Source of the DNA: an uncultured Candidatus Saccharibacteria bacterium
Lineage (GTDB): Bacteria; Patescibacteriota; Saccharimonadia; Saccharimonadales; JACDBH01
NCBI GenBank assembly: GCA_964431415.1
Contig: CAYSJS010000006.1
Location: 252 to 64,251, forward strand
Length of the DNA stretch: 64,000 nucleotides
Direction: 5' to 3'
Shown: positions 1 through 64,000 of the stretch, piece after piece
Numbering within the stretch: the stretch's first letter is position 1
How the letters are laid out: every line of letters begins with the position of its first letter
The notes under the pieces: generated by a model
The model's database searches: none
What the model was told of the DNA's origin: nothing
What the model saw: the letters and a program-made list of their open reading frames with translations, nothing else
Made by a program: the position numbers and the translations under genes

Positions 1-390
1 GCGTTCGAAAGAGCAGAATGAAACATGTCGCCAGCAGAAAACCGTAGACGGTCACAAGCCGAGCCGGAAATATAACAGTGTTGGTGATGTAGCTGTAACT
101 TATGACAAATAAAATTCCAACAAACGAACCGGTGACGAGCTTGCCGAACTCCGAAAAGCGGTTTTCGTAGGTGTTTTTGTTGTATAGACCCAGAAGTCCG
201 AAGATAATCAGCCAGAATGGTAGAAGGAGCGCAAAGATTTTTACATATTCCAGGGAGGTCACCTGGGCAGAAATAGGGCGGTCATCCAGAGTTACGCGCA
301 GTATAAAAGCCGCAGTAAAGGCGGCCACGAGTGCAAGAAAGTCACCGACAATCAGGAAGAAGCCATAGACGAGCGTTGCATTATTCTTCA
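1..390 (-). CDS. Bacterial sugar transferase (polyprenyl-phosphate glycosyl-1-phosphate transferase family); N-terminal membrane part only, gene runs off the left edge
   Basis: Absent from the ORF track because there is no stop in the window. The reverse complement from ATG at 388-390 reads MKNNATLVYGFFLIVGDFLALVAAFTAAFILRVTLDD...LGLYNKNTYENRFSEFGKLV, a multi-TM N-terminus typical of WbaP/EpsL-type initiating transferases. Neighbours are envelope glycan genes. Confidence 0.45.
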
Positions 391-507
391 TGTAGTAACT
401 CCTAGTATACCCCGGTATTTGCTATTTTGCACCGCAGTGGCGTCAAATGTTTGAAGACTATGCGAGTGGGTGCGATCCGGCTGAACCAGGTTATACTATA
501 AGGGTAT

Positions 508-1839
508 ATGCAAAAAAGGAACCTTCGGCTTGGCCGCTTTTTATGGGGCGGATGTGCGATAATCCTGATTCTTATTCCTTTTCATGCTTTCTTGACAGCA
601 TGGTTTGCGAGCCGGTTTGGATATTTTGACCTGATTCGTCTATGGAAGGAAGGCCTGCTGCTGGTATTGTCGATCATGTCAGTCGTCACCGTTCTTCGGC
701 ATCCATCGCTGCGAAGAGAGTTGCAGTCAAACAGGATAGTGCAGTTTTCCTTACTCTTCATTGCTTACGTGCTTCTAATGTCGGCTATGGGCTTACTTTT
801 TGGAAACGTAAGTTTGAAGGCAGCGATTTATGGGTTTATCATCGATTCTCGGTCGTTTGTTTTTCTGCTCGTCATGATGGTAGCCGCGTGTTTGGCGCCT
901 TTGCCCCGTTTGCGCCGGCGCTGGCTGTTAATACCAGCTGTGGTTGTTATTTTATTTGGGCTTCTGCAGATTTTTGCATTGCCTGCAGATTTTCTTAGAC
1001 ATTTCGGATATGGCCCCTCAACACTGCCTGCTTTTCAGCCGGTAGACAACAAGCCAGAGCTGGCTCGTATCCAGTCAACGCTTCGCGGGCCGAATCCTTT
1101 GGGCGCCTACCTCGTTCCTATTTTGCTATCCTGCGTAACACTAGGTTTGACAATAAAAAAGCGCCGCAAATACGCTGCAGGGCTCTTTGTCATTGGTTTT
1201 ATAGTGCTGCTTGCCACCTACTCACGGAGCGCGCTCTTAGGACTGGCTGCTTCACTTGCGGTATTTGGCATACTGGCTGTGCGGCGGGCGGAAACAAGGC
1301 GTCTGTTTGTTTCTATTTTGGCAGCACTGGCAGTGGTCTTTTGCGGAGCTTTGTTTTTGCTGCGTGACAACGATCATTTTCAGAATTACTTTTTCCACAC
1401 CAACGAGAAGTCGACATCTTCTGTGAGCTCAAACAGTGCGCGACTGACGGCAGTTAAAAACGGCGTTAAAGATGTGTTTGAGCAACCGCTCGGCATGGGT
1501 GTTGGCTCGGCTGGCCCGGCTTCGTTAAGAAATACAAAAGCAGAACCGCGCATTGCCGAGAACTACTTTGTGCAAATCGGACAAGAGACGGGCGTCTTTG
1601 GGCTTGCTCTTTACCTGTTAGTTCTCGGAGCAGCGACTATGCAGTTATGGCGACGAAGTAATGACCGTTTGGCGGTGGGCGTACTGGCTACATTTGCCGG
1701 CCTGATTGTAATCAACATGCTCTCTCATGCCTGGGCGGATGATACGCTTGCCTACACATCGTTTGCGTTTTTGGGCTTTGTGCTCGTAAAAACCAGTACA
1801 AAAAGCGAAAATCTTGCTAAACTAGAGCTTAAGCGGTAA
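508..1839 (+). CDS. O-antigen ligase-like (Wzy_C/RfaL family) polytopic membrane protein
   Basis: 443 aa with about 10 or more hydrophobic segments. Central YSRSALLGLAASLAVFG region and large loop are typical of O-antigen ligase/polymerase family proteins. Confidence 0.7.
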   Translation: MQKRNLRLGRFLWGGCAIILILIPFHAFLTAWFASRFGYFDLIRLWKEGLLLVLSIMSVVTVLRHPSLRRELQSNRIVQFSLLFIAYVLLMSAMGLLFGNVSLKAAIYGFIIDSRSFVFLLVMMVAACLAPLPRLRRRWLLIPAVVVILFGLLQIFALPADFLRHFGYGPSTLPAFQPVDNKPELARIQSTLRGPNPLGAYLVPILLSCVTLGLTIKKRRKYAAGLFVIGFIVLLATYSRSALLGLAASLAVFGILAVRRAETRRLFVSILAALAVVFCGALFLLRDNDHFQNYFFHTNEKSTSSVSSNSARLTAVKNGVKDVFEQPLGMGVGSAGPASLRNTKAEPRIAENYFVQIGQETGVFGLALYLLVLGAATMQLWRRSNDRLAVGVLATFAGLIVINMLSHAWADDTLAYTSFAFLGFVLVKTSTKSENLAKLELKR

Positions 1840-1883
1840 GAAAAGAATCCAGAGTATAGATTAGAGATGACAGAATTAAGACA

Positions 1884-2318
1884 ATGAAAAGAAGACAAAA
1901 AAAGCTGGTCATACAGTTTGCTGAATATATGATTAGCGGTGGTGCTTATTTTTGGGTTGGATACCTCGTATTTTTTGGCGCAGATAAAGGGCTTCACTTA
2001 AGCTTATGGTGGTCCAAGCTGCTCTCAAACCTGATTGGCTGGACGGTAAATTATTTACTCCAGCGCTACTGGGTATTTAAAAACCCGCATCTGAAAGGTC
2101 ATTTAGCGCGCACTACGGGGCGTTATTTTGTTATAACCGGCGTGGATTTCATTCTCGACTACTTTATTGTTGCGGGCCTTAAGTCGATCGGCATTACGCC
2201 GTACATCGGCCAGTTTATCTCGGCTGGTTTCTTCACCGTATGGAACTATCTATGGTACCGCTTTTGGGTATTTCCTGAAACGCACAAAAAGGGAATTAAG
2301 CCGCGCAGACGGCGCTAA
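1884..2318 (+). CDS. GtrA family membrane protein
   Basis: 144 aa with 4 TM segments; LLQRYWVF and NYLWYRFWVF motifs are characteristic of GtrA-like proteins. Confidence 0.75.
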   Translation: MKRRQKKLVIQFAEYMISGGAYFWVGYLVFFGADKGLHLSLWWSKLLSNLIGWTVNYLLQRYWVFKNPHLKGHLARTTGRYFVITGVDFILDYFIVAGLKSIGITPYIGQFISAGFFTVWNYLWYRFWVFPETHKKGIKPRRRR

Positions 2319-2330
2319 GGAGGAGAGGCA

Positions 2331-2780
2331 ATGGAAGGCGTACGACCAACGAAAAAACAGCGTGAGCTTTTAGGGTACATCGAAAGTTTTATTCAAGAGC
2401 ACGGTTACAGCCCGAGTTACCGCGAAATAATGAACGGCTTGGGATACACGTCGGTGGCTACAGTTGCCCTGCATGTGGGAAACTTGATTAAGCGCGGGCA
2501 CTTAAGAAAAAGGGACCGCTCTGCCCGTTCGCTCGAAGTGGTAGGCGTAGACTTGGGGTTGGCGTCAAAAGCCAGTGAAGTGCTTGAAAATGATGCCAAG
2601 TGGCTTATTAATCACGTACATGGCTTGCTTACCGAACTTGAAACCGCGGCAGAACCGGCAGCAAAGAAACTGGATGATGCATATGTGCTCATCGGTGCAT
2701 TGCATGTGCTTGGCCTGGAAGAGGCGGTGCGCGCCCTCGTACCACGACTTTCTGCGATAAAGGTCAAAACTGACGTATAA
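2331..2780 (+). CDS. LexA-type winged-helix DNA-binding domain protein without the S24 peptidase domain
   Basis: N-terminus PTKKQRELLGYIESFIQEHGYSPSYREIMNGLGYTSVATVALHVGNLIKRGHLRK matches the LexA DNA-binding domain. The C-terminal 70 aa are helical with no Ser/Lys peptidase motifs. Confidence 0.6.
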   Translation: MEGVRPTKKQRELLGYIESFIQEHGYSPSYREIMNGLGYTSVATVALHVGNLIKRGHLRKRDRSARSLEVVGVDLGLASKASEVLENDAKWLINHVHGLLTELETAAEPAAKKLDDAYVLIGALHVLGLEEAVRALVPRLSAIKVKTDV

Positions 2781-2792
2781 TACTCTATTACA

Positions 2793-3860
2793 ATGAAACA
2801 TTCTGAAGAAGAATGGACTCTTGTAGAACGGCGTGCCGAGGCGCTTCAGGATTTTTTTGCAGAAAATAACGTTCCGATCCGGGACCAATTACCGTTTGCG
2901 TACTACAACTTGCAGGCACCACCCAACTCATTACCGGAGTGGACGCTTCCTTATTTTGATCGTGGCGTCTTGCCGCAAGGTGGCTACGGTGACTTTGATC
3001 TAGAAAAAGTTGACGGCTACGGCAGTTTGCTTGTACCTAATTTTGCTAAGAGGAGTCATGGGCTTGCGCCGATGCTGGACGCAGCTAAACCGCTCGCAGA
3101 TACGATTATTGAAGGCCTTAAAACTGGATCATTTCTTGTTTCGTCTAACCATCCTACGCTCCCAACTCCAATCTTGATTGCACGTTCAATAATAGAGGCG
3201 GTTGGTGACGAGATACCGGACATTCAAAAACGTATATACATTACGTACGGCATGTTGCCTGTTATGTTCAAATTCGATTTTGGCGTGGCAGAACTTTCTC
3301 CGGCGGCGTTTGCTGCCGGGCTGGGCAATGTGGCAGTAACGGCAGCTGTCTCGGACAGCAATATGCAGCCAAAAATGAAAGACTGGCAATCCGAGTATCG
3401 GAACTTTTATAAGGCGAATGTCGCCAGTTGGCTTGCGAGTGCGGGGAATATAGTTATCTTGGCGCTGAACGGCCAGAGAGATGTACATTTTAGTTCTTTC
3501 AATAAGAAGGCTCGTATGATTCATCAGCCAGAGGGTGAACTCGATGCTTTTGTGCAGGCAGGCGCGCAGTTTGTTAATTTCGCTGTGTACGACAAGCTGC
3601 TCGAGGACCCTGTGCAAATAGGAAGCCCGGTAGAGATCTACGCCAATCCGCGCGTTAGACCGATTACATTAGAGGAATTAAGAAGCTCAAATAAGTGGCA
3701 AAAGGAAATGCTTCGGTCCACATTTGATGGTACGCCCTACTATCACGAGGGAGTAAGCGAAATGGCTGTCAGGCTGACTGATCGCCGCAGGGAAATAGAA
3801 GCAAGCATAACATCGGCAGCGAAGTCAGTATTAGATCGTGTAAAAAATAGAGGCGGTTAG
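2793..3860 (+). CDS. Hypothetical protein (355 aa)
   Basis: Long ORF with normal composition, packed tightly after the LexA-like gene. No motif recognised. Confidence 0.5.
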   Translation: MKHSEEEWTLVERRAEALQDFFAENNVPIRDQLPFAYYNLQAPPNSLPEWTLPYFDRGVLPQGGYGDFDLEKVDGYGSLLVPNFAKRSHGLAPMLDAAKPLADTIIEGLKTGSFLVSSNHPTLPTPILIARSIIEAVGDEIPDIQKRIYITYGMLPVMFKFDFGVAELSPAAFAAGLGNVAVTAAVSDSNMQPKMKDWQSEYRNFYKANVASWLASAGNIVILALNGQRDVHFSSFNKKARMIHQPEGELDAFVQAGAQFVNFAVYDKLLEDPVQIGSPVEIYANPRVRPITLEELRSSNKWQKEMLRSTFDGTPYYHEGVSEMAVRLTDRRREIEASITSAAKSVLDRVKNRGG

Positions 3861-3865
3861 TTTGC

Positions 3866-5089
3866 TTATTCGCGGCGCAAAGCGTCAATCGGGTTAATCT
3901 TCTGGGCTCTTCGGGCAGGGAAAAGTACCACCAGCAAGCCAACAATCATCATAAACGCAGTAAGGCTTACCATTACCCATAGTGGGTTTGAGAACAGCTG
4001 GAAGCCTTCTGTTACGCCTCGCCGACGTGCGAGCTGGTTTATGATGACATTCATTATCTTGCCCGACAACATGGCCAGGATGATGCCTGTTACTGCGCCG
4101 ATAAACGAAAGTAGCATTGCTTCTAAGATAAACAGTTTTCGCATATCACGATTCCTGCCACCAAGTGCAATCATAAGTCCAATTTCTTTTGTTCGCTCAA
4201 GCAACGAAATGGTGAGGGTGTTAAACATGCCAAGCACCGAAACAATCATACCAATGCCGCCGAAGCCCACCAGAATAACTGTGAAGAACTTAAACACTTG
4301 GTTGATCTGGTCCAGGGTGTCGATGGGCGAAGAAGTTTGAAAGCCTTGTGACTCAATTTGTTTGCGTAAGGTCGCAACATTGTCGACATTGTCGGCAAGC
4401 ACCTTCAGCTGAGAATACGAGGTAACGCCAGCAACTTCAAACAAACCACTTGGGATAAACATCTCACTTCCTGAGCCAGAACTAATGATGCCAACAATTG
4501 TGAAAGTTCCGCTCACCTCTTTTTTTGTTGTTTCGACTCCTTGTAGCGGCACAACTATGTCGATAGTTTTGCCAAGAGCATCATTCTCGTTTTTAAATCC
4601 CGCCGCCGCGATGGCTGCTTTGTTTACAAGCACCGAGTAGCTGTCGCTGTTCTTGAGGCCCCTGCCAGATGTGGTCGTGATATTACTGAGTGTCTGGTAG
4701 GACTCGTCAACGCCATAGGTAACGGCGTCGGACTCTCCACCCTTGTTTTTGATCGTTCCCGGGAATGAATATTGTTTACCGACCCCGTTTGTGTGTGCCA
4801 CTTTTTGTAGTCTGGTGACGGTTGCGGCGTCTAGTTTTACGATTTTTGAATTGGTCGTCGTAACTTCAATTGATTTTATAGACTGGTCACCAATTACCTG
4901 ATTTGCTACAAGGTTACGGAGGCCGAGCCCAAATGAAGTGAGGAAATAAATAGCCGAAATACCGATTACCACACCGAATACAGTAAGGAAGGTACGGAGC
5001 TTCTTGCTAACTAGGTTGCGCCATGCAATGTATAGCAGAAGTTTCGTGGAGATGTTGTTTCGTGATTTTTTTTGAAGAAAAGATATCAT
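3866..5089 (-). CDS. ABC transporter permease, FtsX/MacB type
   Basis: 407 aa: N-terminal TM, large extracytoplasmic domain, C-terminal 3-TM FtsX-like block (LERTKEIGLMIALGGRNRDM...). Overlaps the upstream ATPase gene by 4 nt. Confidence 0.85.
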   Translation of the reverse strand: MISFLQKKSRNNISTKLLLYIAWRNLVSKKLRTFLTVFGVVIGISAIYFLTSFGLGLRNLVANQVIGDQSIKSIEVTTTNSKIVKLDAATVTRLQKVAHTNGVGKQYSFPGTIKNKGGESDAVTYGVDESYQTLSNITTTSGRGLKNSDSYSVLVNKAAIAAAGFKNENDALGKTIDIVVPLQGVETTKKEVSGTFTIVGIISSGSGSEMFIPSGLFEVAGVTSYSQLKVLADNVDNVATLRKQIESQGFQTSSPIDTLDQINQVFKFFTVILVGFGGIGMIVSVLGMFNTLTISLLERTKEIGLMIALGGRNRDMRKLFILEAMLLSFIGAVTGIILAMLSGKIMNVIINQLARRRGVTEGFQLFSNPLWVMVSLTAFMMIVGLLVVLFPARRAQKINPIDALRRE

Positions 5090-5901
5090 TTTTTTGTTTC
5101 CTCTGTTTTGTTCACCCCAGAAAGACGGTCAATGCGTTGCTTCATATCTCTCATGAGTTCGTTTGTTGCTGCTCGAATCGAGCCGCTCTTAAGTTCTTGC
5201 ACGTTGCCATCCTGAATATGAAGCAGATAGTTAGCGAGAGGAAGATACTCCATATTATGCGTAACCAGGATAATAGTTCTTCGGTATTCGTTCTTAATCT
5301 TGCTAAGAAGCCCCATGATCTTGTCGCCATTTTTACTGTCGAGGCTTCCAGTTGGTTCATCGGCGATAATGATACGAGGGTCATTTACGAGCGCGCGTGC
5401 CATAGCAATACGCTGCTGCTCACCACCAGAGAGCATAGTTGGATATTTCTTGGCATAGCCAACCATATCGACACGCTCAAGTGATATGAGTGCCAGGCTG
5501 CTTGCTTCAGCACGACTATACCCCAGGAAGTAAAGCGGCAGAGAAATGTTTTCTATAACGTTTAGGCTGTGTACCCAGTAGTTCTGCTGGTATACGATGC
5601 CGATTCTATGCGCACGAAAGCGTGCCAGTTCATCAGGAGTGTAGTCGTACAGGGAGCGTCCTTCGACATCAAGCGTTCCTTTTGTTGGCTTCTGCAAGCC
5701 TGTAAGGATGTTTAAGAGTGTTGACTTACCTGATCCGGAGGCGCCATAGATAATGTTGAACGAGTTGTCGGTTATGGTGAAGTTGACGCTACGTAAAATT
5801 GACACTTTTTCGTCTGAGAAGTTGAAGTCCATATGGATATCTTTTGCCTGCAGTAAAGGATGCTGAGGGTTATGGGATGAAGGTACGTAAGATTTGTCCA
5901 T
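5086..5901 (-). CDS. ABC transporter ATP-binding protein (MacB/LolD-like)
   Basis: Walker [10 protein letters not shown], signature [15 protein letters not shown], Walker B IIIADEPT. Confidence 0.9.
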
Positions 5902-5903
5902 GG

Positions 5904-8900
5904 TTAAAATCCAAATATTTTCTGCAGTGAGTTAATGATGACGGTTAAGATACTGTCGGATGCGCGTCCGATGATGGTTGACTGTGGTTCGCCTAGGCCG
6001 GCATTGCCGCCGCGGTCTCGGGATACAGGTTGAACGCTGTAAACCTTAGAGGTTGGAAGGTCTGAGATGATCACGATATGTTCCGTGGTGAGTTCGCCGT
6101 CTTCTGAAGTCTTGCTGTTGAATATAGATACATTTGATCCTTCGCCGTAGGCCACTTGGCTGGAAGAAGGCTCGTCGGTCTTCCAGGATACGATGATCTG
6201 GCCTCTTGCCTCTGCGCCCGAACCGCGAATCGACGATTCCACAGTAATGTCACTTACCTTCGGCGGTCTAGTGTCGAGAGCGGTCTTGAATACCTGACGA
6301 TCAGACACCGCTAAGTTACCTGCGGCATCGCGGCTCTGTGCAAGCAAGAAGTATTCGCTGTCATCTTCGAGGTTGCTGATCGTTATCTCGTGGTCTGTTA
6401 CTAGGCCGGATTTTTGTACGTCAATACCAGAAGAATTCACTTTGCCGTAGGTAACGGTTGTATTAGAGGGTACATTTGTTTGCCAAGTTACACTCTGAGT
6501 ACTTGTAGGTTCCCCTGTAACCGGCTGGAATCGCAGGTTTATGATACGCGGTCTTTGCGGCGTGGTGAACGAGAAGACGTTGCCAAAATATTCGCTGCCT
6601 TCGCTGTCGAAAGCACTGATGCGGAAGAAATATTTGGTGCCGTCATCTAGACCACTTAATGCGAACGAGTATTTAGACTCCGCACTTGAGGTGTTTATCG
6701 ACTGCAGTCCGCCGAAGCTTTCACTCTTACCGTAGTACAAGGTCACCTTGCTGGCGCCGTTGCTAACAAACTGTATCACTGCCGAAGATAGGCTGACGCT
6801 CACTGTTTCGACCTCTTTAACAACCGGAGCCGGAGCGGTTGTAAAGGTAAACTCTTGGCTTGTGCCCGTGTTGCCGTCTTCGTCTGTCCACTTTGCGACG
6901 TAGTAATATGTGGTACCGGCCGAAAGATTATCGAGCTGAATAGTGTGTAGGTTGATCTGAGTCGAGTTACCGATCTCAGAGCTGCCATACTGACCGCTTG
7001 TCGTGCCCAGGGCTATCTTTGAATCGCTGGCGCGGTCTGTCGCCCAGGTGATGGTCGCTTTCTTGGTTGTTAGATTACTTGCCGAGGGGTCGCTTGTAAG
7101 AGTCGCCGGACTGGTAAATTTGCCCGTTGGCAGCATCTGCACAACGGTGCTTTCTGAGCCACAGTTGTTTGTGCTGTCACAAGCCCGCACTTTGTAGTAA
7201 TACAACTGTTGGTTTAATCCGGCGTCGATATACGTAGTACTGGTACTGCTGCCGACAAAAGAGAATGCAACGTTATTGGTCGACCGTAATACCTTGTAAC
7301 TTGCTATGCCCGCACCGGTGTCGACCGGCGAGTCCCAGGTGATTGCCAGCCGCCAGTTGCTGGTGGACTTGATCGACACGTCAACGATATCGGTGTTTGT
7401 AGGGATCCCCGGGCTAGGCGTGTTGGCAGTAAAATCAACGGTCGCGAAGCTGGAGTAGTTAATATTATCCGACTCATCCTTGGCCACGACATAAAACGTG
7501 TTAGTTCCCGGCTGTGTCGCGTATGGGCCCGAACCGAGGCTTGTCACGCCCGCAGAAGTGTAGGCGCAGGTAGTAGGGCTTGGAAGCGTATTAATGGTGT
7601 AGCAATAGGTAAGGTGATTAACGTCACCGACAAAACTATTTGGAGCATTCCAAGAGAATGCAAAGGCATTGGTCGTGTTTGATGCAGGCGTTGCATGTAC
7701 GTTCTGTGGCTCACTTGGAGAGCCAGCCGTGTTTACCTTTAGGGCGGCCGTTACGTAGCCGCTGGTTACGTTTCCGGCGTTGTCCCAGGTTCTAAAGTAG
7801 ACCGTATTAACTCCTTCAATAATATTGTTGAAGTCTGTAGGATCGACGGTTACATAGCTGCCGTCATCAGCGAGAAGGTCGGTCATGTCACCGCTGCCTG
7901 TATGGTTGTCGCCGTACCAGGAAGAGGCGTTGATGCGGTATTGCAGACCGGCTACGCCTGACGCCGTATCGCTTGTTGCTTGCCCGCCGCTTGTAGGCCA
8001 GGTGAGAGTGGTTGACTTTGTGTTAATGAATCCCGAGGGGGCCGTGATAAACCCGGGGTTTGTGGGCGGGGTGTTATCAAATCTAAAGTGAAACTCAGCA
8101 CTGGTTCCAAAAATATTGCCCGCGTTGTCTATGGCCCGAACCAGTAGATAGTAAGAGCTGTTAGATGTGGTAAGCGGCGAGCCCATATACCCAGCAGTAG
8201 ATAGATCTACTGAGTTTCCGGAAACGGCAAACTGACAATGGCCGGCTGTGTCTAAGGGTGAAGTGCCCAGGAGTCCTTTAGTGGTTGTCGGATCGGCGGA
8301 GCTGTTAGTGCCAAGATACAGGCAATACCCCTTTATGCCTGATCCGGTATCTGTGCCGGCCGTCCATGAAAAGTAAGGAGAAGAGCCGTTTGTCCAGTCG
8401 TTTGTATTCAGCTCCGTTCCGCCGTTTGTTTTATATCCGTGTAATGCTGAAGCGTTTGTATTCGGCGCTGACAAATCAGAGGTTGCGGCGAGGTCGATAG
8501 TGTTGAGGGTTACCTGCTGAGTCCCGTTGCCTTTTAATACAGCCTGCCATCTTATGCCATAGAGGGTAGCAGGAAAGGTGGCAATGTTGGTGCCTATGAC
8601 GGCTGCGGTATTAGACTGTGCTAATCCGGATGATGTTACCCAGCCGCTGTTCCAGTATTTCCATGTCGTACCATTATCATCAGATAACCGGTATGTAATC
8701 GCCCCGCCGTTAGCTGTTTCGTCGCTGGTGAAATTATCCCAATGAGCGACTCCGCTAGTGCGTACTGCGGCAGCTAAGGTAATAGCCTGGTGATTTGCGC
8801 TATACGGGAGTGTGTTAAAAGACCCGCGGGCAATGTTGCTGATCCGCAGCTCATCAAGCATACCTTCAAAAAAGGCTCGACTCCATCCCGTCTCAGAGGG

Positions 8901-11900
8901 CCCAAAGTTCGTACCGATCAGGGCAGGCTGCGTGGTGTCCGGCATCGTCAAGGAAACTGAAGTCTGTGCGTCTACTACGCCGTCTACGTAGAGTTTCATG
9001 GTGGTGCCGTCATACGTGGCGGCAATATGATGCCAGGAAGTGTCCTGAGAGCCGACGGTACTCTGCAGGAATCCGTTGTTTCCGTATGACCAAACAGCTG
9101 CATCGGTGTTGGCGCTGTCGCCAAGCCCGGCGTACAGCTTCCCTTTATAGACACTAAAGCTGCGCACCGATTCGGTGGCATTTGCGGTCCAGCTTGAGTT
9201 TGTGCCGCCGCCACCTATCTTTGACCAGCTGGAACCGTCCATTTCCCACACCTCACCGTCCCCGGCACTATTACCAAGCCCGGCATACAGCTTGCCATTG
9301 TAGGTAACAAGTGATTTTACCTGCTCGTATTGTCCGTCCAGCCAGCTGCCATTTACGCCGTCTCCGCCTACAATGCTCCAAGCCGTACCCGTCCATTCCC
9401 AGAGCTCGGCGTCTCCGGTTGAGTTACCAAGCCCGGCATACAGCTTGCCATTATAGGGGATCATCGACTCGACTTGTTCGTAAACGGTATTCCAGCTACT
9501 GTTCACGCCATCTCCGCCAATTTTCGCCCAAGACGAGCCATTCCATCTCCAAACCTCAGCATCTCCTGCGGTCAGGCCCAAGCCTGCATAGAGCTGACCA
9601 TCATACACCGATAATGAGCTAACCCGTTCGAAGTTTGTCGTCCAGCCGCTGTTTAAGCTGTCTCCGCCAATTTTCGCCCAAGACGAGCCATTCCACATCC
9701 ACACTTCCGCATCGTTAGCGGAGTTGCCTATCCCGGCGTAAAGATTGCCAGCGAGAACTGCCATAGAAGAAACTTCTTCAAAGTTTGTCGTCCAGCCACT
9801 GTTTAAGCTGTCTCCACCGATTTGGTTCCACGTTGAGCCGTCATATTTCCACACTTCCGCATCGTTTGCGCTCGTGCCTAACCCTACGTACAGATTGCCG
9901 CCGAAGCTGATCATACTTGTCACGTCCTCGTAAGTAGTCGCAGCCCAACTGTTATTTATTCCTTGGCCACCGACAATTTGCCACGAATTGCCGTCGAACC
10001 TCCATACCAGCGCGTTGCCGGCAACTGTGTTTCCGGTGCCAGCATAGAGGTAGCTTCCATACACTGTCATGCTTTCAACGTTTTGGATGTTATAACCGCC
10101 CCAGCTTTTGTTAATGTAACCACCGCCGATTCTTGTCCATGAGCCGCTCGTAAAGCTCCACACCTCGGCGTTGTTGCCTGTTGCTATTAGCCCGGCATAC
10201 AGAGTACTGTTACCGTAGCTCAATGCGTTCACTTCTATGTGCGTATTCGTAAAGCCGCCGTTCACGCCGTCACCGCCAATTTTCGCCCAAGACGAGCCAT
10301 TCCACATCCACACCTCGTTGTCCCCGGCAGATAAGCCTAGTCCGGCATACAGATTCGTTCCGTCATCGGTAAAGCTATAAACCCCTTCGTAAGATACTGC
10401 ATCCCATCCGCTGTTGAGATTATCGCCGCCGATCTTCGCCCAAGACGAGCCATTCCACATCCACACCTCACCGTCCCCGGCTGTTGTACCCAATCCAGCG
10501 TACAGATTGCCGCCAAAATAACGCATGCTGATCACCGACTCGTAGGTGGACGCCGCCCAGCTTGAGTTAACTGCGTCCCCGCCAATCTGGGTCCATGTTG
10601 TGCCAGTTAGTCTCCAAACGTCAGCGTCGCCAGCAGTACTGCCGAAGCCTACATAAATGCTTGAACCGTCGTTGGACATACTGTAGACCGCCTCGTAGCC
10701 GGTGGGGAAAGCGTTATAGGCTCCTGTAATACCAAAGCCTCCTACCCATGTCCAGGTTGAGCCATTCCATGCATACACCTTTGAGTCATTGGCGGTCGTC
10801 CCAAGCCCAACGTAGAGCGTGGAACCCAAAACGGTCATACTGTCTACCTCTTCTATGGTGTTAACTGCCCAGCTGTTATTTATGCCGTCACCGCCAATCT
10901 TAGTCCAGGACGTACAGCCGGTGCCCGTATCACAGCTCCAAACTTCACCGTCGCCAGCCGTTGAACCAAGCCCCGCGTAGAGAATTGTTCCACTGTAATT
11001 TAGCGTCGTTACGTTTTCGAAGGTAAGATCGGCCCAACTATTATTCTTGCCGTCCCCGCCAATCTGGGTCCACGTTGAGCCGTCCCATTTCCATACTTCA
11101 GCATCTCCAACTGCGTTGCCGAGTCCGACATACAGGTTACCACCGATAAACTGCTCGGCGTTTACAGAAAGCTTTCCGTTTAAATCCCAACTGTTCTTTG
11201 TGTCGTTGCCAGCTTGCTGTGTCCAGGTGGTCGCGGTCGAATTTGCTAGCTCATATGTTATTTTCCCGGTCTCTTGGTCGTAGTAGAGTTTGTACGAACC
11301 TTTGTCTATAACCGATTGTTTATGGTCGTGGCTGCCCGCACTAAAGGGTGCGCTAAATTTTGTCCACGCTTCAATACTGTTATCTCTAGATAATGAGGTG
11401 GCGGCAGAATCCGGTATGCTGGCGTATGCCGTTGAGCCGTTTAGTGAAAGGCCGTTGTTTAAGTTGCCGGTTATAAAGGTGCCATTGGTTACGGATGCAT
11501 TATTAGTATTGGATGAACCGTCGGTAGCTATGGCTCCACTTGCTTCATCGAAATGATAGAGGGCTGCGGTATTAACGTCACTCGTGTAATTCTGGGCTTT
11601 GAGGCGCGCACTTGTACCGCTGACTTCTACACCGGCATCCAGTGTAAAGCTGGCTGGTGCACTAAAATCCCAAGAATTAAATAGGTCGGATGCAGCGAGC
11701 ACCTTACCATAAGAAAGAGCGACCAAAGTGCCCACTACGGCAAGGTATACGCCCAATACCGAATAATGAATGTGCTTATGGAACTTCCAGTCATGCCAGT
11801 TTCGATACCAGTTCCATTTGTTGTATAGGTGATTATGGGGACGTTTCGCAAGGTGATGGTGTAAGAACCGAGTGGTGATCTTAGTATAGTGGTGCGTCTT

Positions 11901-12020
11901 TTTGACGGTAATGACAGTCAGTTTTTTGGTAAACCCCAGGAGCTTTTTTGAGTAGGGTTTAAAAACCCTCTTATAAAGAAGTTGCGTCTTCCTTGCTGTT
12001 TTATGAATTTTATCCCTCAA
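5904..12020 (-). CDS. Giant N-terminally anchored surface protein (2038 aa): basic/His-rich tail, TM helix, LamG-like module, about 14 tandem propeller-like blades, second LamG-like module, multiple Fn3/Ig-like domains
   Basis: Single uninterrupted ORF. TM helix YSVLGVYLAVVGTLVALSYG. Blade motif LYAGLGxxxGDAEVWxWNGSSWxKIGGDxxNSxW repeats about every 52 aa. LamG-like WHHIAATYDGTTMKLYVDG...LDELRISN. C-terminal repeats such as GTTYYYVAKWTDEDGNTGTSQEFTFTT are Fn3-like. Stop lies 2 nt from the ABC ATPase start. Confidence 0.85.
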   Translation of the reverse strand: MRDKIHKTARKTQLLYKRVFKPYSKKLLGFTKKLTVITVKKTHHYTKITTRFLHHHLAKRPHNHLYNKWNWYRNWHDWKFHKHIHYSVLGVYLAVVGTLVALSYGKVLAASDLFNSWDFSAPASFTLDAGVEVSGTSARLKAQNYTSDVNTAALYHFDEASGAIATDGSSNTNNASVTNGTFITGNLNNGLSLNGSTAYASIPDSAATSLSRDNSIEAWTKFSAPFSAGSHDHKQSVIDKGSYKLYYDQETGKITYELANSTATTWTQQAGNDTKNSWDLNGKLSVNAEQFIGGNLYVGLGNAVGDAEVWKWDGSTWTQIGGDGKNNSWADLTFENVTTLNYSGTILYAGLGSTAGDGEVWSCDTGTGCTSWTKIGGDGINNSWAVNTIEEVDSMTVLGSTLYVGLGTTANDSKVYAWNGSTWTWVGGFGITGAYNAFPTGYEAVYSMSNDGSSIYVGFGSTAGDADVWRLTGTTWTQIGGDAVNSSWAASTYESVISMRYFGGNLYAGLGTTAGDGEVWMWNGSSWAKIGGDNLNSGWDAVSYEGVYSFTDDGTNLYAGLGLSAGDNEVWMWNGSSWAKIGGDGVNGGFTNTHIEVNALSYGNSTLYAGLIATGNNAEVWSFTSGSWTRIGGGYINKSWGGYNIQNVESMTVYGSYLYAGTGNTVAGNALVWRFDGNSWQIVGGQGINNSWAATTYEDVTSMISFGGNLYVGLGTSANDAEVWKYDGSTWNQIGGDSLNSGWTTNFEEVSSMAVLAGNLYAGIGNSANDAEVWMWNGSSWAKIGGDSLNSGWTTNFERVSSLSVYDGQLYAGLGLTAGDAEVWRWNGSSWAKIGGDGVNSSWNTVYEQVESMIPYNGKLYAGLGNSTGDAELWEWTGTAWSIVGGDGVNGSWLDGQYEQVKSLVTYNGKLYAGLGNSAGDGEVWEMDGSSWSKIGGGGTNSSWTANATESVRSFSVYKGKLYAGLGDSANTDAAVWSYGNNGFLQSTVGSQDTSWHHIAATYDGTTMKLYVDGVVDAQTSVSLTMPDTTQPALIGTNFGPSETGWSRAFFEGMLDELRISNIARGSFNTLPYSANHQAITLAAAVRTSGVAHWDNFTSDETANGGAITYRLSDDNGTTWKYWNSGWVTSSGLAQSNTAAVIGTNIATFPATLYGIRWQAVLKGNGTQQVTLNTIDLAATSDLSAPNTNASALHGYKTNGGTELNTNDWTNGSSPYFSWTAGTDTGSGIKGYCLYLGTNSSADPTTTKGLLGTSPLDTAGHCQFAVSGNSVDLSTAGYMGSPLTTSNSSYYLLVRAIDNAGNIFGTSAEFHFRFDNTPPTNPGFITAPSGFINTKSTTLTWPTSGGQATSDTASGVAGLQYRINASSWYGDNHTGSGDMTDLLADDGSYVTVDPTDFNNIIEGVNTVYFRTWDNAGNVTSGYVTAALKVNTAGSPSEPQNVHATPASNTTNAFAFSWNAPNSFVGDVNHLTYCYTINTLPSPTTCAYTSAGVTSLGSGPYATQPGTNTFYVVAKDESDNINYSSFATVDFTANTPSPGIPTNTDIVDVSIKSTSNWRLAITWDSPVDTGAGIASYKVLRSTNNVAFSFVGSSTSTTYIDAGLNQQLYYYKVRACDSTNNCGSESTVVQMLPTGKFTSPATLTSDPSASNLTTKKATITWATDRASDSKIALGTTSGQYGSSEIGNSTQINLHTIQLDNLSAGTTYYYVAKWTDEDGNTGTSQEFTFTTAPAPVVKEVETVSVSLSSAVIQFVSNGASKVTLYYGKSESFGGLQSINTSSAESKYSFALSGLDDGTKYFFRISAFDSEGSEYFGNVFSFTTPQRPRIINLRFQPVTGEPTSTQSVTWQTNVPSNTTVTYGKVNSSGIDVQKSGLVTDHEITISNLEDDSEYFLLAQSRDAAGNLAVSDRQVFKTALDTRPPKVSDITVESSIRGSGAEARGQIIVSWKTDEPSSSQVAYGEGSNVSIFNSKTSEDGELTTEHIVIISDLPTSKVYSVQPVSRDRGGNAGLGEPQSTIIGRASDSILTVIINSLQKIFGF
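9060..11240 (-). repeat. Intragenic tandem repeat region (about 14 units of about 156 nt) encoding the blades of the giant protein
   Basis: Repeat periodicity is visible in the translation. At nucleotide level TTCGCCCAAGACGAGCCATTCCA occurs 4 times (near 9530, 9680, 10288, 10443). Confidence 0.8.
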
Positions 12021-12159
12021 AACACACCAGCTTCTAGTTACTTTCCTACCTGTTATACATCATAACAAAAAAACATCATTTTGGTTATGTTTATGATTAT
12101 ATAGTGCGGGCAGTTTTAAAGGGGTGTAGAGTATAGCACCGTAATATCTTTCAAGGAGG

Positions 12160-12188
12160 TTGACCATTACCCTGTAAAAACATATAAT
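12160..12188 (+). promoter_or_regulatory. Near-consensus sigma70-type promoter (TTGACC-17 nt-TATAAT) in front of the tRNA 5'-half copy, GIY-YIG gene and tRNA-Asn
   Basis: TTGACC at 12160-12165, a 17-nt spacer, TATAAT at 12183-12188. Predicted start is about 15 nt before the tRNA-like 5' end at 12211. Confidence 0.5.
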
Positions 12189-12210
12189 CTTACTCTGTAC
12201 AGAGACATAT

Positions 12211-12251
12211 TCCGACTTAGCTCTCCGCCAGCTGGCGGAGGTAGAGCGGGA
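12211..12251 (+). pseudogene. Duplicated 5' half of tRNA-Asn with the D-loop replaced by the palindrome TCCGCCAGCTGGCGGA
   Basis: 12207-12223 is identical to 12494-12510, and 12240-12251 is identical to 12514-12525 of the intact tRNA. Similarity ends at the start of the anticodon stem. Confidence 0.6.
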
Positions 12252-12258
12252 GAAAAAG

Positions 12259-12507
12259 ATGTTTTATGTATATGCAATCTTTAACAAACAAGTGGGTAAG
12301 CTGTATATTGGCCAGACGATTGATATTCGACAGCGTCTCATCGATCACAATGCGCATACTCACAAAGGCTATACGTCTCGATTCTTGGGCGAATGGGAGC
12401 TGATTTATACGGAATTCCTCCCTACTCGTACTGAAGCGCTTGTGCGAGAAAAGCAGCTAAAAAGTTTCAGAGGCAGGCAATTTGTTAAAAAATATATTCC
12501 GACTTAG
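12259..12507 (+). CDS. Small GIY-YIG nuclease superfamily protein (82 aa, UPF0213/COG2827-like)
   Basis: FYVYAIFNKQVGKLYIGQT (GIY...YIG), RLIDHN, and REKQLKSFRGRQFVKK (conserved Arg/Glu region). GGGAG Shine-Dalgarno 6 nt upstream. The stop codon TAG at 12505-12507 lies inside the tRNA. Confidence 0.8.
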   Translation: MFYVYAIFNKQVGKLYIGQTIDIRQRLIDHNAHTHKGYTSRFLGEWELIYTEFLPTRTEALVREKQLKSFRGRQFVKKYIPT

Positions 12508-12572
12508 CTCAGTGGTAGAGCGGGACGCTGTTAACGTCTAGGTCGCTGGTTCGAGCCCAGCAGTCGGAGCCA
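12498..12572 (+). tRNA. tRNA-Asn (anticodon GUU), CCA encoded
   Basis: Manual cloverleaf: acceptor TCCGACT/AGTCGGA, D arm GCTC-AGTGGTA-GAGC, anticodon arm GGACG-CTGTTAA-CGTCT, T arm GCTGG-TTCGAGC-CCAGC, discriminator G plus CCA. Confidence 0.9.
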
Positions 12573-12735
12573 GACCAAGCAGAGAAAAACGTAGACCCAG
12601 TTCTATGACCTACAATAACTTCTCTCCTTGGTCAGTCAAGAAAGAGTTGGGCCGACAACAGGGTACAAATGTTGGAACCGCCCGAAAGGGCGGTTCTTTC
12701 ATTTTACCCCTGTAATTTAGTTCGAACCCAGCCTC
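12564..12735 (+). repeat. Copy 1 of a roughly 170-bp tRNA-trailer module (tRNA 3' end, stem-loop, terminator, GGTTCGAACC box)
   Basis: Blocks shared with 16304-16468: CGGAGCCAGACCAAGCAGAGAAA, CGTAGAC.CAGTTCTA.GACC, ACTTCTCTCCTT.GTC, AAATGTTGGAACCG, CGGTTCTTTCATTTTACCCCTGT, GTTCGAACC. Confidence 0.8.
12674..12705 (+). terminator. Rho-independent terminator after tRNA-Asn
   Basis: GAACCGCCC-GAAA-GGGCGGTTC followed by TTTCATTTT. Confidence 0.7.
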
Positions 12736-12796
12736 TCCCGTCCTGAAGGAGCAAGCACCCCAAAAGCTGACCCGTTCCCTAGACCTGTGCGCTTGG

Positions 12797-13510
12797 TTAA
12801 ACGACCTGAACCCAGTCATTGACTTGGTTTGCTGAAGTGTCGGAAGACGGATCGACAGAACGTTTCCATGTAAGTTCCATGCCTTCGACTGCTCCTGAAG
12901 TTGGATTGATGTTTGTATAGTGGACAACTTGACCATTATGTATAGAATCTGTATCTACGTCTTCTATTTTGTCGAGAGCTAGTTTATCTAAAGGCGCATG
13001 TGCAGCCCATAAAACATCGCGGTGGGTCATAACTAGTATGTTATTCGTATTGGCGAGGTCGTTAACTAACTCTCCAAATCGGTGCGAGACAGCCAGGATA
13101 GATTCTCCGCCTGGTGGAACCCAGTAGAAAGGATGGTCTTCCATCGATTGATAACTATCCGGAAACTTTTCCTTATGTTGCTGCTTGGTTAGTCCCTGAA
13201 TATCACCGCGATTTCTCTCAGTGAGTCTGGGCTCTTTTATCCAATCTCCACCAAAGCCTAACGATTCTGCAGACTGTTTGGTGCGAATAAGTGGTGAAGT
13301 CAGGTATGTATCAAATTTCTTAAAGTCATAAACCTGCATGATATACTTTGCAATCCAACGTCCCGTTATCTGTGATTGTCTATGGCCAGCCTCAGTCTGT
13401 TTTTCATCGTTAGGGTGAATAAGGGCATGTGTGCCTAGCTTTCGCCTGACATCACCTTCGCTTTCACCGTGACGAACAAGTACTAAGTGTCGTGGCTGCA
13501 ATAACTCCAT
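12797..13510 (-). CDS. Histidine phosphatase family protein (phosphoglycerate-mutase-like)
   Basis: LVLVRHGESEGD (RHG motif), a downstream HRD-containing region (VMTHRDVL), 237 aa. Confidence 0.8.
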   Translation of the reverse strand: MELLQPRHLVLVRHGESEGDVRRKLGTHALIHPNDEKQTEAGHRQSQITGRWIAKYIMQVYDFKKFDTYLTSPLIRTKQSAESLGFGGDWIKEPRLTERNRGDIQGLTKQQHKEKFPDSYQSMEDHPFYWVPPGGESILAVSHRFGELVNDLANTNNILVMTHRDVLWAAHAPLDKLALDKIEDVDTDSIHNGQVVHYTNINPTSGAVEGMELTWKRSVDPSSDTSANQVNDWVQVV

Positions 13511-13513
13511 GAG

Positions 13514-14713
13514 TTAGACCATAGCATATAAACTTTTATCTTTGAGTCGTCGATGAATGTAGATGAGCACAACGAATGCAGCTGCTGCTAATAGTACAAG
13601 CGCCAAGGAGTAGGAATGCATACGTTGGTATGTAAAACCTAATATCAGTGGCGGCAAGAATCCGCCAAAGCCACCAGCAGCACCCACGATACCAGTAACG
13701 CTACCCATGACTTCTGGCTTTGCAAGCTTACCAACCATTGCAAATACAGCCCCATTAGCACAGCCAAGTACGAAGGCTAAAGTTAGATATGCGATGGTTG
13801 TCTGTGGCTCGAGGGTTGGCTGGAAGGCAACAAATGCCGCAAGAGGAATAATAGTGCAGAGAGTGGCTTGTACGACACGCCTGGCACCAACTTTATCACT
13901 CAGCCACCCACCAACCGGCCGTGCAATCGTGGCGAGTAATACAAATCCAGCCGCCCGTGTAGCAGCGTCAGTAAGCGATAAACCGTAAGAAACCTTAAGT
14001 AGAACAGGCAAATATACACCAAAAGCAACAAAAGCACCGAACGTTACAGCATAAACAGATGATAAATCCCATGTGAGCCGTAGCTTCGAAGCTGCAACTA
14101 TCCGCAAAATAGAAGATCCTTTTGCGGGCTTCCATCCCGGAGCATTTTTACCCCAAAATATAAAAACCATCGCCATAATTATCAATAAACTAGCTACAAT
14201 CATAAATGTCATATCTCTGTCAAAGTTATCTGCAAGTCGTGGTGTAGCAAATCCTGATAATGCCGTTCCGGCATTGCCCATACTGTACACACCTAGAACA
14301 AATCCTCTTCTCTCTGGCGGAAACCATGCGCTAATAAATGGGATACCAATAACAAATGCCGCGCCACCAAAACCGAGAAATATGGCGGCAACCACGATCT
14401 GCCAATAGTCGCCTGCGAACGTTAACGCAAAAACTGGGATTGCGGTCAATAAAGATATAACCGTAAACATCGTTTTACCACCAAATTTATCGGTTAACAT
14501 GCCAAATGCTATACGGCCTAAAGAACCAACGATAACTGGTACGGCCAGAAGTAACGATAGCATTACAGGGGTTAGAGTTAGTTCGCCGGCAAGCTTTGCA
14601 CCAAGGGGGCTCAATAGCGACCAAGCCCAAAAATTAATAATGAGTGCTAGTGTTGCGATACAAAGAGCAAAATATGCACCTTGAACTGACTTTATTTTTT
14701 TTGTTTTTGGCAT
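13514..14713 (-). CDS. MFS transporter, nitrate/nitrite-porter (NarK/NNP)-like
   Basis: 12 TM pattern; MFS motif A FGMLTDKFGGKT; Gly-rich NNP-like boxes SMGNAGTALSG and GIVGAAGGFGGFLPP. Start trimmed to MPKTKK (ATG at 14713) so that it does not overlap the upstream gene. Confidence 0.65.
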   Translation of the reverse strand: MPKTKKIKSVQGAYFALCIATLALIINFWAWSLLSPLGAKLAGELTLTPVMLSLLLAVPVIVGSLGRIAFGMLTDKFGGKTMFTVISLLTAIPVFALTFAGDYWQIVVAAIFLGFGGAAFVIGIPFISAWFPPERRGFVLGVYSMGNAGTALSGFATPRLADNFDRDMTFMIVASLLIIMAMVFIFWGKNAPGWKPAKGSSILRIVAASKLRLTWDLSSVYAVTFGAFVAFGVYLPVLLKVSYGLSLTDAATRAAGFVLLATIARPVGGWLSDKVGARRVVQATLCTIIPLAAFVAFQPTLEPQTTIAYLTLAFVLGCANGAVFAMVGKLAKPEVMGSVTGIVGAAGGFGGFLPPLILGFTYQRMHSYSLALVLLAAAAFVVLIYIHRRLKDKSLYAMV

Positions 14714-14717
14714 ATCA

Positions 14718-16184
14718 TTATATTGCTGCTTCCCAGTCAAAGAACACGGTGTCCTCACGGTAACCTCCACGTCCTTGACCAAAGTTTTCAAAACTCTCGA
14801 CAAACTCAATCGATTTTATATATTTTGCCATTTTATAGCCGTATTTCTTTTCACATCGCAAGCGAAGTGGTGCACCATACTCGATAGGTAGTGTTTTGCC
14901 GTTCATCTCATATGCAAGAATTGTCTGTTTATCATACATATCGCTGACACGTAATCCTGAATAATATGCCTGACCCTTGTCGTCGATATCGTAACAATGA
15001 AACAGCACATACTTTGCATTCTTCTTCGGCTTACAAATCTCCATAACATCGCTCATAGGCAAACCACCCCACTCAGCGACTGCAGTCCATCCCTGAATGC
15101 AATTATGCTTAGTGATTTGGTCTTGTTTACGTAAATCTTTAATATCTTGAAGTGACATTTCGATGGGATTATCGACTAGTCCGTAAACACTTAATATCCA
15201 ATCTTTGAAATGATTGGCTTTGAGTTTTTCATATTCTTCAGATTTTGGAGGATAGCCATTGACTCTAAAGAACGGTGAAATGTCTTTTTTTGTGTAGTGC
15301 TGATTAGACTTCATTCTTCCGAACAATAGACGCACCACAGGCGTATAAAACTTCGTGAGGATTCGTCGTAAGCGTACTTGATCGCCAAGTGTGAAAAATG
15401 AAACCCAAATATTAAAGGCAACTAGCAAAATCAGCGCCATCAAGAATATTGTGAGCGCCAGGGCAAAATCTACATCTGTGTTGCCTAGTGTTATACGTTT
15501 TACGCTATCGTAGAAGTGGAAACCAAGCGCCATTGTTACGTGCACGAGTATGAATAGCGAGAACAGAACCATCGCAATAAAGTGCAAACTCCTCGCAACC
15601 TGACGACGACCGCCAAATAGCTTGAGAAATCCTGGGTGTTTTGCTACCAGTGCTGGGGATAGCGCTAAACCAGTAATAATTGCTAACGGCGCCAGTATGA
15701 AAACCACACCTGCATAAGTTAGTTGCTGCAGGGCGTTATATGTCGCACCCTCTGAAGGCACGTTTAGCGTCAAATATTGGTACATGGTATCAATTGCGCG
15801 CGAGAAAACACCAATGTCAGTAGGGATCAAACGCTGCCATTGTCCGCTGAAGAACAAAAAGCTCATGTAAATTAAGCCCGTTATTACCCAGATGATAGCT
15901 ACTGTGAAGTGCCAATGTCGTGCAGAACCCAAGTTATGGGTACCGCCAGGTAATGCAAGCTTACCTGGTTCTTCTGCTTCATCTAGAGATGTCCAAAGCT
16001 TATCCTTGGGCATAATTTTCTTACCAAAACGTAACCAGTGATTGTCGTCTTTGGTATCATCGGTCCAGTACAGTTTAGGGTGATCAAAAAGTATTTGTAT
16101 ACCGCTCCGAATAAGCAAGACGAGGCAGAATAGATTAATCAAATGTAGAATTATTATAAATATTGGCAGATGTAGCGTTTCCAT
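14718..16184 (-). CDS. Fusion of a cytochrome-b-like membrane domain with a molybdopterin-binding oxidoreductase domain (sulfite-oxidase/MsrP family)
   Basis: The N-terminal 280 aa have 5-6 TM helices with conserved His residues. The C-terminus ITKHNCIQGWTAVAEWGGLPMSDVM...YEMNGKTLPIEYGAPLRLRCEKKYGYKMAKYIKSIEF matches the Mo-pterin oxidoreductase domain. Confidence 0.7.
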   Translation of the reverse strand: METLHLPIFIIILHLINLFCLVLLIRSGIQILFDHPKLYWTDDTKDDNHWLRFGKKIMPKDKLWTSLDEAEEPGKLALPGGTHNLGSARHWHFTVAIIWVITGLIYMSFLFFSGQWQRLIPTDIGVFSRAIDTMYQYLTLNVPSEGATYNALQQLTYAGVVFILAPLAIITGLALSPALVAKHPGFLKLFGGRRQVARSLHFIAMVLFSLFILVHVTMALGFHFYDSVKRITLGNTDVDFALALTIFLMALILLVAFNIWVSFFTLGDQVRLRRILTKFYTPVVRLLFGRMKSNQHYTKKDISPFFRVNGYPPKSEEYEKLKANHFKDWILSVYGLVDNPIEMSLQDIKDLRKQDQITKHNCIQGWTAVAEWGGLPMSDVMEICKPKKNAKYVLFHCYDIDDKGQAYYSGLRVSDMYDKQTILAYEMNGKTLPIEYGAPLRLRCEKKYGYKMAKYIKSIEFVESFENFGQGRGGYREDTVFFDWEAAI

Positions 16185-16269
16185 ATATATAAATATACCG
16201 CTTATCTATTATTATTGATAACACTACACAAATTAACAGATGTAAGCTAGTATGAAGCGAGCCTAAAAT

Positions 16270-16312
16270 CAGGTGGTAGAATCACTTGGTTCGAATCTGG
16301 TTGCCGGAGCCA
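16270..16312 (+). pseudogene. tRNA-like remnant (D-loop-like and T-arm-like segments, acceptor 3' strand plus CCA, no anticodon arm)
   Basis: TCAGGTGGTAGAATCACTTGGTTCGAATCTGGTTGCCGGAGCCA. There is no matching 5' acceptor strand upstream, and it runs directly into trailer-module copy 2. Confidence 0.45.
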
Positions 16313-16468
16313 GACCAAGCAGAGAAACTCGTAGACTCAGTTCTACGACCAAGAATTACTTCTCTCCTTAGTCTTACGAATAAGATTTTCTCAAAAAGAA
16401 GATTGAAATGTTGGAACCGTCAGAAATGGCGGTTCTTTCATTTTACCCCTGTTGTTTGGTTCGAACCT
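16304..16468 (+). repeat. Copy 2 of the roughly 170-bp tRNA-trailer module
   Basis: See copy 1. Includes a terminator hairpin whose differences from copy 1 preserve pairing. Confidence 0.8.
16413..16444 (+). terminator. Rho-independent terminator (copy 2 of the trailer module)
   Basis: GAACCGTCA-GAAA-TGGCGGTTC followed by TTTCATTTT. Relative to copy 1, one pair changes C:G to A:T (both sides changed) and one changes C:G to T:G. Confidence 0.65.
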
Positions 16469-16548
16469 TGTCCTTCATTTGCCTTAGCAACAAGTAGCCA
16501 AAAACAGACCTGTTTCCATGATAGTAAATTGCAAACTATAATATATTC

Positions 16549-17499
16549 ATGAATTCTTACCAAATTCACTCGATCCTTGAGTCACCCGATGCCTGGCTTT
16601 TTAGTGCTACGACCTCACCAAAGATTTGCAAAGAACTCGAATTTGTTGATCCAAAAGAGCATGGAAAAACACGACATCTTGTAAGTTACGAATGCGAAGC
16701 GGAAAACTTGAATGGGGCGTGGAAAAGCTTCTATAAAGTTGTCACTGAATTTCTTGATGCGGCAGTATTTTATACAACCAGCTATATTTCATTTCTTGAT
16801 TGGAACCACGTAGTTATTAATACCACCCAGAATGTTTCATTAATCTCACTTTATGAGAGGACCTTAGGAACCTCCCTAGATTTTTATAGCGAAGAACGAA
16901 CCGATAGTGTGCAAAATATCCGAGATTTCGCCCAAAAAGATATCCGTCTCGCAAACTTTTTACATTGTTATCGCATGGCGGTTCTAGTTGACTCACCAGA
17001 AACGTACGATGCATATGAAAAGTACTTAATTCTTGCGTGTGAGGCACTTGCCGGAGAGATCAAAGACGTAGACGGTAATGTTAAGTACGACAGAAAACGG
17101 CTTCAAAGCATTCTTGGGAAAGAGCTACACAAAAAGTTCTTCAGTCATGTTGATGGCACATCGGGTAAAACTGTAAGGAATGCGCATTTTCATCTTGGTA
17201 AAGTAATGGTGACGGAGGGTAAGCCACGTAAAGTAATTGAGTTGGTTAATCAGCTTAGGCAGTTTATTGCCAGTGAGTACGGTATAACTGATTTACCTAT
17301 ACTCAGGATTGAGAATTCGCCCACTAGAGGCATGCATCGAGACGATGGTGGCATTGTAGTTATTAGAGGTCAGTACGACAATCCTCAAATACTCATGGAA
17401 AACTGTGAGCCCAATAAAGTATTTGATGATTTGATAGACAAGAAAGATTACGAAATACTATCAGGACCTGAGGCCAGCTCTGCTGTAAATTCTATGTAG
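16549..17499 (+). CDS. Hypothetical protein (316 aa) with an RNxxxH (Rx4H, HEPN-like) motif
   Basis: Long ORF in the AT-rich island. GKTVRNAHFHLG contains Rx4H. No other motif recognised. Its 3' end overlaps the convergent recombinase gene by 8 nt. Confidence 0.5.
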   Translation: MNSYQIHSILESPDAWLFSATTSPKICKELEFVDPKEHGKTRHLVSYECEAENLNGAWKSFYKVVTEFLDAAVFYTTSYISFLDWNHVVINTTQNVSLISLYERTLGTSLDFYSEERTDSVQNIRDFAQKDIRLANFLHCYRMAVLVDSPETYDAYEKYLILACEALAGEIKDVDGNVKYDRKRLQSILGKELHKKFFSHVDGTSGKTVRNAHFHLGKVMVTEGKPRKVIELVNQLRQFIASEYGITDLPILRIENSPTRGMHRDDGGIVVIRGQYDNPQILMENCEPNKVFDDLIDKKDYEILSGPEASSAVNSM

Positions 17500-18799
17500 C
17501 CTTTCTGAACCGTAATACACCTTTCTTTATCTCCATTGTCGTCTCAAATCCTTCCGCCAGAGCACCCTTCTCAAATTCCGTTCCGCTACTCAGCACGTAT
17601 CTTGAATATTCTACTAACGGTACGCTTAAATTTACCTCAACTTTATAGTGGTTTAGCAATGTTTTCGTTACATAGTAATGCTTGTCGACCTTAGCTTGTA
17701 GCTTATTGGTGATTTTAATCTTCTTATAATTAGCTTCGATGAAGGTCTGAAGCAGGTCGCAAAGATTGTTTTCATTAATATACTTTTCTTTACAATTTGG
17801 ATCTTTACGCCTTGTGCAGTTGTAGTAGACGAATCGTTTTACGTCTCCTTTTTTCAATGTCTTAAACTTCTCCTGTGCGGTAATATCTGCCCCGCATTGT
17901 CCGCATTTCAGTAATCCTCGGAATGCGAATGCTTTCGATCCCCAGATGCCTTTGTTAACGCCGCGAGTTTGCTGCACAAGATCGTATAACTCTTTAGAAA
18001 TGAGCGGTTTATGAGCCCCGTCATACCAAGGAGCATCAGGGGCTTGCGGATATTGAAACTTTCCGTAGTAGAACGGGGTCGTCAATATTACAAGTACTTG
18101 GCTCACACTTACTTGCTTACCGGATCTGTTAGTTAGACCTTGTTCGTCTAACCACGCCTTTATTCTTCGACCGCTCCATCGCTCATAGCCAGCTTTATGA
18201 AATGCTTCTCGTACTAGGTCGGCACGCTCAGGGTCAAGAACGATATCGTTGATGCCGCCTAATGCTCGATTCATATAGCCGAGTGGGGCAACGCCTGGAC
18301 GCCAACCCATTTCACATTTTGTCCTAATACCACGTTTTACATTGATACTCTTATTGTCATTCTCGAGTTTTGCTTGCGAGCACAATATCATCAGTAAGAA
18401 TTTTTCATTTGGGTTATTCGTGAAGGTTTGCGAATAAGTTCTTATGTGCAGTAATTTACCTTGATCCATGAGATCAACGACTGCTCCTAAGTCCCCCGCA
18501 TTTCTGCTTAGTCTATCGGGCGCCCATGTGAGAATAGCGTTATATTCTTCACTAGCTAAACCTTTTAGAAGTTTGTTATATACCGGGCGCTTGCCAGAGT
18601 CTTTCGCAGAGTGGCTCTCTTGTAATTCACAGACTACGTTAAGACCTTCATTCTCCGCAAGTGAACGCATCTCGGCCAGTTGCGAGTCGATGCTCATCGC
18701 TTGACGTTCGTCTGATTCACTCGATTTTCTAGCATACAGGCAGTACTTGAGTTGGATTTCTTTTTCCATCAAGGACAAAGGTACCGCAATATTGGGCAA
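17492..18799 (-). CDS. Large serine recombinase (resolvase catalytic domain, recombinase domain, zinc ribbon)
   Basis: YCLYARKSSESDERQAMSIDSQ (catalytic Ser region), LTWAPDRLSRN, central recombinase domain, and CGQCGADITAQEK...YYNCTRRKDPNC zinc ribbon. The real start may be the internal MEKEIQ. Confidence 0.85.
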   Translation of the reverse strand: MPNIAVPLSLMEKEIQLKYCLYARKSSESDERQAMSIDSQLAEMRSLAENEGLNVVCELQESHSAKDSGKRPVYNKLLKGLASEEYNAILTWAPDRLSRNAGDLGAVVDLMDQGKLLHIRTYSQTFTNNPNEKFLLMILCSQAKLENDNKSINVKRGIRTKCEMGWRPGVAPLGYMNRALGGINDIVLDPERADLVREAFHKAGYERWSGRRIKAWLDEQGLTNRSGKQVSVSQVLVILTTPFYYGKFQYPQAPDAPWYDGAHKPLISKELYDLVQQTRGVNKGIWGSKAFAFRGLLKCGQCGADITAQEKFKTLKKGDVKRFVYYNCTRRKDPNCKEKYINENNLCDLLQTFIEANYKKIKITNKLQAKVDKHYYVTKTLLNHYKVEVNLSVPLVEYSRYVLSSGTEFEKGALAEGFETTMEIKKGVLRFRKAT

Positions 18800-18844
18800 A
18801 GTCTAGCTGTAATTACACCTATAAAACAGATATAATGGTCAGTA

Positions 18845-21800
18845 ATGGAAGAGTCAGATAATATACGAGCCATTCATGCAACATTCTCTTACGGAGTAGT
18901 TTACGTTTATTCAATCCCGGGCGATCAACATAAGGGTCGTTTGAAAATCGGTGGTGCGACTCTGACCGCAGAAAAACCTACACAGCAATCTATTGATGCA
19001 GCTGCTCACGAACGCATAAAGCAGCAAACAAAAACTGCAGACGTGCCGTATAAGCTTGAGCACGCCGAGCTGACAGTTAGCAATAATGGGACTTACTTCT
19101 CTGATTACGATGTCCACGAAATACTAAAAAGATCAGGTTACGCCCGTAAATCAGAAAACACTAAAAACGCACACTCAGAATGGTTTGAAGTTAGTTTAGA
19201 AACAGCGAAGAGTGCGATCCAAGCCGCAAAAGAAGGACGAGAGGCTCTCACTACTTTAGAAAAAACTGGAACTAACAATTTTGAGTTTCCATTCCGCCCA
19301 AATCAACGTGATGCCATAGACAAAACAACCAAAGCTATTAAGCAGCACCGCAAACATTTTCTTTGGAATGCAAAGATGCGCTTCGGAAAAACATCTGCTG
19401 CTATGCAGGTAGCCAAAGAGAATGATATGAAAAAGATTCTCATCGTTACCCACCGCCCAAGTGTTAGTGCAGACTGGTATGATGATTTTAATAGGGTTTT
19501 TGCAGGTACAAACTATGAGTATGCTTCAAAAACGAAAGGGCAACAAATAAGCACTCTCGCAAGAGGCGACAAACCCTTCGTTTACTTTGCGTCACTACAA
19601 GATTTACGTCTTTCCAAACGAGTGGTAGAGGACGAAGCTGCCCAATCTCATGCCAGAGGATTTGATAAAAATGATGAGGTATTTGATACAACCTGGGACA
19701 TGCTCATTGTCGACGAGGCACATGAAGGTACTCAAAGTAACTTGGGTGATGCTACCTTTGCAAAAATCCCCGTTAATTTCACCCTACAACTTTCAGGCAC
19801 TCCATTTAACATCCTGCACAAACACGAGGAAAATGAGATTTATACCTGGGACTACGTCATGGAGCAAGAAGAAAAGCTGCACTGGGATGAACGTCATCAA
19901 GGTGTGCCTAACCCGTATGTAGAACTTCCTGCTCTTAGTATGTTTACCTATGACATAGACAAGTTCGCTAGTCATATCGGTAGCTTGGGCGAAAACTTTC
20001 ATGACGCGCTAGATGGTGCATTTAAGTTCCACGAGTTCTTCCGCGTACACAGGGACGATGACGGAAACGAGATTGCTGAATTTGTGCATGAGCAAATGGT
20101 CAAAAAGTTTCTTGATTTGTTAGTAGATAGCTCTATTCATACCAAGTTTCCGTATTCATCAGAAGAATATCGTAATCACAATAAACACTCACTCTGGCTG
20201 TTACCTAATCGTGTCAAAGTTATTGAAGCCATGGAAAAGCTACTTAAAGATCACTGGATTTTCGGATCCAACCAATTTGGGATAGTAAATATTTCAGGTA
20301 GCAATCGTGATGATGAAGAAGACAAAGACGCAAAAGACCGAGTAACGAAAGCTATCAAAAATCATGACTATACCATTACGCTAACGGGGCAAAGATTGAC
20401 TACTGGCGCATCTGTCCCGGAGTGGACGGCCGTATTCATGCTTTCAGACACAAGTAGCGCAACTACCTACTTGCAAACAGCATTCCGTTGCCAGACGCCA
20501 GCAAAGATTGATGGCAAACTTAAAACCCAGGGTTATGTATTTGACTTTGCACCAGACCGTACACTACGACTCGTCGCAGAGGCCATTGAGCTTAATCACA
20601 AATCTGGCAAAACTAATTCACCAGAACAAAAAGAAGCGATGAAACAATTTCTAAACTTCTGCCCAATCTTGGCTGCTGAAGGTGGCACGATGAAGCCATA
20701 CGATGTAGGCACCATGTTAGTACAGCTCAAAAAAGCCATTATTGAACGTGTCAGCAGGAATGGTTTTGACGACCCTAAACTGTACAATGACGAGTTACTT
20801 CAATTAGACGAACTTGCCCTCGAAAAGTTCAATGAGCTTAAGAAAATTGTTGGCTCTGCATCTGGTGAGCGAATAAACGAGATACCCGTTAATGACTTAG
20901 GTATGGATGAACTCGAGACCGCTAAAGCCGAGGAAGCCGAGCGTAAGAAGAAAAAGAAAGAACCGCTTACTCCAGAGCAGGAAGAAGCACTTAGAAGACT
21001 AAAAGAAGCTCGCGAGCAAAAACAAAGCGCCATAAGTATACTCCGAGCTGTCAGTATACGAATGCCGATGATGGTATACGGTGCTGACGTGTCTGTACGT
21101 GAAGATATAACCTTGGAAAAATTCATTGATCTAGTCGATGAAACGTCTTGGCAAGAATTTATGCCCGAAGGTCTGACTAAAGAAAAGTTCAGAGGTTTTA
21201 TCAAATACTATGATGAAGAAGTGTTTAGTGGAGTCGCTCATAGCATACGAGCAAAAGCATATGATTATGACGAGCTTCTTCCGGCTGAACGTATTCAGGC
21301 AATTGCTAACGTGTTTGCGACATTTAAAAACCCAGACAAGGAAACAGTTCTCACTCCTTGGAATGTCGTCAATCTACAGCTGTCATCAACGTTAGGTGGT
21401 AATGATTTCAGATCGCTTGTTAAAGATAAACCCGAGTGGAAAACAGCCGGTCAAGCAACACAAATATGGTCTCAGGAAGATGCCAAAATTTTAGAAATTA
21501 ACTCAAAATCAGGACTCTATCCATTGCTTGCCGCTTATAACATTTACTCCCGGCAGCTTATCAAACACAAAAAGCCAGAGGATAAAATCCATAGGCATTT
21601 GTGGAACGAGGTTTTGTCAAAAAACATTTTTGTCATCTGTAAAACCCCTATGGCCAAGACTATTACCGAACGAACTCTTGCTGGCTATTCAAAAGTAAGC
21701 ATGAATATTGTCTATATAGAGGACTTAATAGAGAAACTACGTCAAGAAGACACATATAAGAGTTATACTCTAAGAGATGAGTTGCGTGAAAAATTCAAAG

Positions 21801-22798
21801 TTGAGGGTAGCGATATGAAGTTTTCTGCAGTCGTAGGAAATCCTCCCTACCAGGTTAATACTGACACTAATTTTTCGGTGCCGGTATATCATTTGTTTTT
21901 CAACGCTGCAAAAGATCTGGACCCAGATTATGTAAGCCTAATTCACCCTGCTAGATTCCTTTTCAACGCCGGGGCAACGCCAAAAGAGTGGAATGCTCAA
22001 ATGCTCAACGACAAACATCTGTCGGTTCCTTTATACGAGCCAGACTCTCAGAAAATATTTTCAGGAGTAGATATTAAAGGTGGTGTTTGTATAACATTCT
22101 GGGATAAGAACAATCCGAAAGGCGGTCTTGGCGGAACTTTTATAGCTTTCAAGGAATTACGCGCCATTTTGGCAAAAACTAAAACAGGTGGATTTGATCA
22201 AATTGTCGGATCGAGGGGCGGAACACGTGCTAAACGATGGCTAGATAGTTTTGATAGATACCGCTCCTATTTTCCTTCAAGTGTATTCACAACTAACGCA
22301 GACTTATTTTCCGAATCTGCAGACGACCAACATCAAATAAAGCTTGTGGGGCTGGTTAATAACAAACGCATTGAACGTTTTGTAAGCAAAGATCTCGTGG
22401 ATGATAAAGACTTACTGAAATGGAAGGTCTTTATTCCTAAGTCGAATGGTACTGGCGCAATTGGTGAAATATTAAGTACACCCCTTACGGGGGAACCCCT
22501 TACGGGGTGTACTGAGTCTTTCATCCAAATTGGCTCGTTTGACAATAAGGATGAAGCAATGAACTGTATGAACTATATCAAGACTAAGTTTTGTCGAGCT
22601 ATGCTGGGTACACTTAAGGTTACACAAGATAATCCAAAAAGTACCTGGAAGAATGTACCTCTACAAGATTTTACCAATGCTTCTGATATAAACTGGTCGG
22701 AATCAATTGAAAATATCGACAAACAGCTATACGCAAAATACGGACTTAATGAAGAAGAGGTGGCCTTCATCGAAACTCGTGTCAAAGCCATGGAGTAG
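18845..22798 (+). CDS. 1317-aa fusion: GIY-YIG-like (T5orf172-type) N-terminal domain, SF2/ResIII helicase-type ATPase, Eco57I-type N6-adenine methyltransferase domain and TaqI-C-like specificity region
   Basis: aa 15-130: GVVYVYSIPGDQHKGRLKIGGAT...HSEWFEV. Helicase motifs AKMRFGKTSAAM (I), LIVDEAHEG (II), LQLSGTPF (III), YLQTAFRCQT (VI-like). Lys/Glu coiled linker. MTase motif I-like KILEINSKSGLY and motif IV FSAVVGNPPYQ. C-terminus ends ...IDKQLYAKYGLNEEEVAFIE, typical of Eco57I/TaqI-C families. Confidence 0.75.
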   Translation: MEESDNIRAIHATFSYGVVYVYSIPGDQHKGRLKIGGATLTAEKPTQQSIDAAAHERIKQQTKTADVPYKLEHAELTVSNNGTYFSDYDVHEILKRSGYARKSENTKNAHSEWFEVSLETAKSAIQAAKEGREALTTLEKTGTNNFEFPFRPNQRDAIDKTTKAIKQHRKHFLWNAKMRFGKTSAAMQVAKENDMKKILIVTHRPSVSADWYDDFNRVFAGTNYEYASKTKGQQISTLARGDKPFVYFASLQDLRLSKRVVEDEAAQSHARGFDKNDEVFDTTWDMLIVDEAHEGTQSNLGDATFAKIPVNFTLQLSGTPFNILHKHEENEIYTWDYVMEQEEKLHWDERHQGVPNPYVELPALSMFTYDIDKFASHIGSLGENFHDALDGAFKFHEFFRVHRDDDGNEIAEFVHEQMVKKFLDLLVDSSIHTKFPYSSEEYRNHNKHSLWLLPNRVKVIEAMEKLLKDHWIFGSNQFGIVNISGSNRDDEEDKDAKDRVTKAIKNHDYTITLTGQRLTTGASVPEWTAVFMLSDTSSATTYLQTAFRCQTPAKIDGKLKTQGYVFDFAPDRTLRLVAEAIELNHKSGKTNSPEQKEAMKQFLNFCPILAAEGGTMKPYDVGTMLVQLKKAIIERVSRNGFDDPKLYNDELLQLDELALEKFNELKKIVGSASGERINEIPVNDLGMDELETAKAEEAERKKKKKEPLTPEQEEALRRLKEAREQKQSAISILRAVSIRMPMMVYGADVSVREDITLEKFIDLVDETSWQEFMPEGLTKEKFRGFIKYYDEEVFSGVAHSIRAKAYDYDELLPAERIQAIANVFATFKNPDKETVLTPWNVVNLQLSSTLGGNDFRSLVKDKPEWKTAGQATQIWSQEDAKILEINSKSGLYPLLAAYNIYSRQLIKHKKPEDKIHRHLWNEVLSKNIFVICKTPMAKTITERTLAGYSKVSMNIVYIEDLIEKLRQEDTYKSYTLRDELREKFKVEGSDMKFSAVVGNPPYQVNTDTNFSVPVYHLFFNAAKDLDPDYVSLIHPARFLFNAGATPKEWNAQMLNDKHLSVPLYEPDSQKIFSGVDIKGGVCITFWDKNNPKGGLGGTFIAFKELRAILAKTKTGGFDQIVGSRGGTRAKRWLDSFDRYRSYFPSSVFTTNADLFSESADDQHQIKLVGLVNNKRIERFVSKDLVDDKDLLKWKVFIPKSNGTGAIGEILSTPLTGEPLTGCTESFIQIGSFDNKDEAMNCMNYIKTKFCRAMLGTLKVTQDNPKSTWKNVPLQDFTNASDINWSESIENIDKQLYAKYGLNEEEVAFIETRVKAME

Positions 22799-22801
22799 CC
22801 C

Positions 22802-23737
22802 ATGGTACCACGTACAGACATCGATATCCTAGAAAATAATCTTCGTCGCAAGGGCGACTTATTAGACATTTTGCTAGTAGATCGCACAACTGGAAAGAAT
22901 CTCCTGTGGGGCACGGATTCTTATTCTGGTAACGGCAAAGTATTTGGCTCAAAAAGCCGCATGCAGCCGGACTTAGTAACAGGCCTTTATGGTAAGCTCA
23001 TCCAGCCTCGCGCAGCCAAGAGTCGCGATGAGCAGCTTCGCCGTACGAAAGAAAAAGCTGAAGTATTCACACCACTCCGCATAGTACATGAAATTAATAG
23101 TACTGTTGATAGAGCTGCTGGCGCAAAACTTGTTAGCGGACACACATGGCAAGACTATGTGTCAGAACTAAAACTAGAAATTGCGTGTGGTGAAGCACCG
23201 TTTATTGTAAGTCGCTATAACCCTGTTGCACATGGTGTTATTATCAAGCTTGAAAACCGCGTAGGATTTTTAGACCAAAAGTTACGTGTTGTATCACACT
23301 ATTGCGATAAACCTAAAGATTGGCTGAAGTGGGCGAAGATTGCTTTTCAGAGTTCTTATGGATACGAATGGCAGGGCGACAACTTACTAATAGCTCGTGA
23401 AAATCTGTTATACACACTCATTGACTACTATAAGGATAAGTTCGGTCGCCGACCATCGCTATCAATTCAACAAGAGTTTGCAGAGATTATAAGTTGGAAT
23501 ATCTGGCAAATGGACGGCGTTAAATACGTCGTACCGATGAGCTGTAAGCACATAAACAGAGTTATACCTGGCGAACTTACGCTATTCGGCGAAACCCCTG
23601 ACATAGTCGAAAAAGATGAATGCGAGGGTTGTAAGTTTAACCGTCCCAAAAAGCATAATGGCCGTTATGCTCGTGTTATGGATTGGAAAACTGGTAAGTC
23701 GATAAAGTTTGTTGAGCTAGTTTCGCAGCTCGTTTGA
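22802..23737 (+). CDS. 311-aa methyltransferase-fold protein with motifs X and I but no recognisable motif IV (NPPY)
   Basis: KEKAEVFTPLRIVHEIN (motif X-like xxFTP), LEIACGEAPFIV (motif I-like ACGxxxF), SYGYEWQGDNLLIARENL (motif II/III-like), IISWNIWQMDG, a C-terminal Cys pair (CEGC), and no [DNS]PP[YFW]. Starts 4 nt after the 1317-aa gene. Confidence 0.55.
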   Translation: MVPRTDIDILENNLRRKGDLLDILLVDRTTGKNLLWGTDSYSGNGKVFGSKSRMQPDLVTGLYGKLIQPRAAKSRDEQLRRTKEKAEVFTPLRIVHEINSTVDRAAGAKLVSGHTWQDYVSELKLEIACGEAPFIVSRYNPVAHGVIIKLENRVGFLDQKLRVVSHYCDKPKDWLKWAKIAFQSSYGYEWQGDNLLIARENLLYTLIDYYKDKFGRRPSLSIQQEFAEIISWNIWQMDGVKYVVPMSCKHINRVIPGELTLFGETPDIVEKDECEGCKFNRPKKHNGRYARVMDWKTGKSIKFVELVSQLV

Positions 23738-23792
23738 GGGTTGGGTTGATCCTGAAAAATGCAATTAGAGCCATTGAAAATGGTGCTGACTT

Positions 23793-24617
23793 TTAATTGC
23801 TCGCAGCAGAATCGGAAACTTTGCATACCAAAATATCGGATGCGGTTTCGCTATCATCAACAACTACTGTGACTCTCTGGCCTACCTTAAGATCCGTTCT
23901 AGATGCGGTGCCTTTTGAACTTTTATACATTGTCCGATTCGTCAGCGTAATCGTCTGGGCGGTATTGTTATTACGATTGATGACGATGCTGCCATCGCCT
24001 ATGCTCGCAATCTCTCCTGTTCCTCTTGTGCCGTTACAAGGATCACCACTCTGAGGCGAGGTGGTCTCTGCGGGGCGAACCACTTGGCCTTTTGGATATA
24101 GGGCGTAAAACGATGCGCTGCACAGAACCAATATTGAAAGAACGGCAATTGCGACATACTTATATTTTTTTCTTTGGATCCAGTCGGCAAAAGCAAGGAA
24201 TGCCCAGTAGCCGGTCATAACACCGAGTGCGTTCAGAGTTACATCGTCGATATCGAATATACCGATGTGCAGTGCTGCTTGCATGACTTCAACACTAAGA
24301 CCGGCGGCTACTGCGACGGCGAAAGCCTTCTTCCATGTGATGTTTTTTAAAATGAGAGGCGCAAGAACGCCAAGCGGAACAAGCAGTGCAATATTGCCGA
24401 GCAGATTAACCCCCGCAATCACTAGTCCCTGATTTCCGAATAGGTAAGGAATGATGGTCGTAAATGGTACAAAGTTGGCTGCCCCGCTATTTGTTCCACC
24501 AATGTTAAACAGTAACTGCCCAACATGAATAGTTGGCAAATCTTTGAAGACCATTACTTTTACAAGCAGAATGCTATATAAAACAAAGAGAACTGCCGGG
24601 TATAAAGTTTTTTTCAT
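23793..24617 (-). CDS. VanZ-like membrane protein with an extracytoplasmic C-terminal domain
   Basis: FVPFTTIIPYL, NLLGNIALLVPLGVL, SVEVMQ, and IFDIDDVTLNALGVMTGY are typical of VanZ family proteins. Confidence 0.65.
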   Translation of the reverse strand: MKKTLYPAVLFVLYSILLVKVMVFKDLPTIHVGQLLFNIGGTNSGAANFVPFTTIIPYLFGNQGLVIAGVNLLGNIALLVPLGVLAPLILKNITWKKAFAVAVAAGLSVEVMQAALHIGIFDIDDVTLNALGVMTGYWAFLAFADWIQRKKYKYVAIAVLSILVLCSASFYALYPKGQVVRPAETTSPQSGDPCNGTRGTGEIASIGDGSIVINRNNNTAQTITLTNRTMYKSSKGTASRTDLKVGQRVTVVVDDSETASDILVCKVSDSAASN

Positions 24618-24769
24618 TTCTAATCGTAACCAGTCACAAGAACTGTATATAGGAATGCTGAGTTTAAGCTTAAAAAGAAAAGTTTAGAACCGCGGGGACA
24701 ACGCTAGATTTAACTATCACTTTTTGGCCTGATCTATCTTTACTGCAGGTATAACTTCCTCTTCCTCTA

Positions 24770-24794
24770 TCCGCCAGCTGGTTGGAGGCGGAGG
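24770..24794 (+). repeat. tRNA D-arm-like hairpin TCCGCC-AGCTGGTTGGA-GGCGGA (member b of a recurring hairpin family)
   Basis: Shares TCCGCCAGCTGG and GGCGGAGG with 12224-12241. The loop resembles a canonical D-loop. It is followed by GACGCTTGTTAAAAC, which resembles the tRNA-Asn anticodon arm GACGCTGTTAACGTC. Confidence 0.5.
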
Positions 24795-24867
24795 ATGACG
24801 CTTGTTAAAACTTGAGCTAGCCGAGAGTTACCGCGCCTTCTTTTTCGTTATGAGGTAATATAAATCT

Positions 24868-25401
24868 ATGAAATACGTAGTCTTGTTGAGAGGCATCAAT
24901 GTAGGTGGTAATAACAAAGTCGGCATGAAAGACTTGAAGCTTTCCTTGGAAAAAGCACGTTTTGCCAATGTTTACACGTATATAAACTCTGGCAACGTAA
25001 TACTATCGAGTAGCTTAGCAACGGGTGAGGTGAACGATTTGGTTGAAGTAACGATCAAACATGCATTTGGCTTTGATGTTTACGTGTTGGCTATACCAAG
25101 CGCCGAATTTCAGCGTATCGCAAAAGAGCTGCCTAAAACCTGGACTAACGATACTGAAATGAGATGCGATTGCTTGTTCTTATGGAAAGATGTGGACTCC
25201 CCTGACGTGTTAGACAGTTTGACGATCAAACCAGATATAGACCGAGTGAAGTATGTTCCCGGTGCTATATTTTGGTCTATAAACCGTGAGAATGTGACCC
25301 GAAGCGGCCTAGCCAAAATTATCGGCACGCCGCTATATAAAAAGGCGACCATACGAAATTGCAATACGGTGCGAAAGCTAACGGCCTTACTGAATTCATA
25401 G
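24868..25401 (+). CDS. DUF1697 family protein
   Basis: MKYVVLLRGINVGGNNKVGMKDLK is the hallmark N-terminus of DUF1697. Confidence 0.75.
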   Translation: MKYVVLLRGINVGGNNKVGMKDLKLSLEKARFANVYTYINSGNVILSSSLATGEVNDLVEVTIKHAFGFDVYVLAIPSAEFQRIAKELPKTWTNDTEMRCDCLFLWKDVDSPDVLDSLTIKPDIDRVKYVPGAIFWSINRENVTRSGLAKIIGTPLYKKATIRNCNTVRKLTALLNS

Positions 25402-25422
25402 AACTTACTTAATTACGGTCTC

Positions 25423-25448
25423 CTCCGTACGAGCGGAGTAGAGCGGGA
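25423..25448 (+). repeat. Hairpin CTCCG-TACGAG-CGGAG followed by TAGAGCGGGA (member c of the hairpin family)
   Basis: The same CTCCG...CGGAG stem plus TAGAGCGGGA and an A-rich tail as at 12223-12257. Confidence 0.5.
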
Positions 25449-25533
25449 ACAAAAAAGCCATTGATTCCATGTTTCGATTTTGGCCTTTTCTGCGCGTTCT
25501 AAATTGAACCGGAGTCAATGGTATACTCATCTC

Positions 25534-25806
25534 ATGGGCAGAGAACACAAAGCGCAGCGAGAACTTGCAGAGCAAATTGAAGAAGCTAAGTCGAAGATTA
25601 CGGTCGGTGCAGAATACTGGCATTATAAAAGCAGGGACAAAGTCTATAAAATTATTGGGTTGGGATTTTTTGAGGCTAATGAGGAGTTGTGTGTGATCTA
25701 CCAAGCACAATACGGCGAAAAGCTCACTTTCCTCCGGCCACTAACCATATGGCTTGAAAATGTCGAATGGGAAGGGAAGATTGTCCCCCGCTTTAATAAA
25801 ATATGA
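25534..25806 (+). CDS. DUF1653 family protein
   Basis: YWHYKSRDKVYKIIGLGFFEANEELCVIYQAQYGEKLTFLRPLTIWLENV matches the DUF1653 pattern. ATG at 25534 was chosen over the TTG at 25480 given in the track. Confidence 0.65.
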   Translation: MGREHKAQRELAEQIEEAKSKITVGAEYWHYKSRDKVYKIIGLGFFEANEELCVIYQAQYGEKLTFLRPLTIWLENVEWEGKIVPRFNKI

Positions 25807-25885
25807 GTCGGTAGATGACCGTTGGGTCTAGGCATTAACGGGTCAAGTTTTTGCTGAAAAAGGTGATTTGGTATAGTTTAAACGT

Positions 25886-26446
25886 ATGTCGCGCTTACCA
25901 ATATTTATTACCGGGAATCAAAACAAGGCCGACTATTTGTCGCGGCAGCTTGGCGTTGAATTGCCGCATAGGAAAATTGATTTGCTTGAGCTACAGTCAA
26001 CCGACCTGCACGAAATTGTCGCACATAAACTTGAGCAGGCATTTAGTGTATGCAAGCAACCAGTGCTCGTAGAAGATGTGAGCTTGGTCTTTAATGCGCT
26101 TGGCGATTTGCCGGGGCCATATATTAAGTGGTTTGTAGAGCATGCAGGCGATGAGGCGTGTTGTAGAATGCTCGACGGTTTTAAAGATCGCTCGGCCGTT
26201 ATTCGATGTACGTTTGGCTACTACGACGGCGAACGTATGGAGTTTTTTGACAGTGAACTGCCCGGTTCGATTGCAGATAGGCCGCGCGGCGAAAACGGCT
26301 TTGGCTTTGACAAATTTTTCATAAACGAAGGTATGGATATTACCCGCGCAGAAATGACCCAGGAAGAAAACGAGCGGACATATGCCGAAATGATGAAGCC
26401 GTTTAAACAGGTGCGCGATTTTGTGCGCACTCTTTCGGTTCAGTGA
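25886..26446 (+). CDS. Non-canonical purine NTP pyrophosphatase (HAM1/ITPA family)
   Basis: FITGNQNKADYL, VLVEDVSLVFNALGDLPGPYIKWF, and RGENGFGFDKFF closely follow the ITPA/HAM1 consensus. Confidence 0.85.
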   Translation: MSRLPIFITGNQNKADYLSRQLGVELPHRKIDLLELQSTDLHEIVAHKLEQAFSVCKQPVLVEDVSLVFNALGDLPGPYIKWFVEHAGDEACCRMLDGFKDRSAVIRCTFGYYDGERMEFFDSELPGSIADRPRGENGFGFDKFFINEGMDITRAEMTQEENERTYAEMMKPFKQVRDFVRTLSVQ

Positions 26447-26526
26447 GATCTTTATTATTAGGCCGTTATGAATACACTAAGCATAAGCTCGTCTTTACGT
26501 ACCGCTTCGTATATAATACGCAGTAG

Positions 26527-27855
26527 ATGATGCAGTTTTTCAAAAGTCACAAACTTAGCTCTATTCTTTTTATATTTATCTTTGCATGCCTTGGGAGCTA
26601 TTTAATTACTATAAGTTTGGCAGCGGTTGATGACTATATAATTGAGCCGGAAAGCGGTGCTTTGTCCGGAGGAGCTGTAACGGGCAGCAATGCCAATGCG
26701 TCCGGAGGCGGATACGTGCAGTTTAAGGCTGCCGCGCCAAACCCGCCGCCTTCTAATTCGGGGGTAGAACATGGAGATCAGCTTACTGAAGGCATGGTTG
26801 GTCCGTGGGCGCTTCAGAACGTAAATATGGGTCAAGAACAGCTTGATAAGGTAGCGAAACCGTCACGTGGATACTGGCGCTTGGACACGCCGGAAGAATT
26901 CGTACCGAGCGGTACCTATACGTATAACAATAATCCGAGCAATCATGGCGGGACGCTTGCTGCAGACACGATGATAGATGGCTACTTAGTGCCCGCGGGT
27001 ACTCGAGTTGTGCAGTTCCGTGATCTAAGTGCTGCTACGTTCTATGCGCAGGGAGCTTCGGGTAATTGGCTTTTTAGAGGTGTGAGAATCAGGGAGAGTG
27101 GTGTTGGTGGTGAGTCGGTATTTAACGACAATAATGCAAGCTACACAATGAGCATACATTACGCAGATATGGGCGGATTAGGACCGCAAGACGGTAAACA
27201 GATGGATGTTGCGTGGAAGATGTTGGGTGGTCAAAACCACCGCGTTCTTCGTACATACATTACCTATGTCTCGACGGGGCTACAGCCAAATGTTGTAGGC
27301 GTAGAAATTACCGAGAATTTTATAGACAAGGTCACTTTTTACTATGGAGAAGCAGGTCCATGCGGCTCCGGAGGCAGTTGTACGTACCACTTAAACGGCG
27401 TTTCTTCTGAAGGTATGAGCAACACGACACCCACTCGGTTTAAGATTCTTAGAAACCATATTACGGTACCAAGCCCAGATGAAGCGGGCCATATTACTTT
27501 GCAAACCGACTGTATTGCTCTGTTTGGATCGAACGGCGGCTCATACAATGACGTATTGGTTCAGGACAACTATCTAGGAGGTTCCGGCTTTGTGATTTAT
27601 GCAGGAGGCGAAAAGCCGGGTGCGAAAAACGTGCGGTTTATAGGCAATAAGATCACCACTCGCTGGTGGACGAACGGTGGTAACTTTGGCGCGGTAGCGG
27701 CGCAACCGTCGTGGGGTTCGAATGGTAACGTCGCGACCGGTAATGTATGGGCGGACGATTACGGCAGCGGCGGTAATGGCAACACTCCGACATCATCCAG
27801 GCAGTACCCAAGCGGTAATGGTCCGAGGAAAAACCAAGTTATTTTTGGTAACTAA
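26527..27855 (+). CDS. Secreted protein with a CBM-like N-terminal module and a probable right-handed beta-helix
   Basis: Signal/anchor sequence; IIEPESGALSGGAVTGSNANASGGGYVQFK (carbohydrate-binding-module-like); Gly/Asn-rich repeats downstream. Confidence 0.5.
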   Translation: MMQFFKSHKLSSILFIFIFACLGSYLITISLAAVDDYIIEPESGALSGGAVTGSNANASGGGYVQFKAAAPNPPPSNSGVEHGDQLTEGMVGPWALQNVNMGQEQLDKVAKPSRGYWRLDTPEEFVPSGTYTYNNNPSNHGGTLAADTMIDGYLVPAGTRVVQFRDLSAATFYAQGASGNWLFRGVRIRESGVGGESVFNDNNASYTMSIHYADMGGLGPQDGKQMDVAWKMLGGQNHRVLRTYITYVSTGLQPNVVGVEITENFIDKVTFYYGEAGPCGSGGSCTYHLNGVSSEGMSNTTPTRFKILRNHITVPSPDEAGHITLQTDCIALFGSNGGSYNDVLVQDNYLGGSGFVIYAGGEKPGAKNVRFIGNKITTRWWTNGGNFGAVAAQPSWGSNGNVATGNVWADDYGSGGNGNTPTSSRQYPSGNGPRKNQVIFGN

Positions 27856-28160
27856 GTAGAATGCAGTGATTGGCGGCAAATCGAAGGTGTTTGCTGTAAG
27901 CGGCGCATTGATGAATCCGGGTTCCTAGGGAATAAAAGCTTAATGTTGTCCTTCCATATTTCTGCAAAGCATATTGTGCCGTTTACCACCCACGCCGGCA
28001 GGCCTTCTGGCCGGGTTGGCATTTTCCATTTAACTTCTTTGATGATGTGGTGGTCTGCCGAGGTAATTACTGCCCGCAGCTGAGTAAGAAGTGCGGCCTT
28101 CCATCTGCCGTGCAGTTCGATAATGTGCTCTACTTGTTGGGAAGGGGTTTGACTGTCCAT
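27852..28160 (-). CDS. DUF1801 (YdhG-like) domain protein, C-terminus possibly degraded
   Basis: IIKEVKWKMPTRPEGLPAWVVNGTICFAEIWKDNIKLLFP fits DUF1801. The last 25 aa look atypical. Confidence 0.45.
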   Translation of the reverse strand: MDSQTPSQQVEHIIELHGRWKAALLTQLRAVITSADHHIIKEVKWKMPTRPEGLPAWVVNGTICFAEIWKDNIKLLFPRNPDSSMRRLQQTPSICRQSLHST

Positions 28161-28223
28161 AGAACTTTATCCTAGCATGGAAAGAGCGGTGCTAACGAAA
28201 AATAACTTATAGAGATACAGAAT

Positions 28224-28730
28224 ATGCCAATGCTTCCTTCGGAAACGCTCGAAACAATTACTCTGCTGCAAAAAGAAGGTGTTGATCCGATTTTATACGG
28301 ATCACAGGGCGTCTCGCTGTACATAGGGCAGTTTAAGCGATTCGGTGATGCCGATTTTTTGGTCGACAGTCCGTGGTTAAGCAATGAGTGGGATAGGTTG
28401 GTGAGTATTATGGCAAAGCTGGGGTTCTTTCTTGTGGATGAGCACGAACACGAGTTTCAAAATGATGAAGATATGCGTGCCGCATTTGCCGATACGTCCG
28501 TACTGGCTCGTGACGGAATCGCTGATCCGTTAGATGAAGCTGTGCAAATATTCGATATTAATGGTGTAAGAGTACGTACTTTACGCGCTGAAACTTTTAA
28601 GAAAGCATACGAGTTTAGTGAAAAAGATGGCTATAGAAGGGAGCTGCGCGGCAAGAACGACAGAATTATAATCGGCCTGATTGATAATTATTTGGCGAAG
28701 AAACAGGGCGACGACAGTGCTGCGAGCTAG
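28224..28730 (+). CDS. Nucleotidyltransferase-fold (Pol-beta-like) protein
   Basis: LYGSQGVSLYIG...FGDADFLV fits the hG[GS]-x(n)-DxD NTase pattern. Confidence 0.45.
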   Translation: MPMLPSETLETITLLQKEGVDPILYGSQGVSLYIGQFKRFGDADFLVDSPWLSNEWDRLVSIMAKLGFFLVDEHEHEFQNDEDMRAAFADTSVLARDGIADPLDEAVQIFDINGVRVRTLRAETFKKAYEFSEKDGYRRELRGKNDRIIIGLIDNYLAKKQGDDSAAS

Positions 28731-28759
28731 TGCCTGCTGTATGTGAGATAATGTAAATC

Positions 28760-29104
28760 ATGATTGAGATATGGCTTAAGGAATTTAGTACAGCATGGAT
28801 AGTCAAGGATTTGGCCGGCGTGCTACGTTTGTTCGGCAGCGGCGTCGAATATTGGGAGACGCCTTACAAAAAGTTACAGGACAGGACCGAACTGGAGCGA
28901 GAGTGGTCGGCTATTACCGGGCAGCAAAACGTAGAGCTCAATACGCAGCTTTTTGCTAAAGAGGCAGATAAGTACACGGTTTTATGGCGGCTGTCATATG
29001 AAAACGAAAATAATGAAGTGCAAGACTGGGCAGGCGTATATTTGATTCGGCTTGATGCAGAAGGCAAGTGCATTTATTTTTATCAGACAGGTGAGCGAGC
29101 CTAA
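28760..29104 (+). CDS. Small NTF2/SnoaL-like protein
   Basis: 114 aa. The pattern of aromatic and acidic residues is consistent with an NTF2-like cone fold. Weak call. Confidence 0.4.
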   Translation: MIEIWLKEFSTAWIVKDLAGVLRLFGSGVEYWETPYKKLQDRTELEREWSAITGQQNVELNTQLFAKEADKYTVLWRLSYENENNEVQDWAGVYLIRLDAEGKCIYFYQTGERA

Positions 29105-29137
29105 GGACCATATTGTTATACCAGGACGATTTAAAGC

Positions 29138-29638
29138 ATGTATGAATTTAAAGCTGAACTTAAGATAATCGGTGTAAACCCTTACGTGGATGTGCCCGAG
29201 GCTGTTCTTGTTTCCCTACTTACGAAAGCACAAAAAGAAAAGGGAGCGATACCGGTGTATGGCCGCGTAAATGGCGTGCCGTACACTCAGACACTTGTTC
29301 GCTATTTAGGAGCATGGCGTTTGTACATAAACATGAAAATGCTTAAAAATTCTCCTAAAAGAGTGGGCGAAACAATACATATAGAGGTAGATTACGATCC
29401 ACGTGATCGGACAATTCCGATGCCGCCGCTTTTATGTAAAGCGCTCGAGAACGACAGGCACGCCCGCGAAATGTACGAGTCACTGAAACCATCGCTTCAG
29501 AAAGAAATTAACCGCTATATAGCCAACCTTAAGACTGAAGAAAAAGTCCGAGAAAACGTGCAAAGGGCGCTGGACTTTCTGAACGGCAAAGGGAGGTTTA
29601 TTGGCCGCGAAGCGCTGAACCAAGACGTGGCAGGATAA
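29138..29638 (+). CDS. DUF1905/YdeI family protein
   Basis: The N-terminal beta-barrel-like segment (PVYGRVNGVPYTQTLVRYLGAWRLYIN) and C-terminal PSLQKEINRYIANLKTEEKVRENV resemble DUF1905 plus YdeI. Confidence 0.55.
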   Translation: MYEFKAELKIIGVNPYVDVPEAVLVSLLTKAQKEKGAIPVYGRVNGVPYTQTLVRYLGAWRLYINMKMLKNSPKRVGETIHIEVDYDPRDRTIPMPPLLCKALENDRHAREMYESLKPSLQKEINRYIANLKTEEKVRENVQRALDFLNGKGRFIGREALNQDVAG

Positions 29639-29672
29639 ATAGATCAAAATGTTGTTTGATTCATAAAAGGCC

Positions 29673-29694
29673 CCGGCCGTCTTCGGTCGGTTTA
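29673..29694 (+). terminator. Candidate terminator hairpin after the YdeI-like gene
   Basis: CCGGCCG-TCTT-CGGTCGG followed by TTTA. The U-tract is short. Confidence 0.4.
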
Positions 29695-29799
29695 CCCTTA
29701 GAGAAAAAGAGGATTGGCGACCCTATGCGCTACTGGTGGTGTATGTATAAGCGAGCAATACGCTATATGTTGACATAGCAAAATAAACATTTTAAAGCA

Positions 29800-29828
29800 T
29801 TGATTTTTTCTCTTATTAGTTGTATAGT
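29800..29828 (+). promoter_or_regulatory. Candidate promoter of the TS-fold/PP-loop/kinase/HAM1 operon
   Basis: TTGATT (29800-29805), a 17-nt spacer, TATAGT (29823-29828), about 30 nt before the GTG start. Confidence 0.5.
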
Positions 29829-29859
29829 TCAGCATTATTTCAATATAAGGATTTGAAAA

Positions 29860-30582
29860 GTGATAGACCTAAATATATTTGGCTGTAATATAGCGGGTGA
29901 ATCGGCTGGATCTTTATGGATTGACCTCGTTAAGGCGGTAACGGAGCATGGGGATGTAACATTCGATGAAGGCAGGAAGCGCTTAAGTGTCCAAAATGTG
30001 CGTTTGCACTCAGAAAAAACAAACGAAACTGATGATTTTATTGATAAATATGCAAATAAAAAGAATATACAGGAAATTCTTAAGCTGACTTTCGAAGAAC
30101 CGGTAATGCACGATATTGATGTCAACCCTTCCTTTGGGGATGGTGCTAAGAGCTACTACCAGCGGCTGTTAGATACACGTGCTATAGAGTTTGTGGTAAA
30201 CAGGCTCTCGCTTATACCTGAAAGCAAAAAAGCCGTCGTTGTTTTTCCTAACAAAGATGATTATGAGGCCGTACTAAATAACCCATGGAACGACTACCTG
30301 CCTTGTATCGTTGCTGTTCAATTTAGAATGGTGCCGAACGGCGGTAGTGGTAGATACAAACTTAATACAGTGTTCTTTGCCCGCTCTATCGATGCATACC
30401 AGAAGAGTATAGGAAATTTGGTGGCTATTGCACATATGGCGGAGATGGTAAGGGGCCAGATTACTGAAAAAACCGGACGCGAAATTAGTCTTGGCGCGCT
30501 GGATGGTTTTATCACCGACGCGCACATATACGAAGAAAATTTTGATGAGGCAAGAAAAATGCTTAAGGACGCGACAAAATGA
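29860..30582 (+). CDS. Thymidylate synthase (ThyA)-fold pyrimidine C5-transferase/hydroxymethylase-like protein
   Basis: YLPCIVAVQF (catalytic Cys in the PCxxxxQF context), FARSIDAYQKSIGN (RSxD phosphate-binding box), FITDAHIYEEN (DAHIY box). 240 aa, GTG start. Confidence 0.75.
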   Translation: MIDLNIFGCNIAGESAGSLWIDLVKAVTEHGDVTFDEGRKRLSVQNVRLHSEKTNETDDFIDKYANKKNIQEILKLTFEEPVMHDIDVNPSFGDGAKSYYQRLLDTRAIEFVVNRLSLIPESKKAVVVFPNKDDYEAVLNNPWNDYLPCIVAVQFRMVPNGGSGRYKLNTVFFARSIDAYQKSIGNLVAIAHMAEMVRGQITEKTGREISLGALDGFITDAHIYEENFDEARKMLKDATK

Positions 30583-31310
30583 GAGCTTATCAGACAGACA
30601 TTAACGAAGTTGAAAGAGCGATTCTTGCCCACAGACCGCTTCTATTTGATAAGCCGCAAGAAGCAGAGTACGCAGTGTTACTTTTTTCTGGAGGTATGGA
30701 TTCGGTAATAGGGGCACATATGCTGCTTGAAAAAACAAAGTACAGTATTGCTCCGCTTTACATCGACAGAAATGCGCGCTCTAGAAATGCCGAGATCGCA
30801 AGCGCCAAGAAGTGTGCGAAAGTACTGTAAGAAAAGTATCCCTCGCGCGTTTTATCGCTAGAAATTGTGCAATCTCCTTATCCTAGTGCGGATTTAAAAC
30901 GCAATCTTGATTCTGAGTATAAAAAGAAAAATGGCCATCCTGGTCGAAACGCTTTTCTGGTACTTAACGCGGCGTATTATCTCCTTAACCTTCGGTCGAG
31001 TGGCAAAAAAGTACGAACTATATTTATAGGCAGTTCGCCGAACGATACTTTTTCGCATTCGCAGCTTTTTTCTCTCCGCGCAGTTAATATAGCTGTCTGC
31101 GCAGATGCAGATGACTGGAGTATTCAAGTGACATCACCGCTTTTAGAGCCGGATTTATTCGGAAAGGTGACAAAAGCCGACCTGGTAGCCTTTGCGCGCG
31201 AACACGATGTAGACGTAGATGACACCTATACTTGTACGCGAGGCGATGTACCCTGTAATGAATGCGACGAGTGCAAACTAAGAAATTCATTCTTGCAGGC
31301 AAGTGTATGA
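30579..31310 (+). pseudogene. QueC-like PP-loop ATPase interrupted by a single in-frame TAA (30828-30830)
   Basis: The 83-aa and 147-aa ORFs are in the same frame. The N part has LLFSGGMDS (SGGxDS PP-loop). The C part has GHPGRNAFLVLNAAYY and CTRGDVPCNECDECKLR (a QueC-type Cys cluster). Read through the stop, the sequence is colinear with E. coli QueC. Confidence 0.7.
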
Positions 31311-31903
31311 GCAGCGGATCTCGGTGCTACGAAGGGCAAATAAAGTTTGGAGGAGTGCAAGGTTCGGGAAAAACTACCATAATAGGGGAACTAACCGGAT
31401 GTCTTGAAAAGGCAGGGGTATATGTACCCGTCCTAAAAGGGTCGCTCATTATGGCGGCTATTCTCGGTTGCAAACCCGATGAAATATCGGCTCAAGATCC
31501 TGCGAAGCGCGCTCAAGCGCGCAGTGATATGTTTGAGCGTTTAGCACGTGAACCTCTCGGTATTCGTGATGGCCACTTTACCGTGCCCGATGGTAGGGGT
31601 GGCTACGAAATATCTGATGATTTCGTGGAGGCTACCAGAGGTTTGGTAGTAGTGACGGCTTCACCCGAAGTTATTCGTGAGCGTCGTATACTAACCGGCA
31701 GGGTAGGAAGAGAATTAGATGTACATAAAATTGCGGCACAGCAGGATGTTGAGCTGGAGGCTGCTAAGGAATCGGCAGAGAGACACGGCCGGCCTCTTTT
31801 TCTTTTGGACAATAACGGTTCTGTAGATACACTAGAAACATCTAAGAGTCTTGACCCGCTCGTGCATTTTGTGTGCGAGGCACTTAAACCTCGGAGTATA
31901 TAA
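31307..31903 (+). CDS. P-loop kinase-like protein (nucleoside/nucleotide kinase fold)
   Basis: GGVQGSGKTTIIGEL Walker A. About 198 aa from the ATG at 31307, which overlaps the QueC-like stop (ATGA). Confidence 0.55.
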   Translation: MSSGSRCYEGQIKFGGVQGSGKTTIIGELTGCLEKAGVYVPVLKGSLIMAAILGCKPDEISAQDPAKRAQARSDMFERLAREPLGIRDGHFTVPDGRGGYEISDDFVEATRGLVVVTASPEVIRERRILTGRVGRELDVHKIAAQQDVELEAAKESAERHGRPLFLLDNNGSVDTLETSKSLDPLVHFVCEALKPRSI

Positions 31904-31920
31904 ATTAAAAAGGAACTTGC

Positions 31921-32496
31921 ATGAAAACTATCTATTTTGTAACTACTAACTCCGGAAAGCTTGCTGTGGCCCGTGCATATATAGAGCAGGCAGGTTTGCA
32001 AGACAAATATATTGTTGAACAACTTTCGATTGAGACTCCAGAGATTCAGGATGATTCAGTTGAGAAAATAGCGCTTGAATCGGCACGCTGGGCTTCTACA
32101 AAAGAAAACAAAGCAGTGATTTGTGCTGACGCTGGTATGGAACTGGTGGCCGTTAAAGGGTTTCCCGGGCCATACGTTAAATATTTCAACCAAACATTTA
32201 CGGTCGACCAAGTGATGCGCCTTTTTTCTGCCGAGGATGACCGCACAGCCGTATGGACTGATGCTCTTGCTTTTTACGATGCAGAAGATGGTAGTTCGGT
32301 GGTTTTTCGTTCGGATACCAATGGCAAAATAGCGCTAGTTCCATCAACTAAGAAAGATGCATCTACGGTTGATAGATTGTTTGTACCAGAAGGTTTTGAG
32401 GTGCCACTTGCAGATATGAGTGACGAAGAACGTATGCGCGCCTGGAATACTTCACGCTGGCAAAAGATGCTCGAGTATCTAGCAAGTAAGAATTAG
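31921..32496 (+). CDS. Divergent HAM1/ITPase-family NTP pyrophosphatase paralog
   Basis: IYFVTTNSGKLAVA (TxNxGK), ETPEIQDDS, and ICADAGMELVAVKGFPGPYVKYF are present. The region corresponding to the FGFD box of the canonical paralog at 25886 is altered. Confidence 0.7.
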   Translation: MKTIYFVTTNSGKLAVARAYIEQAGLQDKYIVEQLSIETPEIQDDSVEKIALESARWASTKENKAVICADAGMELVAVKGFPGPYVKYFNQTFTVDQVMRLFSAEDDRTAVWTDALAFYDAEDGSSVVFRSDTNGKIALVPSTKKDASTVDRLFVPEGFEVPLADMSDEERMRAWNTSRWQKMLEYLASKN

Positions 32497-32501
32497 CAGG
32501 G

Positions 32502-32768
32502 TTACTTGCCGTTTTTTTCGCGGTGGAAGCAGCCGGCCCAGCAGCAAGGGCGGCGTTTGCCGGCCGAAAGATCGGAGTGGACTCTGTTCGCTCGTCTGGC
32601 GCGTGTTTCAATCATTTTTGCTGAAGTAACCCAGCAGATCCATTCGTTGCGCGCAAGGGGTGTCAAACCGTTCCATGTTTTAAGAGTGGATGGATGGGAA
32701 AGCAGGAGTTTTTTTAAGTCCGCAGGCATTTTATGAACAGTACCGATGGAAAGAGTAGTAGTCTTCAT
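32502..32768 (-). CDS. YdeI/OmpD-associated family small protein
   Basis: LTPLARNEWICWVTSAKMIETRARRANRV...GKRRPCCWAGCFHR matches that family. Confidence 0.6.
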   Translation of the reverse strand: MKTTTLSIGTVHKMPADLKKLLLSHPSTLKTWNGLTPLARNEWICWVTSAKMIETRARRANRVHSDLSAGKRRPCCWAGCFHREKNGK

Positions 32769-32984
32769 TAACGAATAGTATACCAGTTATATAAAGGGTC
32801 TTGTACGCTCTTGTAGTTTTGAAGCCTTATAAAAGCGACGCCGGTACAGCGGACGCTAAAGACACGGTAGTGTCCGCTGAGTGATAACTCTTAGCGCTGC
32901 ATCGAAATGTTTACAGTAAAAATGTCATTCATTTGAATTGCTCGCTTATGTGTTTTTAAGCGTAACCATTATACTAAGTAGACT

Positions 32985-35486
32985 ATGCCATGGTATCAAG
33001 AAACTGCCGAACGACTGTATGCGCTACTTGAATCATCGCCGCAAGGTTTGACCAAAAAAGAGGCGGCCGCCCGACTTAAGAAGTTTGGACCCAATCAGCT
33101 CGCATTAAAAAAAGAACCGCTGTGGCGAATTATCATTGAACCATTTCGGAATGTTTTTGTAGCGGTGCTTGGACTTGCTGCTTTTATTAGTCTACTGAGC
33201 CACGAACGGCTTGATGCGGGAATTATTGCCGTCATTATTATCGTTAACGCATGCATTTATTACTCGCAGCAATACGCTACGACGCGTGTCCTAAGAAGTC
33301 TAAAAAAGCACAGTGTTCAAGAAGTGAACATTCTGCGCGAAGGACAAGAACAGAAGGTGGATGCGGTGATGCTCGTGCCGGGTGATATTATTGTGCTGAG
33401 CGAAGGAGAGCGCGTGCCGGCGGATGCACGCGTTATCCAAGTAGAAAATTTGCAGGTGAACGAATCGTCCTTGACTGGCGAGTCGGTTCCGGTGCATAAA
33501 CATGCTTCCCGGCTTGAGACAGAAAAACAGCTGTACGAGCAAGATAATATGGTTTTTCAAGGAACCTACGTACTTACCGGTACGGCGATTGCTCTCGTGG
33601 TTGAAACGGGTGGAACTACCGAATTTGGCAAAATTGCAGCGCTCGCATCCGACCAGCCATCAAAAAGTCCTGTGCAGGCAAAGATTGATCAACTCATTAC
33701 GCTACTTATAAAAGTAATAGCCGTTCTCGCGAGTTTTGTTTTCATCCTGTCGCTTATGCGCGGGATACCTTCTGGCGAGGCGCTCCGCTTTGTACTTTCA
33801 CTGACCGTCTCCGCTGTGCCTGAAGGACTACCGGTTGCTCTGACAGTAATAATAGTCTTAGGGATGCGTCGAATGGCGAGGCAAAAAGCTCTCGTCCGGA
33901 ACTTTAAAGCAATAGAAGACATTGGTCTGGTAACGACAATCGCAACTGACAAAACCGGGACGCTGACTAAAAACCATCTTCGGGCAGTTGATAGCTGGTC
34001 GTTTGGCAAGGACGACGTGCTAAAACTGGCAGGCAAGACGATTGATGCGGACGGTGTCTTGTCTGACCCGCTCGATAAAGCGATTAGCGAAGCTTCCCCT
34101 CATCATGCAGTAAACAAAGTGTATCCGTTCGATCTTGGGCTCCGAATGAGTGGCGCGTTTGTGGCGGCAGATGAAACAATCTATATAAAAGGGTCGCCAG
34201 AGCATATTCTCAGTAGGTCAAAAGTAACACAAACAGAACGGCAAGCGGCTGAGTCGGTTATGCATGGGTTTGCGGCAAAAGGGTACCGCGTTATTGCATT
34301 TGGACGGCGTGCTGAGATAGCGGAACCGCCAAAAACACTCGCTTCGCTTGCAAAAGAAACGCTCCAGTTTGTAGGCTATATCGCATTTGCTGACGAACTG
34401 CGCCCCGAGGCCGCGCCTGCTGTGCGAGCAGCCCATGCTGCTGGGATACGGGTGCGGCTCATTACTGGGGACCACTATGAAACAGCATTTAATATCGGCA
34501 GGCAAGTGGGTATTGCCGAGCGCGAAGAGGAAGTGATTCAGGGTGCTGATTTGCCCGGGCCAATCCATGAGCTGGCAGCGGTCGTAAAAAACAAAACGGT
34601 TTTTGCGAGGATATTGCCAGAAGATAAGTTTCGTATTTTGAAGGCTTTAAAAGAAACTGAAATAACGGCGATGACAGGCGACGGGGTGAATGACGTGCCA
34701 GCGCTTGCGAATGCGCACGTTGGCATAGCTATGGGATCAGGCAGTGATATTGCACGAGATGCCGGAGGAATTGTGCTTTTAAATGATAACTTTGCAACCA
34801 TAATTAAGGCGGTCGCAGAGGGTAGGAAGATCTTCGACAATATACGTCGCATGCTTTTCTATTTACTCTCGACTTCACTCGGTGAAGTGCTGACGATGAT
34901 TGGTGCACTTTTGTTTGGGCTGCCGCTCCCGGTGACTGCGATTCAGATTTTGTGGATCAACCTCGTAACCGATACGGCACTTGTCCTGCCGCTCGGGCTT
35001 GAGCCGGAAGAAGACGGTCATATGAAGCGGCCGCCGCGCCGACCGAAAGATCCTTTGCTCAGCCGAATGCTGCTCGGAAGAATGGGTATAGTGGCGTTTA
35101 CTATGGCACTTATTACTCTCTGCGAAGTTTTTATTTTACGCCGCCGGGGGTATACGACCGACCAAATTCAAACGGTTGCTTTTATGAGCCTTATCGCTGC
35201 GCAGTGGACAAATGCGTTTAATGCTCGTAGCGAATTTAAGTCGTCGTTCAGCCGGATCAAAAAAGTGAACCGCGGTATGATCGTCGGGTTTTTAATTGCA
35301 TTTACGCTACAGATGATAGTTATGTTCGGGCCGCTTGGCTCTGTATTTAACATTCAAACAGTTCCTTTTATGACCCTCCTGGTGTGCGCCGGGACGATGG
35401 CTTTGTCGGTAATGGCGGTGGCCGAAGTCCACAAGGCTGTTCTGGCTTGGCTTAAGTCATTGCGAACTTCTGCCGGTCCGGTGTAG
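32985..35486 (+). CDS. Cation-transporting P-type ATPase (type II, Ca2+/Mg2+-like)
   Basis: DKTGTLT phosphorylation site, TGES, TGDHYETA, MTGDGVNDVPAL, and 10 TM segments. Confidence 0.9.
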   Translation: MPWYQETAERLYALLESSPQGLTKKEAAARLKKFGPNQLALKKEPLWRIIIEPFRNVFVAVLGLAAFISLLSHERLDAGIIAVIIIVNACIYYSQQYATTRVLRSLKKHSVQEVNILREGQEQKVDAVMLVPGDIIVLSEGERVPADARVIQVENLQVNESSLTGESVPVHKHASRLETEKQLYEQDNMVFQGTYVLTGTAIALVVETGGTTEFGKIAALASDQPSKSPVQAKIDQLITLLIKVIAVLASFVFILSLMRGIPSGEALRFVLSLTVSAVPEGLPVALTVIIVLGMRRMARQKALVRNFKAIEDIGLVTTIATDKTGTLTKNHLRAVDSWSFGKDDVLKLAGKTIDADGVLSDPLDKAISEASPHHAVNKVYPFDLGLRMSGAFVAADETIYIKGSPEHILSRSKVTQTERQAAESVMHGFAAKGYRVIAFGRRAEIAEPPKTLASLAKETLQFVGYIAFADELRPEAAPAVRAAHAAGIRVRLITGDHYETAFNIGRQVGIAEREEEVIQGADLPGPIHELAAVVKNKTVFARILPEDKFRILKALKETEITAMTGDGVNDVPALANAHVGIAMGSGSDIARDAGGIVLLNDNFATIIKAVAEGRKIFDNIRRMLFYLLSTSLGEVLTMIGALLFGLPLPVTAIQILWINLVTDTALVLPLGLEPEEDGHMKRPPRRPKDPLLSRMLLGRMGIVAFTMALITLCEVFILRRRGYTTDQIQTVAFMSLIAAQWTNAFNARSEFKSSFSRIKKVNRGMIVGFLIAFTLQMIVMFGPLGSVFNIQTVPFMTLLVCAGTMALSVMAVAEVHKAVLAWLKSLRTSAGPV

Positions 35487-35520
35487 TATCTGACATGAGT
35501 TAAAGTAAGAGGAAAAATAC

Positions 35521-35781
35521 GTGGACAGGTTATTTGTTGACGTTCGGGAGCCGTTTGAATATGAAAGAGGGCATGTAGATGGTGCCATCAGTTTACCGCC
35601 GGAGCAGCTTATGAATGGCGCCGCCGTCCTTAAAGATGTGCCTAAAGATACCGAACTGGTACTTTACTGCGTATCCGGTAGTCGCTCGAATGCCTCGATA
35701 AGCATCTTAAAATCGATGGGGTATACTAATTTGGTAAATGGTATTAACCAAGATCACGTAAAAGCAAAATACGGTGTATAG
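35521..35781 (+). CDS. Rhodanese-like domain protein
   Basis: VDVREPFEYERGHVDGAISLP and the active-site loop YCVSGSRS. GTG start. Confidence 0.75.
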   Translation: MDRLFVDVREPFEYERGHVDGAISLPPEQLMNGAAVLKDVPKDTELVLYCVSGSRSNASISILKSMGYTNLVNGINQDHVKAKYGV

Positions 35782-35795
35782 AAAGTCACTGTTTT

Positions 35796-36380
35796 ATGGC
35801 AAACGACCAGTTTAATGATCACGAACTTGCGGTATTGCTGCGGGAGCTCCAGAAGGTGCGGGGTCGCTCGGTAGAGGGTGATGTGGTTGAGCTGGGATGT
35901 TATAAGGGCCTAACATCGCTGCATATTCAGGAAGAGCTAGTTAAAAATTCTCCAGCCAAGCGGCTGTACCTGTACGATTCGTTTAGTGGTTTACCAGAAA
36001 AGCGAGCGGATGATGCAAGCCCGGCCGGGACACAGTTTAAAGCAGGTGAGCTACCCGCGAGTAAAAAGGACGTTATACGTATTTTTAAACAAAGCGGGCT
36101 GCCCATGCCCTATATACGCAAGGCATGGTTTAGTGAACTTACCCCAAGCAACCTACCGGAGCGCATTGCACTAGCCTTTTTGGATGGGGATTTTTACGAG
36201 TCGATCATGGACAGCCTGAAACTAGTGTGGCCAAAGCTCGCCCCAGGAGCGGTGGTAGTGGTGGACGATTATCAAAACGAACAGCTCCCTGGCGCCGCTA
36301 AGGCGGTAGACGAATGGCTGAAGACGCATCCAGCTCAACTCGCTATAGAGGCGAGTCTCGCCATTATTCGCCTAATATAG
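35796..36380 (+). CDS. TylF/MycF-like class I SAM-dependent methyltransferase
   Basis: GDVVELGCYKGLTS, YLYDSFSGLPE, FLDGDFYES, and VVVVDDY follow the macrocin-O-methyltransferase family. Confidence 0.7.
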   Translation: MANDQFNDHELAVLLRELQKVRGRSVEGDVVELGCYKGLTSLHIQEELVKNSPAKRLYLYDSFSGLPEKRADDASPAGTQFKAGELPASKKDVIRIFKQSGLPMPYIRKAWFSELTPSNLPERIALAFLDGDFYESIMDSLKLVWPKLAPGAVVVVDDYQNEQLPGAAKAVDEWLKTHPAQLAIEASLAIIRLI

Positions 36381-36768
36381 CGTTTAGTTTCTTTGCTTTA
36401 GTTTCCGCAACCGGCATGACACTGAGGCGGGACTGCCTAACGAGTGCAAAGTCTAAAAATGCCGGGTCGTTTTTAATCACTGCAAGCGTAAGCGGCGCAG
36501 TGTATTTTTTTATAAACTTCATTTTTACGGCCCAGCTTTTTCTGGGGTCGGCGGTATTTTCAAACGGCTCGCTGGTAACTTCGGCGAGTCCGACAATCGC
36601 TTTTGTCGTCATTGACTCGTAGATGAATACCTTGTCACCTGGCTGCATCTGACGAATAAACAGCAGTGCGGCGTTATTGTGTACGCCGTCCCATAACGTT
36701 TCGCCTTCTTTTGCAAAATCATCGATGCTATAGGTGTCCGGGTCTGTTTTTGCTAAAAACCACCGCAT
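36364..36768 (-). CDS. EVE (PUA-like) domain protein
   Basis: MRWFLAKTDPDTYSIDDFAKEGETLWDGVHNNAALLFIRQMQPGDKVFIYES...SRLSVMPV. Trimmed from the 241-aa track ORF to the ATG at 36768. Confidence 0.85.
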   Translation of the reverse strand: MRWFLAKTDPDTYSIDDFAKEGETLWDGVHNNAALLFIRQMQPGDKVFIYESMTTKAIVGLAEVTSEPFENTADPRKSWAVKMKFIKKYTAPLTLAVIKNDPAFLDFALVRQSRLSVMPVAETKAKKLNAILGE

Positions 36769-36843
36769 TGTTCGATATCCTTTCTTGAGTAAGGTATTTA
36801 GTTTGTTCTCAAATATTGCAACTAACGGGTATAGTATATAGGA

Positions 36844-37764
36844 ATGATACGGATATATTTTAGCAATCGTAACGCGAAAATGAGCGAACTCAAAGAGCCG
36901 CGCAACGGTTGTTTGGTATATGTCGAAAATCCAACTGAAAACGAGCTGACTACGCTTGCGAACGGGCACGGGCTCGATATCGATCTTTTGCGTGACGGCC
37001 TGGACCAAAACGAGGCGCCGCGTATAGACACCTGGGCTGAGCGTACATATATTTTTACACGGTTTGTGCTGCCGGAGTCCGAAAAGCAAACCACGAGCCC
37101 CGTTCTTATTATCTATGGACTATCGATGGTGTATGTGGTGAGCCGTGAACCATTTGCCGAGCTGCAAAAAATTATTAGAAAAACAGGGATAACTACAACA
37201 AAACGTACCCAGGTAATGCTGCAGATACTTAACCAGATAAATGCCGGCTATAAGAGCCGCATCAACAGTGTGGCAAAGCGTATGTGGTCGGTTCGGTCAC
37301 AGCTTAACAAAGCGCACATCGACAACAAGGACTTTATTCACTTCATCGACATGGAAGAAGATCTAAACGACTTTTTGTCGGCGCTTGAACCGATGAATAC
37401 CCAGCTTAACTATCTGCTTACCGGTAAATATATAAAACTATACGAAGACGACAAGGACCTGATAGAAGATGTCGAATTGGGCAGCCACGAGCTCATTAGT
37501 CTTGCCAATAGCCAGCTTAAAACAATCCGCAATATCCGTGAGGCGTATAGCACGATTACGGCAAATAATTTAAACAAAGTCTTTAAGCTGATGACGAGCA
37601 TTACTATACTCATGGGTATTTTTACGCTTATAACCGGTATATACAGCATGAACATCGCACTGCCGGCGGCGCACAACCCAAACGCTTTTTGGATAATCAT
37701 CGGTATCACCACCACGCTTATTACGGTCGTATCACTTATGTTTAAAAAGAAGCGGTGGTTTTAA
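36844..37764 (+). CDS. CorA-family divalent cation transporter with the variant pore motif YSMN
   Basis: CorA-like soluble domain plus 2 C-terminal TM helices. ITGIYSMNIALP sits where CorA has YGMNF. An alternative start exists at 36880 (MSELKEP). Confidence 0.7.
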   Translation: MIRIYFSNRNAKMSELKEPRNGCLVYVENPTENELTTLANGHGLDIDLLRDGLDQNEAPRIDTWAERTYIFTRFVLPESEKQTTSPVLIIYGLSMVYVVSREPFAELQKIIRKTGITTTKRTQVMLQILNQINAGYKSRINSVAKRMWSVRSQLNKAHIDNKDFIHFIDMEEDLNDFLSALEPMNTQLNYLLTGKYIKLYEDDKDLIEDVELGSHELISLANSQLKTIRNIREAYSTITANNLNKVFKLMTSITILMGIFTLITGIYSMNIALPAAHNPNAFWIIIGITTTLITVVSLMFKKKRWF

Positions 37765-37767
37765 TCT

Positions 37768-38607
37768 ATGTGGCCTATAATCCAAGCGATTATTCTAGGG
37801 ATTGTTGAAGGTTTTACGGAATTTTTGCCCATTTCTAGCACCGGGCACTTGATCGTAGCGCAGGACTTGATTGGGTATAAAGACACGGCTGAGCTTTTTA
37901 CCGTTGTTATACAAGTGGGTGCGATTGCTGCGGTAATGTGGCACTACCGCGGGGATCTGTTTAAAAGAATTTCAGCATTATTTAGCGGTAAAAAAGGTAG
38001 TGTTCGTTTTTGGCTCAACCTCGTTATTGCGGTTATTCCGGCAGGGTTGGTTGGGGTATTGTTTGACTCGTCAGTGCAGAAGTATTCACGTCCAAGTACC
38101 ATCGCCATTGCCTTAATACTGGGCGGATTTGTCCTGTGGTTTGTAGAAGACAAAAGACAACGCTCAGAAGCGGACAGGCCGCGGCAGATGAACAGGCACT
38201 CCGAAGCAGCGCTGGATGCCATTACTTCCAAACAAGCGCTCGGCGTTGGTGTGGCGCAGGTGTTCTCGCTTGTGCCGGGCGTATCACGTTCTGGCTCCAC
38301 AATTGTCGGTGGCTTGGTTGCTGGGCTAGACCGGGTTACGGCAACGGCATTTTCGTTTTACTTAAGCATCCCGGTGATGATACTCGCTTCCGGGTATAAG
38401 ATCATTAAAGAAAGAAGCGTTATCTCCCAGCTTCCCGGAGGTAGTCCGGCCCTTATCGCCGGAACGGTCACGGCATTTATTACGGCGCTTTTTGCGGTTT
38501 CTTGGCTGCTTAGCTATGTTTCTCGTCACACGTTTAAAAGTTTTGCGTATTACCGGGTAGTGTTTGGGGTTGTCATTCTTTTCCTGCTCGCCGTAAACAT
38601 ACTGTAA
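37768..38607 (+). CDS. uppP: Undecaprenyl-diphosphate phosphatase
   Basis: EGFTEFLPISSTGHL and PGVSRSGSTI motifs, 8 TM segments. Confidence 0.9.
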   Translation: MWPIIQAIILGIVEGFTEFLPISSTGHLIVAQDLIGYKDTAELFTVVIQVGAIAAVMWHYRGDLFKRISALFSGKKGSVRFWLNLVIAVIPAGLVGVLFDSSVQKYSRPSTIAIALILGGFVLWFVEDKRQRSEADRPRQMNRHSEAALDAITSKQALGVGVAQVFSLVPGVSRSGSTIVGGLVAGLDRVTATAFSFYLSIPVMILASGYKIIKERSVISQLPGGSPALIAGTVTAFITALFAVSWLLSYVSRHTFKSFAYYRVVFGVVILFLLAVNIL

Positions 38608-38689
38608 AACGCGGTTTTCTTAACAACGGTACCGGCCAGAGAGGTGAGCTTTTATTACGCTATAGGTTGTGGAAAAACAGTGCAAATTA

Positions 38690-38900
38690 CACTACGGGTA
38701 GCGGTTAAGCGCCGTGCTACACTGGGAGTACTTAACAATCAAAGCTGGAATCTGGTGTAAATCCAGAACTGTGCCGCAACGGTAATCTATCGAGGAAAAA
38801 ATAGAGAGTCCGATCTAGCTACTTTTAAGACTTCCGAGCAGGAGCATTGAGTCATATGATTTTACAGCCTGCACCCGGAAGTCACCCGAGCAGGTTTTTT
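38690..38900 (+). promoter_or_regulatory. Structured 5' leader with a cobalamin-riboswitch-like core
   Basis: 38741-38786 AAAGCTGGAATCTGGTGTAAATCCAGAACTGTGCCGCAACGGTAA resembles the conserved core AAGGGAA..GGUG..AAUCC....C.G..CCCGC.ACUGUAA. Downstream, CTTCCGAGCAGG (38831-42) and CCTGCACCCGGAAG (38868-81) can pair, as an alternative to CCTGC/GCAGG plus TTTTTT, which abuts the ATG. Confidence 0.4.
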
Positions 38901-38902
38901 AT

Positions 38903-40222
38903 ATGTCTGAATTAGTTATCAATGATCATAGAAGTGAGGGCCGAAAGATATTTGATATGTCCTCAAGTGTCATGTTGCTGCGACATGACCTAGAGCAAAA
39001 TGGGGCTGTGCATCCCGAAACGGTACAGCGTGTTTTTGATGAGGAAATGACATATTTAGCTGAAGGCGTGAATCGATCTTTATATACTAAATTTGAGCTT
39101 AAGCCCGTAGACGGCAGGCTCGCGTACTTTGATAAAGGCAGGTGGCGACCATATGTTGGAACACTTGAGAGGGCGGTTGGAGTTGCTCGCGCCGACGCCT
39201 CGAAAGACTATCGAAAAGAGTTTTTAGTGGATATGTGCGTTACTGATCTAACGATTGGTCTTACGCTCGAGAGGCTTGAAAGGGGTAAAAAATTTAGTTG
39301 GTTTTCGCCATATCCTCGAGTTATTGAAGAAAGATATGGAAAAGAATTCGTAGGTGATAGTGGCTTCCAGCCTGAGCGTGCAATGGGGTTTTTATATCAA
39401 GCGACAAAGAATTTAGACGGGAGCTTAACACTCGAAACTCAGTCGGTCGACAATAGTGACGACGAAGCTTTCAAATGTGCTATGTATGAGGCGGATCAAG
39501 CAGAACAGAAAACTATTAGTGATATGCGCGCCGCATATGATAGGACGCTAGCGGAAAAGTATGGCGGAATTTATTTTGCTGGCAGAAAAGTGAGACCAGG
39601 CATGAAAAATGAAAACGCATGGGATTTGATCAGAGAACACTCTGACTTGCTTAACTATTTCATGCAAGGCATACAAGACTTAGCAGCCGCCTTTCATCTT
39701 GACAAGGAACAGGTTGAGACTGAAAAGAAGTTACTGACGTATGGTGTGTGGGCGGCGCTGAAGCAAAGGCTTGACGCTTCAAAGCTGCCAGCAGGACAGC
39801 GTGGCGCAACAGTTGGATATCCTGTGGAGTATATACATTTAGAGGTCCAACAAGCCTTTAGAGAATATAGCGAAAGAGGCGAAGTCCTCGTGGGGTGCGG
39901 AGGCTCGATCAAGGGCGTTCGTGACGCTATCAGAGACAGTGATCCGCAAGACGTATTTAATGATATTTTCGGTGAGGATGGTAAGGATAAGTGGGTATGG
40001 AAAAAAGGTGTGTGTCGGGTTGACGCTTGTCCAACTCGTCCTGGGCAAACAGAGGTTGGGCCCTGTGCGGTGTGCAGGAACTGTCAGCACTGGTTTGATA
40101 AAGGGCACGACCCGCAAAAACTGTATCGCGGTTTACGGCTTGCTGCTCAAGATGCGGTTACGACAAAGACAAAGAACAACAGCAAGACAACAAAGGTAAA
40201 AAAGAAAGTTGAAACAGTATGA
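38903..40222 (+). CDS. Hypothetical protein (439 aa) with a C-terminal Cys cluster (zinc-ribbon-like) and a Lys-rich tail
   Basis: Long ORF ending in CRVDACPTRPGQTEVGPCAVCRNCQHW. No family recognised. Confidence 0.6.
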   Translation: MSELVINDHRSEGRKIFDMSSSVMLLRHDLEQNGAVHPETVQRVFDEEMTYLAEGVNRSLYTKFELKPVDGRLAYFDKGRWRPYVGTLERAVGVARADASKDYRKEFLVDMCVTDLTIGLTLERLERGKKFSWFSPYPRVIEERYGKEFVGDSGFQPERAMGFLYQATKNLDGSLTLETQSVDNSDDEAFKCAMYEADQAEQKTISDMRAAYDRTLAEKYGGIYFAGRKVRPGMKNENAWDLIREHSDLLNYFMQGIQDLAAAFHLDKEQVETEKKLLTYGVWAALKQRLDASKLPAGQRGATVGYPVEYIHLEVQQAFREYSERGEVLVGCGGSIKGVRDAIRDSDPQDVFNDIFGEDGKDKWVWKKGVCRVDACPTRPGQTEVGPCAVCRNCQHWFDKGHDPQKLYRGLRLAAQDAVTTKTKNNSKTTKVKKKVETV

Positions 40223-40419
40223 GCGGGCTAACAAAAGAGCAATACGAAAAGCAGGCAGCGCAGTGTGACGGACTGTGTGAAGTACCCGTGTCGTCACAGC
40301 AGGAAGCTGCCAGTGAGCTGCCCTGCGTGAAGTGCCCTTTTTGTCATGAGATAGTAACGGCCCGGCTGACGCCTACGACCATTAGCTGCCCGGCATGCAA
40401 AATAACCGTTTCGAGGTAA
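40219..40419 (+). CDS. Zinc-ribbon mini-protein (66 aa)
   Basis: CVKCPFC...CPAC. Its start overlaps the upstream stop (ATGA). Confidence 0.5.
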   Translation: MSGLTKEQYEKQAAQCDGLCEVPVSSQQEAASELPCVKCPFCHEIVTARLTPTTISCPACKITVSR

Positions 40420-40428
40420 ACTACTATA

Positions 40429-40599
40429 ATGGCATCCGAAGAAGAAACGATATATCAGGAAATGGTGAAAGAAAAGTCTCCAGAATTTTACTGCGACAAC
40501 TGCGACTTTTACCCCATCGTTCCGGTCCACGGGCATTTTGAATGTCCGCAGTGCCACTACAAAAGCAAATGCTGCGAAGGAATGGCGCTGGATGCGTAG
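40429..40599 (+). CDS. Zinc-ribbon mini-protein (56 aa), below the size cutoff of the ORF track
   Basis: Manual translation: MASEEETIYQEMVKEKSPEFYCDNCDFYPIVPVHGHFECPQCHYKSKCCEGMALDA*. The last 11 codons form repeat copy 1. Confidence 0.4.
   Translation: MASEEETIYQEMVKEKSPEFYCDNCDFYPIVPVHGHFECPQCHYKSKCCEGMALDA
40567..40599 (+). repeat. 33-bp perfect direct repeat, copy 1 (AAATGCTGCGAAGGAATGGCGCTGGATGCGTAG)
   Basis: Identical to 40783-40815. Confidence 0.9.
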
Positions 40600-40782
40600 C
40601 ATGTACTGTCTTTGGGGAGAGCAGCCCGAGCAATCCGGCCTTGCCGGTTCTCGGCGCGATGAGAGGGTGAAAAATGCCAGTGGCATTTTGCAAGGCCGCA
40701 GCCGCGACGGTGGCGAGGAGGGCCCGACCAAGTTTTCAGCAGAAAACTACGGGTGGGTTTCCCCCTCTCATAAGCGAAGCGA
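40600..40782. other. GC-rich 183-nt multi-hairpin element between the 33-bp repeats (candidate structured RNA or small inserted element)
   Basis: Closing helix ATGAGAGGG (40660-40668)/CCCTCTCAT (40764-40772). Internal hairpins: CCGAG..CCGGC-CTT-GCCGG..CTCGG, AAAATGCC-AGT-GGCATTTT, AGTTTTC-AGCA-GAAAACT. Overlapping ORFs occur in several frames, which is typical of non-coding GC-rich DNA. Confidence 0.3.
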
Positions 40783-40815
40783 AAATGCTGCGAAGGAATG
40801 GCGCTGGATGCGTAG
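40783..40815 (+). repeat. 33-bp perfect direct repeat, copy 2
   Basis: Identical to 40567-40599. Confidence 0.9.
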
Positions 40816-40875
40816 ACATCAAGTAACACGTATCAAATATCATGTATCAAATAGTAAATATCAGGCATTTTCTTC

Positions 40876-41469
40876 ATGAAGCGTATTGGTATACTTGCCG
40901 GCACGTTTGACCCGGTGCATAAGGGGCACCTGAGTTTTGCGATGCAAGCAGCCGAAAAAGCAGGGCTTGATGCGGTGTATCTAATCCCCGAACCGAAACC
41001 ACGGTACAAAGGCGATACAACCCACATTAGCCACCGAACGGCCATGCTTCACTTAGCGGTTGAAGGCTATTCAAAAATAAAAGTATTAGAACTGCCGGAC
41101 AAACAGTTTTTAGTTGCTACTACCTTGCCGCGGCTTAAACAACAATTTCCCAATACGGAGCTAGTCATGCTTGTAGGCATAGATGTACTTGCCCACATGT
41201 CGGTGTGGCCGCACATACGCACTCTTTTAAAGGACATGGGCCTGGTGGTTGCTGTTCGGGGCGACAAAGACGAGCGGCATGCCTTTCAGCTGCTGGCTCG
41301 TTTGCCGGTTGAGCCACGCGAAGCGCATGTGCTGATAAGCAATTATAAAATGGTTGCCGCACGCGAGATCCGTAGCGCCTTAAAGACTAAAAGTGAGCCT
41401 GAGGGCATGCTTGGAAGCGTAAAAAAGTACATAAAAGATAACTGGCTCTACCAAGGAATCATTAAGTAG
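40876..41469 (+). CDS. nadD: Nicotinate-nucleotide adenylyltransferase
   Basis: GILAGTFDPVHKGHL (the HxGH-type motif of cytidylyltransferase-fold NMNAT/NaMNAT enzymes), 197 aa. Confidence 0.8.
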   Translation: MKRIGILAGTFDPVHKGHLSFAMQAAEKAGLDAVYLIPEPKPRYKGDTTHISHRTAMLHLAVEGYSKIKVLELPDKQFLVATTLPRLKQQFPNTELVMLVGIDVLAHMSVWPHIRTLLKDMGLVVAVRGDKDERHAFQLLARLPVEPREAHVLISNYKMVAAREIRSALKTKSEPEGMLGSVKKYIKDNWLYQGIIK

Positions 41470-41474
41470 AGTTT

Positions 41475-43172
41475 TCAGGATTCGCTTGAACCGGCAAAAA
41501 GGTCATAGTGTGACTGCAGATATGCCAGATGTTTTTCGCGGTATTTTTTAAATTCAGTTTTATTGAAACCGTTCTTTTTTATAAAAGAGCCAATTTTCTC
41601 TGAGCCGATGTAATGCGGCAAGATAACGTATGCAACTCCTTTACCATACAGCTCGGCTGCTTCTTCGCTCGTGTCGGCGGTAGCGATAAAAACCGCTTTA
41701 GGATTGTTTTTCTCCAGCCACTCAGCAAGGAGAGTGTTGGTGTTCATGTCGGTTATTGTGGATACCACCAGCCGAGACTTTTCGAGGTTCAACTCTTCTA
41801 GTAGCTCCGGATCAGTGACATCGCCGTACAGGTATTCGGCTCCCTGGTTTTCCAGACTGTCAATAATGATTGGATCGTAATCTACTACTACGTAGCGTTT
41901 CTTGAGCTGCTTGAATACCTTTAAAAACTCTCTGCCGCCTTTTTGGTAGCCTATAAGTACAAGCTCGTAGTTGCGGCGTATTTCCCGGGACTCTTTAGCC
42001 TTTCTCTGCTCAAACAATTCGAGGTATTTTTCAAAAAATATGTACAGTTTGTCTGAGTAGATAATTAGGTATGTCGAAATACCTATAGTTAGTAAGCCGA
42101 CCACGGTCATAAGCGACAAAACCTCCTGCGAAACATGGCCCAACTTATTTGCAAGCAGCAAAAGGATAAGCGAGAATTCGCTTACCTGTGTGCCCAGTAG
42201 ACCGGTTTTAAAGCTTGTTTTCTTTGTGTAGCCGCTCAGGCCCATAATGGTCATCACAATAAGCGGGTTGCCAAACAGGACCAAAACCGAAAGGATGGCG
42301 GCCTTTGGCATGATGCTCCACAAGTTATGGAGTTCCAGGTGTGAGCCAAGGCCTATAAAGAAAAGCACGATAAAGAAATCTCGCAGAATTTTGAGCCGAG
42401 AGGCTATTTCCTGTGCGTAAGGGAGGGAGGCAAGGGTGACTCCGGCAATAAGGGCGCCGATCTCTAGACTAAAACCGGCATTCTGAAACAGAGAAGCGAT
42501 GCCTAAGGCCCAGCCGATTGCAAACAAAAAAAGGAACTCCTGAGACTTGGCAATAATGCTCCCCATACGATTGATTATAAAAACACGCACGAGGACGATG
42601 CCGGTTATGAGGCCAATGCATTTCAGTATAAGACCGGCGAAGTCCGAAAATGTTACGCCGCCGCTCCCGGATGCCGAAACGGCGACCAGAAGAATGGTGG
42701 CAACCAGGTCCTCGGCAAGAAGGAAGCCGATAGATATCTTGCCGTATAATCTCGACTGTTCCTTTTTATCACTCAGAAGCTTGAGGATGATGATGGTACT
42801 AGAAAACGAGAGAGCTACACCAATAAGCAGCGAGGGGACAATCTCATATCCAAACAGCCGCGATACAGCAAAGCCAAATAGCGTAGTGATGCCAATCTTG
42901 CCGACGGCAATAATACCGGCAATTTTTCCCACTTCCTTAATAACACGCGGATTAAGGCCTAAGCCCACGATAAGTAACAGAAGGGCGATGCCGAAGTCAG
43001 AAAAAACCTGGATAGTTTCCGGCGACTTAATAAGGTGCAGAAGTGAAGGGCCCACCAGAAGACCTGTCAGTATATGTCCGATTATAAGCGGCTGGCGGAT
43101 AATTCGCATAAACAAGCTCACCAAAACGGCAACCGTTATTACTAGACTGAGCTCGGCGAAAATACTGTGCAT
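41475..43172 (-). CDS. Monovalent cation:proton antiporter (CPA2/Kef-type) with a C-terminal TrkA-N/RCK domain
   Basis: About 11 TM Na+/H+ exchanger-like region followed by LVLIGYQKGGREF...VVVDYD (a Rossmann-type RCK domain). Confidence 0.85.
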   Translation of the reverse strand: MHSIFAELSLVITVAVLVSLFMRIIRQPLIIGHILTGLLVGPSLLHLIKSPETIQVFSDFGIALLLLIVGLGLNPRVIKEVGKIAGIIAVGKIGITTLFGFAVSRLFGYEIVPSLLIGVALSFSSTIIILKLLSDKKEQSRLYGKISIGFLLAEDLVATILLVAVSASGSGGVTFSDFAGLILKCIGLITGIVLVRVFIINRMGSIIAKSQEFLFLFAIGWALGIASLFQNAGFSLEIGALIAGVTLASLPYAQEIASRLKILRDFFIVLFFIGLGSHLELHNLWSIMPKAAILSVLVLFGNPLIVMTIMGLSGYTKKTSFKTGLLGTQVSEFSLILLLLANKLGHVSQEVLSLMTVVGLLTIGISTYLIIYSDKLYIFFEKYLELFEQRKAKESREIRRNYELVLIGYQKGGREFLKVFKQLKKRYVVVDYDPIIIDSLENQGAEYLYGDVTDPELLEELNLEKSRLVVSTITDMNTNTLLAEWLEKNNPKAVFIATADTSEEAAELYGKGVAYVILPHYIGSEKIGSFIKKNGFNKTEFKKYREKHLAYLQSHYDLFAGSSES

Positions 43173-43247
43173 GCGACTTTTCCTTCGTTCCTCTTATTCT
43201 ATATTAGGATAAGCGTAATACGCAAAGATTGGTGCTATGATGGATGC

Positions 43248-43673
43248 ATGAAAGAGCCATTTCGCCGTTTTTCTTCGAGGGTGTCCAGTGCGGCAGGAAA
43301 TGCCTATGCCTTCTTCTTTGCAGTTTGTCTGGTTATTTTTTGGGCACTCAGTGGCTTTCCGTTTCACTTTTCGAACACGTGGCAGCTTTTTATAAATACC
43401 ACGACAACTATCGGCACTTTTTTAATGGTGTTCTTGATTCAAAACACTCAGAACCGCGAAACCAAAGCAACCCAACTCAAGCTAGACGAACTAATTCGGG
43501 CAACAAATGCACGGGATAGTTTTATTGACATCGAGGACCTTACCGATTCCGAGCTAGAGGCAATTAACCAGTATTTTATAGAGATGCATGAACATTTGAG
43601 CAGGCCAGGCATGGATAAGCTGCATCAAAAAATACAGCTCGCTCACCATCGCCGCCAAAAAAGTAAGCAGTAA
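43248..43673 (+). CDS. Low-affinity iron permease family protein
   Basis: FSNTWQLFINTTTTIGTFLMVFLIQNTQNRETKATQLKLDELIRA matches that family. Start trimmed to the ATG at 43248. Confidence 0.65.
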   Translation: MKEPFRRFSSRVSSAAGNAYAFFFAVCLVIFWALSGFPFHFSNTWQLFINTTTTIGTFLMVFLIQNTQNRETKATQLKLDELIRATNARDSFIDIEDLTDSELEAINQYFIEMHEHLSRPGMDKLHQKIQLAHHRRQKSKQ

Positions 43674-43695
43674 ACAAGTTTTTTGATCAATTTGC

Positions 43696-43725
43696 TTGAC
43701 ATCAAGCATAAGCTTTCTATATAGT
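43696..43725 (+). promoter_or_regulatory. Strong-looking orphan promoter (TTGACA-18 nt-TATAGT)
   Basis: TTGACA at 43696-43701 and TATAGT at 43720-43725. No annotated gene lies downstream for about 300 nt. Confidence 0.4.
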
Positions 43726-44034
43726 ACGCAGCATATCTGAAGAGTGGCATGCGAGAGCCCCTGCTCGGAAAAATAAAAATTAAAAAAATAAATCAGTAAA
43801 ACGCGATAGGCAAAAATAGCCCGTGTGGTTTTAGTGGTTTTTGGAGTGACAGAAATGCCAATAAAAGTACGAATAGTTAAGAGCCGGCCAAGTATGGTTG
43901 CCGTCAGGATCAAGCGAGCACCCTGGCAGGAGTTTATACACTACTAAAGTGAGATGTAACTTCTTAGGATACGAGTTCGCGTTTTCCCGTTAGTTCTTTT
44001 TTGTGTTATTTTGAGTTTATTTATTCTAAACAAT

Positions 44035-44664
44035 CTATTTTGCAGCACTGATAGCGTCTTCAATGAGCTTTGCAAAAGAAGCCTCATCGTTCGGCGTATC
44101 AACAACCTTACCATTCAGGACAAAGGTAGGTGTACCAGTAAGACCAAGCTTTTGGCCTTCTTTTATGTCGGCGTTAATTACGTCGTTAACCGCTGCACTT
44201 TTATAGTCGTCGGTGAACTTAGTCGTGTCACTAATACCGATCTGGGTGGCATAGTTTGTGAATAGTGTCAGTGGGTCGCTGGTTGACTTCCATGAGTCCT
44301 GATTAGTATATAGAGAAGAGTACATCTCCCAGAATTTACCCTGAAGATGTGCGGCCTCAGCTGCGCGGGATGCCGCTCTGGCGTTTTGGTGCAGGGATTC
44401 GAGCGGGAAATTGCGGAACTGGAAGGTGATATCGGCTTTATGGGCGTCTACCACGCGTTCAACAATGGGGAAATAAACGGCACATGCCGGACATTGGAAG
44501 TCACCGTATTCTACCAAAGTTACTTTTTTAGCGCCTTCGCCTTTTACGTGGTCACTCGCAGCCGGACTTGAGCTTGAAGTGTCTTCGGCTGGCTTTGTGA
44601 GCCACATAAAACCTGCAGCGACCACGATGATTGCAAACACAATACCTACAAAACGTTTATTCAT
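44035..44664 (-). CDS. DsbA-family thiol:disulfide oxidoreductase, membrane anchored
   Basis: N-terminal TM helix, a thioredoxin-fold CPAC active site, and DsbA-like helical insertion motifs. Confidence 0.8.
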   Translation of the reverse strand: MNKRFVGIVFAIIVVAAGFMWLTKPAEDTSSSSPAASDHVKGEGAKKVTLVEYGDFQCPACAVYFPIVERVVDAHKADITFQFRNFPLESLHQNARAASRAAEAAHLQGKFWEMYSSLYTNQDSWKSTSDPLTLFTNYATQIGISDTTKFTDDYKSAAVNDVINADIKEGQKLGLTGTPTFVLNGKVVDTPNDEASFAKLIEDAISAAK

Positions 44665-44793
44665 GAATCTCCCCTTGATTTGTTACTCTATAATAATAGA
44701 TTTAAGCTCTAAAGGCCATCTTTGATTTAAGGCAGTAAACCATGTGGACATGCATCATCACGGATAGGGCACAGTGGTGCTACAATTATAGCC

Positions 44794-45774
44794 ATGAGCA
44801 TCTTAATTATTATCGGACTGCTTAGTGTATCGGCGTGTCTGAGTGCAATGGTGGCTGCGTTTCAAACCCTTTCTGCGTCGCATCTAAAGTACTGGGCCCG
44901 GAAAAAGGATCCCAGTGCACTCAAACTATACCCGCTCAAGGCGCGAGGTGCGGCAACATATCTTATGCTTGAGATTTTAAGAGCATTAGCTGTTGGCGGT
45001 ACTTTTGTATATATAGCATCACATATGAATGTTTGGTTTGCCTGGTTGATTAGTACGGTACTATTTTTTGTTGCATTTATTGTGCTTACCCAGTTATATC
45101 TCAAGCCGTATGGCATGCGCTTGCTCATTTTGCTGAGCAGGCCATTGCTGGCTTTAACGAATGCCTTAAAGCCACTCACTTTGCCGCTTGGGCATGTTTT
45201 TGACGAATATATGGAGCAAGAACCCGTAACCCTAACGCGTTATGATCTTGAGGCGATGCTTAAATCGGTGGAACCGGACGATACGGACTTGAGTTCAGAA
45301 GAAATACGCATTCTTTCTGGCGTGCTCAGCTATTCGCATAAATCAGTCCACGATGTCATGATACCCAAATCAAAAGTAGTTACCGTAAAGGCAACCGAAG
45401 CGCTGACACCAGTGGTAATTGATGAGTTATATAAAACAGGTCATGCGCGCTTCCCGGTGCTGGGCGAAGATGGCAAGTCGGTGGTGGGAATCTTGCATAT
45501 ACATGACATTATGAATGTAAAGACTCCCGGCAGTGTCGAAGAAGCAATGCAGGCACGCGTTAACTATGTGGACGAAGACCGAGGATTGGATCATGTACTC
45601 CAAACCTTTTATACAACTAAGCAATCGGTTTTTGTGGTCCACAATCAGGCGAGTAACATGGTAGGTCTCATCAGTGTCGAAGATGTCCTTCAGCAAATTC
45701 TCGGTAAGCCGTATCAGCACCCGGTAGACTCTCCTGAAGAGACAGTACCGCCAGAGCCAAAGATAAAGGATTAG
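44794..45774 (+). CDS. CNNM/DUF21 transmembrane domain plus CBS-pair protein (CorC/HlyC-like, lacking the C-terminal CorC domain)
   Basis: 4-TM DUF21-like N-terminus, then VHDVMIPKSKVV...ARFPVLGEDGKSVVGILHIHD...LISVEDVLQQILG CBS repeats. Confidence 0.75.
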   Translation: MSILIIIGLLSVSACLSAMVAAFQTLSASHLKYWARKKDPSALKLYPLKARGAATYLMLEILRALAVGGTFVYIASHMNVWFAWLISTVLFFVAFIVLTQLYLKPYGMRLLILLSRPLLALTNALKPLTLPLGHVFDEYMEQEPVTLTRYDLEAMLKSVEPDDTDLSSEEIRILSGVLSYSHKSVHDVMIPKSKVVTVKATEALTPVVIDELYKTGHARFPVLGEDGKSVVGILHIHDIMNVKTPGSVEEAMQARVNYVDEDRGLDHVLQTFYTTKQSVFVVHNQASNMVGLISVEDVLQQILGKPYQHPVDSPEETVPPEPKIKD

Positions 45775-45967
45775 TTCAGCCTAAAAAGTTTGACATGTAC
45801 GGTGGTTGGGGAAAATAGCAGCACATGCTAAAATTACCTCTGTAATGTTTTGGCTAAAAGATAATAACGTAAATCTACGGGCTGGCAAGTAAACGCCGGT
45901 TTGATTTACTCTGCCTATAGCCCGGGAGCCAAAAACCACTTTAGCAAAGAAATAACTAGGAATTATT

Positions 45968-47278
45968 ATGGAACGAACATTAAGTAAAGAAGTGGCACAG
46001 CATATCGGCGCAAGCGTAATGATAGAGGGCTGGCTACATAAAAAACGCCTACTGGGCGGTCTGAGTTTTATTTTGGTACGCGACCGCAAAGGGGTGACTC
46101 AGGTAGTGGTTGAAGATAAAGACGAGGTTGAAAAACTCCGTGCACTGCAAATCGGCACGGTGCTTCGGGTTGAAGGCAATGTCGTGGCCGAAGAGCGTGC
46201 CCCGGGCGGCGCCGAAATTCACGATGCAAAACTTAACGTCTTGGTACCGGTGCTAGATGTGCCGCCGATAGAAATCGACAAACCGTTAGACCATAAACCC
46301 GAGAACTTAGACACGTTACTAGACAACCGTGTAGTGGGGCTTCGGAACCTGCGAGAAACGGCTATCTTTAAGATTCAGGACCGAGTACTCGAAGGTGCGC
46401 GTCGATATTTTTATCAAAATGGTTTCACTGAAATGAAAACTCCAAAGCTTCTTGCAAAGCCGACTGAAGGCGGAGCCGAGGTGTTTATGTTAGATTATTT
46501 TGGCAAAACGGCCAGCTTGGCGCAAAGCGCGCAGTTTTATAAGCAAATAATGGTTGGTGTGTTTGAGCGTGTGTTCGAGATGGGCGGTACATACCGAGCC
46601 GAGCCGAGTTCAACAACGCGGCATATGACTGAATATGTGACGATTGACTGTGAGATGGGCTTCATAACATTCGACGAACTGCGCGAGTTTGCGCACGGAC
46701 TTCTAAAGTCGGTTGTAGACTTTGTTTGGGAAGAATGTCCTGATGAAGTAAGAATGTGGAACTTGCAAAAACCGCTCCTTTCCGACAAAGCGGTTTCGCT
46801 CACCATGGCTGAAGTACATGAATTGTTTGAAAAAGCTAACAACACAACCGTAGAGGATAAAAAGGATTTAACGCCATCCGAAGAAAAGTGGATTTGCGAA
46901 TACGCCAAAAAGAACCTCGGCACTGAAGCGGTATTTGTGACCGAATGGCCTGCAAGTTCGATGAAGTTTTACCATAAAAAGACCGAAGGCAATGAAGAGA
47001 TGTGCGACCGAAGCGACTTCTTGTTCCGTGGTGTCGAAATCATGACTTGCCCAATGCGCGAAAACCGGTATGACGTTTTAATTCAGCAGATGAAAGATCA
47101 AGGACTCGATGAAACCGAAGAGGGGTATCAAGCGTACTTAAGTGCCTTCAAATTTGGCCTGCCGCCGCATGGTGGTTTCGGACTCGGCATGGAACGCTTA
47201 ACACAAAGAATCCTTGGACTGAATAACGTTAAAGAAGCCACACTCTTCCCGCGTGACATTAACCGCCTCGCCCCATGA
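45968..47278 (+). CDS. aspS: Aspartate--tRNA ligase, archaeal/eukaryotic type (class IIb)
   Basis: OB-fold N-terminus, motif 2 YRAEPSSTTRHMTEY, and C-terminal GLPPHGGFGLGMERL...LFPRDINRLAP (FPRDxxRLxP is typical of type-2 AspRS). Confidence 0.75.
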   Translation: MERTLSKEVAQHIGASVMIEGWLHKKRLLGGLSFILVRDRKGVTQVVVEDKDEVEKLRALQIGTVLRVEGNVVAEERAPGGAEIHDAKLNVLVPVLDVPPIEIDKPLDHKPENLDTLLDNRVVGLRNLRETAIFKIQDRVLEGARRYFYQNGFTEMKTPKLLAKPTEGGAEVFMLDYFGKTASLAQSAQFYKQIMVGVFERVFEMGGTYRAEPSSTTRHMTEYVTIDCEMGFITFDELREFAHGLLKSVVDFVWEECPDEVRMWNLQKPLLSDKAVSLTMAEVHELFEKANNTTVEDKKDLTPSEEKWICEYAKKNLGTEAVFVTEWPASSMKFYHKKTEGNEEMCDRSDFLFRGVEIMTCPMRENRYDVLIQQMKDQGLDETEEGYQAYLSAFKFGLPPHGGFGLGMERLTQRILGLNNVKEATLFPRDINRLAP

Positions 47279-47736
47279 CCTACGACATTCCCGGCTCAGG
47301 AGAGTTAAAACTAGAAACCATCATCCTAGATTTGAACGGTACGCTTTCGGTTGGCGGACAAATTGTCGAAGGTGTACACGACAGACTTGCCGCAATCAAA
47401 GAACTTGGTTTCAAAGTGCTGTTTTTTACTGGTAATACGCGTAATGATGCTGATAGTATTGCCGAAGAACTTGGTATTGAGTGGCGGCTTGCCAAGAATG
47501 CGGTTGAAAAACGCGACCTTGCATTAACTATGAACCCGGAAACGTGCGTATCTATCGGCAACGGATTAATTGACCTTGAGCTCATGAAAGCGGTGAAGCT
47601 GCGCATTGTTACCCTCCAGGCTGAAGGTGTGCACGTGCAGACACTGCTTAACTCTGATATTGTTGTGCCAAACATGAACGATGCGCTTGATTTGTTTATA
47701 GACCCGCAGCGCCTCATTGCAACCCTGAGGTCGTAG
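47275..47736 (+). CDS. HAD-superfamily hydrolase (soluble P-type-ATPase-like, COG4087-like)
   Basis: IILDLNGTLS (DxxGT motif I), FFTGNTR, IGNGLIDL. Start overlaps the aspS stop (ATGA). Confidence 0.6.
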   Translation: MTYDIPGSGELKLETIILDLNGTLSVGGQIVEGVHDRLAAIKELGFKVLFFTGNTRNDADSIAEELGIEWRLAKNAVEKRDLALTMNPETCVSIGNGLIDLELMKAVKLRIVTLQAEGVHVQTLLNSDIVVPNMNDALDLFIDPQRLIATLRS

Positions 47737-47739
47737 CCG

Positions 47740-48657
47740 ATGATTGTTGTAACAGCCGGGTCAGCATTTCTCGATATCGATTCTTTTGCGGGCTGCATTG
47801 CTTACGCAGAACTAACGAAACTACAAGGGAATGAGGCGGTTGCGGTAAGTAGTGCGCCACTCAATAAAAGTGTTACGCCAGACATCCGTTCAAAACTAAA
47901 GCTCGACACATATTCACCGCAAGCGGGCGACCAGTTTGTATTGATTGATGTGTCAAACGCTGCATTTTTTGACCCGATTGTAGACCAGAAAGCAATTGTA
48001 GAGGTGATCGACCACCATCCGGGGCATGAACAGTATTGGGCGGAACGTCTGCATAACAAAGCACATATTGAGCCAATCGGTGCTGCCTGCACATTGGTTT
48101 ACGAACGGTATGTGGCTGAGGGTTTAACTGGCAAAATGCCGGCCGTAGTGGCAGAGGCGCTCGCAGTAGGAATTTTGGATAACACGCTTAATTTTACGGC
48201 AGAAATAACGAGCGAACGAGACAAAACGGCTTATAAGCAGCTTCTTGTTATTGCAGGCAAAGACGAATCTTTGGCAGGCACCTACTTTTCCGCTTGTCAG
48301 GACGCAATCGAAGAAGAGCTCGAAGAAGCGATTCGTAATGATTTAAAACACGTCACCGAAACAAGTTTACTGCCAGAGTACGTCGGACAACTTGTTATTT
48401 GGAATGCAAAAGCGTTATTAGAACGAGAGCTTGATAGAATTGTAGCTATTATGAATGCCCTGTCGACTGACTGGTGCGTTAATCTTGTGAGCATAGTAGA
48501 CGGCAAAAGCTATATTATTGCTGGTTCTTCGGATGCAAAAGCAAAAATGAGCCGGCTTTACGACCTTACGTTTACGGGTGCCGCCTGGGCACCGATGCCG
48601 GCGCGGCTACGAAAAGAGATTCTTAAACGAGCCATCACATTGGAGTCGCAACAATAG
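47740..48657 (+). CDS. DHH/DHHA2-family phosphoesterase (family II pyrophosphatase-like)
   Basis: LDIDSFAGCIAYAEL (motif I/II region), LIDVSN, VIDHHPG (DHH). Confidence 0.65.
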   Translation: MIVVTAGSAFLDIDSFAGCIAYAELTKLQGNEAVAVSSAPLNKSVTPDIRSKLKLDTYSPQAGDQFVLIDVSNAAFFDPIVDQKAIVEVIDHHPGHEQYWAERLHNKAHIEPIGAACTLVYERYVAEGLTGKMPAVVAEALAVGILDNTLNFTAEITSERDKTAYKQLLVIAGKDESLAGTYFSACQDAIEEELEEAIRNDLKHVTETSLLPEYVGQLVIWNAKALLERELDRIVAIMNALSTDWCVNLVSIVDGKSYIIAGSSDAKAKMSRLYDLTFTGAAWAPMPARLRKEILKRAITLESQQ

Positions 48658-48711
48658 CATAGCTGCATATTCTGTTATAGTTGAAGTACTGATTAAAAGG
48701 AGTGGATAGGG

Positions 48712-49251
48712 ATGAATAAGAAAGTGGTTGCCGCAGCGGGTGTTGTCATTGTGCTTATTGGTGCTGTACTGTTTGTTACAAGTAAAAAGAACGATTCAAC
48801 TGTTTCAAACAGCAAAGAAACAACATCTTCAAGTACTTCAAAGTATAAAATAGTCAATGCGTGTGAAGTGTTTACCTTAACCGATGCCCAAGCGGTGCTC
48901 GGATCCGGTTCGCAAGCTGGGAGTGATGATGGCTCGGCGACGGAAAGCGATGATATTAGCGTAAGCACATGCACATATACTGCCTCGGGCGTAGCTGCGA
49001 CATTACTTGCTCGTTCCGCTAAGACTGCTGACGGTGCAGCCAGTAACGCAAGCCAGTTCACCTCTTTGCCTGCTACGGCCACTACGGTTGACGGCTACGG
49101 AGATAAGGCATACTGGGACTCGGCCTACGGTCAGCTAAATATCCTGAAGAATAATAACTGGTATATCTTGTCGAATGGTCCAATACGCGCAAGTGAAAAG
49201 ACCCTTGAAAGTGCCAAAAAACTCGCCGACCAAATCATCTCCCGGTTGTAG
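48712..49251 (+). CDS. Secreted/anchored hypothetical protein
   Basis: N-terminal hydrophobic anchor and a Ser/Thr-rich linker. No motif recognised. Confidence 0.45.
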   Translation: MNKKVVAAAGVVIVLIGAVLFVTSKKNDSTVSNSKETTSSSTSKYKIVNACEVFTLTDAQAVLGSGSQAGSDDGSATESDDISVSTCTYTASGVAATLLARSAKTADGAASNASQFTSLPATATTVDGYGDKAYWDSAYGQLNILKNNNWYILSNGPIRASEKTLESAKKLADQIISRL

Positions 49252-49262
49252 TAAGCTAAAAA

Positions 49263-49901
49263 TTACACTGCCGGAGCGTTGTCCAGTGATTTCCATACAT
49301 ACCAGCTCGCTACCGATTCATAAGGGTGCCAAGAGTTTTTTTGGGCAATGGTTTTAATATCTTCGGTGCCGGGCAGTTTGGGTAGGTTATAGAGTTTCAT
49401 AATGCCGTTTTTTATACCCAAATCCCCGACCGGTAATATGTCGAGCCTGCCCATGCAAAAGATCATAAACATGTGAGCCGTCCACTCGCCAATACCTTTT
49501 ACGGCAGTAAGCTCTTCAATAACTTCATTATTAGATAGGTTGTCCAGTTTTTTGAAGTCCAGTCGGTCTTCTAGTACATGCAAGGCGAGGTCCTGGATGT
49601 AACGAGCCTTTGCGTTGCTCAGACCCGCACTGCGCAGGTCTTCATGTGACTTTTCCAGTATGGCCTGAGGGGTCGGGAGAGTCTGGCCGCCAAAGAGTGC
49701 AACAAATTTCTGCTTTATGGCTGCAGCGGCTTTAACGCTCAGCTGCTGGCCGATGATGCTTTCTATGAGTTCGTGATAGTAGTCTGTATGAGGTGTAACG
49801 GTGTAGCCGCCATAACGCGCAATAAGCTCTGCAATGACCGGGTCATGCAATGAAAGATGTTTTAACGCAGCAGAGATTGTCCGAGCACGAGAGTCTTGCA
49901 T
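49263..49901 (-). CDS. DNA-3-methyladenine glycosylase II-like (HhH-GPD, AlkA family)
   Basis: LTAVKGIGEWTAHMFMIFCMGRLDILPVGDLGIKNG (HhH plus catalytic Asp loop). Confidence 0.8.
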   Translation of the reverse strand: MQDSRARTISAALKHLSLHDPVIAELIARYGGYTVTPHTDYYHELIESIIGQQLSVKAAAAIKQKFVALFGGQTLPTPQAILEKSHEDLRSAGLSNAKARYIQDLALHVLEDRLDFKKLDNLSNNEVIEELTAVKGIGEWTAHMFMIFCMGRLDILPVGDLGIKNGIMKLYNLPKLPGTEDIKTIAQKNSWHPYESVASWYVWKSLDNAPAV

Positions 49902-49981
49902 AAGAGTAAGTATGACACAGCTTATGCGGTGGGGCGAAACGCTAGGATTGTGAAACCATAAACGGTATACTGAAGCATACT

Positions 49982-50416
49982 ATGGTAGTAGCAGACGGAT
50001 CAGAAATGCCCGCAACCGATAATCCGCAGGTTGTGCCCAAAGTCGAAAACCCGGCCAATGATGCGAGTCGGTTCCAGCAAAGTGCGGGTTCGGATGTGCT
50101 TACACAAAAGAATCAGGCGCTCAGTGTGGAAAAGACCGGTGAGCCAATAAACACTGCCGTGACGACAGACGGCGCTTCGGTTGCGGTGGTGCTTTTTGTC
50201 ATAATCTCCTCAGTAACACTTGTATTGGTGGCACTGTATGTCTTTCGAGCCGTTTTAAAGAGGCCGAGCAAAGAAGAAAAAGAAACCGAGCTACTTACGG
50301 CAGTAGCCGCGGATGTGCACTCTGTGGATAGTGTACAAAAGGCCGTCATTAAAACGTCGGGTAAGAAAAAGAAGCAATCAAGATCGAAGCGTAAAAAAGC
50401 CGCTAAACGCCCGTAA
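49982..50416 (+). CDS. Hypothetical single-pass membrane protein with a Lys-rich C-terminus
   Basis: One TM helix (VAVVLFVIISSVTLVLVALYVF) and a basic tail. Confidence 0.4.
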   Translation: MVVADGSEMPATDNPQVVPKVENPANDASRFQQSAGSDVLTQKNQALSVEKTGEPINTAVTTDGASVAVVLFVIISSVTLVLVALYVFRAVLKRPSKEEKETELLTAVAADVHSVDSVQKAVIKTSGKKKKQSRSKRKKAAKRP

Positions 50417-50472
50417 TACATCAGAGGCTATGTATGGCATTCTCCACAAAGTAACAGGCACCTGTTATACTT

Positions 50473-52542
50473 ATGCTTAACATGAAAGCGAAAAAACAGG
50501 GTCCGTCAGAGGACTCATCCAACCAGGGCGTTGACATGGAACGCATAAAAGAACTCATGGGTCCTTTGCCTAATGAGCTTAGTGAGCAAGAGTCTTCTAA
50601 AACAAAGACCGAGCTTAACAAAAAGTCTGTCGAGCCAACTTTAGAAGCCGAACCAGAAACTGCGCCGGTTGTAAACGAAAAGCTTGCCGAGGCAGCCGAA
50701 GAGGCAAACGCTAGTCTGAAGGCTATGGCGCCAGACTTAGGCGAAGCAACCATTACTAAGGTTGATGACGAAGAAGAGCCGCTTCCAAACGCAGAAGATT
50801 CGACCGATTCGGAGACGTCCGAGCCCACAGAAGAGGGTGTCGCGTCGGACGATCCTTTAGTGGTCAAGGCGGTGAACGACATTGTCGCTCACGAGGGTGA
50901 TCAAGTGTTAGAGGCTGAAGACGAGAAGAAAAGCAGCTTACTAGAAGAGACCGGCGGTCTAGGCATAAAAGACAAAATTAAGGATTTCTTTAGAAAAAAA
51001 TGGGTACGAAGAGGATTATTGGGTGTAGCTTTGACTGCAATACTCGGGGTAGCTCTTTTTCCTACTAGTCGTTATTTTGTATTAAACACGGTTGGAGTGC
51101 GAGCCTCTTTAAATGTAAACGTTGTGGACAGCGGTACGCTCCAGCCGCTAAAAAATGTTCAAGTATCTGCAGCGGGTGTAACGGCGCAAACCGACGGTAA
51201 GGGCGTAGCTCGTCTTGAGCATGTAAAACTAGGACCGACAGAGCTGAAAATAAGTAAGCGTGCTTTTACATCGGTGACACAGCAAGTAACGGTCGGCTGG
51301 GGGAGCAATCCTAAAGGACAATTTAGGCTTGCGGCTTCCGGTGCGCAGTATACCTTCATGATAAAAGATTTTCTGAGTAGCAAGGCCGTTATAAGTGCCG
51401 AGGTAAGCAGTGGCGAGGGAAGCGCGGTTTCCGACAAGGACGGAAAAGTGGTGCTTACTTTGGACACAAGAGAAAAAGCTGACGCAGAAGAATTAAGTAT
51501 AGAGGTAAATGCGGCAAATTATCGTACCGAATCATTAAAAATTACTGCCGGCAGTAAAGAAATAACTGCCGTTTCGCTTGTGTCGGACCGTAAGGATGTC
51601 TTTGTTTCTAAAAGATCAGGTAAATACGACGTGTATTCGATAGATGTAGACGGAAAGAACGAGAAAAAGATAGTAAGCGGTACGGGCCTAGAGCGTGACG
51701 ATATAACCTTGGTGCCGCTTCAAAACTCTGATATGGTGGCGTTTATTGCCAGCCGTGAAAATACGAAGAATGCCGACGGTTACCTCCTCAGCACTCTTTA
51801 TTTTATAGACATAAAGTCCGGCACACTGACCAAAATTGACCAGTCGGAAATGATCAGGCCCATAGGCTGGTCGGCTAGCCAGCGTCTGGTGTATGTAAAA
51901 GTGGCAGCCGGCGCAAGCGGCGCAAATCCAAAACGACACCGGATTATGTCGGTAAGCGTAAAAAATACCAGCGACAATAAAGAAATTGCTGCCGCCAACT
52001 ACTTTAACGACGTACTAATGGTTAACGATAGGATTGTGTATGCGCCGTCTAATGCCTATAACACCGGTGCCAAATTAGGAGCATACAGCGTTGCATCCGA
52101 CGCTACAGGCAGCGTCACACTGCTCGACAAAGAAGTGTACAACATTCTACGCACCGACTACGAAACGCTTACACTCAGTGTCGAGGGCGGGTCGTACACA
52201 TATAAACTTGGCGCCAGCTCGGCTGCTCCTGCTACTTCTTCAACTACCACAAATCGACTCTACATAGACAACAGTAATGCTAAGCAAAGTGTATGGGTGG
52301 ATTCCCGCGATGGTAAAAACCTGCTGCTTGCGTATGACAAGTCGGCTAAAAAAGACACCACTCTCCTGACTAAGACGGGTGTCAAGTATCCGGTGTATTG
52401 GCTGAGTGATACCGTGCTTGTTTTTCGCGTGAACGACGGCCGCGAAACGGCAGACTATGCAGTTAGTACGCTAGGCGGAGATGCAAAAAAGATCCAAGAC
52501 GTAAGCGATGCCGGTGGCGTGCGGCGCTGGTACTACTACTAA
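50473..52542 (+). CDS. Membrane-anchored protein: acidic N-terminus, carboxypeptidase-regulatory-like domain(s), TolB-like beta-propeller region
   Basis: TM helix near aa 190. VNVVDSGTLQPLKNVQVSAAGVTAQTDGKGVARLE is CarboxypepD_reg-like. SGKYDVYSIDVDGKNEKKIVSG is a TolB-like blade. Confidence 0.5.
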   Translation: MLNMKAKKQGPSEDSSNQGVDMERIKELMGPLPNELSEQESSKTKTELNKKSVEPTLEAEPETAPVVNEKLAEAAEEANASLKAMAPDLGEATITKVDDEEEPLPNAEDSTDSETSEPTEEGVASDDPLVVKAVNDIVAHEGDQVLEAEDEKKSSLLEETGGLGIKDKIKDFFRKKWVRRGLLGVALTAILGVALFPTSRYFVLNTVGVRASLNVNVVDSGTLQPLKNVQVSAAGVTAQTDGKGVARLEHVKLGPTELKISKRAFTSVTQQVTVGWGSNPKGQFRLAASGAQYTFMIKDFLSSKAVISAEVSSGEGSAVSDKDGKVVLTLDTREKADAEELSIEVNAANYRTESLKITAGSKEITAVSLVSDRKDVFVSKRSGKYDVYSIDVDGKNEKKIVSGTGLERDDITLVPLQNSDMVAFIASRENTKNADGYLLSTLYFIDIKSGTLTKIDQSEMIRPIGWSASQRLVYVKVAAGASGANPKRHRIMSVSVKNTSDNKEIAAANYFNDVLMVNDRIVYAPSNAYNTGAKLGAYSVASDATGSVTLLDKEVYNILRTDYETLTLSVEGGSYTYKLGASSAAPATSSTTTNRLYIDNSNAKQSVWVDSRDGKNLLLAYDKSAKKDTTLLTKTGVKYPVYWLSDTVLVFRVNDGRETADYAVSTLGGDAKKIQDVSDAGGVRRWYYY

Positions 52543-52630
52543 AACTCCCTATATGTGTGCAGCGTTGTTGACGGATCAAAGCGGGCAGTATATTATCTGG
52601 TTTTAAACTAAAAGCGAGAGGTTTTTTCGT

Positions 52631-53059
52631 ATGGCTGCTGAAAGCTTAAATGGTCAGTGGGATTTTGATGACACAAGAAAAGTACTGGGCGAGTTAGGGG
52701 CGCGCATGACGGTACCGGGAGGTATTAGCGATGTTCCCACGGTTATAAATCACCTAGCGGATCAAAAAGGTAGTCACCCGGCTTTTCCAATCTTAGACGA
52801 TAACTTCAAGCTTTTAGCGGTCGCTGGCGAAGATTCTATGGATGAAACTGTTGCCGGACAAGGTTTGCCGGTTGCGATCGTGTGGGACGCTGACAGAAAA
52901 GTCGTGGAAGAAACGGCGCGTTTACTTGCGCTCACCGGCACTAACCCTGACGACCCGCGGTTTGTCGAAGGCGTTGCGTATAGTGGTGATATGGGCAGTG
53001 GAGTGTATGTCAGTATTAACCCAGCAGATGGTGGATACGCGTACCCATCTTCTATTTAG
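52631..53059 (+). CDS. Hypothetical protein (142 aa)
   Basis: ORF with normal composition. No motif recognised. Confidence 0.4.
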   Translation: MAAESLNGQWDFDDTRKVLGELGARMTVPGGISDVPTVINHLADQKGSHPAFPILDDNFKLLAVAGEDSMDETVAGQGLPVAIVWDADRKVVEETARLLALTGTNPDDPRFVEGVAYSGDMGSGVYVSINPADGGYAYPSSI

Positions 53060-53897
53060 GTTCTTTGAGCGTACATATTGCCATTTTGCCGTCGGTTCTT
53101 AGCAGGCCGCCGATGGTGCGGTTGCGTAGCTCGTACGGTGCGCCCACTTTGATTGTGCGCACACCCTTTACCTGACCGCTGGCGCGAAGTGATGTGACAA
53201 TCAGTTCACGCTCCGTGTCGGTGTCTGGATCTACCATATGGGTAATTTGTGCATTGTGGCGGATCGGGATGAGCCCAATGTCCTTGCTAACCGCCCCTAC
53301 CCACAGCTGCCGGTTATCACCTATCTTAGTCGGCTTATGGAGACGTTGCCAAAAACGAACGTGTTCATGAAAGTTCTCCGGTCCTTCAAAACTGCACGCC
53401 CAAAAACGGACGTGGTGTCTGCGGCTTGCACTTCCTTCAATCGGAAGGGCAAAGGCAAGATCTTGTTTTCTTCCGAATAGGTACAAGCTACTGAAAGGGG
53501 TGTTTGGGTAAGGTATGCGCTTAAATGTGGCGCGTAATACACGCACAAAAGAACGCACGTTCTTTTTGTCGGGCGCATGCCATCCCGCGTTTTGCATTGC
53601 GTCACGAATCTGCACTCGTGTGCCAATAATACCGATGTTAATAGGATCGCTTGCAAAGCCGTCGGGCGTTACGCAGTAAAGGGGGATATGGGTTGGACGA
53701 AAAAAGATACGATATAACCGTATACACGCCGGCAAAAATACATAGGCCGTAAAAAGGTATGTCGCAAGCAGGGCAAGCGCAATAGGAATACGGTTATCAA
53801 AGAAAGGGAAAAACTTCCATACGGCAAGGTAGACCACGGCTAAACCGGCAGAAAATAACAGCAGCCGCTTGAATGAGCGTAGAATAAAGTCGGTCAT
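53052..53897 (-). CDS. Membrane protein with an LssY-C-like domain
   Basis: 3 N-terminal TM helices. DPINIGIIGTRVQIRDAMQNAGWHAPD resembles the LssY C-terminal family. Confidence 0.45.
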   Translation of the reverse strand: MTDFILRSFKRLLLFSAGLAVVYLAVWKFFPFFDNRIPIALALLATYLFTAYVFLPACIRLYRIFFRPTHIPLYCVTPDGFASDPINIGIIGTRVQIRDAMQNAGWHAPDKKNVRSFVRVLRATFKRIPYPNTPFSSLYLFGRKQDLAFALPIEGSASRRHHVRFWACSFEGPENFHEHVRFWQRLHKPTKIGDNRQLWVGAVSKDIGLIPIRHNAQITHMVDPDTDTERELIVTSLRASGQVKGVRTIKVGAPYELRNRTIGGLLRTDGKMAICTLKEPK

Positions 53898-53925
53898 TTG
53901 TAGGTATTATAGAATATTTATAACG

Positions 53926-54759
53926 ATGAATCACCTATCACCCCATAAAATAAGACATTTTCAAAAAGAAGTGCTCGCTTTCTACGCCCTTAATCGGCGC
54001 GAGATGCCGTGGCGCACCCCTGAAGCGAACGGAACTTATAATCCCTACAAAATACTTTTGTCCGAAGTTATGCTGCAGCAGACACAAGTGGCGCGCGTAA
54101 CGGCAAAATACGCCGAATTTCTACAAGCTTTTCCAGGTGTTGAGGAGTTAGCCGGCGCAGAGCTTTCGGATGTCTTAAGAATTTGGAGTGGACTTGGCTA
54201 TAACCGCAGAGCAAAGTTTTTATGGCAGGCTGCCCGGCAAATCGTAGACATGTATCACGGCCATATCCCGCTGGATGTTGGCTTGCTGCAGGAGCTGCCG
54301 GGCATTGGTCGCAACACCGCGGCAGCTATATGTGTGTACGCTGCCGAGACGCCCGTGGCGTTTATTGAAACCAACATTCGCACGGTATTTCTGAACGCTT
54401 TTTTTCATGATGAAGAGAAAGTAACCGACGCACAAATATTAGAATTAGTTCAGGAGACTTTGCCCAAAAAAGGAGTGCGTGACTGGTATTATGCATTAAT
54501 GGATCTTGGGGCACATTATAAGGCGACTACGGGCAATCCAAACAAACGATCGACTTCATACGCTAGACAAAAAGCATTTAAAGGTTCGGTACGGCAGATC
54601 CGCGGCATAATACTAAAAACGCTTACTAAGACAGCAGCGTCTTTTGAAGAATTAGAAAATATAGTTAAAGACCAAAGGCTCGAGAATGTGCTAGGCGAAC
54701 TCGTAAAAGAACGGCTTATTCACAGCCGAAAAGCCAAGTATTATCTGGGTGAAAAATAG
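53926..54759 (+). CDS. MutY/EndoIII-like HhH-GPD glycosylase lacking the Fe-S cluster cysteines
   Basis: RREMPWR, NPYKILLSEVMLQQTQVARV, and LPGIGRNTAAAI are present. There is no Cys-x6-Cys-x2-Cys-x5-Cys loop. IETNI sits where MutY has VDGNV. Confidence 0.7.
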   Translation: MNHLSPHKIRHFQKEVLAFYALNRREMPWRTPEANGTYNPYKILLSEVMLQQTQVARVTAKYAEFLQAFPGVEELAGAELSDVLRIWSGLGYNRRAKFLWQAARQIVDMYHGHIPLDVGLLQELPGIGRNTAAAICVYAAETPVAFIETNIRTVFLNAFFHDEEKVTDAQILELVQETLPKKGVRDWYYALMDLGAHYKATTGNPNKRSTSYARQKAFKGSVRQIRGIILKTLTKTAASFEELENIVKDQRLENVLGELVKERLIHSRKAKYYLGEK

Positions 54760-54782
54760 TGCTTATGCTGTACAATATAGTC

Positions 54783-55418
54783 ATGAAGAAAAAACTCTTA
54801 TATATCGCTTTTGTGTTTAGTTTGGTGTTTACGGTTTCGCCTGCCGCCCTTGCGGTAACAGAGGGACGCTCTGGTTGGGTTTCGGCCTCGCGTGCTTCAA
54901 ACGAAACAGCTACCGAAGATAGCGCCGGGCGTTCATCACGCGTAGAAACGTACAAAAAAGAGCTTAAAGAAACACTCAGCAATGCGGCAAAGCTTCGGAT
55001 TGCTGAGCGCTGCGTGGCTTCTCAGGGCCTTGTAAAAGTAAAATCAACCAACAATACAGCTATAACAAAAGAGCGTAATGAAGCCTACGAAAAAATAATT
55101 GCAAATCTAAAAGCGGTCGCTGCCGCGGCACAAAAAAAGAATGTCAACGTAAATACCCTGAATGCTAATGTTCAGGTGCTTGAGACAAAAGTCCTTGCCT
55201 TTCAAACTGCAAATACTACGTACCAACAAGCATTAGGTGACCTTACGGCGGTAGATTGTAAAACTGATCCAACGGCGTTTAAGGCTGCTCTTGAGACTGT
55301 TCGCAAGGATCAGCTTGCGGTGTTTAATGCCGCAAAAGACATTAGGACATACCTGAAAGATACGGTTAAGTCAACGCTTCAAGCCATTAAAGCCCAGTTA
55401 AAAACCCAAGATAATTAG
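54783..55418 (+). CDS. Secreted coiled-coil hypothetical protein
   Basis: Signal peptide MKKKLLYIAFVFSLVFTVSPAALA, followed by a helical, Lys/Ala/Thr-rich sequence. Confidence 0.5.
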   Translation: MKKKLLYIAFVFSLVFTVSPAALAVTEGRSGWVSASRASNETATEDSAGRSSRVETYKKELKETLSNAAKLRIAERCVASQGLVKVKSTNNTAITKERNEAYEKIIANLKAVAAAAQKKNVNVNTLNANVQVLETKVLAFQTANTTYQQALGDLTAVDCKTDPTAFKAALETVRKDQLAVFNAAKDIRTYLKDTVKSTLQAIKAQLKTQDN

Positions 55419-55427
55419 GAAAAGTAT

Positions 55428-55904
55428 ATGGACGACATAACTCCCGCTTCCTCACAAAAAGAAACCACGGATACCTCTGTTTCTTCAGAGCCGGTCATGG
55501 CGCCTACGCCCGAATCGCCGGCTCCCGCTCCTGCGGCAGATGACCAAGCAGTAGAGAAAACAATCGAATCACCGCAAGTGCCAGAAGAACAGGTTGCAGA
55601 TACCGGTCTCCCGCAAGCTGCAGACGCCCAGAAAAAGCATGGAAGCATGCCGCTTGTTATTATTTTAGTTGTGCTAGTGGTGCTTGGTCTTTCTGCTGCG
55701 GCGTACTTGGCATTCGCCAAGAAGGATGACACTACGTCAAAGAACACAAATACGCAGCCTCAGGCAACCCAAACCGCGGCCGAAGCGAGCGCTACGAGCG
55801 ATCCGGATGAAGCAACTAAGGCAATAGACACAGCTCTTTCAAGCACCGACGAAACAAAAGATTATAGCGCAAACGATCTAAGCGACACGACACTCGGCCT
55901 ATAA
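55428..55904 (+). CDS. Single-pass membrane protein, Pro/Ala/Thr-rich
   Basis: One TM helix (LVIILVVLVVLGLSAAAYLAF) with low-complexity flanks. Confidence 0.45.
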   Translation: MDDITPASSQKETTDTSVSSEPVMAPTPESPAPAPAADDQAVEKTIESPQVPEEQVADTGLPQAADAQKKHGSMPLVIILVVLVVLGLSAAAYLAFAKKDDTTSKNTNTQPQATQTAAEASATSDPDEATKAIDTALSSTDETKDYSANDLSDTTLGL

Positions 55905-55993
55905 AAACGTGAACCATCTTTATATGCGGTACACTTCCGCTGCCAGGTAGCATATACTAGTAAGTGCGCTGTTGTTTGTAGCGTCTATTTTTT

Positions 55994-57646
55994 ATGAAAA
56001 GAGAAACCCCGTATAGCAGTAATGAGGATGATTCCTCTGATGACAGTGATATCACAAAAGAATCACGATCTAAAAAGACAACCAAAATTAGTCGCGCCGT
56101 TCCCTTGCCGGTAAGCATAGAAACAGAAGGCGTTACTGCCGCGCCAGAGTCAAAGCCGGTGCTTTCTTTTGGTGAGCGTTTTATGCAGGAACTCCAAAGA
56201 AGAGCGGCGCGCGAGCAAGAAAAGGCTGTGGAAGAGGCTGTAGAAGAAGACGAATCCGACGATGACGAGGATGCAGACGACTCCACGCCCGCGGTTGCTT
56301 CGCCCCACGCGCCCAGCGAAGATGCTGAGCCGGTAACCATGGTTGAACGGAATGATGTCAGGGGAGTGCCAGAGGCGCCACGCCCGGATACGCTTGAGGC
56401 GGCTGACTGGGAAGCGGAGCCGGAAGCTGCTCCTGCAGACTCTGAAGAGCGCGACCCCGACTATGCCGACGTGCCGCTTGGTTCGCCCGACGCTGTGGAA
56501 GAGGCTGTAGAAGAAATAGCGCCAGACTTGCTCGAGACGGGACTTGGCTCAGAAGGCCCGCCAGAACCGCCTAGTATTGCGGAAGATGAACCGACCTATC
56601 CAGAATTTGGTCCGGAAAGAAGAGATACCATGGTGCCGGTACACGAAAGTCCTTGGTATAGTCCGGCTGACCGCGAACCAGCGAGAGCAGCTGGTCAGCA
56701 TGAAGATGCGCTGTATCACGCCGAAAAGCGTGGCTTGCGCCGCGGGCTTGGTGCAGGGCTGCTTTTTGGCTGGATGTTCGGCAGAAGAGGCAAAAAACAA
56801 GCCGCCGAGCAGCATAAGCGCGAAATAGACTCAAAAAATAAAGAGTTGACGGCGCTTAAGCAAGAGCAAGTCCTCGCTCAGCAGCGTTTAGAAGCCATAC
56901 AGCGCACCCAAGAAAGCTTAAGGGCAAACATAACAGAAAAGCCTCCGGTTGCGCCCCAAGCCGGCAAAAAGACGGCAGAATCGGTTCGCTTAGGTCCTGA
57001 GGCAACCGTGTCACCAGCTGACTCAGCCGTTAACCAAGAGGTGAATCATAAACCACGCCTTAAAGTAGCGGAAATTGTTGCCATGACTGCGGCCGAGGTA
57101 GTTGCCGTTACCGAAGGGGCTCACCAAAAAGTCGAAGCTCCGGCTGCCGCTTCAGCCGTCGAAAAACAAAAAGTCACTGCCGAAAAACTTCCGTTGCCAC
57201 CCGAGGAACAGGAAATTACCGAAGACACTTACACGGTATCAAAAGATAGAAAGGTTGAGTCAAGCGCCTGGCATCGTATTGAAGTAGACGCTAAAACCGG
57301 TCGGCCGATACTGGATCCTGAGGTAGCTTATGGCGAAGAGTTTAAGCGAGAACAACGTCAAGAAGTCTGGAAAGATAGGCCGGGTGACACCGATACAAAG
57401 ACATCTGCCGGGATACTAGGTAGTTTGGCGGCAGGTGCTCTGGCGAGTGGGAGCTCTGGCACCCCGGGCGAAAACAGCGTGGAATCCGACAAAAATGATC
57501 AAGCTCTTACTGTTCCGTATCCTGAAGAAATAAAGAACACCATCCATGCCGATAACCGACTGGTTAAATATGCCAGCTCACCGCTGCTGTGGGCTCTGGC
57601 CGCCGGAGTGGTGTTACTATTATTTATTTTTGGTCTTGCGCGTTAG
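55994..57646 (+). CDS. Highly acidic low-complexity protein with internal and C-terminal hydrophobic segments
   Basis: 550 aa with Asp/Glu/Ala/Pro-rich stretches and C-terminal LLWALAAGVVLLLFIFGLA. Confidence 0.5.
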   Translation: MKRETPYSSNEDDSSDDSDITKESRSKKTTKISRAVPLPVSIETEGVTAAPESKPVLSFGERFMQELQRRAAREQEKAVEEAVEEDESDDDEDADDSTPAVASPHAPSEDAEPVTMVERNDVRGVPEAPRPDTLEAADWEAEPEAAPADSEERDPDYADVPLGSPDAVEEAVEEIAPDLLETGLGSEGPPEPPSIAEDEPTYPEFGPERRDTMVPVHESPWYSPADREPARAAGQHEDALYHAEKRGLRRGLGAGLLFGWMFGRRGKKQAAEQHKREIDSKNKELTALKQEQVLAQQRLEAIQRTQESLRANITEKPPVAPQAGKKTAESVRLGPEATVSPADSAVNQEVNHKPRLKVAEIVAMTAAEVVAVTEGAHQKVEAPAAASAVEKQKVTAEKLPLPPEEQEITEDTYTVSKDRKVESSAWHRIEVDAKTGRPILDPEVAYGEEFKREQRQEVWKDRPGDTDTKTSAGILGSLAAGALASGSSGTPGENSVESDKNDQALTVPYPEEIKNTIHADNRLVKYASSPLLWALAAGVVLLLFIFGLAR

Positions 57647-57672
57647 TTTAAAGAAGGAGGTTAAGAGGGTTT

Positions 57673-58017
57673 ATGGATTTTAATACATACCAAAAGCACG
57701 CGATCAGTACGGATCTAATGGGAGGTGTGCCGCAGCCGGTTGATTCGCGGGCATTTATGGCCCAGTTGCTCGGGTTGCTTGGCGAAACTGGCGAAGTGGC
57801 CGAAAAGTTCAAAAAGATCCTGCGCGACAAAAATGGTGAAATGTCTCCGGAAGACGAAAAAGAAATGTCCAAAGAACTTGGCGATATTCTTTGGTATGTA
57901 AGTGTCGTTTGTTCGTATCTTGGTATTTCTTTGCAAGATGTGGCCGAAGCAAATATAGAAAAACTCCAGAGCCGACAAAAAAGAGGTATGTTAAGCGGAA
58001 GCGGCGACAACCGATGA
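57673..58017 (+). CDS. MazG-like nucleotide pyrophosphohydrolase
   Basis: LLGLLGETGEVAEKFKK and ELGDILWYV are typical of the all-alpha NTP-PPase (MazG) domain. Confidence 0.75.
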   Translation: MDFNTYQKHAISTDLMGGVPQPVDSRAFMAQLLGLLGETGEVAEKFKKILRDKNGEMSPEDEKEMSKELGDILWYVSVVCSYLGISLQDVAEANIEKLQSRQKRGMLSGSGDNR

Positions 58018-58448
58018 CGCCAAATTATCCTGCCTGTTACCTGCTCATAAAAAAGGATGACTGCCTACTTTTTGTTCTTAGAGAAAATACGGGCTACATG
58101 GATGGGATGTACAGTTTACCCGCAGGCAGGGTAGAAGAGGGCGAAACATTTCTGAACGGTGCGGTACGTGAAGCAAAAGAAGAGGCTGGATTAGTTGTTA
58201 AGCCGACAGATCTGCAGCACGTTCATACACAGCATCGTTTCTCAGAACTGAGCGAAAAACAACAGTGGGTCGACGTATTTTTTGAAGCTTCGGTATGGAG
58301 TGGAGAACCGGTTAATAATGAGCCCGATAAACATGCCCGGATAGAGTGGCTGCCCATTAGTTCTTTGCCGGACAATATTATGGATTATCAGAAAAATGCG
58401 CTCCAGTCCATTTTTGCCGGGCGTATCTATGGCGAATTTGGTTTTTGA
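58014..58448 (+). CDS. NUDIX hydrolase
   Basis: Nudix box LPAGRVEEGETFLNGAVREAKEEAGL. ATG at 58014 overlaps the MazG-like stop (ATGA). Confidence 0.8.
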   Translation: MTPNYPACYLLIKKDDCLLFVLRENTGYMDGMYSLPAGRVEEGETFLNGAVREAKEEAGLVVKPTDLQHVHTQHRFSELSEKQQWVDVFFEASVWSGEPVNNEPDKHARIEWLPISSLPDNIMDYQKNALQSIFAGRIYGEFGF

Positions 58449-58454
58449 TCTGTC

Positions 58455-59753
58455 CTAGGCAAACTCAGCACGCAGCCATTCGTCTAAGCTGTGACCGCCG
58501 CCACCGCTAAAAGCCACAACCATATCGTTCTGAGCCAGGTGGGACGCAATAATCTGTTTAAGTTCGTCGTTCAGTTCCATCGGCTTTGTTTTTTGCTGGA
58601 CCTCTGGGTCGAGCGACTGTATAAGCTCGGATGGAGTAAGGATATGCTGTGCGGGATCTTCACGGGCCAGATAACTTGGTACCCAGTACAGCGCAGATAC
58701 GGGCTTAAATATATCTCGGTGTTGGTCGCGCATGTAGTGCATGCGGCGGTTTGTCAGCGGCTCATAAATAGCAACAAGTTTTTGGTTTTTTGATTTGGCT
58801 ATGTCGAGTGCAACTCCAAGTGCTCCGACGATTTTTTCTGGCGTGTGGGCGTAGTCGCTATAGAGGTTTTCTCTCAGCCGTTCCATCCGCCTGCTAAGTC
58901 CAGGAAACTCGTTCATGAGCGCAAATAATCTTTCTAATGGCTCGCCGCTCAAGTAGTGCACGGCAGAAATTACCTGCCAGGCATTTTGGCGATTTACAAG
59001 TCCGTTCAGCAGGATCTTGTCGAGCTCTTCGGCATGATCCTCAAGTATGGTGTGGGTGCTGTCGTTATGATACTGCAGCCGCTCTGCTTCAAAACGCCAC
59101 AAGAAAGTACGACCGCTTTGTGCAATAAAATCTTTAAAAGCTTGCTGATAATTTTCCTCGGTCGGGAAAATCTCGTGATGGTCCCAGGTAATGCCGGTGA
59201 TGAGGCTGGTATGCGGGTGAAAGGCGAGAAAGTTTCTGTCAAACTCATCGCATTCGTATACAAAATATTCGCTCGCGGGGTCAAAGTGTCCCATTTCGCC
59301 AAAGCTTATTTTTGCACCCACAGAATAGCTAAGGGGTATGCCGAGCTGCTGCATGAGCCATATTGTCATGGCGGTCGTGGTGCTTTTGCCATGCGTGCCG
59401 GCGACGGCGATAAGCTTTAAGGACTTTTCTTCCAGTAGATGGTTTAAAAATTCATCTCGTTTTGTGGTTTTGATATGGTTAGCTTTGGTAAAAAGCAGTT
59501 CAGGGTGTTCTGGGTTTTCTTTGAGCACGGCAGAGGAGTAAACGTACCAGTCTATGGGGTTCTTTTGGTGAACCTCGGCTAGTGCAGATTCTGTTTGCCC
59601 GATATGTATGTTGGTGACGCCATGTTTGCGAAGGTAGTCTATATACTGGCTCTCCTGCTTATCTGAGCCGCTGACTTGGTAGCCTGCTTGATGAGCTATA
59701 AGAGCCAGAGGCCCTATGCCCGTACCCCCGACACCCGAAAAGAATATATGCAT
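58455..59753 (-). CDS. murC: Mur ligase family protein, MurC-like (UDP-N-acetylmuramate--L-alanine ligase)
   Basis: IFFSGVGGTGIGPLALIAHQAGYQVSGSD, AVAGTHGKSTTT, YECDEFDRNF, and ITWDHHEIF follow the MurC/Mpl pattern. MurC and Mpl cannot be told apart by eye. Confidence 0.65.
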   Translation of the reverse strand: MHIFFSGVGGTGIGPLALIAHQAGYQVSGSDKQESQYIDYLRKHGVTNIHIGQTESALAEVHQKNPIDWYVYSSAVLKENPEHPELLFTKANHIKTTKRDEFLNHLLEEKSLKLIAVAGTHGKSTTTAMTIWLMQQLGIPLSYSVGAKISFGEMGHFDPASEYFVYECDEFDRNFLAFHPHTSLITGITWDHHEIFPTEENYQQAFKDFIAQSGRTFLWRFEAERLQYHNDSTHTILEDHAEELDKILLNGLVNRQNAWQVISAVHYLSGEPLERLFALMNEFPGLSRRMERLRENLYSDYAHTPEKIVGALGVALDIAKSKNQKLVAIYEPLTNRRMHYMRDQHRDIFKPVSALYWVPSYLAREDPAQHILTPSELIQSLDPEVQQKTKPMELNDELKQIIASHLAQNDMVVAFSGGGGHSLDEWLRAEFA

Positions 59754-59799
59754 ACTGTGTAGTATAGCGATAACACTTTAGATGCGCCAGATGCGCCGA

Positions 59800-60414
59800 C
59801 TAGCTTCGGCTTTCTAGTTCGTGTTTGATAAAAGCCTCACTGATATAGCGCAGAACAAAGAGCAGCAAGAACAAGATCATGAGGGCTATCGACCAGCCGG
59901 CAAGGTCTGGTGTCCAAAAAGGCGAAGCAAAATCAAATTTGTATAGATCATCAGGGATGGTCTGTAAAGTTACGGGGTGCTGGTTAGCATAGTCACGAGC
60001 ACAGTTTAGACGGTCCTGGCTAAAGGTTACGTTAGGGTACTTCGCTACGCAGTAAGCTTCTGCATCGCGTACTACCTTGGCGTTTGCCGCGTCATACTCG
60101 GTCTTTGCAGCAGCCACCAGACGGTCGTAGCGATATTTGAGTTGAATGGGCGGTTTGACCGCATTGGTGCCACTGCTCAGGTTTGTATTCATGTGCGAAA
60201 ATACAAACGCTCTAAGTTCTCGCAGCGCACTCTCCACATCACCATTCTGTTCGTCAGCTTTAAAAACGGCAGACCGAAGCTCGACCATTCGTAAGTTGTT
60301 GGAGCGGAGACCATATACAGCCAGGCCGGCACAAACTACACACGCAATAAGCAGCCATGCGTAGCGTATCTTACGAAGCAGTTTAAGGGCGTGGTGAAGG
60401 GCTTTTTTATGCAT
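59800..60414 (-). CDS. Hypothetical two-TM membrane protein
   Basis: TM helices near both termini. No motif recognised. Confidence 0.45.
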   Translation of the reverse strand: MHKKALHHALKLLRKIRYAWLLIACVVCAGLAVYGLRSNNLRMVELRSAVFKADEQNGDVESALRELRAFVFSHMNTNLSSGTNAVKPPIQLKYRYDRLVAAAKTEYDAANAKVVRDAEAYCVAKYPNVTFSQDRLNCARDYANQHPVTLQTIPDDLYKFDFASPFWTPDLAGWSIALMILFLLLFVLRYISEAFIKHELESRS

Positions 60415-60484
60415 AGTGGAGCTTTTTACGGGGGATGCTGCTTATGATTATATAGGTTTCTGATCTAATTTATAGAGAATTTTA

Positions 60485-60525
60485 AAAGCCCCCTAGCGTT
60501 TTTTAGATAACGAAAGGGGGCTTTT
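60485..60525 (-). terminator. Terminator hairpin after the 60541-61146 gene
   Basis: AAAGCCCCCT...AGGGGGCTTT, a 10-bp stem flanked by A/T runs. Confidence 0.55.
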
Positions 60526-60540
60526 ATTCTTTACCAGTGT

Positions 60541-61146
60541 TTACTTCTTGGTGGAAGGTGTTGTGCTGGTGTTCGAGGTGTTGTTGGTTGCAGTAGTGTC
60601 AGTACACTTCTGGCCTTCTGGGTTGGCTTCAACAAACTTCTTAACTGCGGTTACTACTTGTCCGTCGTCCTTCAGGTTTTCCCAGAAAAGAACTTGCTCG
60701 CGGTTGATAACCATGGCGTCGGTTGGTCCGTGAAGTTCACAACCAAGCTTTGCAAGGCTTACGTCTTGTGCGGCAGTGCTTGAGCTAGACTGGTTTGGTT
60801 GTACTTGCTGGTTGACGCGTAGGTAGTAGATGTTATCTAGCGTAACGTACTTGGTGTTAAGTGTGCGGATCTTTCCGAAGTAAACCTGGCCGCCATTCAA
60901 GAAGACTGCCTGGTACTTGTTTTTGTCAACATACTTTTGTTCGCCTGACGTGTCGCCAGTTGCAAGATAGAGTGCAACGAGACCAACGATCAAAGCGCTT
61001 AATACAAGCAGTACGACCGATAGGATGCGCATGCCGCGTCCGCTTACCCGTCGCTTCTTAGCTGCTACTGTTTGTTTGTTTTGTGCCGGCGCGGCGCCTT
61101 GAGATGGAGCTGCCTGGTGCGGGCTAGAATTATTCACAAAGTCCAT
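60541..61146 (-). CDS. Single-pass membrane protein (Gln/Ala-rich N-terminus, extracytoplasmic domain, Thr-rich tail)
   Basis: Start trimmed to MDFVNNSS (ATG at 61146). TM helix ILSVVLLVLSALIVGLVALYLA. Confidence 0.5.
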   Translation of the reverse strand: MDFVNNSSPHQAAPSQGAAPAQNKQTVAAKKRRVSGRGMRILSVVLLVLSALIVGLVALYLATGDTSGEQKYVDKNKYQAVFLNGGQVYFGKIRTLNTKYVTLDNIYYLRVNQQVQPNQSSSSTAAQDVSLAKLGCELHGPTDAMVINREQVLFWENLKDDGQVVTAVKKFVEANPEGQKCTDTTATNNTSNTSTTPSTKK

Positions 61147-61390
61147 GTTTGACCTTTCAACTTCCCTTTTAACCTTACTAGTATTACTGAATAAGTGTAA
61201 TGCATAAGCGCTATGGCTGGCAAGTATTTTACACAGAAAGGCCAAAAGTAGTGGATAATTTTTTTACTACACTTTTATATCTGTTAAATTGTTCGTACGG
61301 GGGTCAATCTTGTAAACGACCATTGACAAATAAAAAGCTAACAGCGTATGTTAGGGGTACTATCAGTAATTTAAGAGAGGGAAATTAAAA

Positions 61391-61588
61391 ATGGCATACA
61401 AGCACACAAACTCAAAAGGGGTAACATACTACCTGAACTCAAAGAAGGTTACACTTCGCGGCGGCAAAGAACAGACTATCTACTACTTCAGCAAAGACGA
61501 GCGCCCAGAAGCAGTTGATGCAGTACCAGCCGGCATGGTAGTTAACGAAAACCCACGCAACGGTTTCTTGACTGTAAAGCGCGCCTAA
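61391..61588 (+). CDS. Small basic hypothetical protein (65 aa)
   Basis: GAGGG Shine-Dalgarno 8 nt upstream and a strong terminator downstream. Confidence 0.5.
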   Translation: MAYKHTNSKGVTYYLNSKKVTLRGGKEQTIYYFSKDERPEAVDAVPAGMVVNENPRNGFLTVKRA

Positions 61589-61609
61589 ATTTCTATTTGT
61601 TCAATAACA

Positions 61610-61640
61610 AAGAGGTCCTTCCGATCGCGAAGGACCTCTT
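61610..61640. terminator. Bidirectional rho-independent terminator between convergent genes
   Basis: AAGAGGTCCTTC-CGATCGC-GAAGGACCTCTT, flanked by A-rich sequence on the 5' side and TTATTTTT on the 3' side. Confidence 0.8.
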
Positions 61641-61646
61641 TTATTT

Positions 61647-63167
61647 TTACTTTAACTTTTTTGGCAGCTTTTTAAGCGGGCCAGGCGTAGTGTCTTTTAT
61701 AATGCGCTTTACTGCTAACTCGGCGCTAATTAGTGCCATTGGCAGCCCAATACCTGGATTGGTGTCGGCGCCGACGTAAAGCAGGTTCTTCACCTTTTTG
61801 CTGGTGTTGTTCGGTCGCCAGAGGGCGCTTTGCCGTAGAGTATGGGCGAGCCCAAGAGCAGTGCCTTGAAAACTGTTGTAGGTAGATTCGAAATCTTTTA
61901 CACAAAAACTTCTTTTTACGACCAGTTTTTCCCGCAGAGCGGGCACGCTCATGGACGTTTCGATGGTTTCAAGTATGTGATCAATATATTTGTCGAGTTC
62001 GCTCTGAGTGTATTTTAAGCCGGCCGCAATTGGCACTAAAACAAACAGGTTTTCACAGTCCTTAGGGGCGACACTTTTATCTGAAGCGCTCGGTTTGCAC
62101 ACATAGAGAGAGGGCTTGTCGGGCCACTCTGGAGAGTCAAATATTTGGGCAAAATTCTTCTTCCAGTCACTGCTGAATAGAAGGTTGTGATGCGTTAAGG
62201 CAGGGAGCTTTCCTTGGACGCCCAAGTATAAAAGAAGCGCAGAGGGAGCCAGTGTACGTTTTTTCCAGTAACGTTCTGAGTGGTCACGGCTTTTCTCTGG
62301 CAGCAGAACCGTTTCCGTAAAATGACGGTCGGTATTAGAGATCACCAAATCGGCTTCTATAATCTCTCCTGACTCTAGTTCAACCCCGCTCGCTCTCTTT
62401 TTAGTGACCATAATCCGCTTTACTGCGGTATCGGTATGTAAGTCAACGCCGTGTTTGGTGGCGAGCGTAACCATTGCCTCGGTAACGCTGTATATTCCTC
62501 CATCGGGATAAAAAACTCCTTGGTTAAAATCCACATGACTCATAAGCGAATACAGAGCTGGGGCGTTAAATGGTGATGCGCCTAAAAATACCAAAGGATA
62601 TTCCATTATTTTCTGTAACTTCTCTTGCGTAAAGAATCTGCGTACATAGGGGTGCATTTTTTCAAAAAGCTGGAGTTTAGGTGCTTCTCGCAGCACTTCT
62701 GGAGTGAGAAAATCCGTCAGCTTGTCGTAGTTTTTGTACAAGAAGCGCTGCATAGAGACGTTGTATTTATACTTAGCGTCTTTTAGATACGCCTGCAGCT
62801 GGGTACTGGCACCGGCTTCAAGCGCTTCAAAGGCTGCTTTGTCGCTTTTTAGGTCAGAATGAATGTCGATAGCATCGCTGTCTTGGTAGAATACTCGGTA
62901 TGCTGGGTCGAGCCGCTTAAGCGTGTAGTAATCCTCGGGCTTTTCTTTAAGTAGCTTAAAGTAGTGTTTAAAAACTTCGGGCATTAAGTACCAGCTAGGA
63001 CCGGTATCAAATCGAAAGCCACCGACCTCAAGCATGCCTGCTTTGCCGCCGAGTGACTGGTTTTTTTCGTACAGGCTTACCGTATGGCCGCTCGCAGCAA
63101 GCAAAGTCGCGCTTGCCAAGCCGCCGTAACCGCCGCCAATAACTATGATACGCATGGAAGACCTCAT
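61647..63167 (-). CDS. Phytoene-desaturase-family FAD-dependent oxidoreductase (CrtI-like)
   Basis: IIVIGGGYGGLASATLLAASGHTVSLYEKNQSLGGKAG dinucleotide-binding motif and C-terminal LYVGADTNPGIGLP. The real start is probably the second Met (63155). Confidence 0.8.
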   Translation of the reverse strand: MRSSMRIIVIGGGYGGLASATLLAASGHTVSLYEKNQSLGGKAGMLEVGGFRFDTGPSWYLMPEVFKHYFKLLKEKPEDYYTLKRLDPAYRVFYQDSDAIDIHSDLKSDKAAFEALEAGASTQLQAYLKDAKYKYNVSMQRFLYKNYDKLTDFLTPEVLREAPKLQLFEKMHPYVRRFFTQEKLQKIMEYPLVFLGASPFNAPALYSLMSHVDFNQGVFYPDGGIYSVTEAMVTLATKHGVDLHTDTAVKRIMVTKKRASGVELESGEIIEADLVISNTDRHFTETVLLPEKSRDHSERYWKKRTLAPSALLLYLGVQGKLPALTHHNLLFSSDWKKNFAQIFDSPEWPDKPSLYVCKPSASDKSVAPKDCENLFVLVPIAAGLKYTQSELDKYIDHILETIETSMSVPALREKLVVKRSFCVKDFESTYNSFQGTALGLAHTLRQSALWRPNNTSKKVKNLLYVGADTNPGIGLPMALISAELAVKRIIKDTTPGPLKKLPKKLK

Positions 63168-63223
63168 TGTAGCGTAACCTCAAGAAATGTATACTGATGT
63201 TAATTAACAGGTTAAGCATTACT

Positions 63224-63973
63224 ATGATATTAGAAGTCAAAAAATTGCGCAAAAGTTATGACGAACGGGTAGTAGTAAACGACATTAGCTTCTCGGTCAA
63301 AAAAGGTGAAATATTCGGAATACTGGGTCCGAATGGCGCCGGAAAAACTACGACGCTTGAAATGATAGAAGCGATGCGGCCAATCGATGGAGGCAGTGTG
63401 GTCTTAGACGGCATAAATGTAGCCGAGGATCCGGATAAAGTTAGACGCATCATTGGCGTGCAGCCGCAAAGCCCTGCGTTTCAGGACAAGACAAAGCTTT
63501 CTGAGCTGCTCGAAATGTTTGCGGCCGCTTACGGCGAAAGCGTTGATGCGAAGAAGTTTCTTGAAGAGGTAAACCTACTTGAAAAAGCGTCCAGTTATGT
63601 CGAACAACTGTCCGGCGGACAGAAACAGCGGTTTAGTATAGCAGCAGCGCTGGTGCATAATCCAAAAGTATTCTTTATGGATGAGCCAACAACCGGTCTT
63701 GATCCACAGGCCCGCCGAAACCTTTGGGAACTGGTACAGCAAATCAGGGACAGGGGCATCACGGTTATTATGACAACCCATTACATGGAAGAGGCCGAGC
63801 TTTTGTGTGACCGTGTAGCGGTTATGGACAACGGGTCGATTATTGCAATTGATTCACCAAAAAATTTGGTACAGCAGTTGCTGAAACGAGGCTTTAAAAA
63901 AAAGCAGCACGTGGAACAGGCAAATCTTGAAGATGTATTTATAGATCTAACAGGTAAGGCATTAAGGGACTAA
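63224..63973 (+). CDS. ABC transporter ATP-binding protein (ABC-2/drug-exporter type)
   Basis: GPNGAGKTT, LSGGQKQRFSIAAAL, FFMDEPTTGLD. Start chosen at MILEVKKL. Confidence 0.85.
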   Translation: MILEVKKLRKSYDERVVVNDISFSVKKGEIFGILGPNGAGKTTTLEMIEAMRPIDGGSVVLDGINVAEDPDKVRRIIGVQPQSPAFQDKTKLSELLEMFAAAYGESVDAKKFLEEVNLLEKASSYVEQLSGGQKQRFSIAAALVHNPKVFFMDEPTTGLDPQARRNLWELVQQIRDRGITVIMTTHYMEEAELLCDRVAVMDNGSIIAIDSPKNLVQQLLKRGFKKKQHVEQANLEDVFIDLTGKALRD

Positions 63974-63976
63974 CTA

Positions 63977-64000
63977 TGGACTTTAAAACACAATTAAAAA
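63977..64000 (+). CDS. Start of a downstream ORF (probable ABC-2 permease partner), truncated by the window edge
   Basis: ATG lies 4 nt after the ATPase stop. Only 8 codons are visible. Confidence 0.25.

Follow-up and report, generated by a model that had tools for sequence, protein, structure and literature searches.

Locus and annotated features

The window (the whole stretch of DNA that was analysed, 64 kb) carries an operon of three uncharacterised genes behind a leader at 38,724-38,902, of which 38,731-38,900 is the proposed functional element. The leader is likely (probability approximately 0.85) a functional cobalamin (corrinoid) riboswitch, a compact, class-II-like OFF switch. The ligand and the switching direction are inferred, and there are no ligand-binding data. 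The annotated features were:

38685..38703 (+), degenerate copy of a motif conserved in the DNA near the promoter (family consensus AAAATACTAYATSTAGCGT), from the upstream-region alignment
38715..38723 (+), extended -10-like box TGCTACACT, conserved in the alignment
38731..38829 (+), cobalamin aptamer (ligand inferred), from the RF00174 local match, the family covariance model, leave-one-out nhmmer and P3/P4/P6 covariation
38731-35 / 38825-29 (+), P1, part of the aptamer
38736-43 (+), J1/3, part of the aptamer
38744-47 / 38816-19 (+), P3, supported by covariation
38751-67 (+), P4 hairpin with the loop UGUAAAU, supported by covariation
38770-78 (+), P5/L5, part of the aptamer, L5 being UGCCG
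38780-82 / 38810-12 (+), P6, supported by covariation, with an inserted hairpin at 38786-38805
38806..38819 (+), B12-box homolog GAGUCCGAUCUAGC (P6 3' strand, J6/3 and P3 3' strand; family consensus AAGUCCGAUACAGC)
38831..38844 (+), P13-like hairpin CUUC-CGAGCA-GGAG, 4 bp, one nucleotide downstream of P1, with a covarying stem
38868..38883 (+), switching segment CCUGCACCCGGAAGUC, pairing with 38829-38842 (antiterminator) or, via CCUGC, with 38890-38894 (terminator)
38868..38900 (+), terminator/SD-sequestering hairpin CCUGC...GCAGG, -9.8 kcal/mol, with U6 at 38895-38900
38903..40222 (+), open reading frame of the 439-aa regulated protein (c0), with an alpha/beta body, an invariant GCGG loop (residues 331-334) and a C-terminal Cys-cluster zinc ribbon
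40219..40419 (+), 66-aa zinc-ribbon mini-protein, its start overlapping the c0 stop (ATGA)
40429..40599 (+), 56-aa Cys-rich mini-protein (CxxC...CPxC...KCCEG), conserved 3' of c0

Upstream region

In nearly all leaders, the P1 5' arm is preceded by a TGnTAnAnT/TATAAT-like box at a distance of 7-12 nt. From this box, transcription is inferred to start at approximately 38729-38732, and the RNA would begin with P1; the start has not been mapped. No -35/-10 pair came up in a simple sigma-70 scan, and a consensus promoter/terminator scan of 38550-38950 was empty. The motif further upstream, searched as ACTAYATNTAGYG, occurred 71 times in 0.9 Mb of loci, 66 times upstream of the leader family; at least two of the five other occurrences (L014, L146) also precede riboswitches. 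No consistent covariation between the motif and downstream sequence was seen by eye.

The window copy of the motif (38685-38703) shares 6 nt (38698-38703) with the beginning of GGTAGCGGTTAAGC (38698-38711), which the earlier note had likened to a segment of a characterised AdoCbl riboswitch. This likeness was not supported: GGTAGCGGTTAAGC lies upstream of the conserved -10-like box, no RNA model covers it, and it is most likely promoter DNA rather than RNA. A reading of the motif, which overlaps the start of GGTAGCGG, as class-I P1/P2 helices was rejected because the Rfam alignment there is full of non-canonical pairs, the variants are uncompensated, and the -10-like box lies downstream.

Membership of the cobalamin riboswitch family

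The earlier note had matched 38741-38786 to the cobalamin-riboswitch core. The match held, as did the sequence strings it had quoted, except that the last base of the string starting at 38741 is 38785, not 38786. In a 501-nt search, RF00174 (Cobalamin) aligned 38748-38845 to model positions 48-166 (26.5 bits, E=6.9e-5), leaving 47 model positions unmatched at the 5' end (1-47) and 23 at the 3' end (167-189). This score falls short of the gathering score of 31.5 bits, and a whole-window Rfam scan at the gathering score gave no leader match; rescaled arithmetically to 64 kb, the E-value is estimated at ~0.01. The covariance-model search that the earlier note had proposed thus gave a significant, sub-threshold result in the window. 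RF00174 scores hover near the threshold across the family (26.5-33.6 bits), and at 7 of the 19 scanned loci the leader directly before the homologous gene reached the gathering score of RF00174 or RF01689. An Rfam E-value scan of the gap at 40560-40900 returned nothing.

The decisive evidence came from models of the family itself. A profile built without the window (leave-one-out nhmmer) scored 38728-38845 at E=7.3e-24, its sole significant match in 64 kb, and the family covariance model R1 assigned 103 bits to 38724-38846, which is mid-range for the family. Among the 22 homolog loci that have upstream DNA, the family model gave 21 a score of 79-116 bits; in the remaining one (L023) a 174-nt P6 insert splits the match, which scores only 51.7 bits. 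Loci outside the seed were scored as well (L002, 94 bits; L003, 82.6; L007, 78.9; L014, 86.8; L144-146, 80-84).

Conservation of the leader, the second check proposed earlier, was likewise favourable. The leader was present at 22/22 genomic loci with a c0 homolog for which upstream DNA was available, and at three synteny-orthologous loci (L144-L146) despite only 27% protein identity. Family membership and conservation are thus shown. The compact subtype is likely specific to Saccharibacteria/Patescibacteria and widespread in Saccharibacteria. As the family scores at or below the Rfam threshold, it is probably under-annotated in CPR genomes.

Aptamer structure and covariation

Covariation was shown in 79 aligned leaders, in which 99.2% of cells were paired (85.7% in shuffles), compensatory double changes affected 9 of the 18 pairs, and the covariation score was 0.372, against 0.113 in shuffles and <=0.098 for slid controls. 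The signal was strong in P3, P4, P6 and the downstream hairpin. Compensatory changes included GCUG/CAGC to ACCG/CGGU in P3, changes in four of the five P4 pairs, and G-C to U-A in P6 in nine sequences; a U-A to A-U swap in P5 was seen by eye in L003. Of the 79 leaders, 58 were retrieved by a pattern in which the P13 loop and some B12-box positions are fixed, so invariance at those two places is inflated. The aptamer alone folded no better than shuffles (z=0.01).

The four-way junction P3-P4-P5-P6 with a conserved core, one criterion of the cobalamin riboswitch clan CL00101, is present and backed by covariation. Core nucleotides of L4, L5, P6 and J6/3 agree with the RF00174/RF01689 consensus. 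The L6 insert of the window (38786-38805) is a single hairpin with a 5-bp stem and a 10-nt loop; the insert is shorter than 10 nt in 14 of 95 matched leaders, and only 2 nt long in examples such as L010, L011, L012 and L055.

A second criterion of the clan is a B12 box formed by P6 3', J6/3 and P3 3', which the variant box of the window fulfils. The earlier note had found no convincing B12 box and had taken AGTCCGATCTAGCT (38807-38820) for a partial match; this did not hold, as that segment is the true homolog of AAGUCCGAUACAGC. Rfam aligns its own B12 box to the family element in L002, L009 and L015, and RF01689 aligns J6/3-P3' to the B12-box homolog in L010. The window box, GAGUCCGAUCUAGC, is one position shorter than the B12-box consensus AGYCMGGAGACCKGCC, and the Rfam model mis-places the box on CCGAGCAGGAG in the window and in L001. 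The variant GAUCU(A/G)GC is common to the window and L144.

Expression platform

The mutually exclusive pairings that had been noted downstream of the core were confirmed, and the alternative helices are shown. The minimum free energy structure of the platform (38829-38905) is the antiterminator, at -26.3 kcal/mol compared with -13.0 +/- 2.4 for shuffles (z=-5.7). The competing CCUGC/GCAGG hairpin is followed by U6, which ends 2 nt before the ATG. With 5 bp around a 17-nt loop, this terminator is weak in the window, and the consensus terminator scan did not report it. Of 128 related platforms, 87 have a hairpin with a U-run; in the examples inspected, the start codon follows within a few nucleotides. 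Pairing of the P13 segment with the terminator 5' arm is worth -8.4 kcal/mol over the whole family (-5.4 in shuffles), and duplexes at or below -8 kcal/mol made up 56% compared with 6%.

The P13-like stem was found as CUCC/GGAG, CUCU/AGAG and CUUC/GAAG, with 31 and 5 double changes and 99.7% pairing, and its loop CGAGCA was invariant in the 22 loci found through protein homology. Pairing of L13 CG(A)GCA with L5 UGCCG (five pairs, one bulged A) is inferred; both loops are invariant, which places the kissing loop beyond covariation testing. By published rules (PMC5028336), every cobalamin kissing loop has one or more unpaired nucleotides and its L13 is presented in a stem-loop, and the candidate geometry, with one bulged nucleotide and a stem-loop L13, fits these rules.

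In the proposed mechanism, the CGAGCA loop would kiss L5 UGCCG when cobalamin is bound, locking the 38831-38844 hairpin. The locked hairpin would block the antiterminator and free CCUGC...CGGAAGUC (38868-83) for pairing with GCAGG ahead of U6, and transcription would stop 2 nt before the ATG, or initiation would be blocked. Without cobalamin, the hairpin would melt into the far more stable antiterminator (38829-42 with 38868-83), and the operon would be on, yielding the 439-aa protein and two zinc-ribbon mini-proteins of 66 and 56 aa.

Regulated operon

The c0 gene and the two mini-protein genes form one operon behind the riboswitch, translationally coupled or tightly spaced. The three proteins are therefore supported as new members of a cobalamin-responsive regulon, as the earlier note had proposed together with the riboswitch itself; the response to cobalamin is inferred. 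The 66-aa protein is conserved in L001 and L144-L146 (52-61% identity). Of the 23 genome-collection loci, 12 encode the 56-aa protein downstream of c0 and a thirteenth has a partial match at a contig end, and in L144 this protein is 80% identical though c0 is only 27% identical; a homolog search returned just seven close relatives, all unnamed.

All 69 homologs of c0 are hypothetical proteins, and 318 cluster representatives were obtained. Profile searches with c0 gave no match in Pfam, NCBIfam, PADLOC or PDB sequences, and Foldseek comparison of c0 (AF2 model, pLDDT 85.9) with PDB and BFVD gave only noise. Pfam, NCBIfam and PADLOC also returned nothing above noise for c0, both mini-proteins and nine divergent cassette variants. 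Judged by the databases searched, c0 is outside every described family or fold. It is a fast-diverging cytoplasmic protein, inferred to be made under B12 limitation. A part in acquiring or handling host-derived cobamide is our best guess; no link to B12 chemistry could be demonstrated. The roles suggested earlier (uptake, binding or a B12-independent substitute activity) were not confirmed in any of the three cases. The window contains no B12-dependent enzyme or B12 transporter detectable by Pfam in 20 large ORFs, and tblastn found neither DUF4430 nor DUF6580 in it.

Cassette exchange and the wider regulon

The usual cargo of the riboswitch is an uncharacterised protein (117 loci). At four loci (L007, L014, L035, L118) its first genes encode a DUF4430 (transcobalamin-like) protein and a DUF6580 membrane protein. 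DUF4430 is the C-terminal domain of transcobalamins (PMC4350170), and the best PDB sequence match of the DUF4430 protein was transcobalamin-1. The DUF6580 protein had no solved relative by sequence, and nothing relevant on DUF6580 was found in the open-access literature searched.

In closely related genomes, the flanks and the riboswitch are 78-94% identical in DNA, and the coding cassette is swapped for barely recognisable relatives. Such exchange between near-identical flanks is unexpected for a metabolic enzyme and therefore points to selection for diversity. The cargo superfamily has no known relative or fold.

The gene nadD adjoins the riboswitch locus in 54 loci. A functional link between the two was considered and set aside in favour of conserved synteny, because uppP, nadD, an antiporter and further genes keep their order.

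A bolder reading, which we regard as more doubtful than probable, is that the riboswitch marks a B12-starvation slot in Saccharibacteria, a diversifying, host-facing system with which these epibionts would acquire or process cobamides of the host or react in some other way to B12 scarcity. In this slot the promoter motif, riboswitch, downstream mini-genes and nadD are conserved and the first cassette is exchanged among strains. The cassettes would be extremely divergent members of one lineage-specific superfamily with a new fold, a Gly-Cys loop and interchangeable zinc ribbons. If true, this would be a type of B12-regulon member without a described counterpart.

The Saccharibacteria (TM7) are ultra-small bacteria that depend on a host and can synthesise almost nothing themselves. 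No cobalamin riboswitch in Saccharibacteria was described in the open-access literature searched, and nothing relevant was found there on cobalamin riboswitches in CPR or on ribonucleotide reductase in Saccharibacteria or CPR. Occurrence of the riboswitch throughout Saccharibacteria implies that the intracellular cobamide level is regulated and that B12 is sensed by these tiny host-dependent bacteria, provided that the inferred ligand is correct. An RNA of ~120 nt and one operon also offer a handle on how Saccharibacteria get and use host B12.

Alternative explanations

The alternative that survives best, though unlikely, is that the RNA has the cobalamin-riboswitch fold and binds another ligand (a particular cobamide, a corrinoid precursor or a non-corrinoid), or controls only translation or mRNA stability. 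The selectivity of class-II cobalamin riboswitches spans a wide range and depends on the variable J1/3 (PMC6158498), which puts the form of the ligand beyond prediction from sequence. The family has a variant B12 box without the GG..CC of the consensus, the terminator of the window is weak, and the cargo gene cannot be recognised as B12-related. Against this alternative, the L4, L5, P6 and J6/3 core fits the RF00174/RF01689 consensus, a transcobalamin-like DUF4430 gene belongs to the regulon, and a hairpin followed by a U-run is the rule in the family.

It is very unlikely that the window copy is a decaying relic that no longer switches and leaves the operon constitutively expressed. In favour of this are the lowest-tier Rfam score, two B12-box substitutions (GAUCUAGC vs GAUACAGC), and a weak terminator facing a very stable antiterminator. 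However, all modelled helices still pair in the window (P3 differs only by G-C to G-U), L5, L13, P4 and P6 are intact, the family model score of 103 bits is mid-range, and the GAUCU(A/G)GC variant is retained in L144.

That an AT-rich leader resembles the cobalamin consensus merely by chance, with no riboswitch present, would fit the sub-threshold Rfam score and the lack of a thermodynamic signal for the aptamer, but is all but excluded by conservation and covariation over >100 loci and the leave-one-out E=7e-24.

Comparison with known riboswitches

The leader, read as a cobalamin riboswitch, resembles RF01689 (class II, AdoCbl-variant/AdoCbl-II; env8HyCbl). In both, P1 closes the P3-P6 four-way junction without a large peripheral domain, J1/3 is ~8 nt, L4 is GUGnAAnUC, P6 is CGG/CCG with a UnAAAGU-type L6, and J6/3-P3' is the B12-box equivalent. 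Both have a short regulatory hairpin immediately 3' of P1, the kissing-loop logic (PMC5028336), inferred for the leader, would be common to them, and the minimal-L6 family members L010, L011 and L012 score 38-44 bits with RF01689, above gathering. Most family members, including the window, differ in having a 10-30-nt hairpin in L6; the window lacks the short P6 hairpin with an uninterrupted 7-nt L6 that marks the minimal class II. The family L13, CGAGCA, contains no ribosome-binding site; its hairpin is instead an antiterminator arm coupled to a terminator/SD-sequestering hairpin. The L5 and L13 sequences of env8 are not the same as in the family.

With RF00174 (classical AdoCbl, e.g. E. coli btuB) the leader shares the core GGAA-P4-CUG-L5-GCAACGGUAA and the B12 box, as aligned by the model, and the OFF-switch logic (inferred here) over B12-related genes. 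Unlike RF00174, the window lacks the P1-P2 5' extension and the multi-helix P6 extension, and does not meet this class-I criterion.

In Mycobacterium tuberculosis a B12 riboswitch lies upstream of ppe2, a gene of uncertain function (PMC11260477), as the Saccharibacterial riboswitch lies over genes of uncertain function. PPE proteins are a polymorphic, lineage-specific family. The proteins in the two systems are unrelated and the riboswitch architectures differ, and in Saccharibacteria near-identical flanks enclose a cargo that is swapped as a cassette.

Detection of the riboswitch

The leader upstream of the 439-aa protein is very likely a real riboswitch (probability roughly 0.85). When the whole window was scanned with Rfam at the gathering threshold, the sole match was a tRNA (12498-12569) and no riboswitch was called. 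A permissive Rfam scan of 38500-39000 gave a match to RF00174 (Cobalamin, class I) at 38748-38845 on the + strand (26.5 bits, E = 6.9e-5; model positions 48-166 out of 189), overlapped by two weaker matches from other families of the cobalamin clan. The gathering score is 31.5 bits, and the sub-threshold match taken alone is suggestive of a possible riboswitch, no more.

GTDB species genomes were scanned for homologs of the 439-aa protein, which returned 23 loci (related loci are numbered L001-L146). At the Rfam gathering threshold, 7 of 19 scanned loci had a cobalamin-clan riboswitch directly 5' of the homolog: RF01689 (class II) in L010, L011, and L012 (38-44 bits), and RF00174 in L001, L002, L009, and L015 (32-34 bits). 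By eye, nearly all loci keep the leader. The covariance model R1 found the element in all 22 homolog loci having upstream sequence, including five outside the seed (L002, L003, L007, L014, and L023), as well as in three further synteny-orthologous loci (L144-L146), and gave the window 103 bits. With a profile from which the window was left out, 38728-38845 was found in the 64 kb at E = 7.3e-24; the second match (38863-38894, E = 3.1) was insignificant.

The proposed helices were evaluated on alignment A2 (79 distinct leaders), where they were 99.2% paired (85.7% in column shuffles), with both-sided changes in 9 of the 18 pairs and a covariation score of 0.372 (0.113 for shuffles, ≤ 0.098 for slid controls). 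Since 58 of the 79 sequences derive from a metagenome pattern search fixing GATACAGC and CGAGCA, these letters are invariant in part through the search design; the pattern left free the positions that covary (P4, the P6 middle pair, and the P13 YY/RR pairs). The aptamer alone folded no better than shuffles, which counts against the riboswitch model. Conservation of the riboswitch across Saccharibacteria is one of the two most interesting aspects of the locus.

Aptamer anatomy

The following elements were assigned in the window:
38715-38723, -10-like box TGCTACACT
38731-38735 / 38825-38829, P1
38736-38743, J1/3
38744-38747 / 38816-38819, P3, including one G-U
38751-38767, P4
38770-38778, P5/L5, with UGCCG as L5
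38780-38782 / 38810-38812, P6, with an inserted hairpin at 38786-38805
38806-38819, B12-box homolog
38831-38844, conserved hairpin with CGAGCA loop
38903-40222, 439-aa ORF

The strings quoted in an earlier note, which had proposed a cobalamin-riboswitch-like leader, were checked in the window and held, positions included. Its inference that the 439-aa protein and two downstream mini-proteins (66 and 56 aa) belong, as new members, to a cobalamin-responsive regulon was supported. Its doubt about the B12 box, called only a partial match, failed: in L002, L009, and L015 the Rfam B12 box aligns to the homologous AAGYCMGAYACRG, and the partial box is therefore the genuine family B12 box. In the window and L001, the local optimum of the Rfam model slides onto the look-alike CCGAGCAGGAG.

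Putative promoter region

A TGnTAnAnT or TATAAT-like box was present 7-12 nt 5' of the P1 arm in nearly all leaders. The motif AAAATACTAYATSTAGCGT, 11-13 nt upstream of this box, was strikingly conserved in most leaders and nearly exclusive to the promoter position of the riboswitch (66 of 71 occurrences). The region concerned is 38685-38723 in the window and its counterpart in about 70 related loci; the -10-like box downstream is TGCTAYACT, and ACTACTAGAT often comes after the motif. The RNA is inferred to start at about 38730 (the start site is unmapped), in which case GGTAGCGGTTAAGC, quoted in the earlier note, would be promoter or operator DNA. A simple sigma-70 scan called no promoter in the window leader region, and no consistent compensatory change was seen between AAAATACTAYATSTAGCGT and the downstream sequence. 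Possibly, AAAATACTAYATSTAGCGT marks a dedicated operator or unusual promoter, which would suggest a second, protein-based control layer.

Expression platform and switch model

Folding of 38829-38905 gave -26.3 kcal/mol, against a shuffled mean of -13.0 ± 2.4 (z = -5.7). The platform structure, also the minimum in a separate fold, is a helix of 38829-38842 with 38868-38883, which uses up the final base of P1 and the entire conserved hairpin. In the competing pairing, CCUGC (38868-38872) pairs with GCAGG (38890-38894) at -9.8 kcal/mol; U6 comes next, then AU-AUG. Of 128 related platforms, 87 had a terminator-like hairpin plus U-run, with the start codon within a few nt 3' in the examples inspected. 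The 5' arm of this hairpin shows complementarity to the conserved hairpin segment, with duplexes averaging -8.4 kcal/mol (-5.4 for shuffles) and 56% of them at or below -8 kcal/mol (6% for shuffles). The sole SD-like AGGG/GAGG usually sits in the 3' arm in the leaders viewed, and thus the hairpin can both end transcription and hide the ribosome-binding site. The terminator region 38863-38894 (TACAGCCTGCACCCGGAAGTCACCCGAGCAGG) weakly re-matches the B12-box-3'/hairpin segment of the family profile, and CCGAGCAGG is present twice (38834-38842 and 38886-38894); the terminator 3' arm resembles a second copy of the hairpin segment, which a three-element switch would be expected to have.

Five base pairs with one bulged A are possible between the invariant CGAGCA loop, read as CG(A)GCA, and L5 UGCCG. 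In env8HyCbl, a member of the class-II model, the L5-L13 kissing loop is stabilised by cobalamin binding and stem-loop presentation of L13 is required; cobalamin kissing loops always have at least one unpaired nucleotide (PMC5028336). By analogy, the 38831-38844 hairpin would be locked once ligand is bound, preventing the antiterminator; the terminator would be free to form, and expression would be OFF. The kissing loop itself is inferred by the same analogy and cannot be probed by covariation, and the weak terminator of the window counts against the switch model. The ligand form cannot be predicted, since the selectivity of class-II members varies with J1/3, from MeCbl to AdoCbl (PMC6158498).

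Genes in the riboswitch-controlled slot

A metagenome scan with the B12-box-to-hairpin signature returned at least 120 loci. One BLAST-linked superfamily (350-600 aa), including the 439-aa protein and hereafter called the cargo, was the first ORF in 94 of 111 loci with a readable first ORF, and holds the slot in 117 when all loci are counted. DUF4430 and DUF6580 genes come first in L007 (2730-3664), L014 (2979-3910), L035, and L118, followed by the superfamily gene in three of them. Transcobalamins carry DUF4430 as their C-terminal domain (PMC4350170), the DUF4430 protein has transcobalamin-1 as its best, weak PDB match, and this domain is the sole direct link between the regulon and cobalamin handling. 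The DUF6580 protein is a membrane protein, on which no paper was found in the literature searched; the pair may be a Saccharibacteria cobamide-uptake system. An unrelated acidic family fills the slot in four loci (L093, L101, L105, and L142), and is not homologous to the cargo usually found there (hhalign probability 0.1). These proteins (440-546 aa) are highly acidic and end, at the C-terminus, in an amphipathic or hydrophobic tail.

The 439-aa protein had no match in Pfam/NCBIfam and neither signal peptide nor hydrophobic segment. A word-indexed search returned 69 homologs, all 'hypothetical' and all from Saccharibacteria/Patescibacteria, and an exhaustive profile search 318 representatives of 50%-identity clusters. 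The AlphaFold model, built on 43 homologs, was confident (pLDDT 85.9) and predicts an alpha/beta body and a zinc ribbon at the C-terminus, with the invariant GCGG in a disordered loop; Foldseek against PDB and BFVD found nothing.

The 66-aa gene overlaps the cargo stop codon, and the 56-aa gene lies 9 nt past the end of the 66-aa gene. The 66-aa protein is also present in L001 and L144-L146, and the 56-aa protein in 12 of 23 genome loci; a 13th matches partially where its contig ends. The final 33 nt of the 56-aa gene (...KCCEGMALDA*, 40567-40599) are repeated perfectly 216 nt downstream (40783-40815). The 183 nt between (40600-40782) contain a GC-rich hairpin at about 40625-40655 and, at 40677-40701, a degenerate second copy (80% identity) of the VHGHFECPQ-coding stretch (40527-40551); part matches L113 and L007 at 75-81%. 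Rfam found nothing in this region, which appears to be a partial duplication or small insertion just upstream of nadD.

Cassette exchange and possible role of the cargo

The gene under riboswitch control is a hypervariable cassette. In the window as in L144, the order is uppP, riboswitch, cargo, 66 aa, 56 aa, nadD, and antiporter; the neighbours are 61-80% identical in protein sequence, the cargos (window 38903-40222, 439 aa; L144 3001-4662, 553 aa) 27%, and the C-terminal zinc ribbon is almost unchanged. Among 48 loci, pairs with 70-89% identical NadD had cargos mostly with no or marginal BLASTP similarity. The DNA of L045 and L076 is 78-94% identical upstream of the riboswitch and across it, has nothing in common across the coding cassette, and is similar again right after it; L051/L140 and L026/L104 gave the same identity-gap-identity pattern. 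Cargo variants have only their architecture in common (a body, a Gly-rich Cys motif, and a zinc ribbon, of which there are at least three types), and bodies and ribbons recombine. Distant bodies are still homologous by profile comparison (94% probability); divergent variants had no Pfam or PADLOC match. This cassette-like exchange is the other most interesting aspect, and fits with diversifying selection on a protein meeting variable partners.

Three roles were ranked, all inferred. Another B12-limitation or host-interaction function comes first, with even odds at best. Cobamide acquisition or handling is second and rather doubtful. A B12-independent substitute enzyme is unlikely, as the hypervariable pattern counts against a housekeeping enzyme and makes a classical isozyme less likely.

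Neighbourhood

The order uppP, riboswitch-cargo-mini-genes, nadD-like, K+/H+ antiporter (- strand), ..., CNNM/CBS, and Asp/Asn-tRNA synthetase spans window 36844-47278 and recurs in L144-L146, L015, L022, and many other Saccharimonadia loci, so the adjacency of nadD is probably synteny and not a functional link. Other features of the window were:
5904-12020, - strand, 2038-aa ORF
17492-18799, - strand, large serine recombinase (Resolvase/Recombinase/Zn_ribbon_recom)
18845-22798, 1317-aa Eco57I-type methylase/ResIII/T5orf172 fusion adjoining the recombinase

An unannotated 311-aa ORF lies beside these two, and 17492-23737 is likely a mobile defence island.

Comparison with known cobalamin riboswitches

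The window riboswitch is very likely a class-II-like variant inside the known cobalamin clan, for which Rfam detection is marginal. In contrast to class I, the family has no 5' and peripheral elements. The nearest architecture is RF01689: family members with a minimal L6 pass its model, whereas most, the window included, have an additional hairpin in L6.

Follow-up and report, generated by a model that had tools for sequence, protein, structure and literature searches.

On balance, we judge it probable that a 216-bp segment of the window (the whole 64,000-nt stretch of DNA analysed here) is a recent insertion of a small, non-coding, non-autonomous structured-RNA element, which duplicates its target, multiplies by copy-and-paste and belongs to a family of the Candidate Phyla Radiation (CPR). 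The analysis demonstrated family membership, covariation, strand asymmetry, dispersal, polymorphism between filled and empty alleles, duplications of variable length, a bias towards tRNA and 5S genes, and nesting of copies. The initial annotation had offered two readings of the site, an inserted element and a structured RNA gene; both were essentially right and described the same thing.

Organisation of the element at the window locus

The direct repeat that frames the insert is a perfect 33-bp sequence (AAATGCTGCGAAGGAATGGCGCTGGATGCGTAG), present in exactly two copies without mismatches, at 40567-40599 and 40783-40815, as first reported. No third copy was found when up to 3 mismatches were allowed, and 100 shuffles gave 0 matches. 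The left copy (+ strand) is the native 3' end of the 56-aa Cys-rich ORF at 40429-40599 and consists, as described before, of its last 10 codons and the TAG stop; the sole repeat copy of the empty allele (L006) corresponds to it. The right copy (+ strand) is the target duplication. Because the insert follows the stop codon, no reading frame had to be restored, and the idea that the duplication does so was dropped.

Between the repeats, all on the + strand, lie a 57-nt leader that came in with the element (40600-40656), the 5' strand of a closing helix, P1, identified by folding (ATGAGAGGG, 40659-40667), the conserved family core defined by a covariance-model (CM) match (40657-40761), the 3' strand of P1, also from the fold (CCCTCTCAT, 40763-40771), and an 11-nt trailer (AAGCGAAGCGA, 40772-40782) that likewise came in with the element and is missing from the empty allele. 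The unit had been taken to be the entire 183 nt, of which only about 105 nt (40657-40761) proved to be conserved. The next gene (40876-41469, + strand, as the element) encodes a CTP_transf_like domain, was called nadD by the initial annotation, and begins 60 nt after the repeat in filled and empty alleles alike. The reported GC-richness held with respect to the sequence just downstream (0.56-0.59 in the insert vs 0.38) and failed with respect to the upstream genes, parts of which are equally rich (for example, 0.58-0.59 at 40250-40400). Long ORFs were confirmed on both strands (113 aa on the + strand; 90, 89 and 145 aa on the - strand), and the supposed upstream riboswitch scored 26.5 bits, under the Rfam gathering threshold of 31.5.

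Positions 40634-40644 of the leader read TCCGGCCTTGC, the reverse complement of the GCAAGGCCGGA form of a family motif, an assignment based on blastn-short matches to this motif in all loci. On leader and trailer together, ARAGORN called a tRNA-Glu(UUC)-like cloverleaf only when the threshold was relaxed and the core swapped for a T-loop, which is a weak lead, and a tRNA/tmRNA scan of the site returned no match. Possibly, the leader is what is left of a previous tRNA-like host scaffold. A metagenome scan for a donor copy with the window's leader gave 0 matches. The trailer motif GCGAAGCGA was not enriched (10 observed vs 5.5 expected).

Covariance model R1 matched the window core with 81.5 bits (E = 7e-22), the only credible match in the 64-kb window. 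The segment at 46423-46508 was rejected as a second copy, with 9.7 bits and, on inspection, the appearance of aminoacyl-tRNA-synthetase coding sequence. The single copy in the window, and the failure to find a second site with the same leader, count against mobility.

Gene finders call a 95-aa ORF across the element (40592-40879, + strand). This ORF has no Pfam domain, its two database clusters comprise this locus and an ORF over a diverged core copy in L016, and no more than 28 of 80 family cores keep its frame open. It is spurious and not a real gene.

Filled and empty alleles coexist in the same species

Metagenome contigs of the same species carried either the filled allele (L001, L002, L004, L005, L007, L011 and L015) or a precise empty site with a single repeat copy (L006), in which the gap between the ORF and nadD measures 60 bp vs 276 bp in the filled allele. 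Thus, 216 bp, the 183-nt insert plus one 33-bp repeat, have been gained or lost cleanly. The empty allele rests on one short contig only, though it is present in 3 samples. Logan contigs break at the repeat. The suspicion of an assembly artefact was excluded by the recovery of the filled allele in at least seven independent SPAdes or MEGAHIT contigs.

Covariation identifies the folded strand

The predicted architecture was reproduced by folding the 183 nt: a 9-bp helix encloses three hairpins, with a further hairpin upstream in the leader (40626-40654). The minimum free energy was -77.6 kcal/mol (z = -2.8), and the minus strand gave z = -2.9; since both strands fold alike, folding energy alone leaves the strand undecided. 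The window core comprises J1/2 (GUGAAA), P2 (40671-40678 / 40682-40689), J2/3 (GCAAGG, 40690-40695), P3 (40696-40718, with a GCA/GA internal loop and a GACG loop) and P4 (40721-40757, with bulged A40749 and an apical UUUUC-AGCA-GAAAA at 40733-40746). In the universal module of the family, P3 plus P4, the short P3 hairpin stands on a 3-bp helix and has a GGA/GA internal loop, and the P4 hairpin comprises about 15 bp, a conserved bulged A and an apical stem-loop. J1/2 (GUGA), P2 and J2/3 (GCAAGG) are additions of the window's subtype.

Compensatory double changes were found at 17 of 25 pairs. Paired cells reached 95.5%, compared with 73.5% in shuffles and 41-51% when the partners were slid, and the covariation score (0.58 vs 0.17) was matched by none of 500 shuffles. 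Both motifs that served as search patterns are invariant by construction (ascertainment); members outside the search pattern likewise showed covariation in the apical stem of P4 and the outer helix of P3. A G-U pair occupies one position of P4 in 58 of 80 sequences, and such G-U pairs identify the + strand as the folded one. The conserved part is selected as a folded single strand in the window's + sense, and this strand is most likely RNA.

Rfam 15 gave no cmscan match on the element at gathering or permissive thresholds (E ≤ 10 on 4 kb, at four related loci, and with 196 nt alone). Strong covariation without an Rfam match bears out the earlier suggestion of a structured RNA of unknown class. 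Helix P1 is specific to the window locus and was rejected as a family feature because flank pairing barely exceeds the control (mean -7.8 vs -6.6 kcal/mol); where flanks do pair, the sequence involved is host-derived and varies by locus. Inspection of the junction sequences and the absence of CM matches led us to reject hammerhead, HDV-like and group II intron folds. A possible resemblance to the RNase P S-domain, which contains GGGUGAAA ... GCAAGGCC, was given no weight.

The core belongs to a dispersed family in CPR genomes

The core is not unique, a possibility that would have undermined the original proposal; it occurs with covariation at more than 200 loci. A pattern scan of 185,579 species-representative genomes returned 96 loci, and all of those named among the matches listed (80 of the 96) belong to CPR lineages. 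The pattern restricted to P3-P4 was found on at least 120 metagenome contigs, and the CM gave 138 matches in 654 kb, with as many as 5 copies per 8 kb. The cores closest to the window's come from Saccharibacteria MAGs. A viral contig scan and phage blastn gave no matches to the element, and it was not found described in the full-text literature on CPR/Patescibacteria. The family is spread through the CPR, and we could not find it in Rfam or the literature.

Copies duplicate their targets and favour tRNA genes

Exact flanking direct repeats of at least 12 bp accompanied 31 of 98 and 37 of 114 copies, compared with 1 of 114 controls. Their length across the family is 11-133 bp (33 bp in the window), and the left repeat stops at the core's G-run. 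The empty site in the same species and the multi-copy family with flanking repeats together uphold the proposal that a non-autonomous element was inserted and left a long target duplication.

Of 99 cores, 36 have a tRNA or 5S gene no more than 300 nt away, and 24 of 27 tRNA-adjacent cores share the tRNA's orientation. A frequent location is the T-loop or the D-arm/anticodon-arm junction of a duplicated tRNA copy, and the interrupted copy is always adjoined by an intact tRNA. In silico excision of the module restored a callable tRNA in 14 of 194 elements, compared with 1 of 193 controls. Interrupted host copies are usually decayed, so the interrupted tRNA copy is not a spliced gene. Other host sites are 5S rRNA and gene ends (rplK, cca, uvrA), again with an intact host copy alongside, and rplK shows the same architecture as the window, with a duplicated gene end and stop codon. 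Copies also enter one another: in L067 and L070 a core is nested within another core, and even the P2 loop of another copy serves as an insertion site. Orientation relative to protein genes is unbiased (45 same, 36 opposite).

A large subfamily is carried by a minimised tRNA-like scaffold that copies the acceptor and T-arm ends of the neighbouring tRNA, including CCA, and is placed downstream of that tRNA in the same orientation. Some insertions (cca, uvrA, rplK, tRNA-Gln) occupy orthologous positions across divergent genomes, with core conservation of 85-97% vs 62-83% in adjacent coding DNA; this conservation at shared positions fits host-level selection or concerted evolution as well as mobility. 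Some duplications reach into promoter regions or are old and diverged, which points to DNA-level events rather than cDNA.

No mobilising enzyme can be assigned

No reverse transcriptase (RT)-like ORF was detected in 1.36 Mb of flanks with a crude motif filter, a search confined to these flanks. RAYT-like genes (Y1_Tnp, PF01797) lie within 8 kb of the core at 4 of 97 loci, at distances that include 220 bp (L063) and 760 bp (L046). The palindromes that flank these genes differ per locus and are not the core, with short motifs shared: that of L038 (GTGAGAGGAC..GTCCTCTCAC) resembles the window's closing helix, and that of L063 includes CAAGGCCGG. Large serine recombinase genes converge on a module-adjacent tRNA at 8 loci only. 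The window contains no RAYT-like gene, and no recombinase gene was found near its element. Clustering of neighbouring genes mostly reflected shared gene order (cca, uvrA, rplK, nusG). Both RAYT-like genes and serine recombinases are too rare to be assigned as the mobilising enzyme.

Discussion

In our reading, copies sit at the boundary between 5' stem and loop, after a G-run, in hairpins of host sequences; the T-loop or D-arm/anticodon-arm junction of tRNA copies, 5S rRNA and the 3' or 5' ends of genes are typical sites. Every insertion would bring a local target duplication of variable length, and an intact host gene would consequently always remain. In the window, the element would have landed just 3' of the stop codon of the 56-aa gene, within a same-strand gene run upstream of nadD, and would have brought the 57-nt leader and 11-nt trailer from its donor site. 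Copy-and-paste may proceed through a single-stranded intermediate with template switching at microhomology. A possible route is SINE-like or retroplasmid-like, with a cDNA made from a transcript shared with a host tRNA or operon; template switching at the fork is an alternative. The machinery would act in trans, and alleles might later spread by homologous recombination through conserved host genes. The intermediate, the route, the action in trans and this later spread are inferred.

More speculatively, and in our view doubtful as it stands, P3-P4 would be the handle of a new kind of bacterial retroposon, an "RNA parasite of tRNA genes", or alternatively a new ribozyme acting at stem-loop boundaries to cut or join RNA. 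As a retroposon, the element would be cotranscribed with a tRNA, 5S rRNA or operon, and the tRNA machinery would mature it by way of the acceptor/T-arm minihelix copied from the host tRNA. A trans-acting polymerase would start at tRNA-like 3' ends and switch templates, and the hybrid copies could integrate by homology beside the parent gene.

The main rival to a mobile element, unlikely in our estimation and still to be taken seriously, is a functional RNA selected by the host, such as a tRNA-scaffolded sRNA, a ribozyme that cleaves itself, or a module that binds proteins or tRNA. Its expression and maturation would rely on the tRNA/rRNA machinery, with the acceptor and T-arm minihelix supplying RNase P, RNase Z and CCA ends; instead of dedicated transposition, ordinary duplication and homologous recombination would generate further copies, and the window copy would be a recently gained or lost accessory copy. 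The conserved junction nucleotides combined with covarying, optional stems recall riboswitch and ribozyme classes, and the orthologous copies at cca, uvrA, rplK and tRNA-Gln, better conserved than their flanking coding DNA, speak for the same reading. So do the large subfamily in a minimised tRNA-like scaffold with CCA, downstream of the copied tRNA, and the recurring theme of tRNA and ribosome (tRNA, 5S, cca, rplK). However, presence and absence differ inside one species, one third of the copies carry target duplications, and copies are nested, tandem or degenerate. The contexts are also unrelated (nadD, uvrA, gene 3' ends), no orientation bias relative to protein genes exists, and no Rfam family matches.

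The other rivals fared worse. We regard it as improbable that the element is REP/REPIN-like or IS200/IS605-like, a single-stranded DNA moved in trans by an HUH (Y1, RAYT-type) transposase with the hairpins as DNA recognition structures: its strand-specific structure tolerates G-T pairs, and the Y1_Tnp genes at four loci and the L038 and L063 palindromes are suggestive, but these palindromes vary by locus, the window has no RAYT-like gene, and conservation across separate CPR phyla is unlike that of species-specific REPs. Furthermore, duplications of 11-133 bp are common in the element, whereas IS200/IS605 and REP elements are not known to make any. Still less credible is a mini-cassette of a site-specific serine or tyrosine recombinase, with the 33-bp repeats as attL/attR and the 216-bp unit excised as a circle. 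Perfect direct repeats with a precise empty site are the expected att outcome, and the converging serine recombinases add to this, but no such gene lies near the window element, repeat sequence and length (11-133 bp) differ per site so that no common att core exists, and the nearby recombinase genes may be there by chance, since tRNA genes attract integration in general. An integrative att element was rejected on the same grounds. Finally, there remains hardly any room for a local duplication that happened once, an artefact of assembly or a genuine small protein-coding gene. The single copy in the window, the overlap of the 95-aa ORF's stop with the downstream start (ATGA) and the divisibility of 216 by 3 would suit them, but they are already contradicted by at least seven independent assemblies, by a covarying core at more than 200 loci, and by an ORF whose only homologues are ORFs called across cores.

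Among known systems, tRNA-derived SINEs are likewise small (100-300 nt), non-coding and present in many copies, often on a tRNA-like scaffold, with target duplications of variable length, flanking donor sequence that can be carried along, and a conserved stem-loop that may be a handle for a trans-acting enzyme. The element shows the SINE-like combination of variable-length duplications and many dispersed copies. Unlike eukaryotic SINEs, it has a bacterial host and neither an A-rich or tandem-repeat tail nor an internal promoter; no LINE-like RT partner was found by the motif filter in the flanks, the module lies inside the T-loop or D-arm/anticodon-arm junction of a neighbour-gene copy, and its duplications extend to 133 bp. 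The Mauriceville and Varkud retroplasmids of Neurospora mitochondria integrate beside tRNA genes via hybrid cDNA and homologous recombination. Many of our elements similarly terminate with the 3' end of the neighbouring tRNA, copied together with its CCA, but the retroplasmids are 3.6-kb autonomous circles encoding an RT, and neither an RT nor a plasmid form was seen for the element; the resemblance is a putative, mechanistic one.

REP/BIME-REPIN elements and IS200/IS605 PATEs are also short, structured, strand-asymmetric, dispersed between genes and non-autonomous, and Y1 transposase genes are present at a few element loci. Theirs is a single imperfect palindrome, species-specific and not known to duplicate its target, whereas the element has three covarying hairpins and conserved junctions and is common to separate CPR phyla. 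Self-cleaving ribozymes (twister, hammerhead, hatchet, HDV-like and the phage tRNA-adjacent "theta") share a size of about 100 nt, conserved junctions, covarying or optional stems, and many copies in unrelated contexts, some beside tRNAs; however, the element matches no Rfam ribozyme model, any cleavage by it is hypothetical, and target duplications and pseudo-tRNA embedding are foreign to those classes. With tRNA-duplicating integrative elements and archaeal mobile tRNA introns, it shares a partial tRNA copy adjoining an intact tRNA and insertion in the T-loop or D-arm region, but it is only 100-200 nt long, lacks an integrase and has a repeat that varies per site, and no bulge-helix-bulge motif was identified. 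A MITE was rejected, as conserved terminal inverted repeats are absent, flank pairing is only slightly above control, and direct repeats of 11-133 bp contradict a fixed short target duplication. A group II intron was likewise rejected: no Rfam group II model matched, P3 is not D5-like on inspection, the interrupted host copies are decayed, and the resemblances (5' GUGAG and a bulged A about 8 nt from the 3' AC) are superficial only.

The streamlined, tiny genomes of CPR/Patescibacteria keep many copies of a conserved structured element that annotation pipelines do not see and gene callers turn into spurious ORFs. With the family model, pseudo-tRNA and pseudo-5S copies, false genes and strain-level polymorphisms of insertion can be recognised in CPR MAGs. 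The tRNA, 5S rRNA, rplK, cca and uvrA loci have been remodelled repeatedly, with an intact copy always left, and the data point to a duplication-coupled insertion mechanism that has not been described for bacterial elements. Confirmation of an RNA intermediate would make this the first family of SINE-like retroposons in bacteria and a natural link between tRNA-like ends and reverse transcription; under the retroposon reading, if true, tRNA-derived SINEs and retroplasmids would have a prokaryotic counterpart in it. If the core is instead a ribozyme or tRNA-binding module, it would represent a new class of RNA confined to one major branch of the bacteria.

An insertion polymorphism at the end of a 56-aa gene

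The 33-mer AAATGCTGCGAAGGAATGGCGCTGGATGCGTAG was present in exactly two copies in the window (40567-40599 and 40783-40815), and no third copy with up to 3 mismatches was detected in the window or in 100 shuffles. As the initial annotation had described, the repeat is perfect and duplicates a gene end: the left copy comprises the final ten codons and stop of a 56-aa Cys-rich ORF (40429-40599). The insert lies past this stop codon, so the gene remains intact. The proposed fold of the 183-nt insert was reproduced, with a 9-bp helix (40659-40667/40763-40771) around three hairpins and an additional hairpin at 40626-40654 (+ strand MFE = -77.6 kcal/mol, z = -2.8); the minus strand folded about as well, so folding energy alone leaves the strand unchosen. 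The GC content of the insert (0.56-0.59) exceeded that just downstream (0.38), whereas parts of the upstream genes were equally high, and its reported GC enrichment is only partly borne out. No promoter-like or terminator-like site was found in or adjoining the element, and the ORFs around it were all on the + strand (4/4). The upstream genes had been described as riboswitch-controlled; a cobalamin-riboswitch-like match is present at 38748-38845 (26.5 bits, E = 5.5e-4), but it falls below the Rfam gathering threshold of 31.5. Downstream of this match, 38903-40599 holds a 439-aa ORF followed by two small Cys-rich ORFs (66 and 56 aa), none with a Pfam domain, which may form an uncharacterised B12-linked gene set.

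Same-species contigs from independent assemblies were retrieved via exact-protein look-ups. The filled allele, with both repeats and the insert, recurred in seven contigs (L001, L002, L004, L005, L007, L011 and L015), with one G-to-A change in L002 and L011, which argues against an assembly artefact. Contig L006 (ERZ17987007; three samples) carries a single repeat copy, and its gene-to-nadD gap is 60 bp compared with 276 bp in the filled allele; the difference is exactly 216 bp, corresponding to the insert plus one repeat. Contigs assembled at k = 31 ended within the repeat, as expected. By default, the final k-mer of SPAdes and MEGAHIT is normally longer than 33 bp, so a contig that skips the insert would require real spanning reads. 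L006 is a precise empty site in the same species, on contig evidence without read mapping.

Gene callers annotated a 95-aa ORF (40592-40879) across the element. This ORF contains no Pfam domain, belongs to only two database clusters (the window locus and an ORF across a related core elsewhere), and its frame is open in only 28/80 members of the family described below; it was therefore ruled out as a real gene. In the empty allele, a 23-codon ORF (MRRHQVTRIKYHVSNSKYQAFSS; L006 225-296) begins within the last codons of the 56-aa gene and its end overlaps the nadD start as ATGA; the 216-bp insertion, a multiple of 3, lengthens it to 95 aa. The 23-codon ORF could be a coupling uORF or could have arisen by chance.

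A covarying hairpin core in CPR lineages

The second cluster of the 95-aa ORF led to locus L016, where the central 100 nt are present as a diverged tandem pair with visibly compensatory changes. A search pattern of two shared motifs (GCAAGGCCG ... TTTTCAGCAGAAAA) matched 96 loci among 185,579 species-representative genomes, and a second one, limited to the two 3' hairpins, matched at least 120 metagenome contigs. Among the 80 matches listed, all named records belonged to CPR lineages (Saccharibacteria, Parcubacteria/Paceibacteria, Minisyncoccia, Nomura-, Kaiser-, Taylor- and Yonathbacteria), and 8 were labelled only 'bacterium'. Several MAGs contained three or four matches on separate contigs, and no match was found in viral contigs or GenBank phages. 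A covariance model built from 80 cores matched the window strongly at a single place (40657-40761, 81.5 bits) and gave 138 matches in the fetched loci (654 kb), with at most five per 8 kb. A search of all of Rfam 15 gave no match to the element, even with 196 nt searched alone, and full-text literature searches turned up no published description of the family.

The core alignment supported three hairpins. P2 differs among copies in both sequence and loop; the outer helix of P3 is 3 bp long, followed by a GGA/GA internal loop and then 4-5 bp with a GACG or CUUG closure; and P4, of about 15 bp, contains a bulged A and carries an apical stem-loop. Covariation was strong, with double compensatory changes in 17/25 pairs, 95.5% paired cells (73.5% in shuffles, 41-51% with partners slid) and a covariation score of 0.58 vs 0.17, reached by 0/500 shuffles. 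The two search motifs are invariant by construction, but covariation of the apical P4 stem and outer P3 helix was also seen in members that the model, and not the pattern, had recovered. One P4 pair was G-U in 58/80 sequences, which identifies the window + strand as the folded strand. In the set selected on P3-P4 only, GCAAGG occurred in 21/114 and GUGA in 43/114, indicating that P3-P4 is the universal module and the window copy one subtype. The 9-bp closing helix of the window was not common to the family and was rejected as a family feature.

One minus-strand frame was open in 67/80 cores, and naive ORF extraction gave recurring antisense ORFs of the type '...YFSAEKS..PRQAPALR..' at 27 loci (e.g. 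L029 1040-1894 and L088 98-871). These antisense ORFs are an annotation artefact, and masking would be worthwhile in CPR MAGs.

The nearest relatives of the window core were Saccharibacteria copies with ~86% identity (L033, L085 and L016); in L085 the core lies within a tRNA-Glu T-loop. The window unit has its own 57-nt leader and 11-nt trailer, both missing from the empty allele; the leader includes the reverse complement of the family motif in junction J2/3, and leader plus trailer gave a tRNA-Glu-like fold only at a relaxed threshold. We infer that they are donor-site remnants carried with the core. The insertion target of the closest relatives is a conserved hairpin with loop CCAGAGGGGGUGGGCACCGCUGG (L016 260-330, L033 490-540, L034 and L069), which in L016, L033 and L034 precedes a DprA-like gene; searched at the Rfam gathering threshold in L033 and L034, it matched no family.

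Host sites and target duplications

Of 99 cores, 36 had a tRNA or 5S gene no more than 300 nt away, and 24/27 tRNA-adjacent cores shared the tRNA's orientation; orientation relative to protein genes was unbiased (45 same, 36 opposite). Typically, the 5' part of a tRNA is followed by the core, a diverged remainder with spacer and then the intact tRNA, with the break after the T-stem (Glu, Gln, Arg) or at the D-arm/anticodon-arm junction (Ala, Asn, Ile); L084 and L089 have the mirror layout. The same interrupted-copy pattern was observed at 5S rRNA in sense and antisense orientation. In a large subfamily, the element sits behind a tRNA and its terminator, inside a minimised tRNA-like scaffold; this scaffold copies the tRNA's acceptor and T-arm ends, CCA included, with the module replacing the T-loop. 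Excision of the module gave a callable tRNA in 14/194 elements vs 1/193 controls. At L025 7127-7200 (-), ARAGORN called a tRNA with anticodon UUA ('tRNA-Stop'). Behind it come two degenerate modules together with copies of its 3' end, and the tRNA may serve in suppression or recoding.

Protein genes were also used as sites. The uvrA start is duplicated upstream of the real start, and at ten loci the core lies 3' of a gene for a protein with a CCA-adding-enzyme N-terminal signature ('cca', labelled by sequence inspection rather than domain search). At nine rplK loci, the last codons and stop are duplicated around a downstream module, as in the window (L136 7973-8520, L148 1600-2156, L151 4067-4620, L216 2845-3400 and five others). 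In L136, nusG-rplK is followed by the module and then a terminator. No rplA start was seen downstream of the nusG-rplK module in the sequences inspected; some Parcubacteria are without ribosomal protein L1, and the module with the duplicated rplK end occupies the would-be place of rplA.

Exact direct repeats of 12 bp or longer flanked 31/98 copies in the genome set and 37/114 in the metagenome set, compared with 1/114 mismatched-locus controls, and flanking repeats ranged from 11 to 133 bp. The left repeat typically stops at the core-opening G-run (...GG|UGAG), and the host sequence is continuous again once UGAG...GUGA is removed. Nested cores were found within the P2 loop of another core (L067 470-650 (-) and L070 490-670 (-)), again after a G-run at a stem-loop boundary; both loci are antisense to a 5S rRNA gene and lie immediately downstream of it. 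At L114 ~1355-1405 (-), the complete unit (tRNA 3' end, terminator, complement, module) is repeated in a tandem array with a 64-nt direct repeat, showing that units can amplify locally.

Mechanism and possible host function

These data establish dispersal, polymorphism, nested copies and strand-specific structure, as well as duplication-coupled insertion at stem-loop boundaries following G-runs. The variable duplication length excludes a fixed-stagger transposase, and the site-specific repeats exclude a shared att core. A cDNA route or replication-fork template switching remains possible, with neither enzyme nor intermediate demonstrated, and either would be followed by later spread via homologous recombination through conserved host genes. 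The cDNA route would employ template switching and tRNA-like 3' ends in a manner resembling SINEs or the RT of the Mauriceville retroplasmid, an enzyme that initiates at tRNA 3' ends (PMC9925561). A simple cDNA model is disfavoured by the reach of some duplications into promoter DNA (L101, L081 and L055) and by the lack of any RT-like ORF, as judged by a crude motif filter, in 1.36 Mb of flanks.

RAYT-like Y1 transposases (4 loci) and serine recombinases (8 loci) provide no more than leads. The IS200-like Y1 genes are flanked by their own palindromes (L038 3790-3940 and 4576-4600; L063 4255-4300 and 5018-5045; L031 673-730); the L038 palindrome GTGAGAGGAC(A/T)GTCCTCTCAC resembles the window closing helix ATGAGAGGG/CCCTCTCAT, and that of L063 includes CAAGGCCGG, also present in J2/3 of the core. 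Large serine recombinase genes lie beside the module at L049 3981-5615, L108 382-2079, L104 259-1896, L170 2007-3713 and four other loci; those of L049 and L108 converge on a tRNA 3' end, with a module-bearing pseudo-copy upstream of the tRNA. They may represent elements that integrated at these same tRNAs.

In the main rival explanation, the module would be an RNA under host selection that matures via a tRNA-like scaffold. Identity among orthologous copies was 85-97% at cca, uvrA, rplK and tRNA-Gln vs 62-83% for adjacent coding DNA, which is as consistent with host-level selection or concerted evolution as with mobility, and the contexts share a tRNA and ribosome theme. The two explanations are compatible, as a mobile family could include domesticated copies. 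The initial interpretation of the locus, as an inserted non-autonomous element or a structured RNA gene, stands, and the finding is real: the family is an apparently undescribed, CPR-wide structured-RNA repeat that is unusually linked to duplicated fragments of tRNAs, 5S and gene ends.
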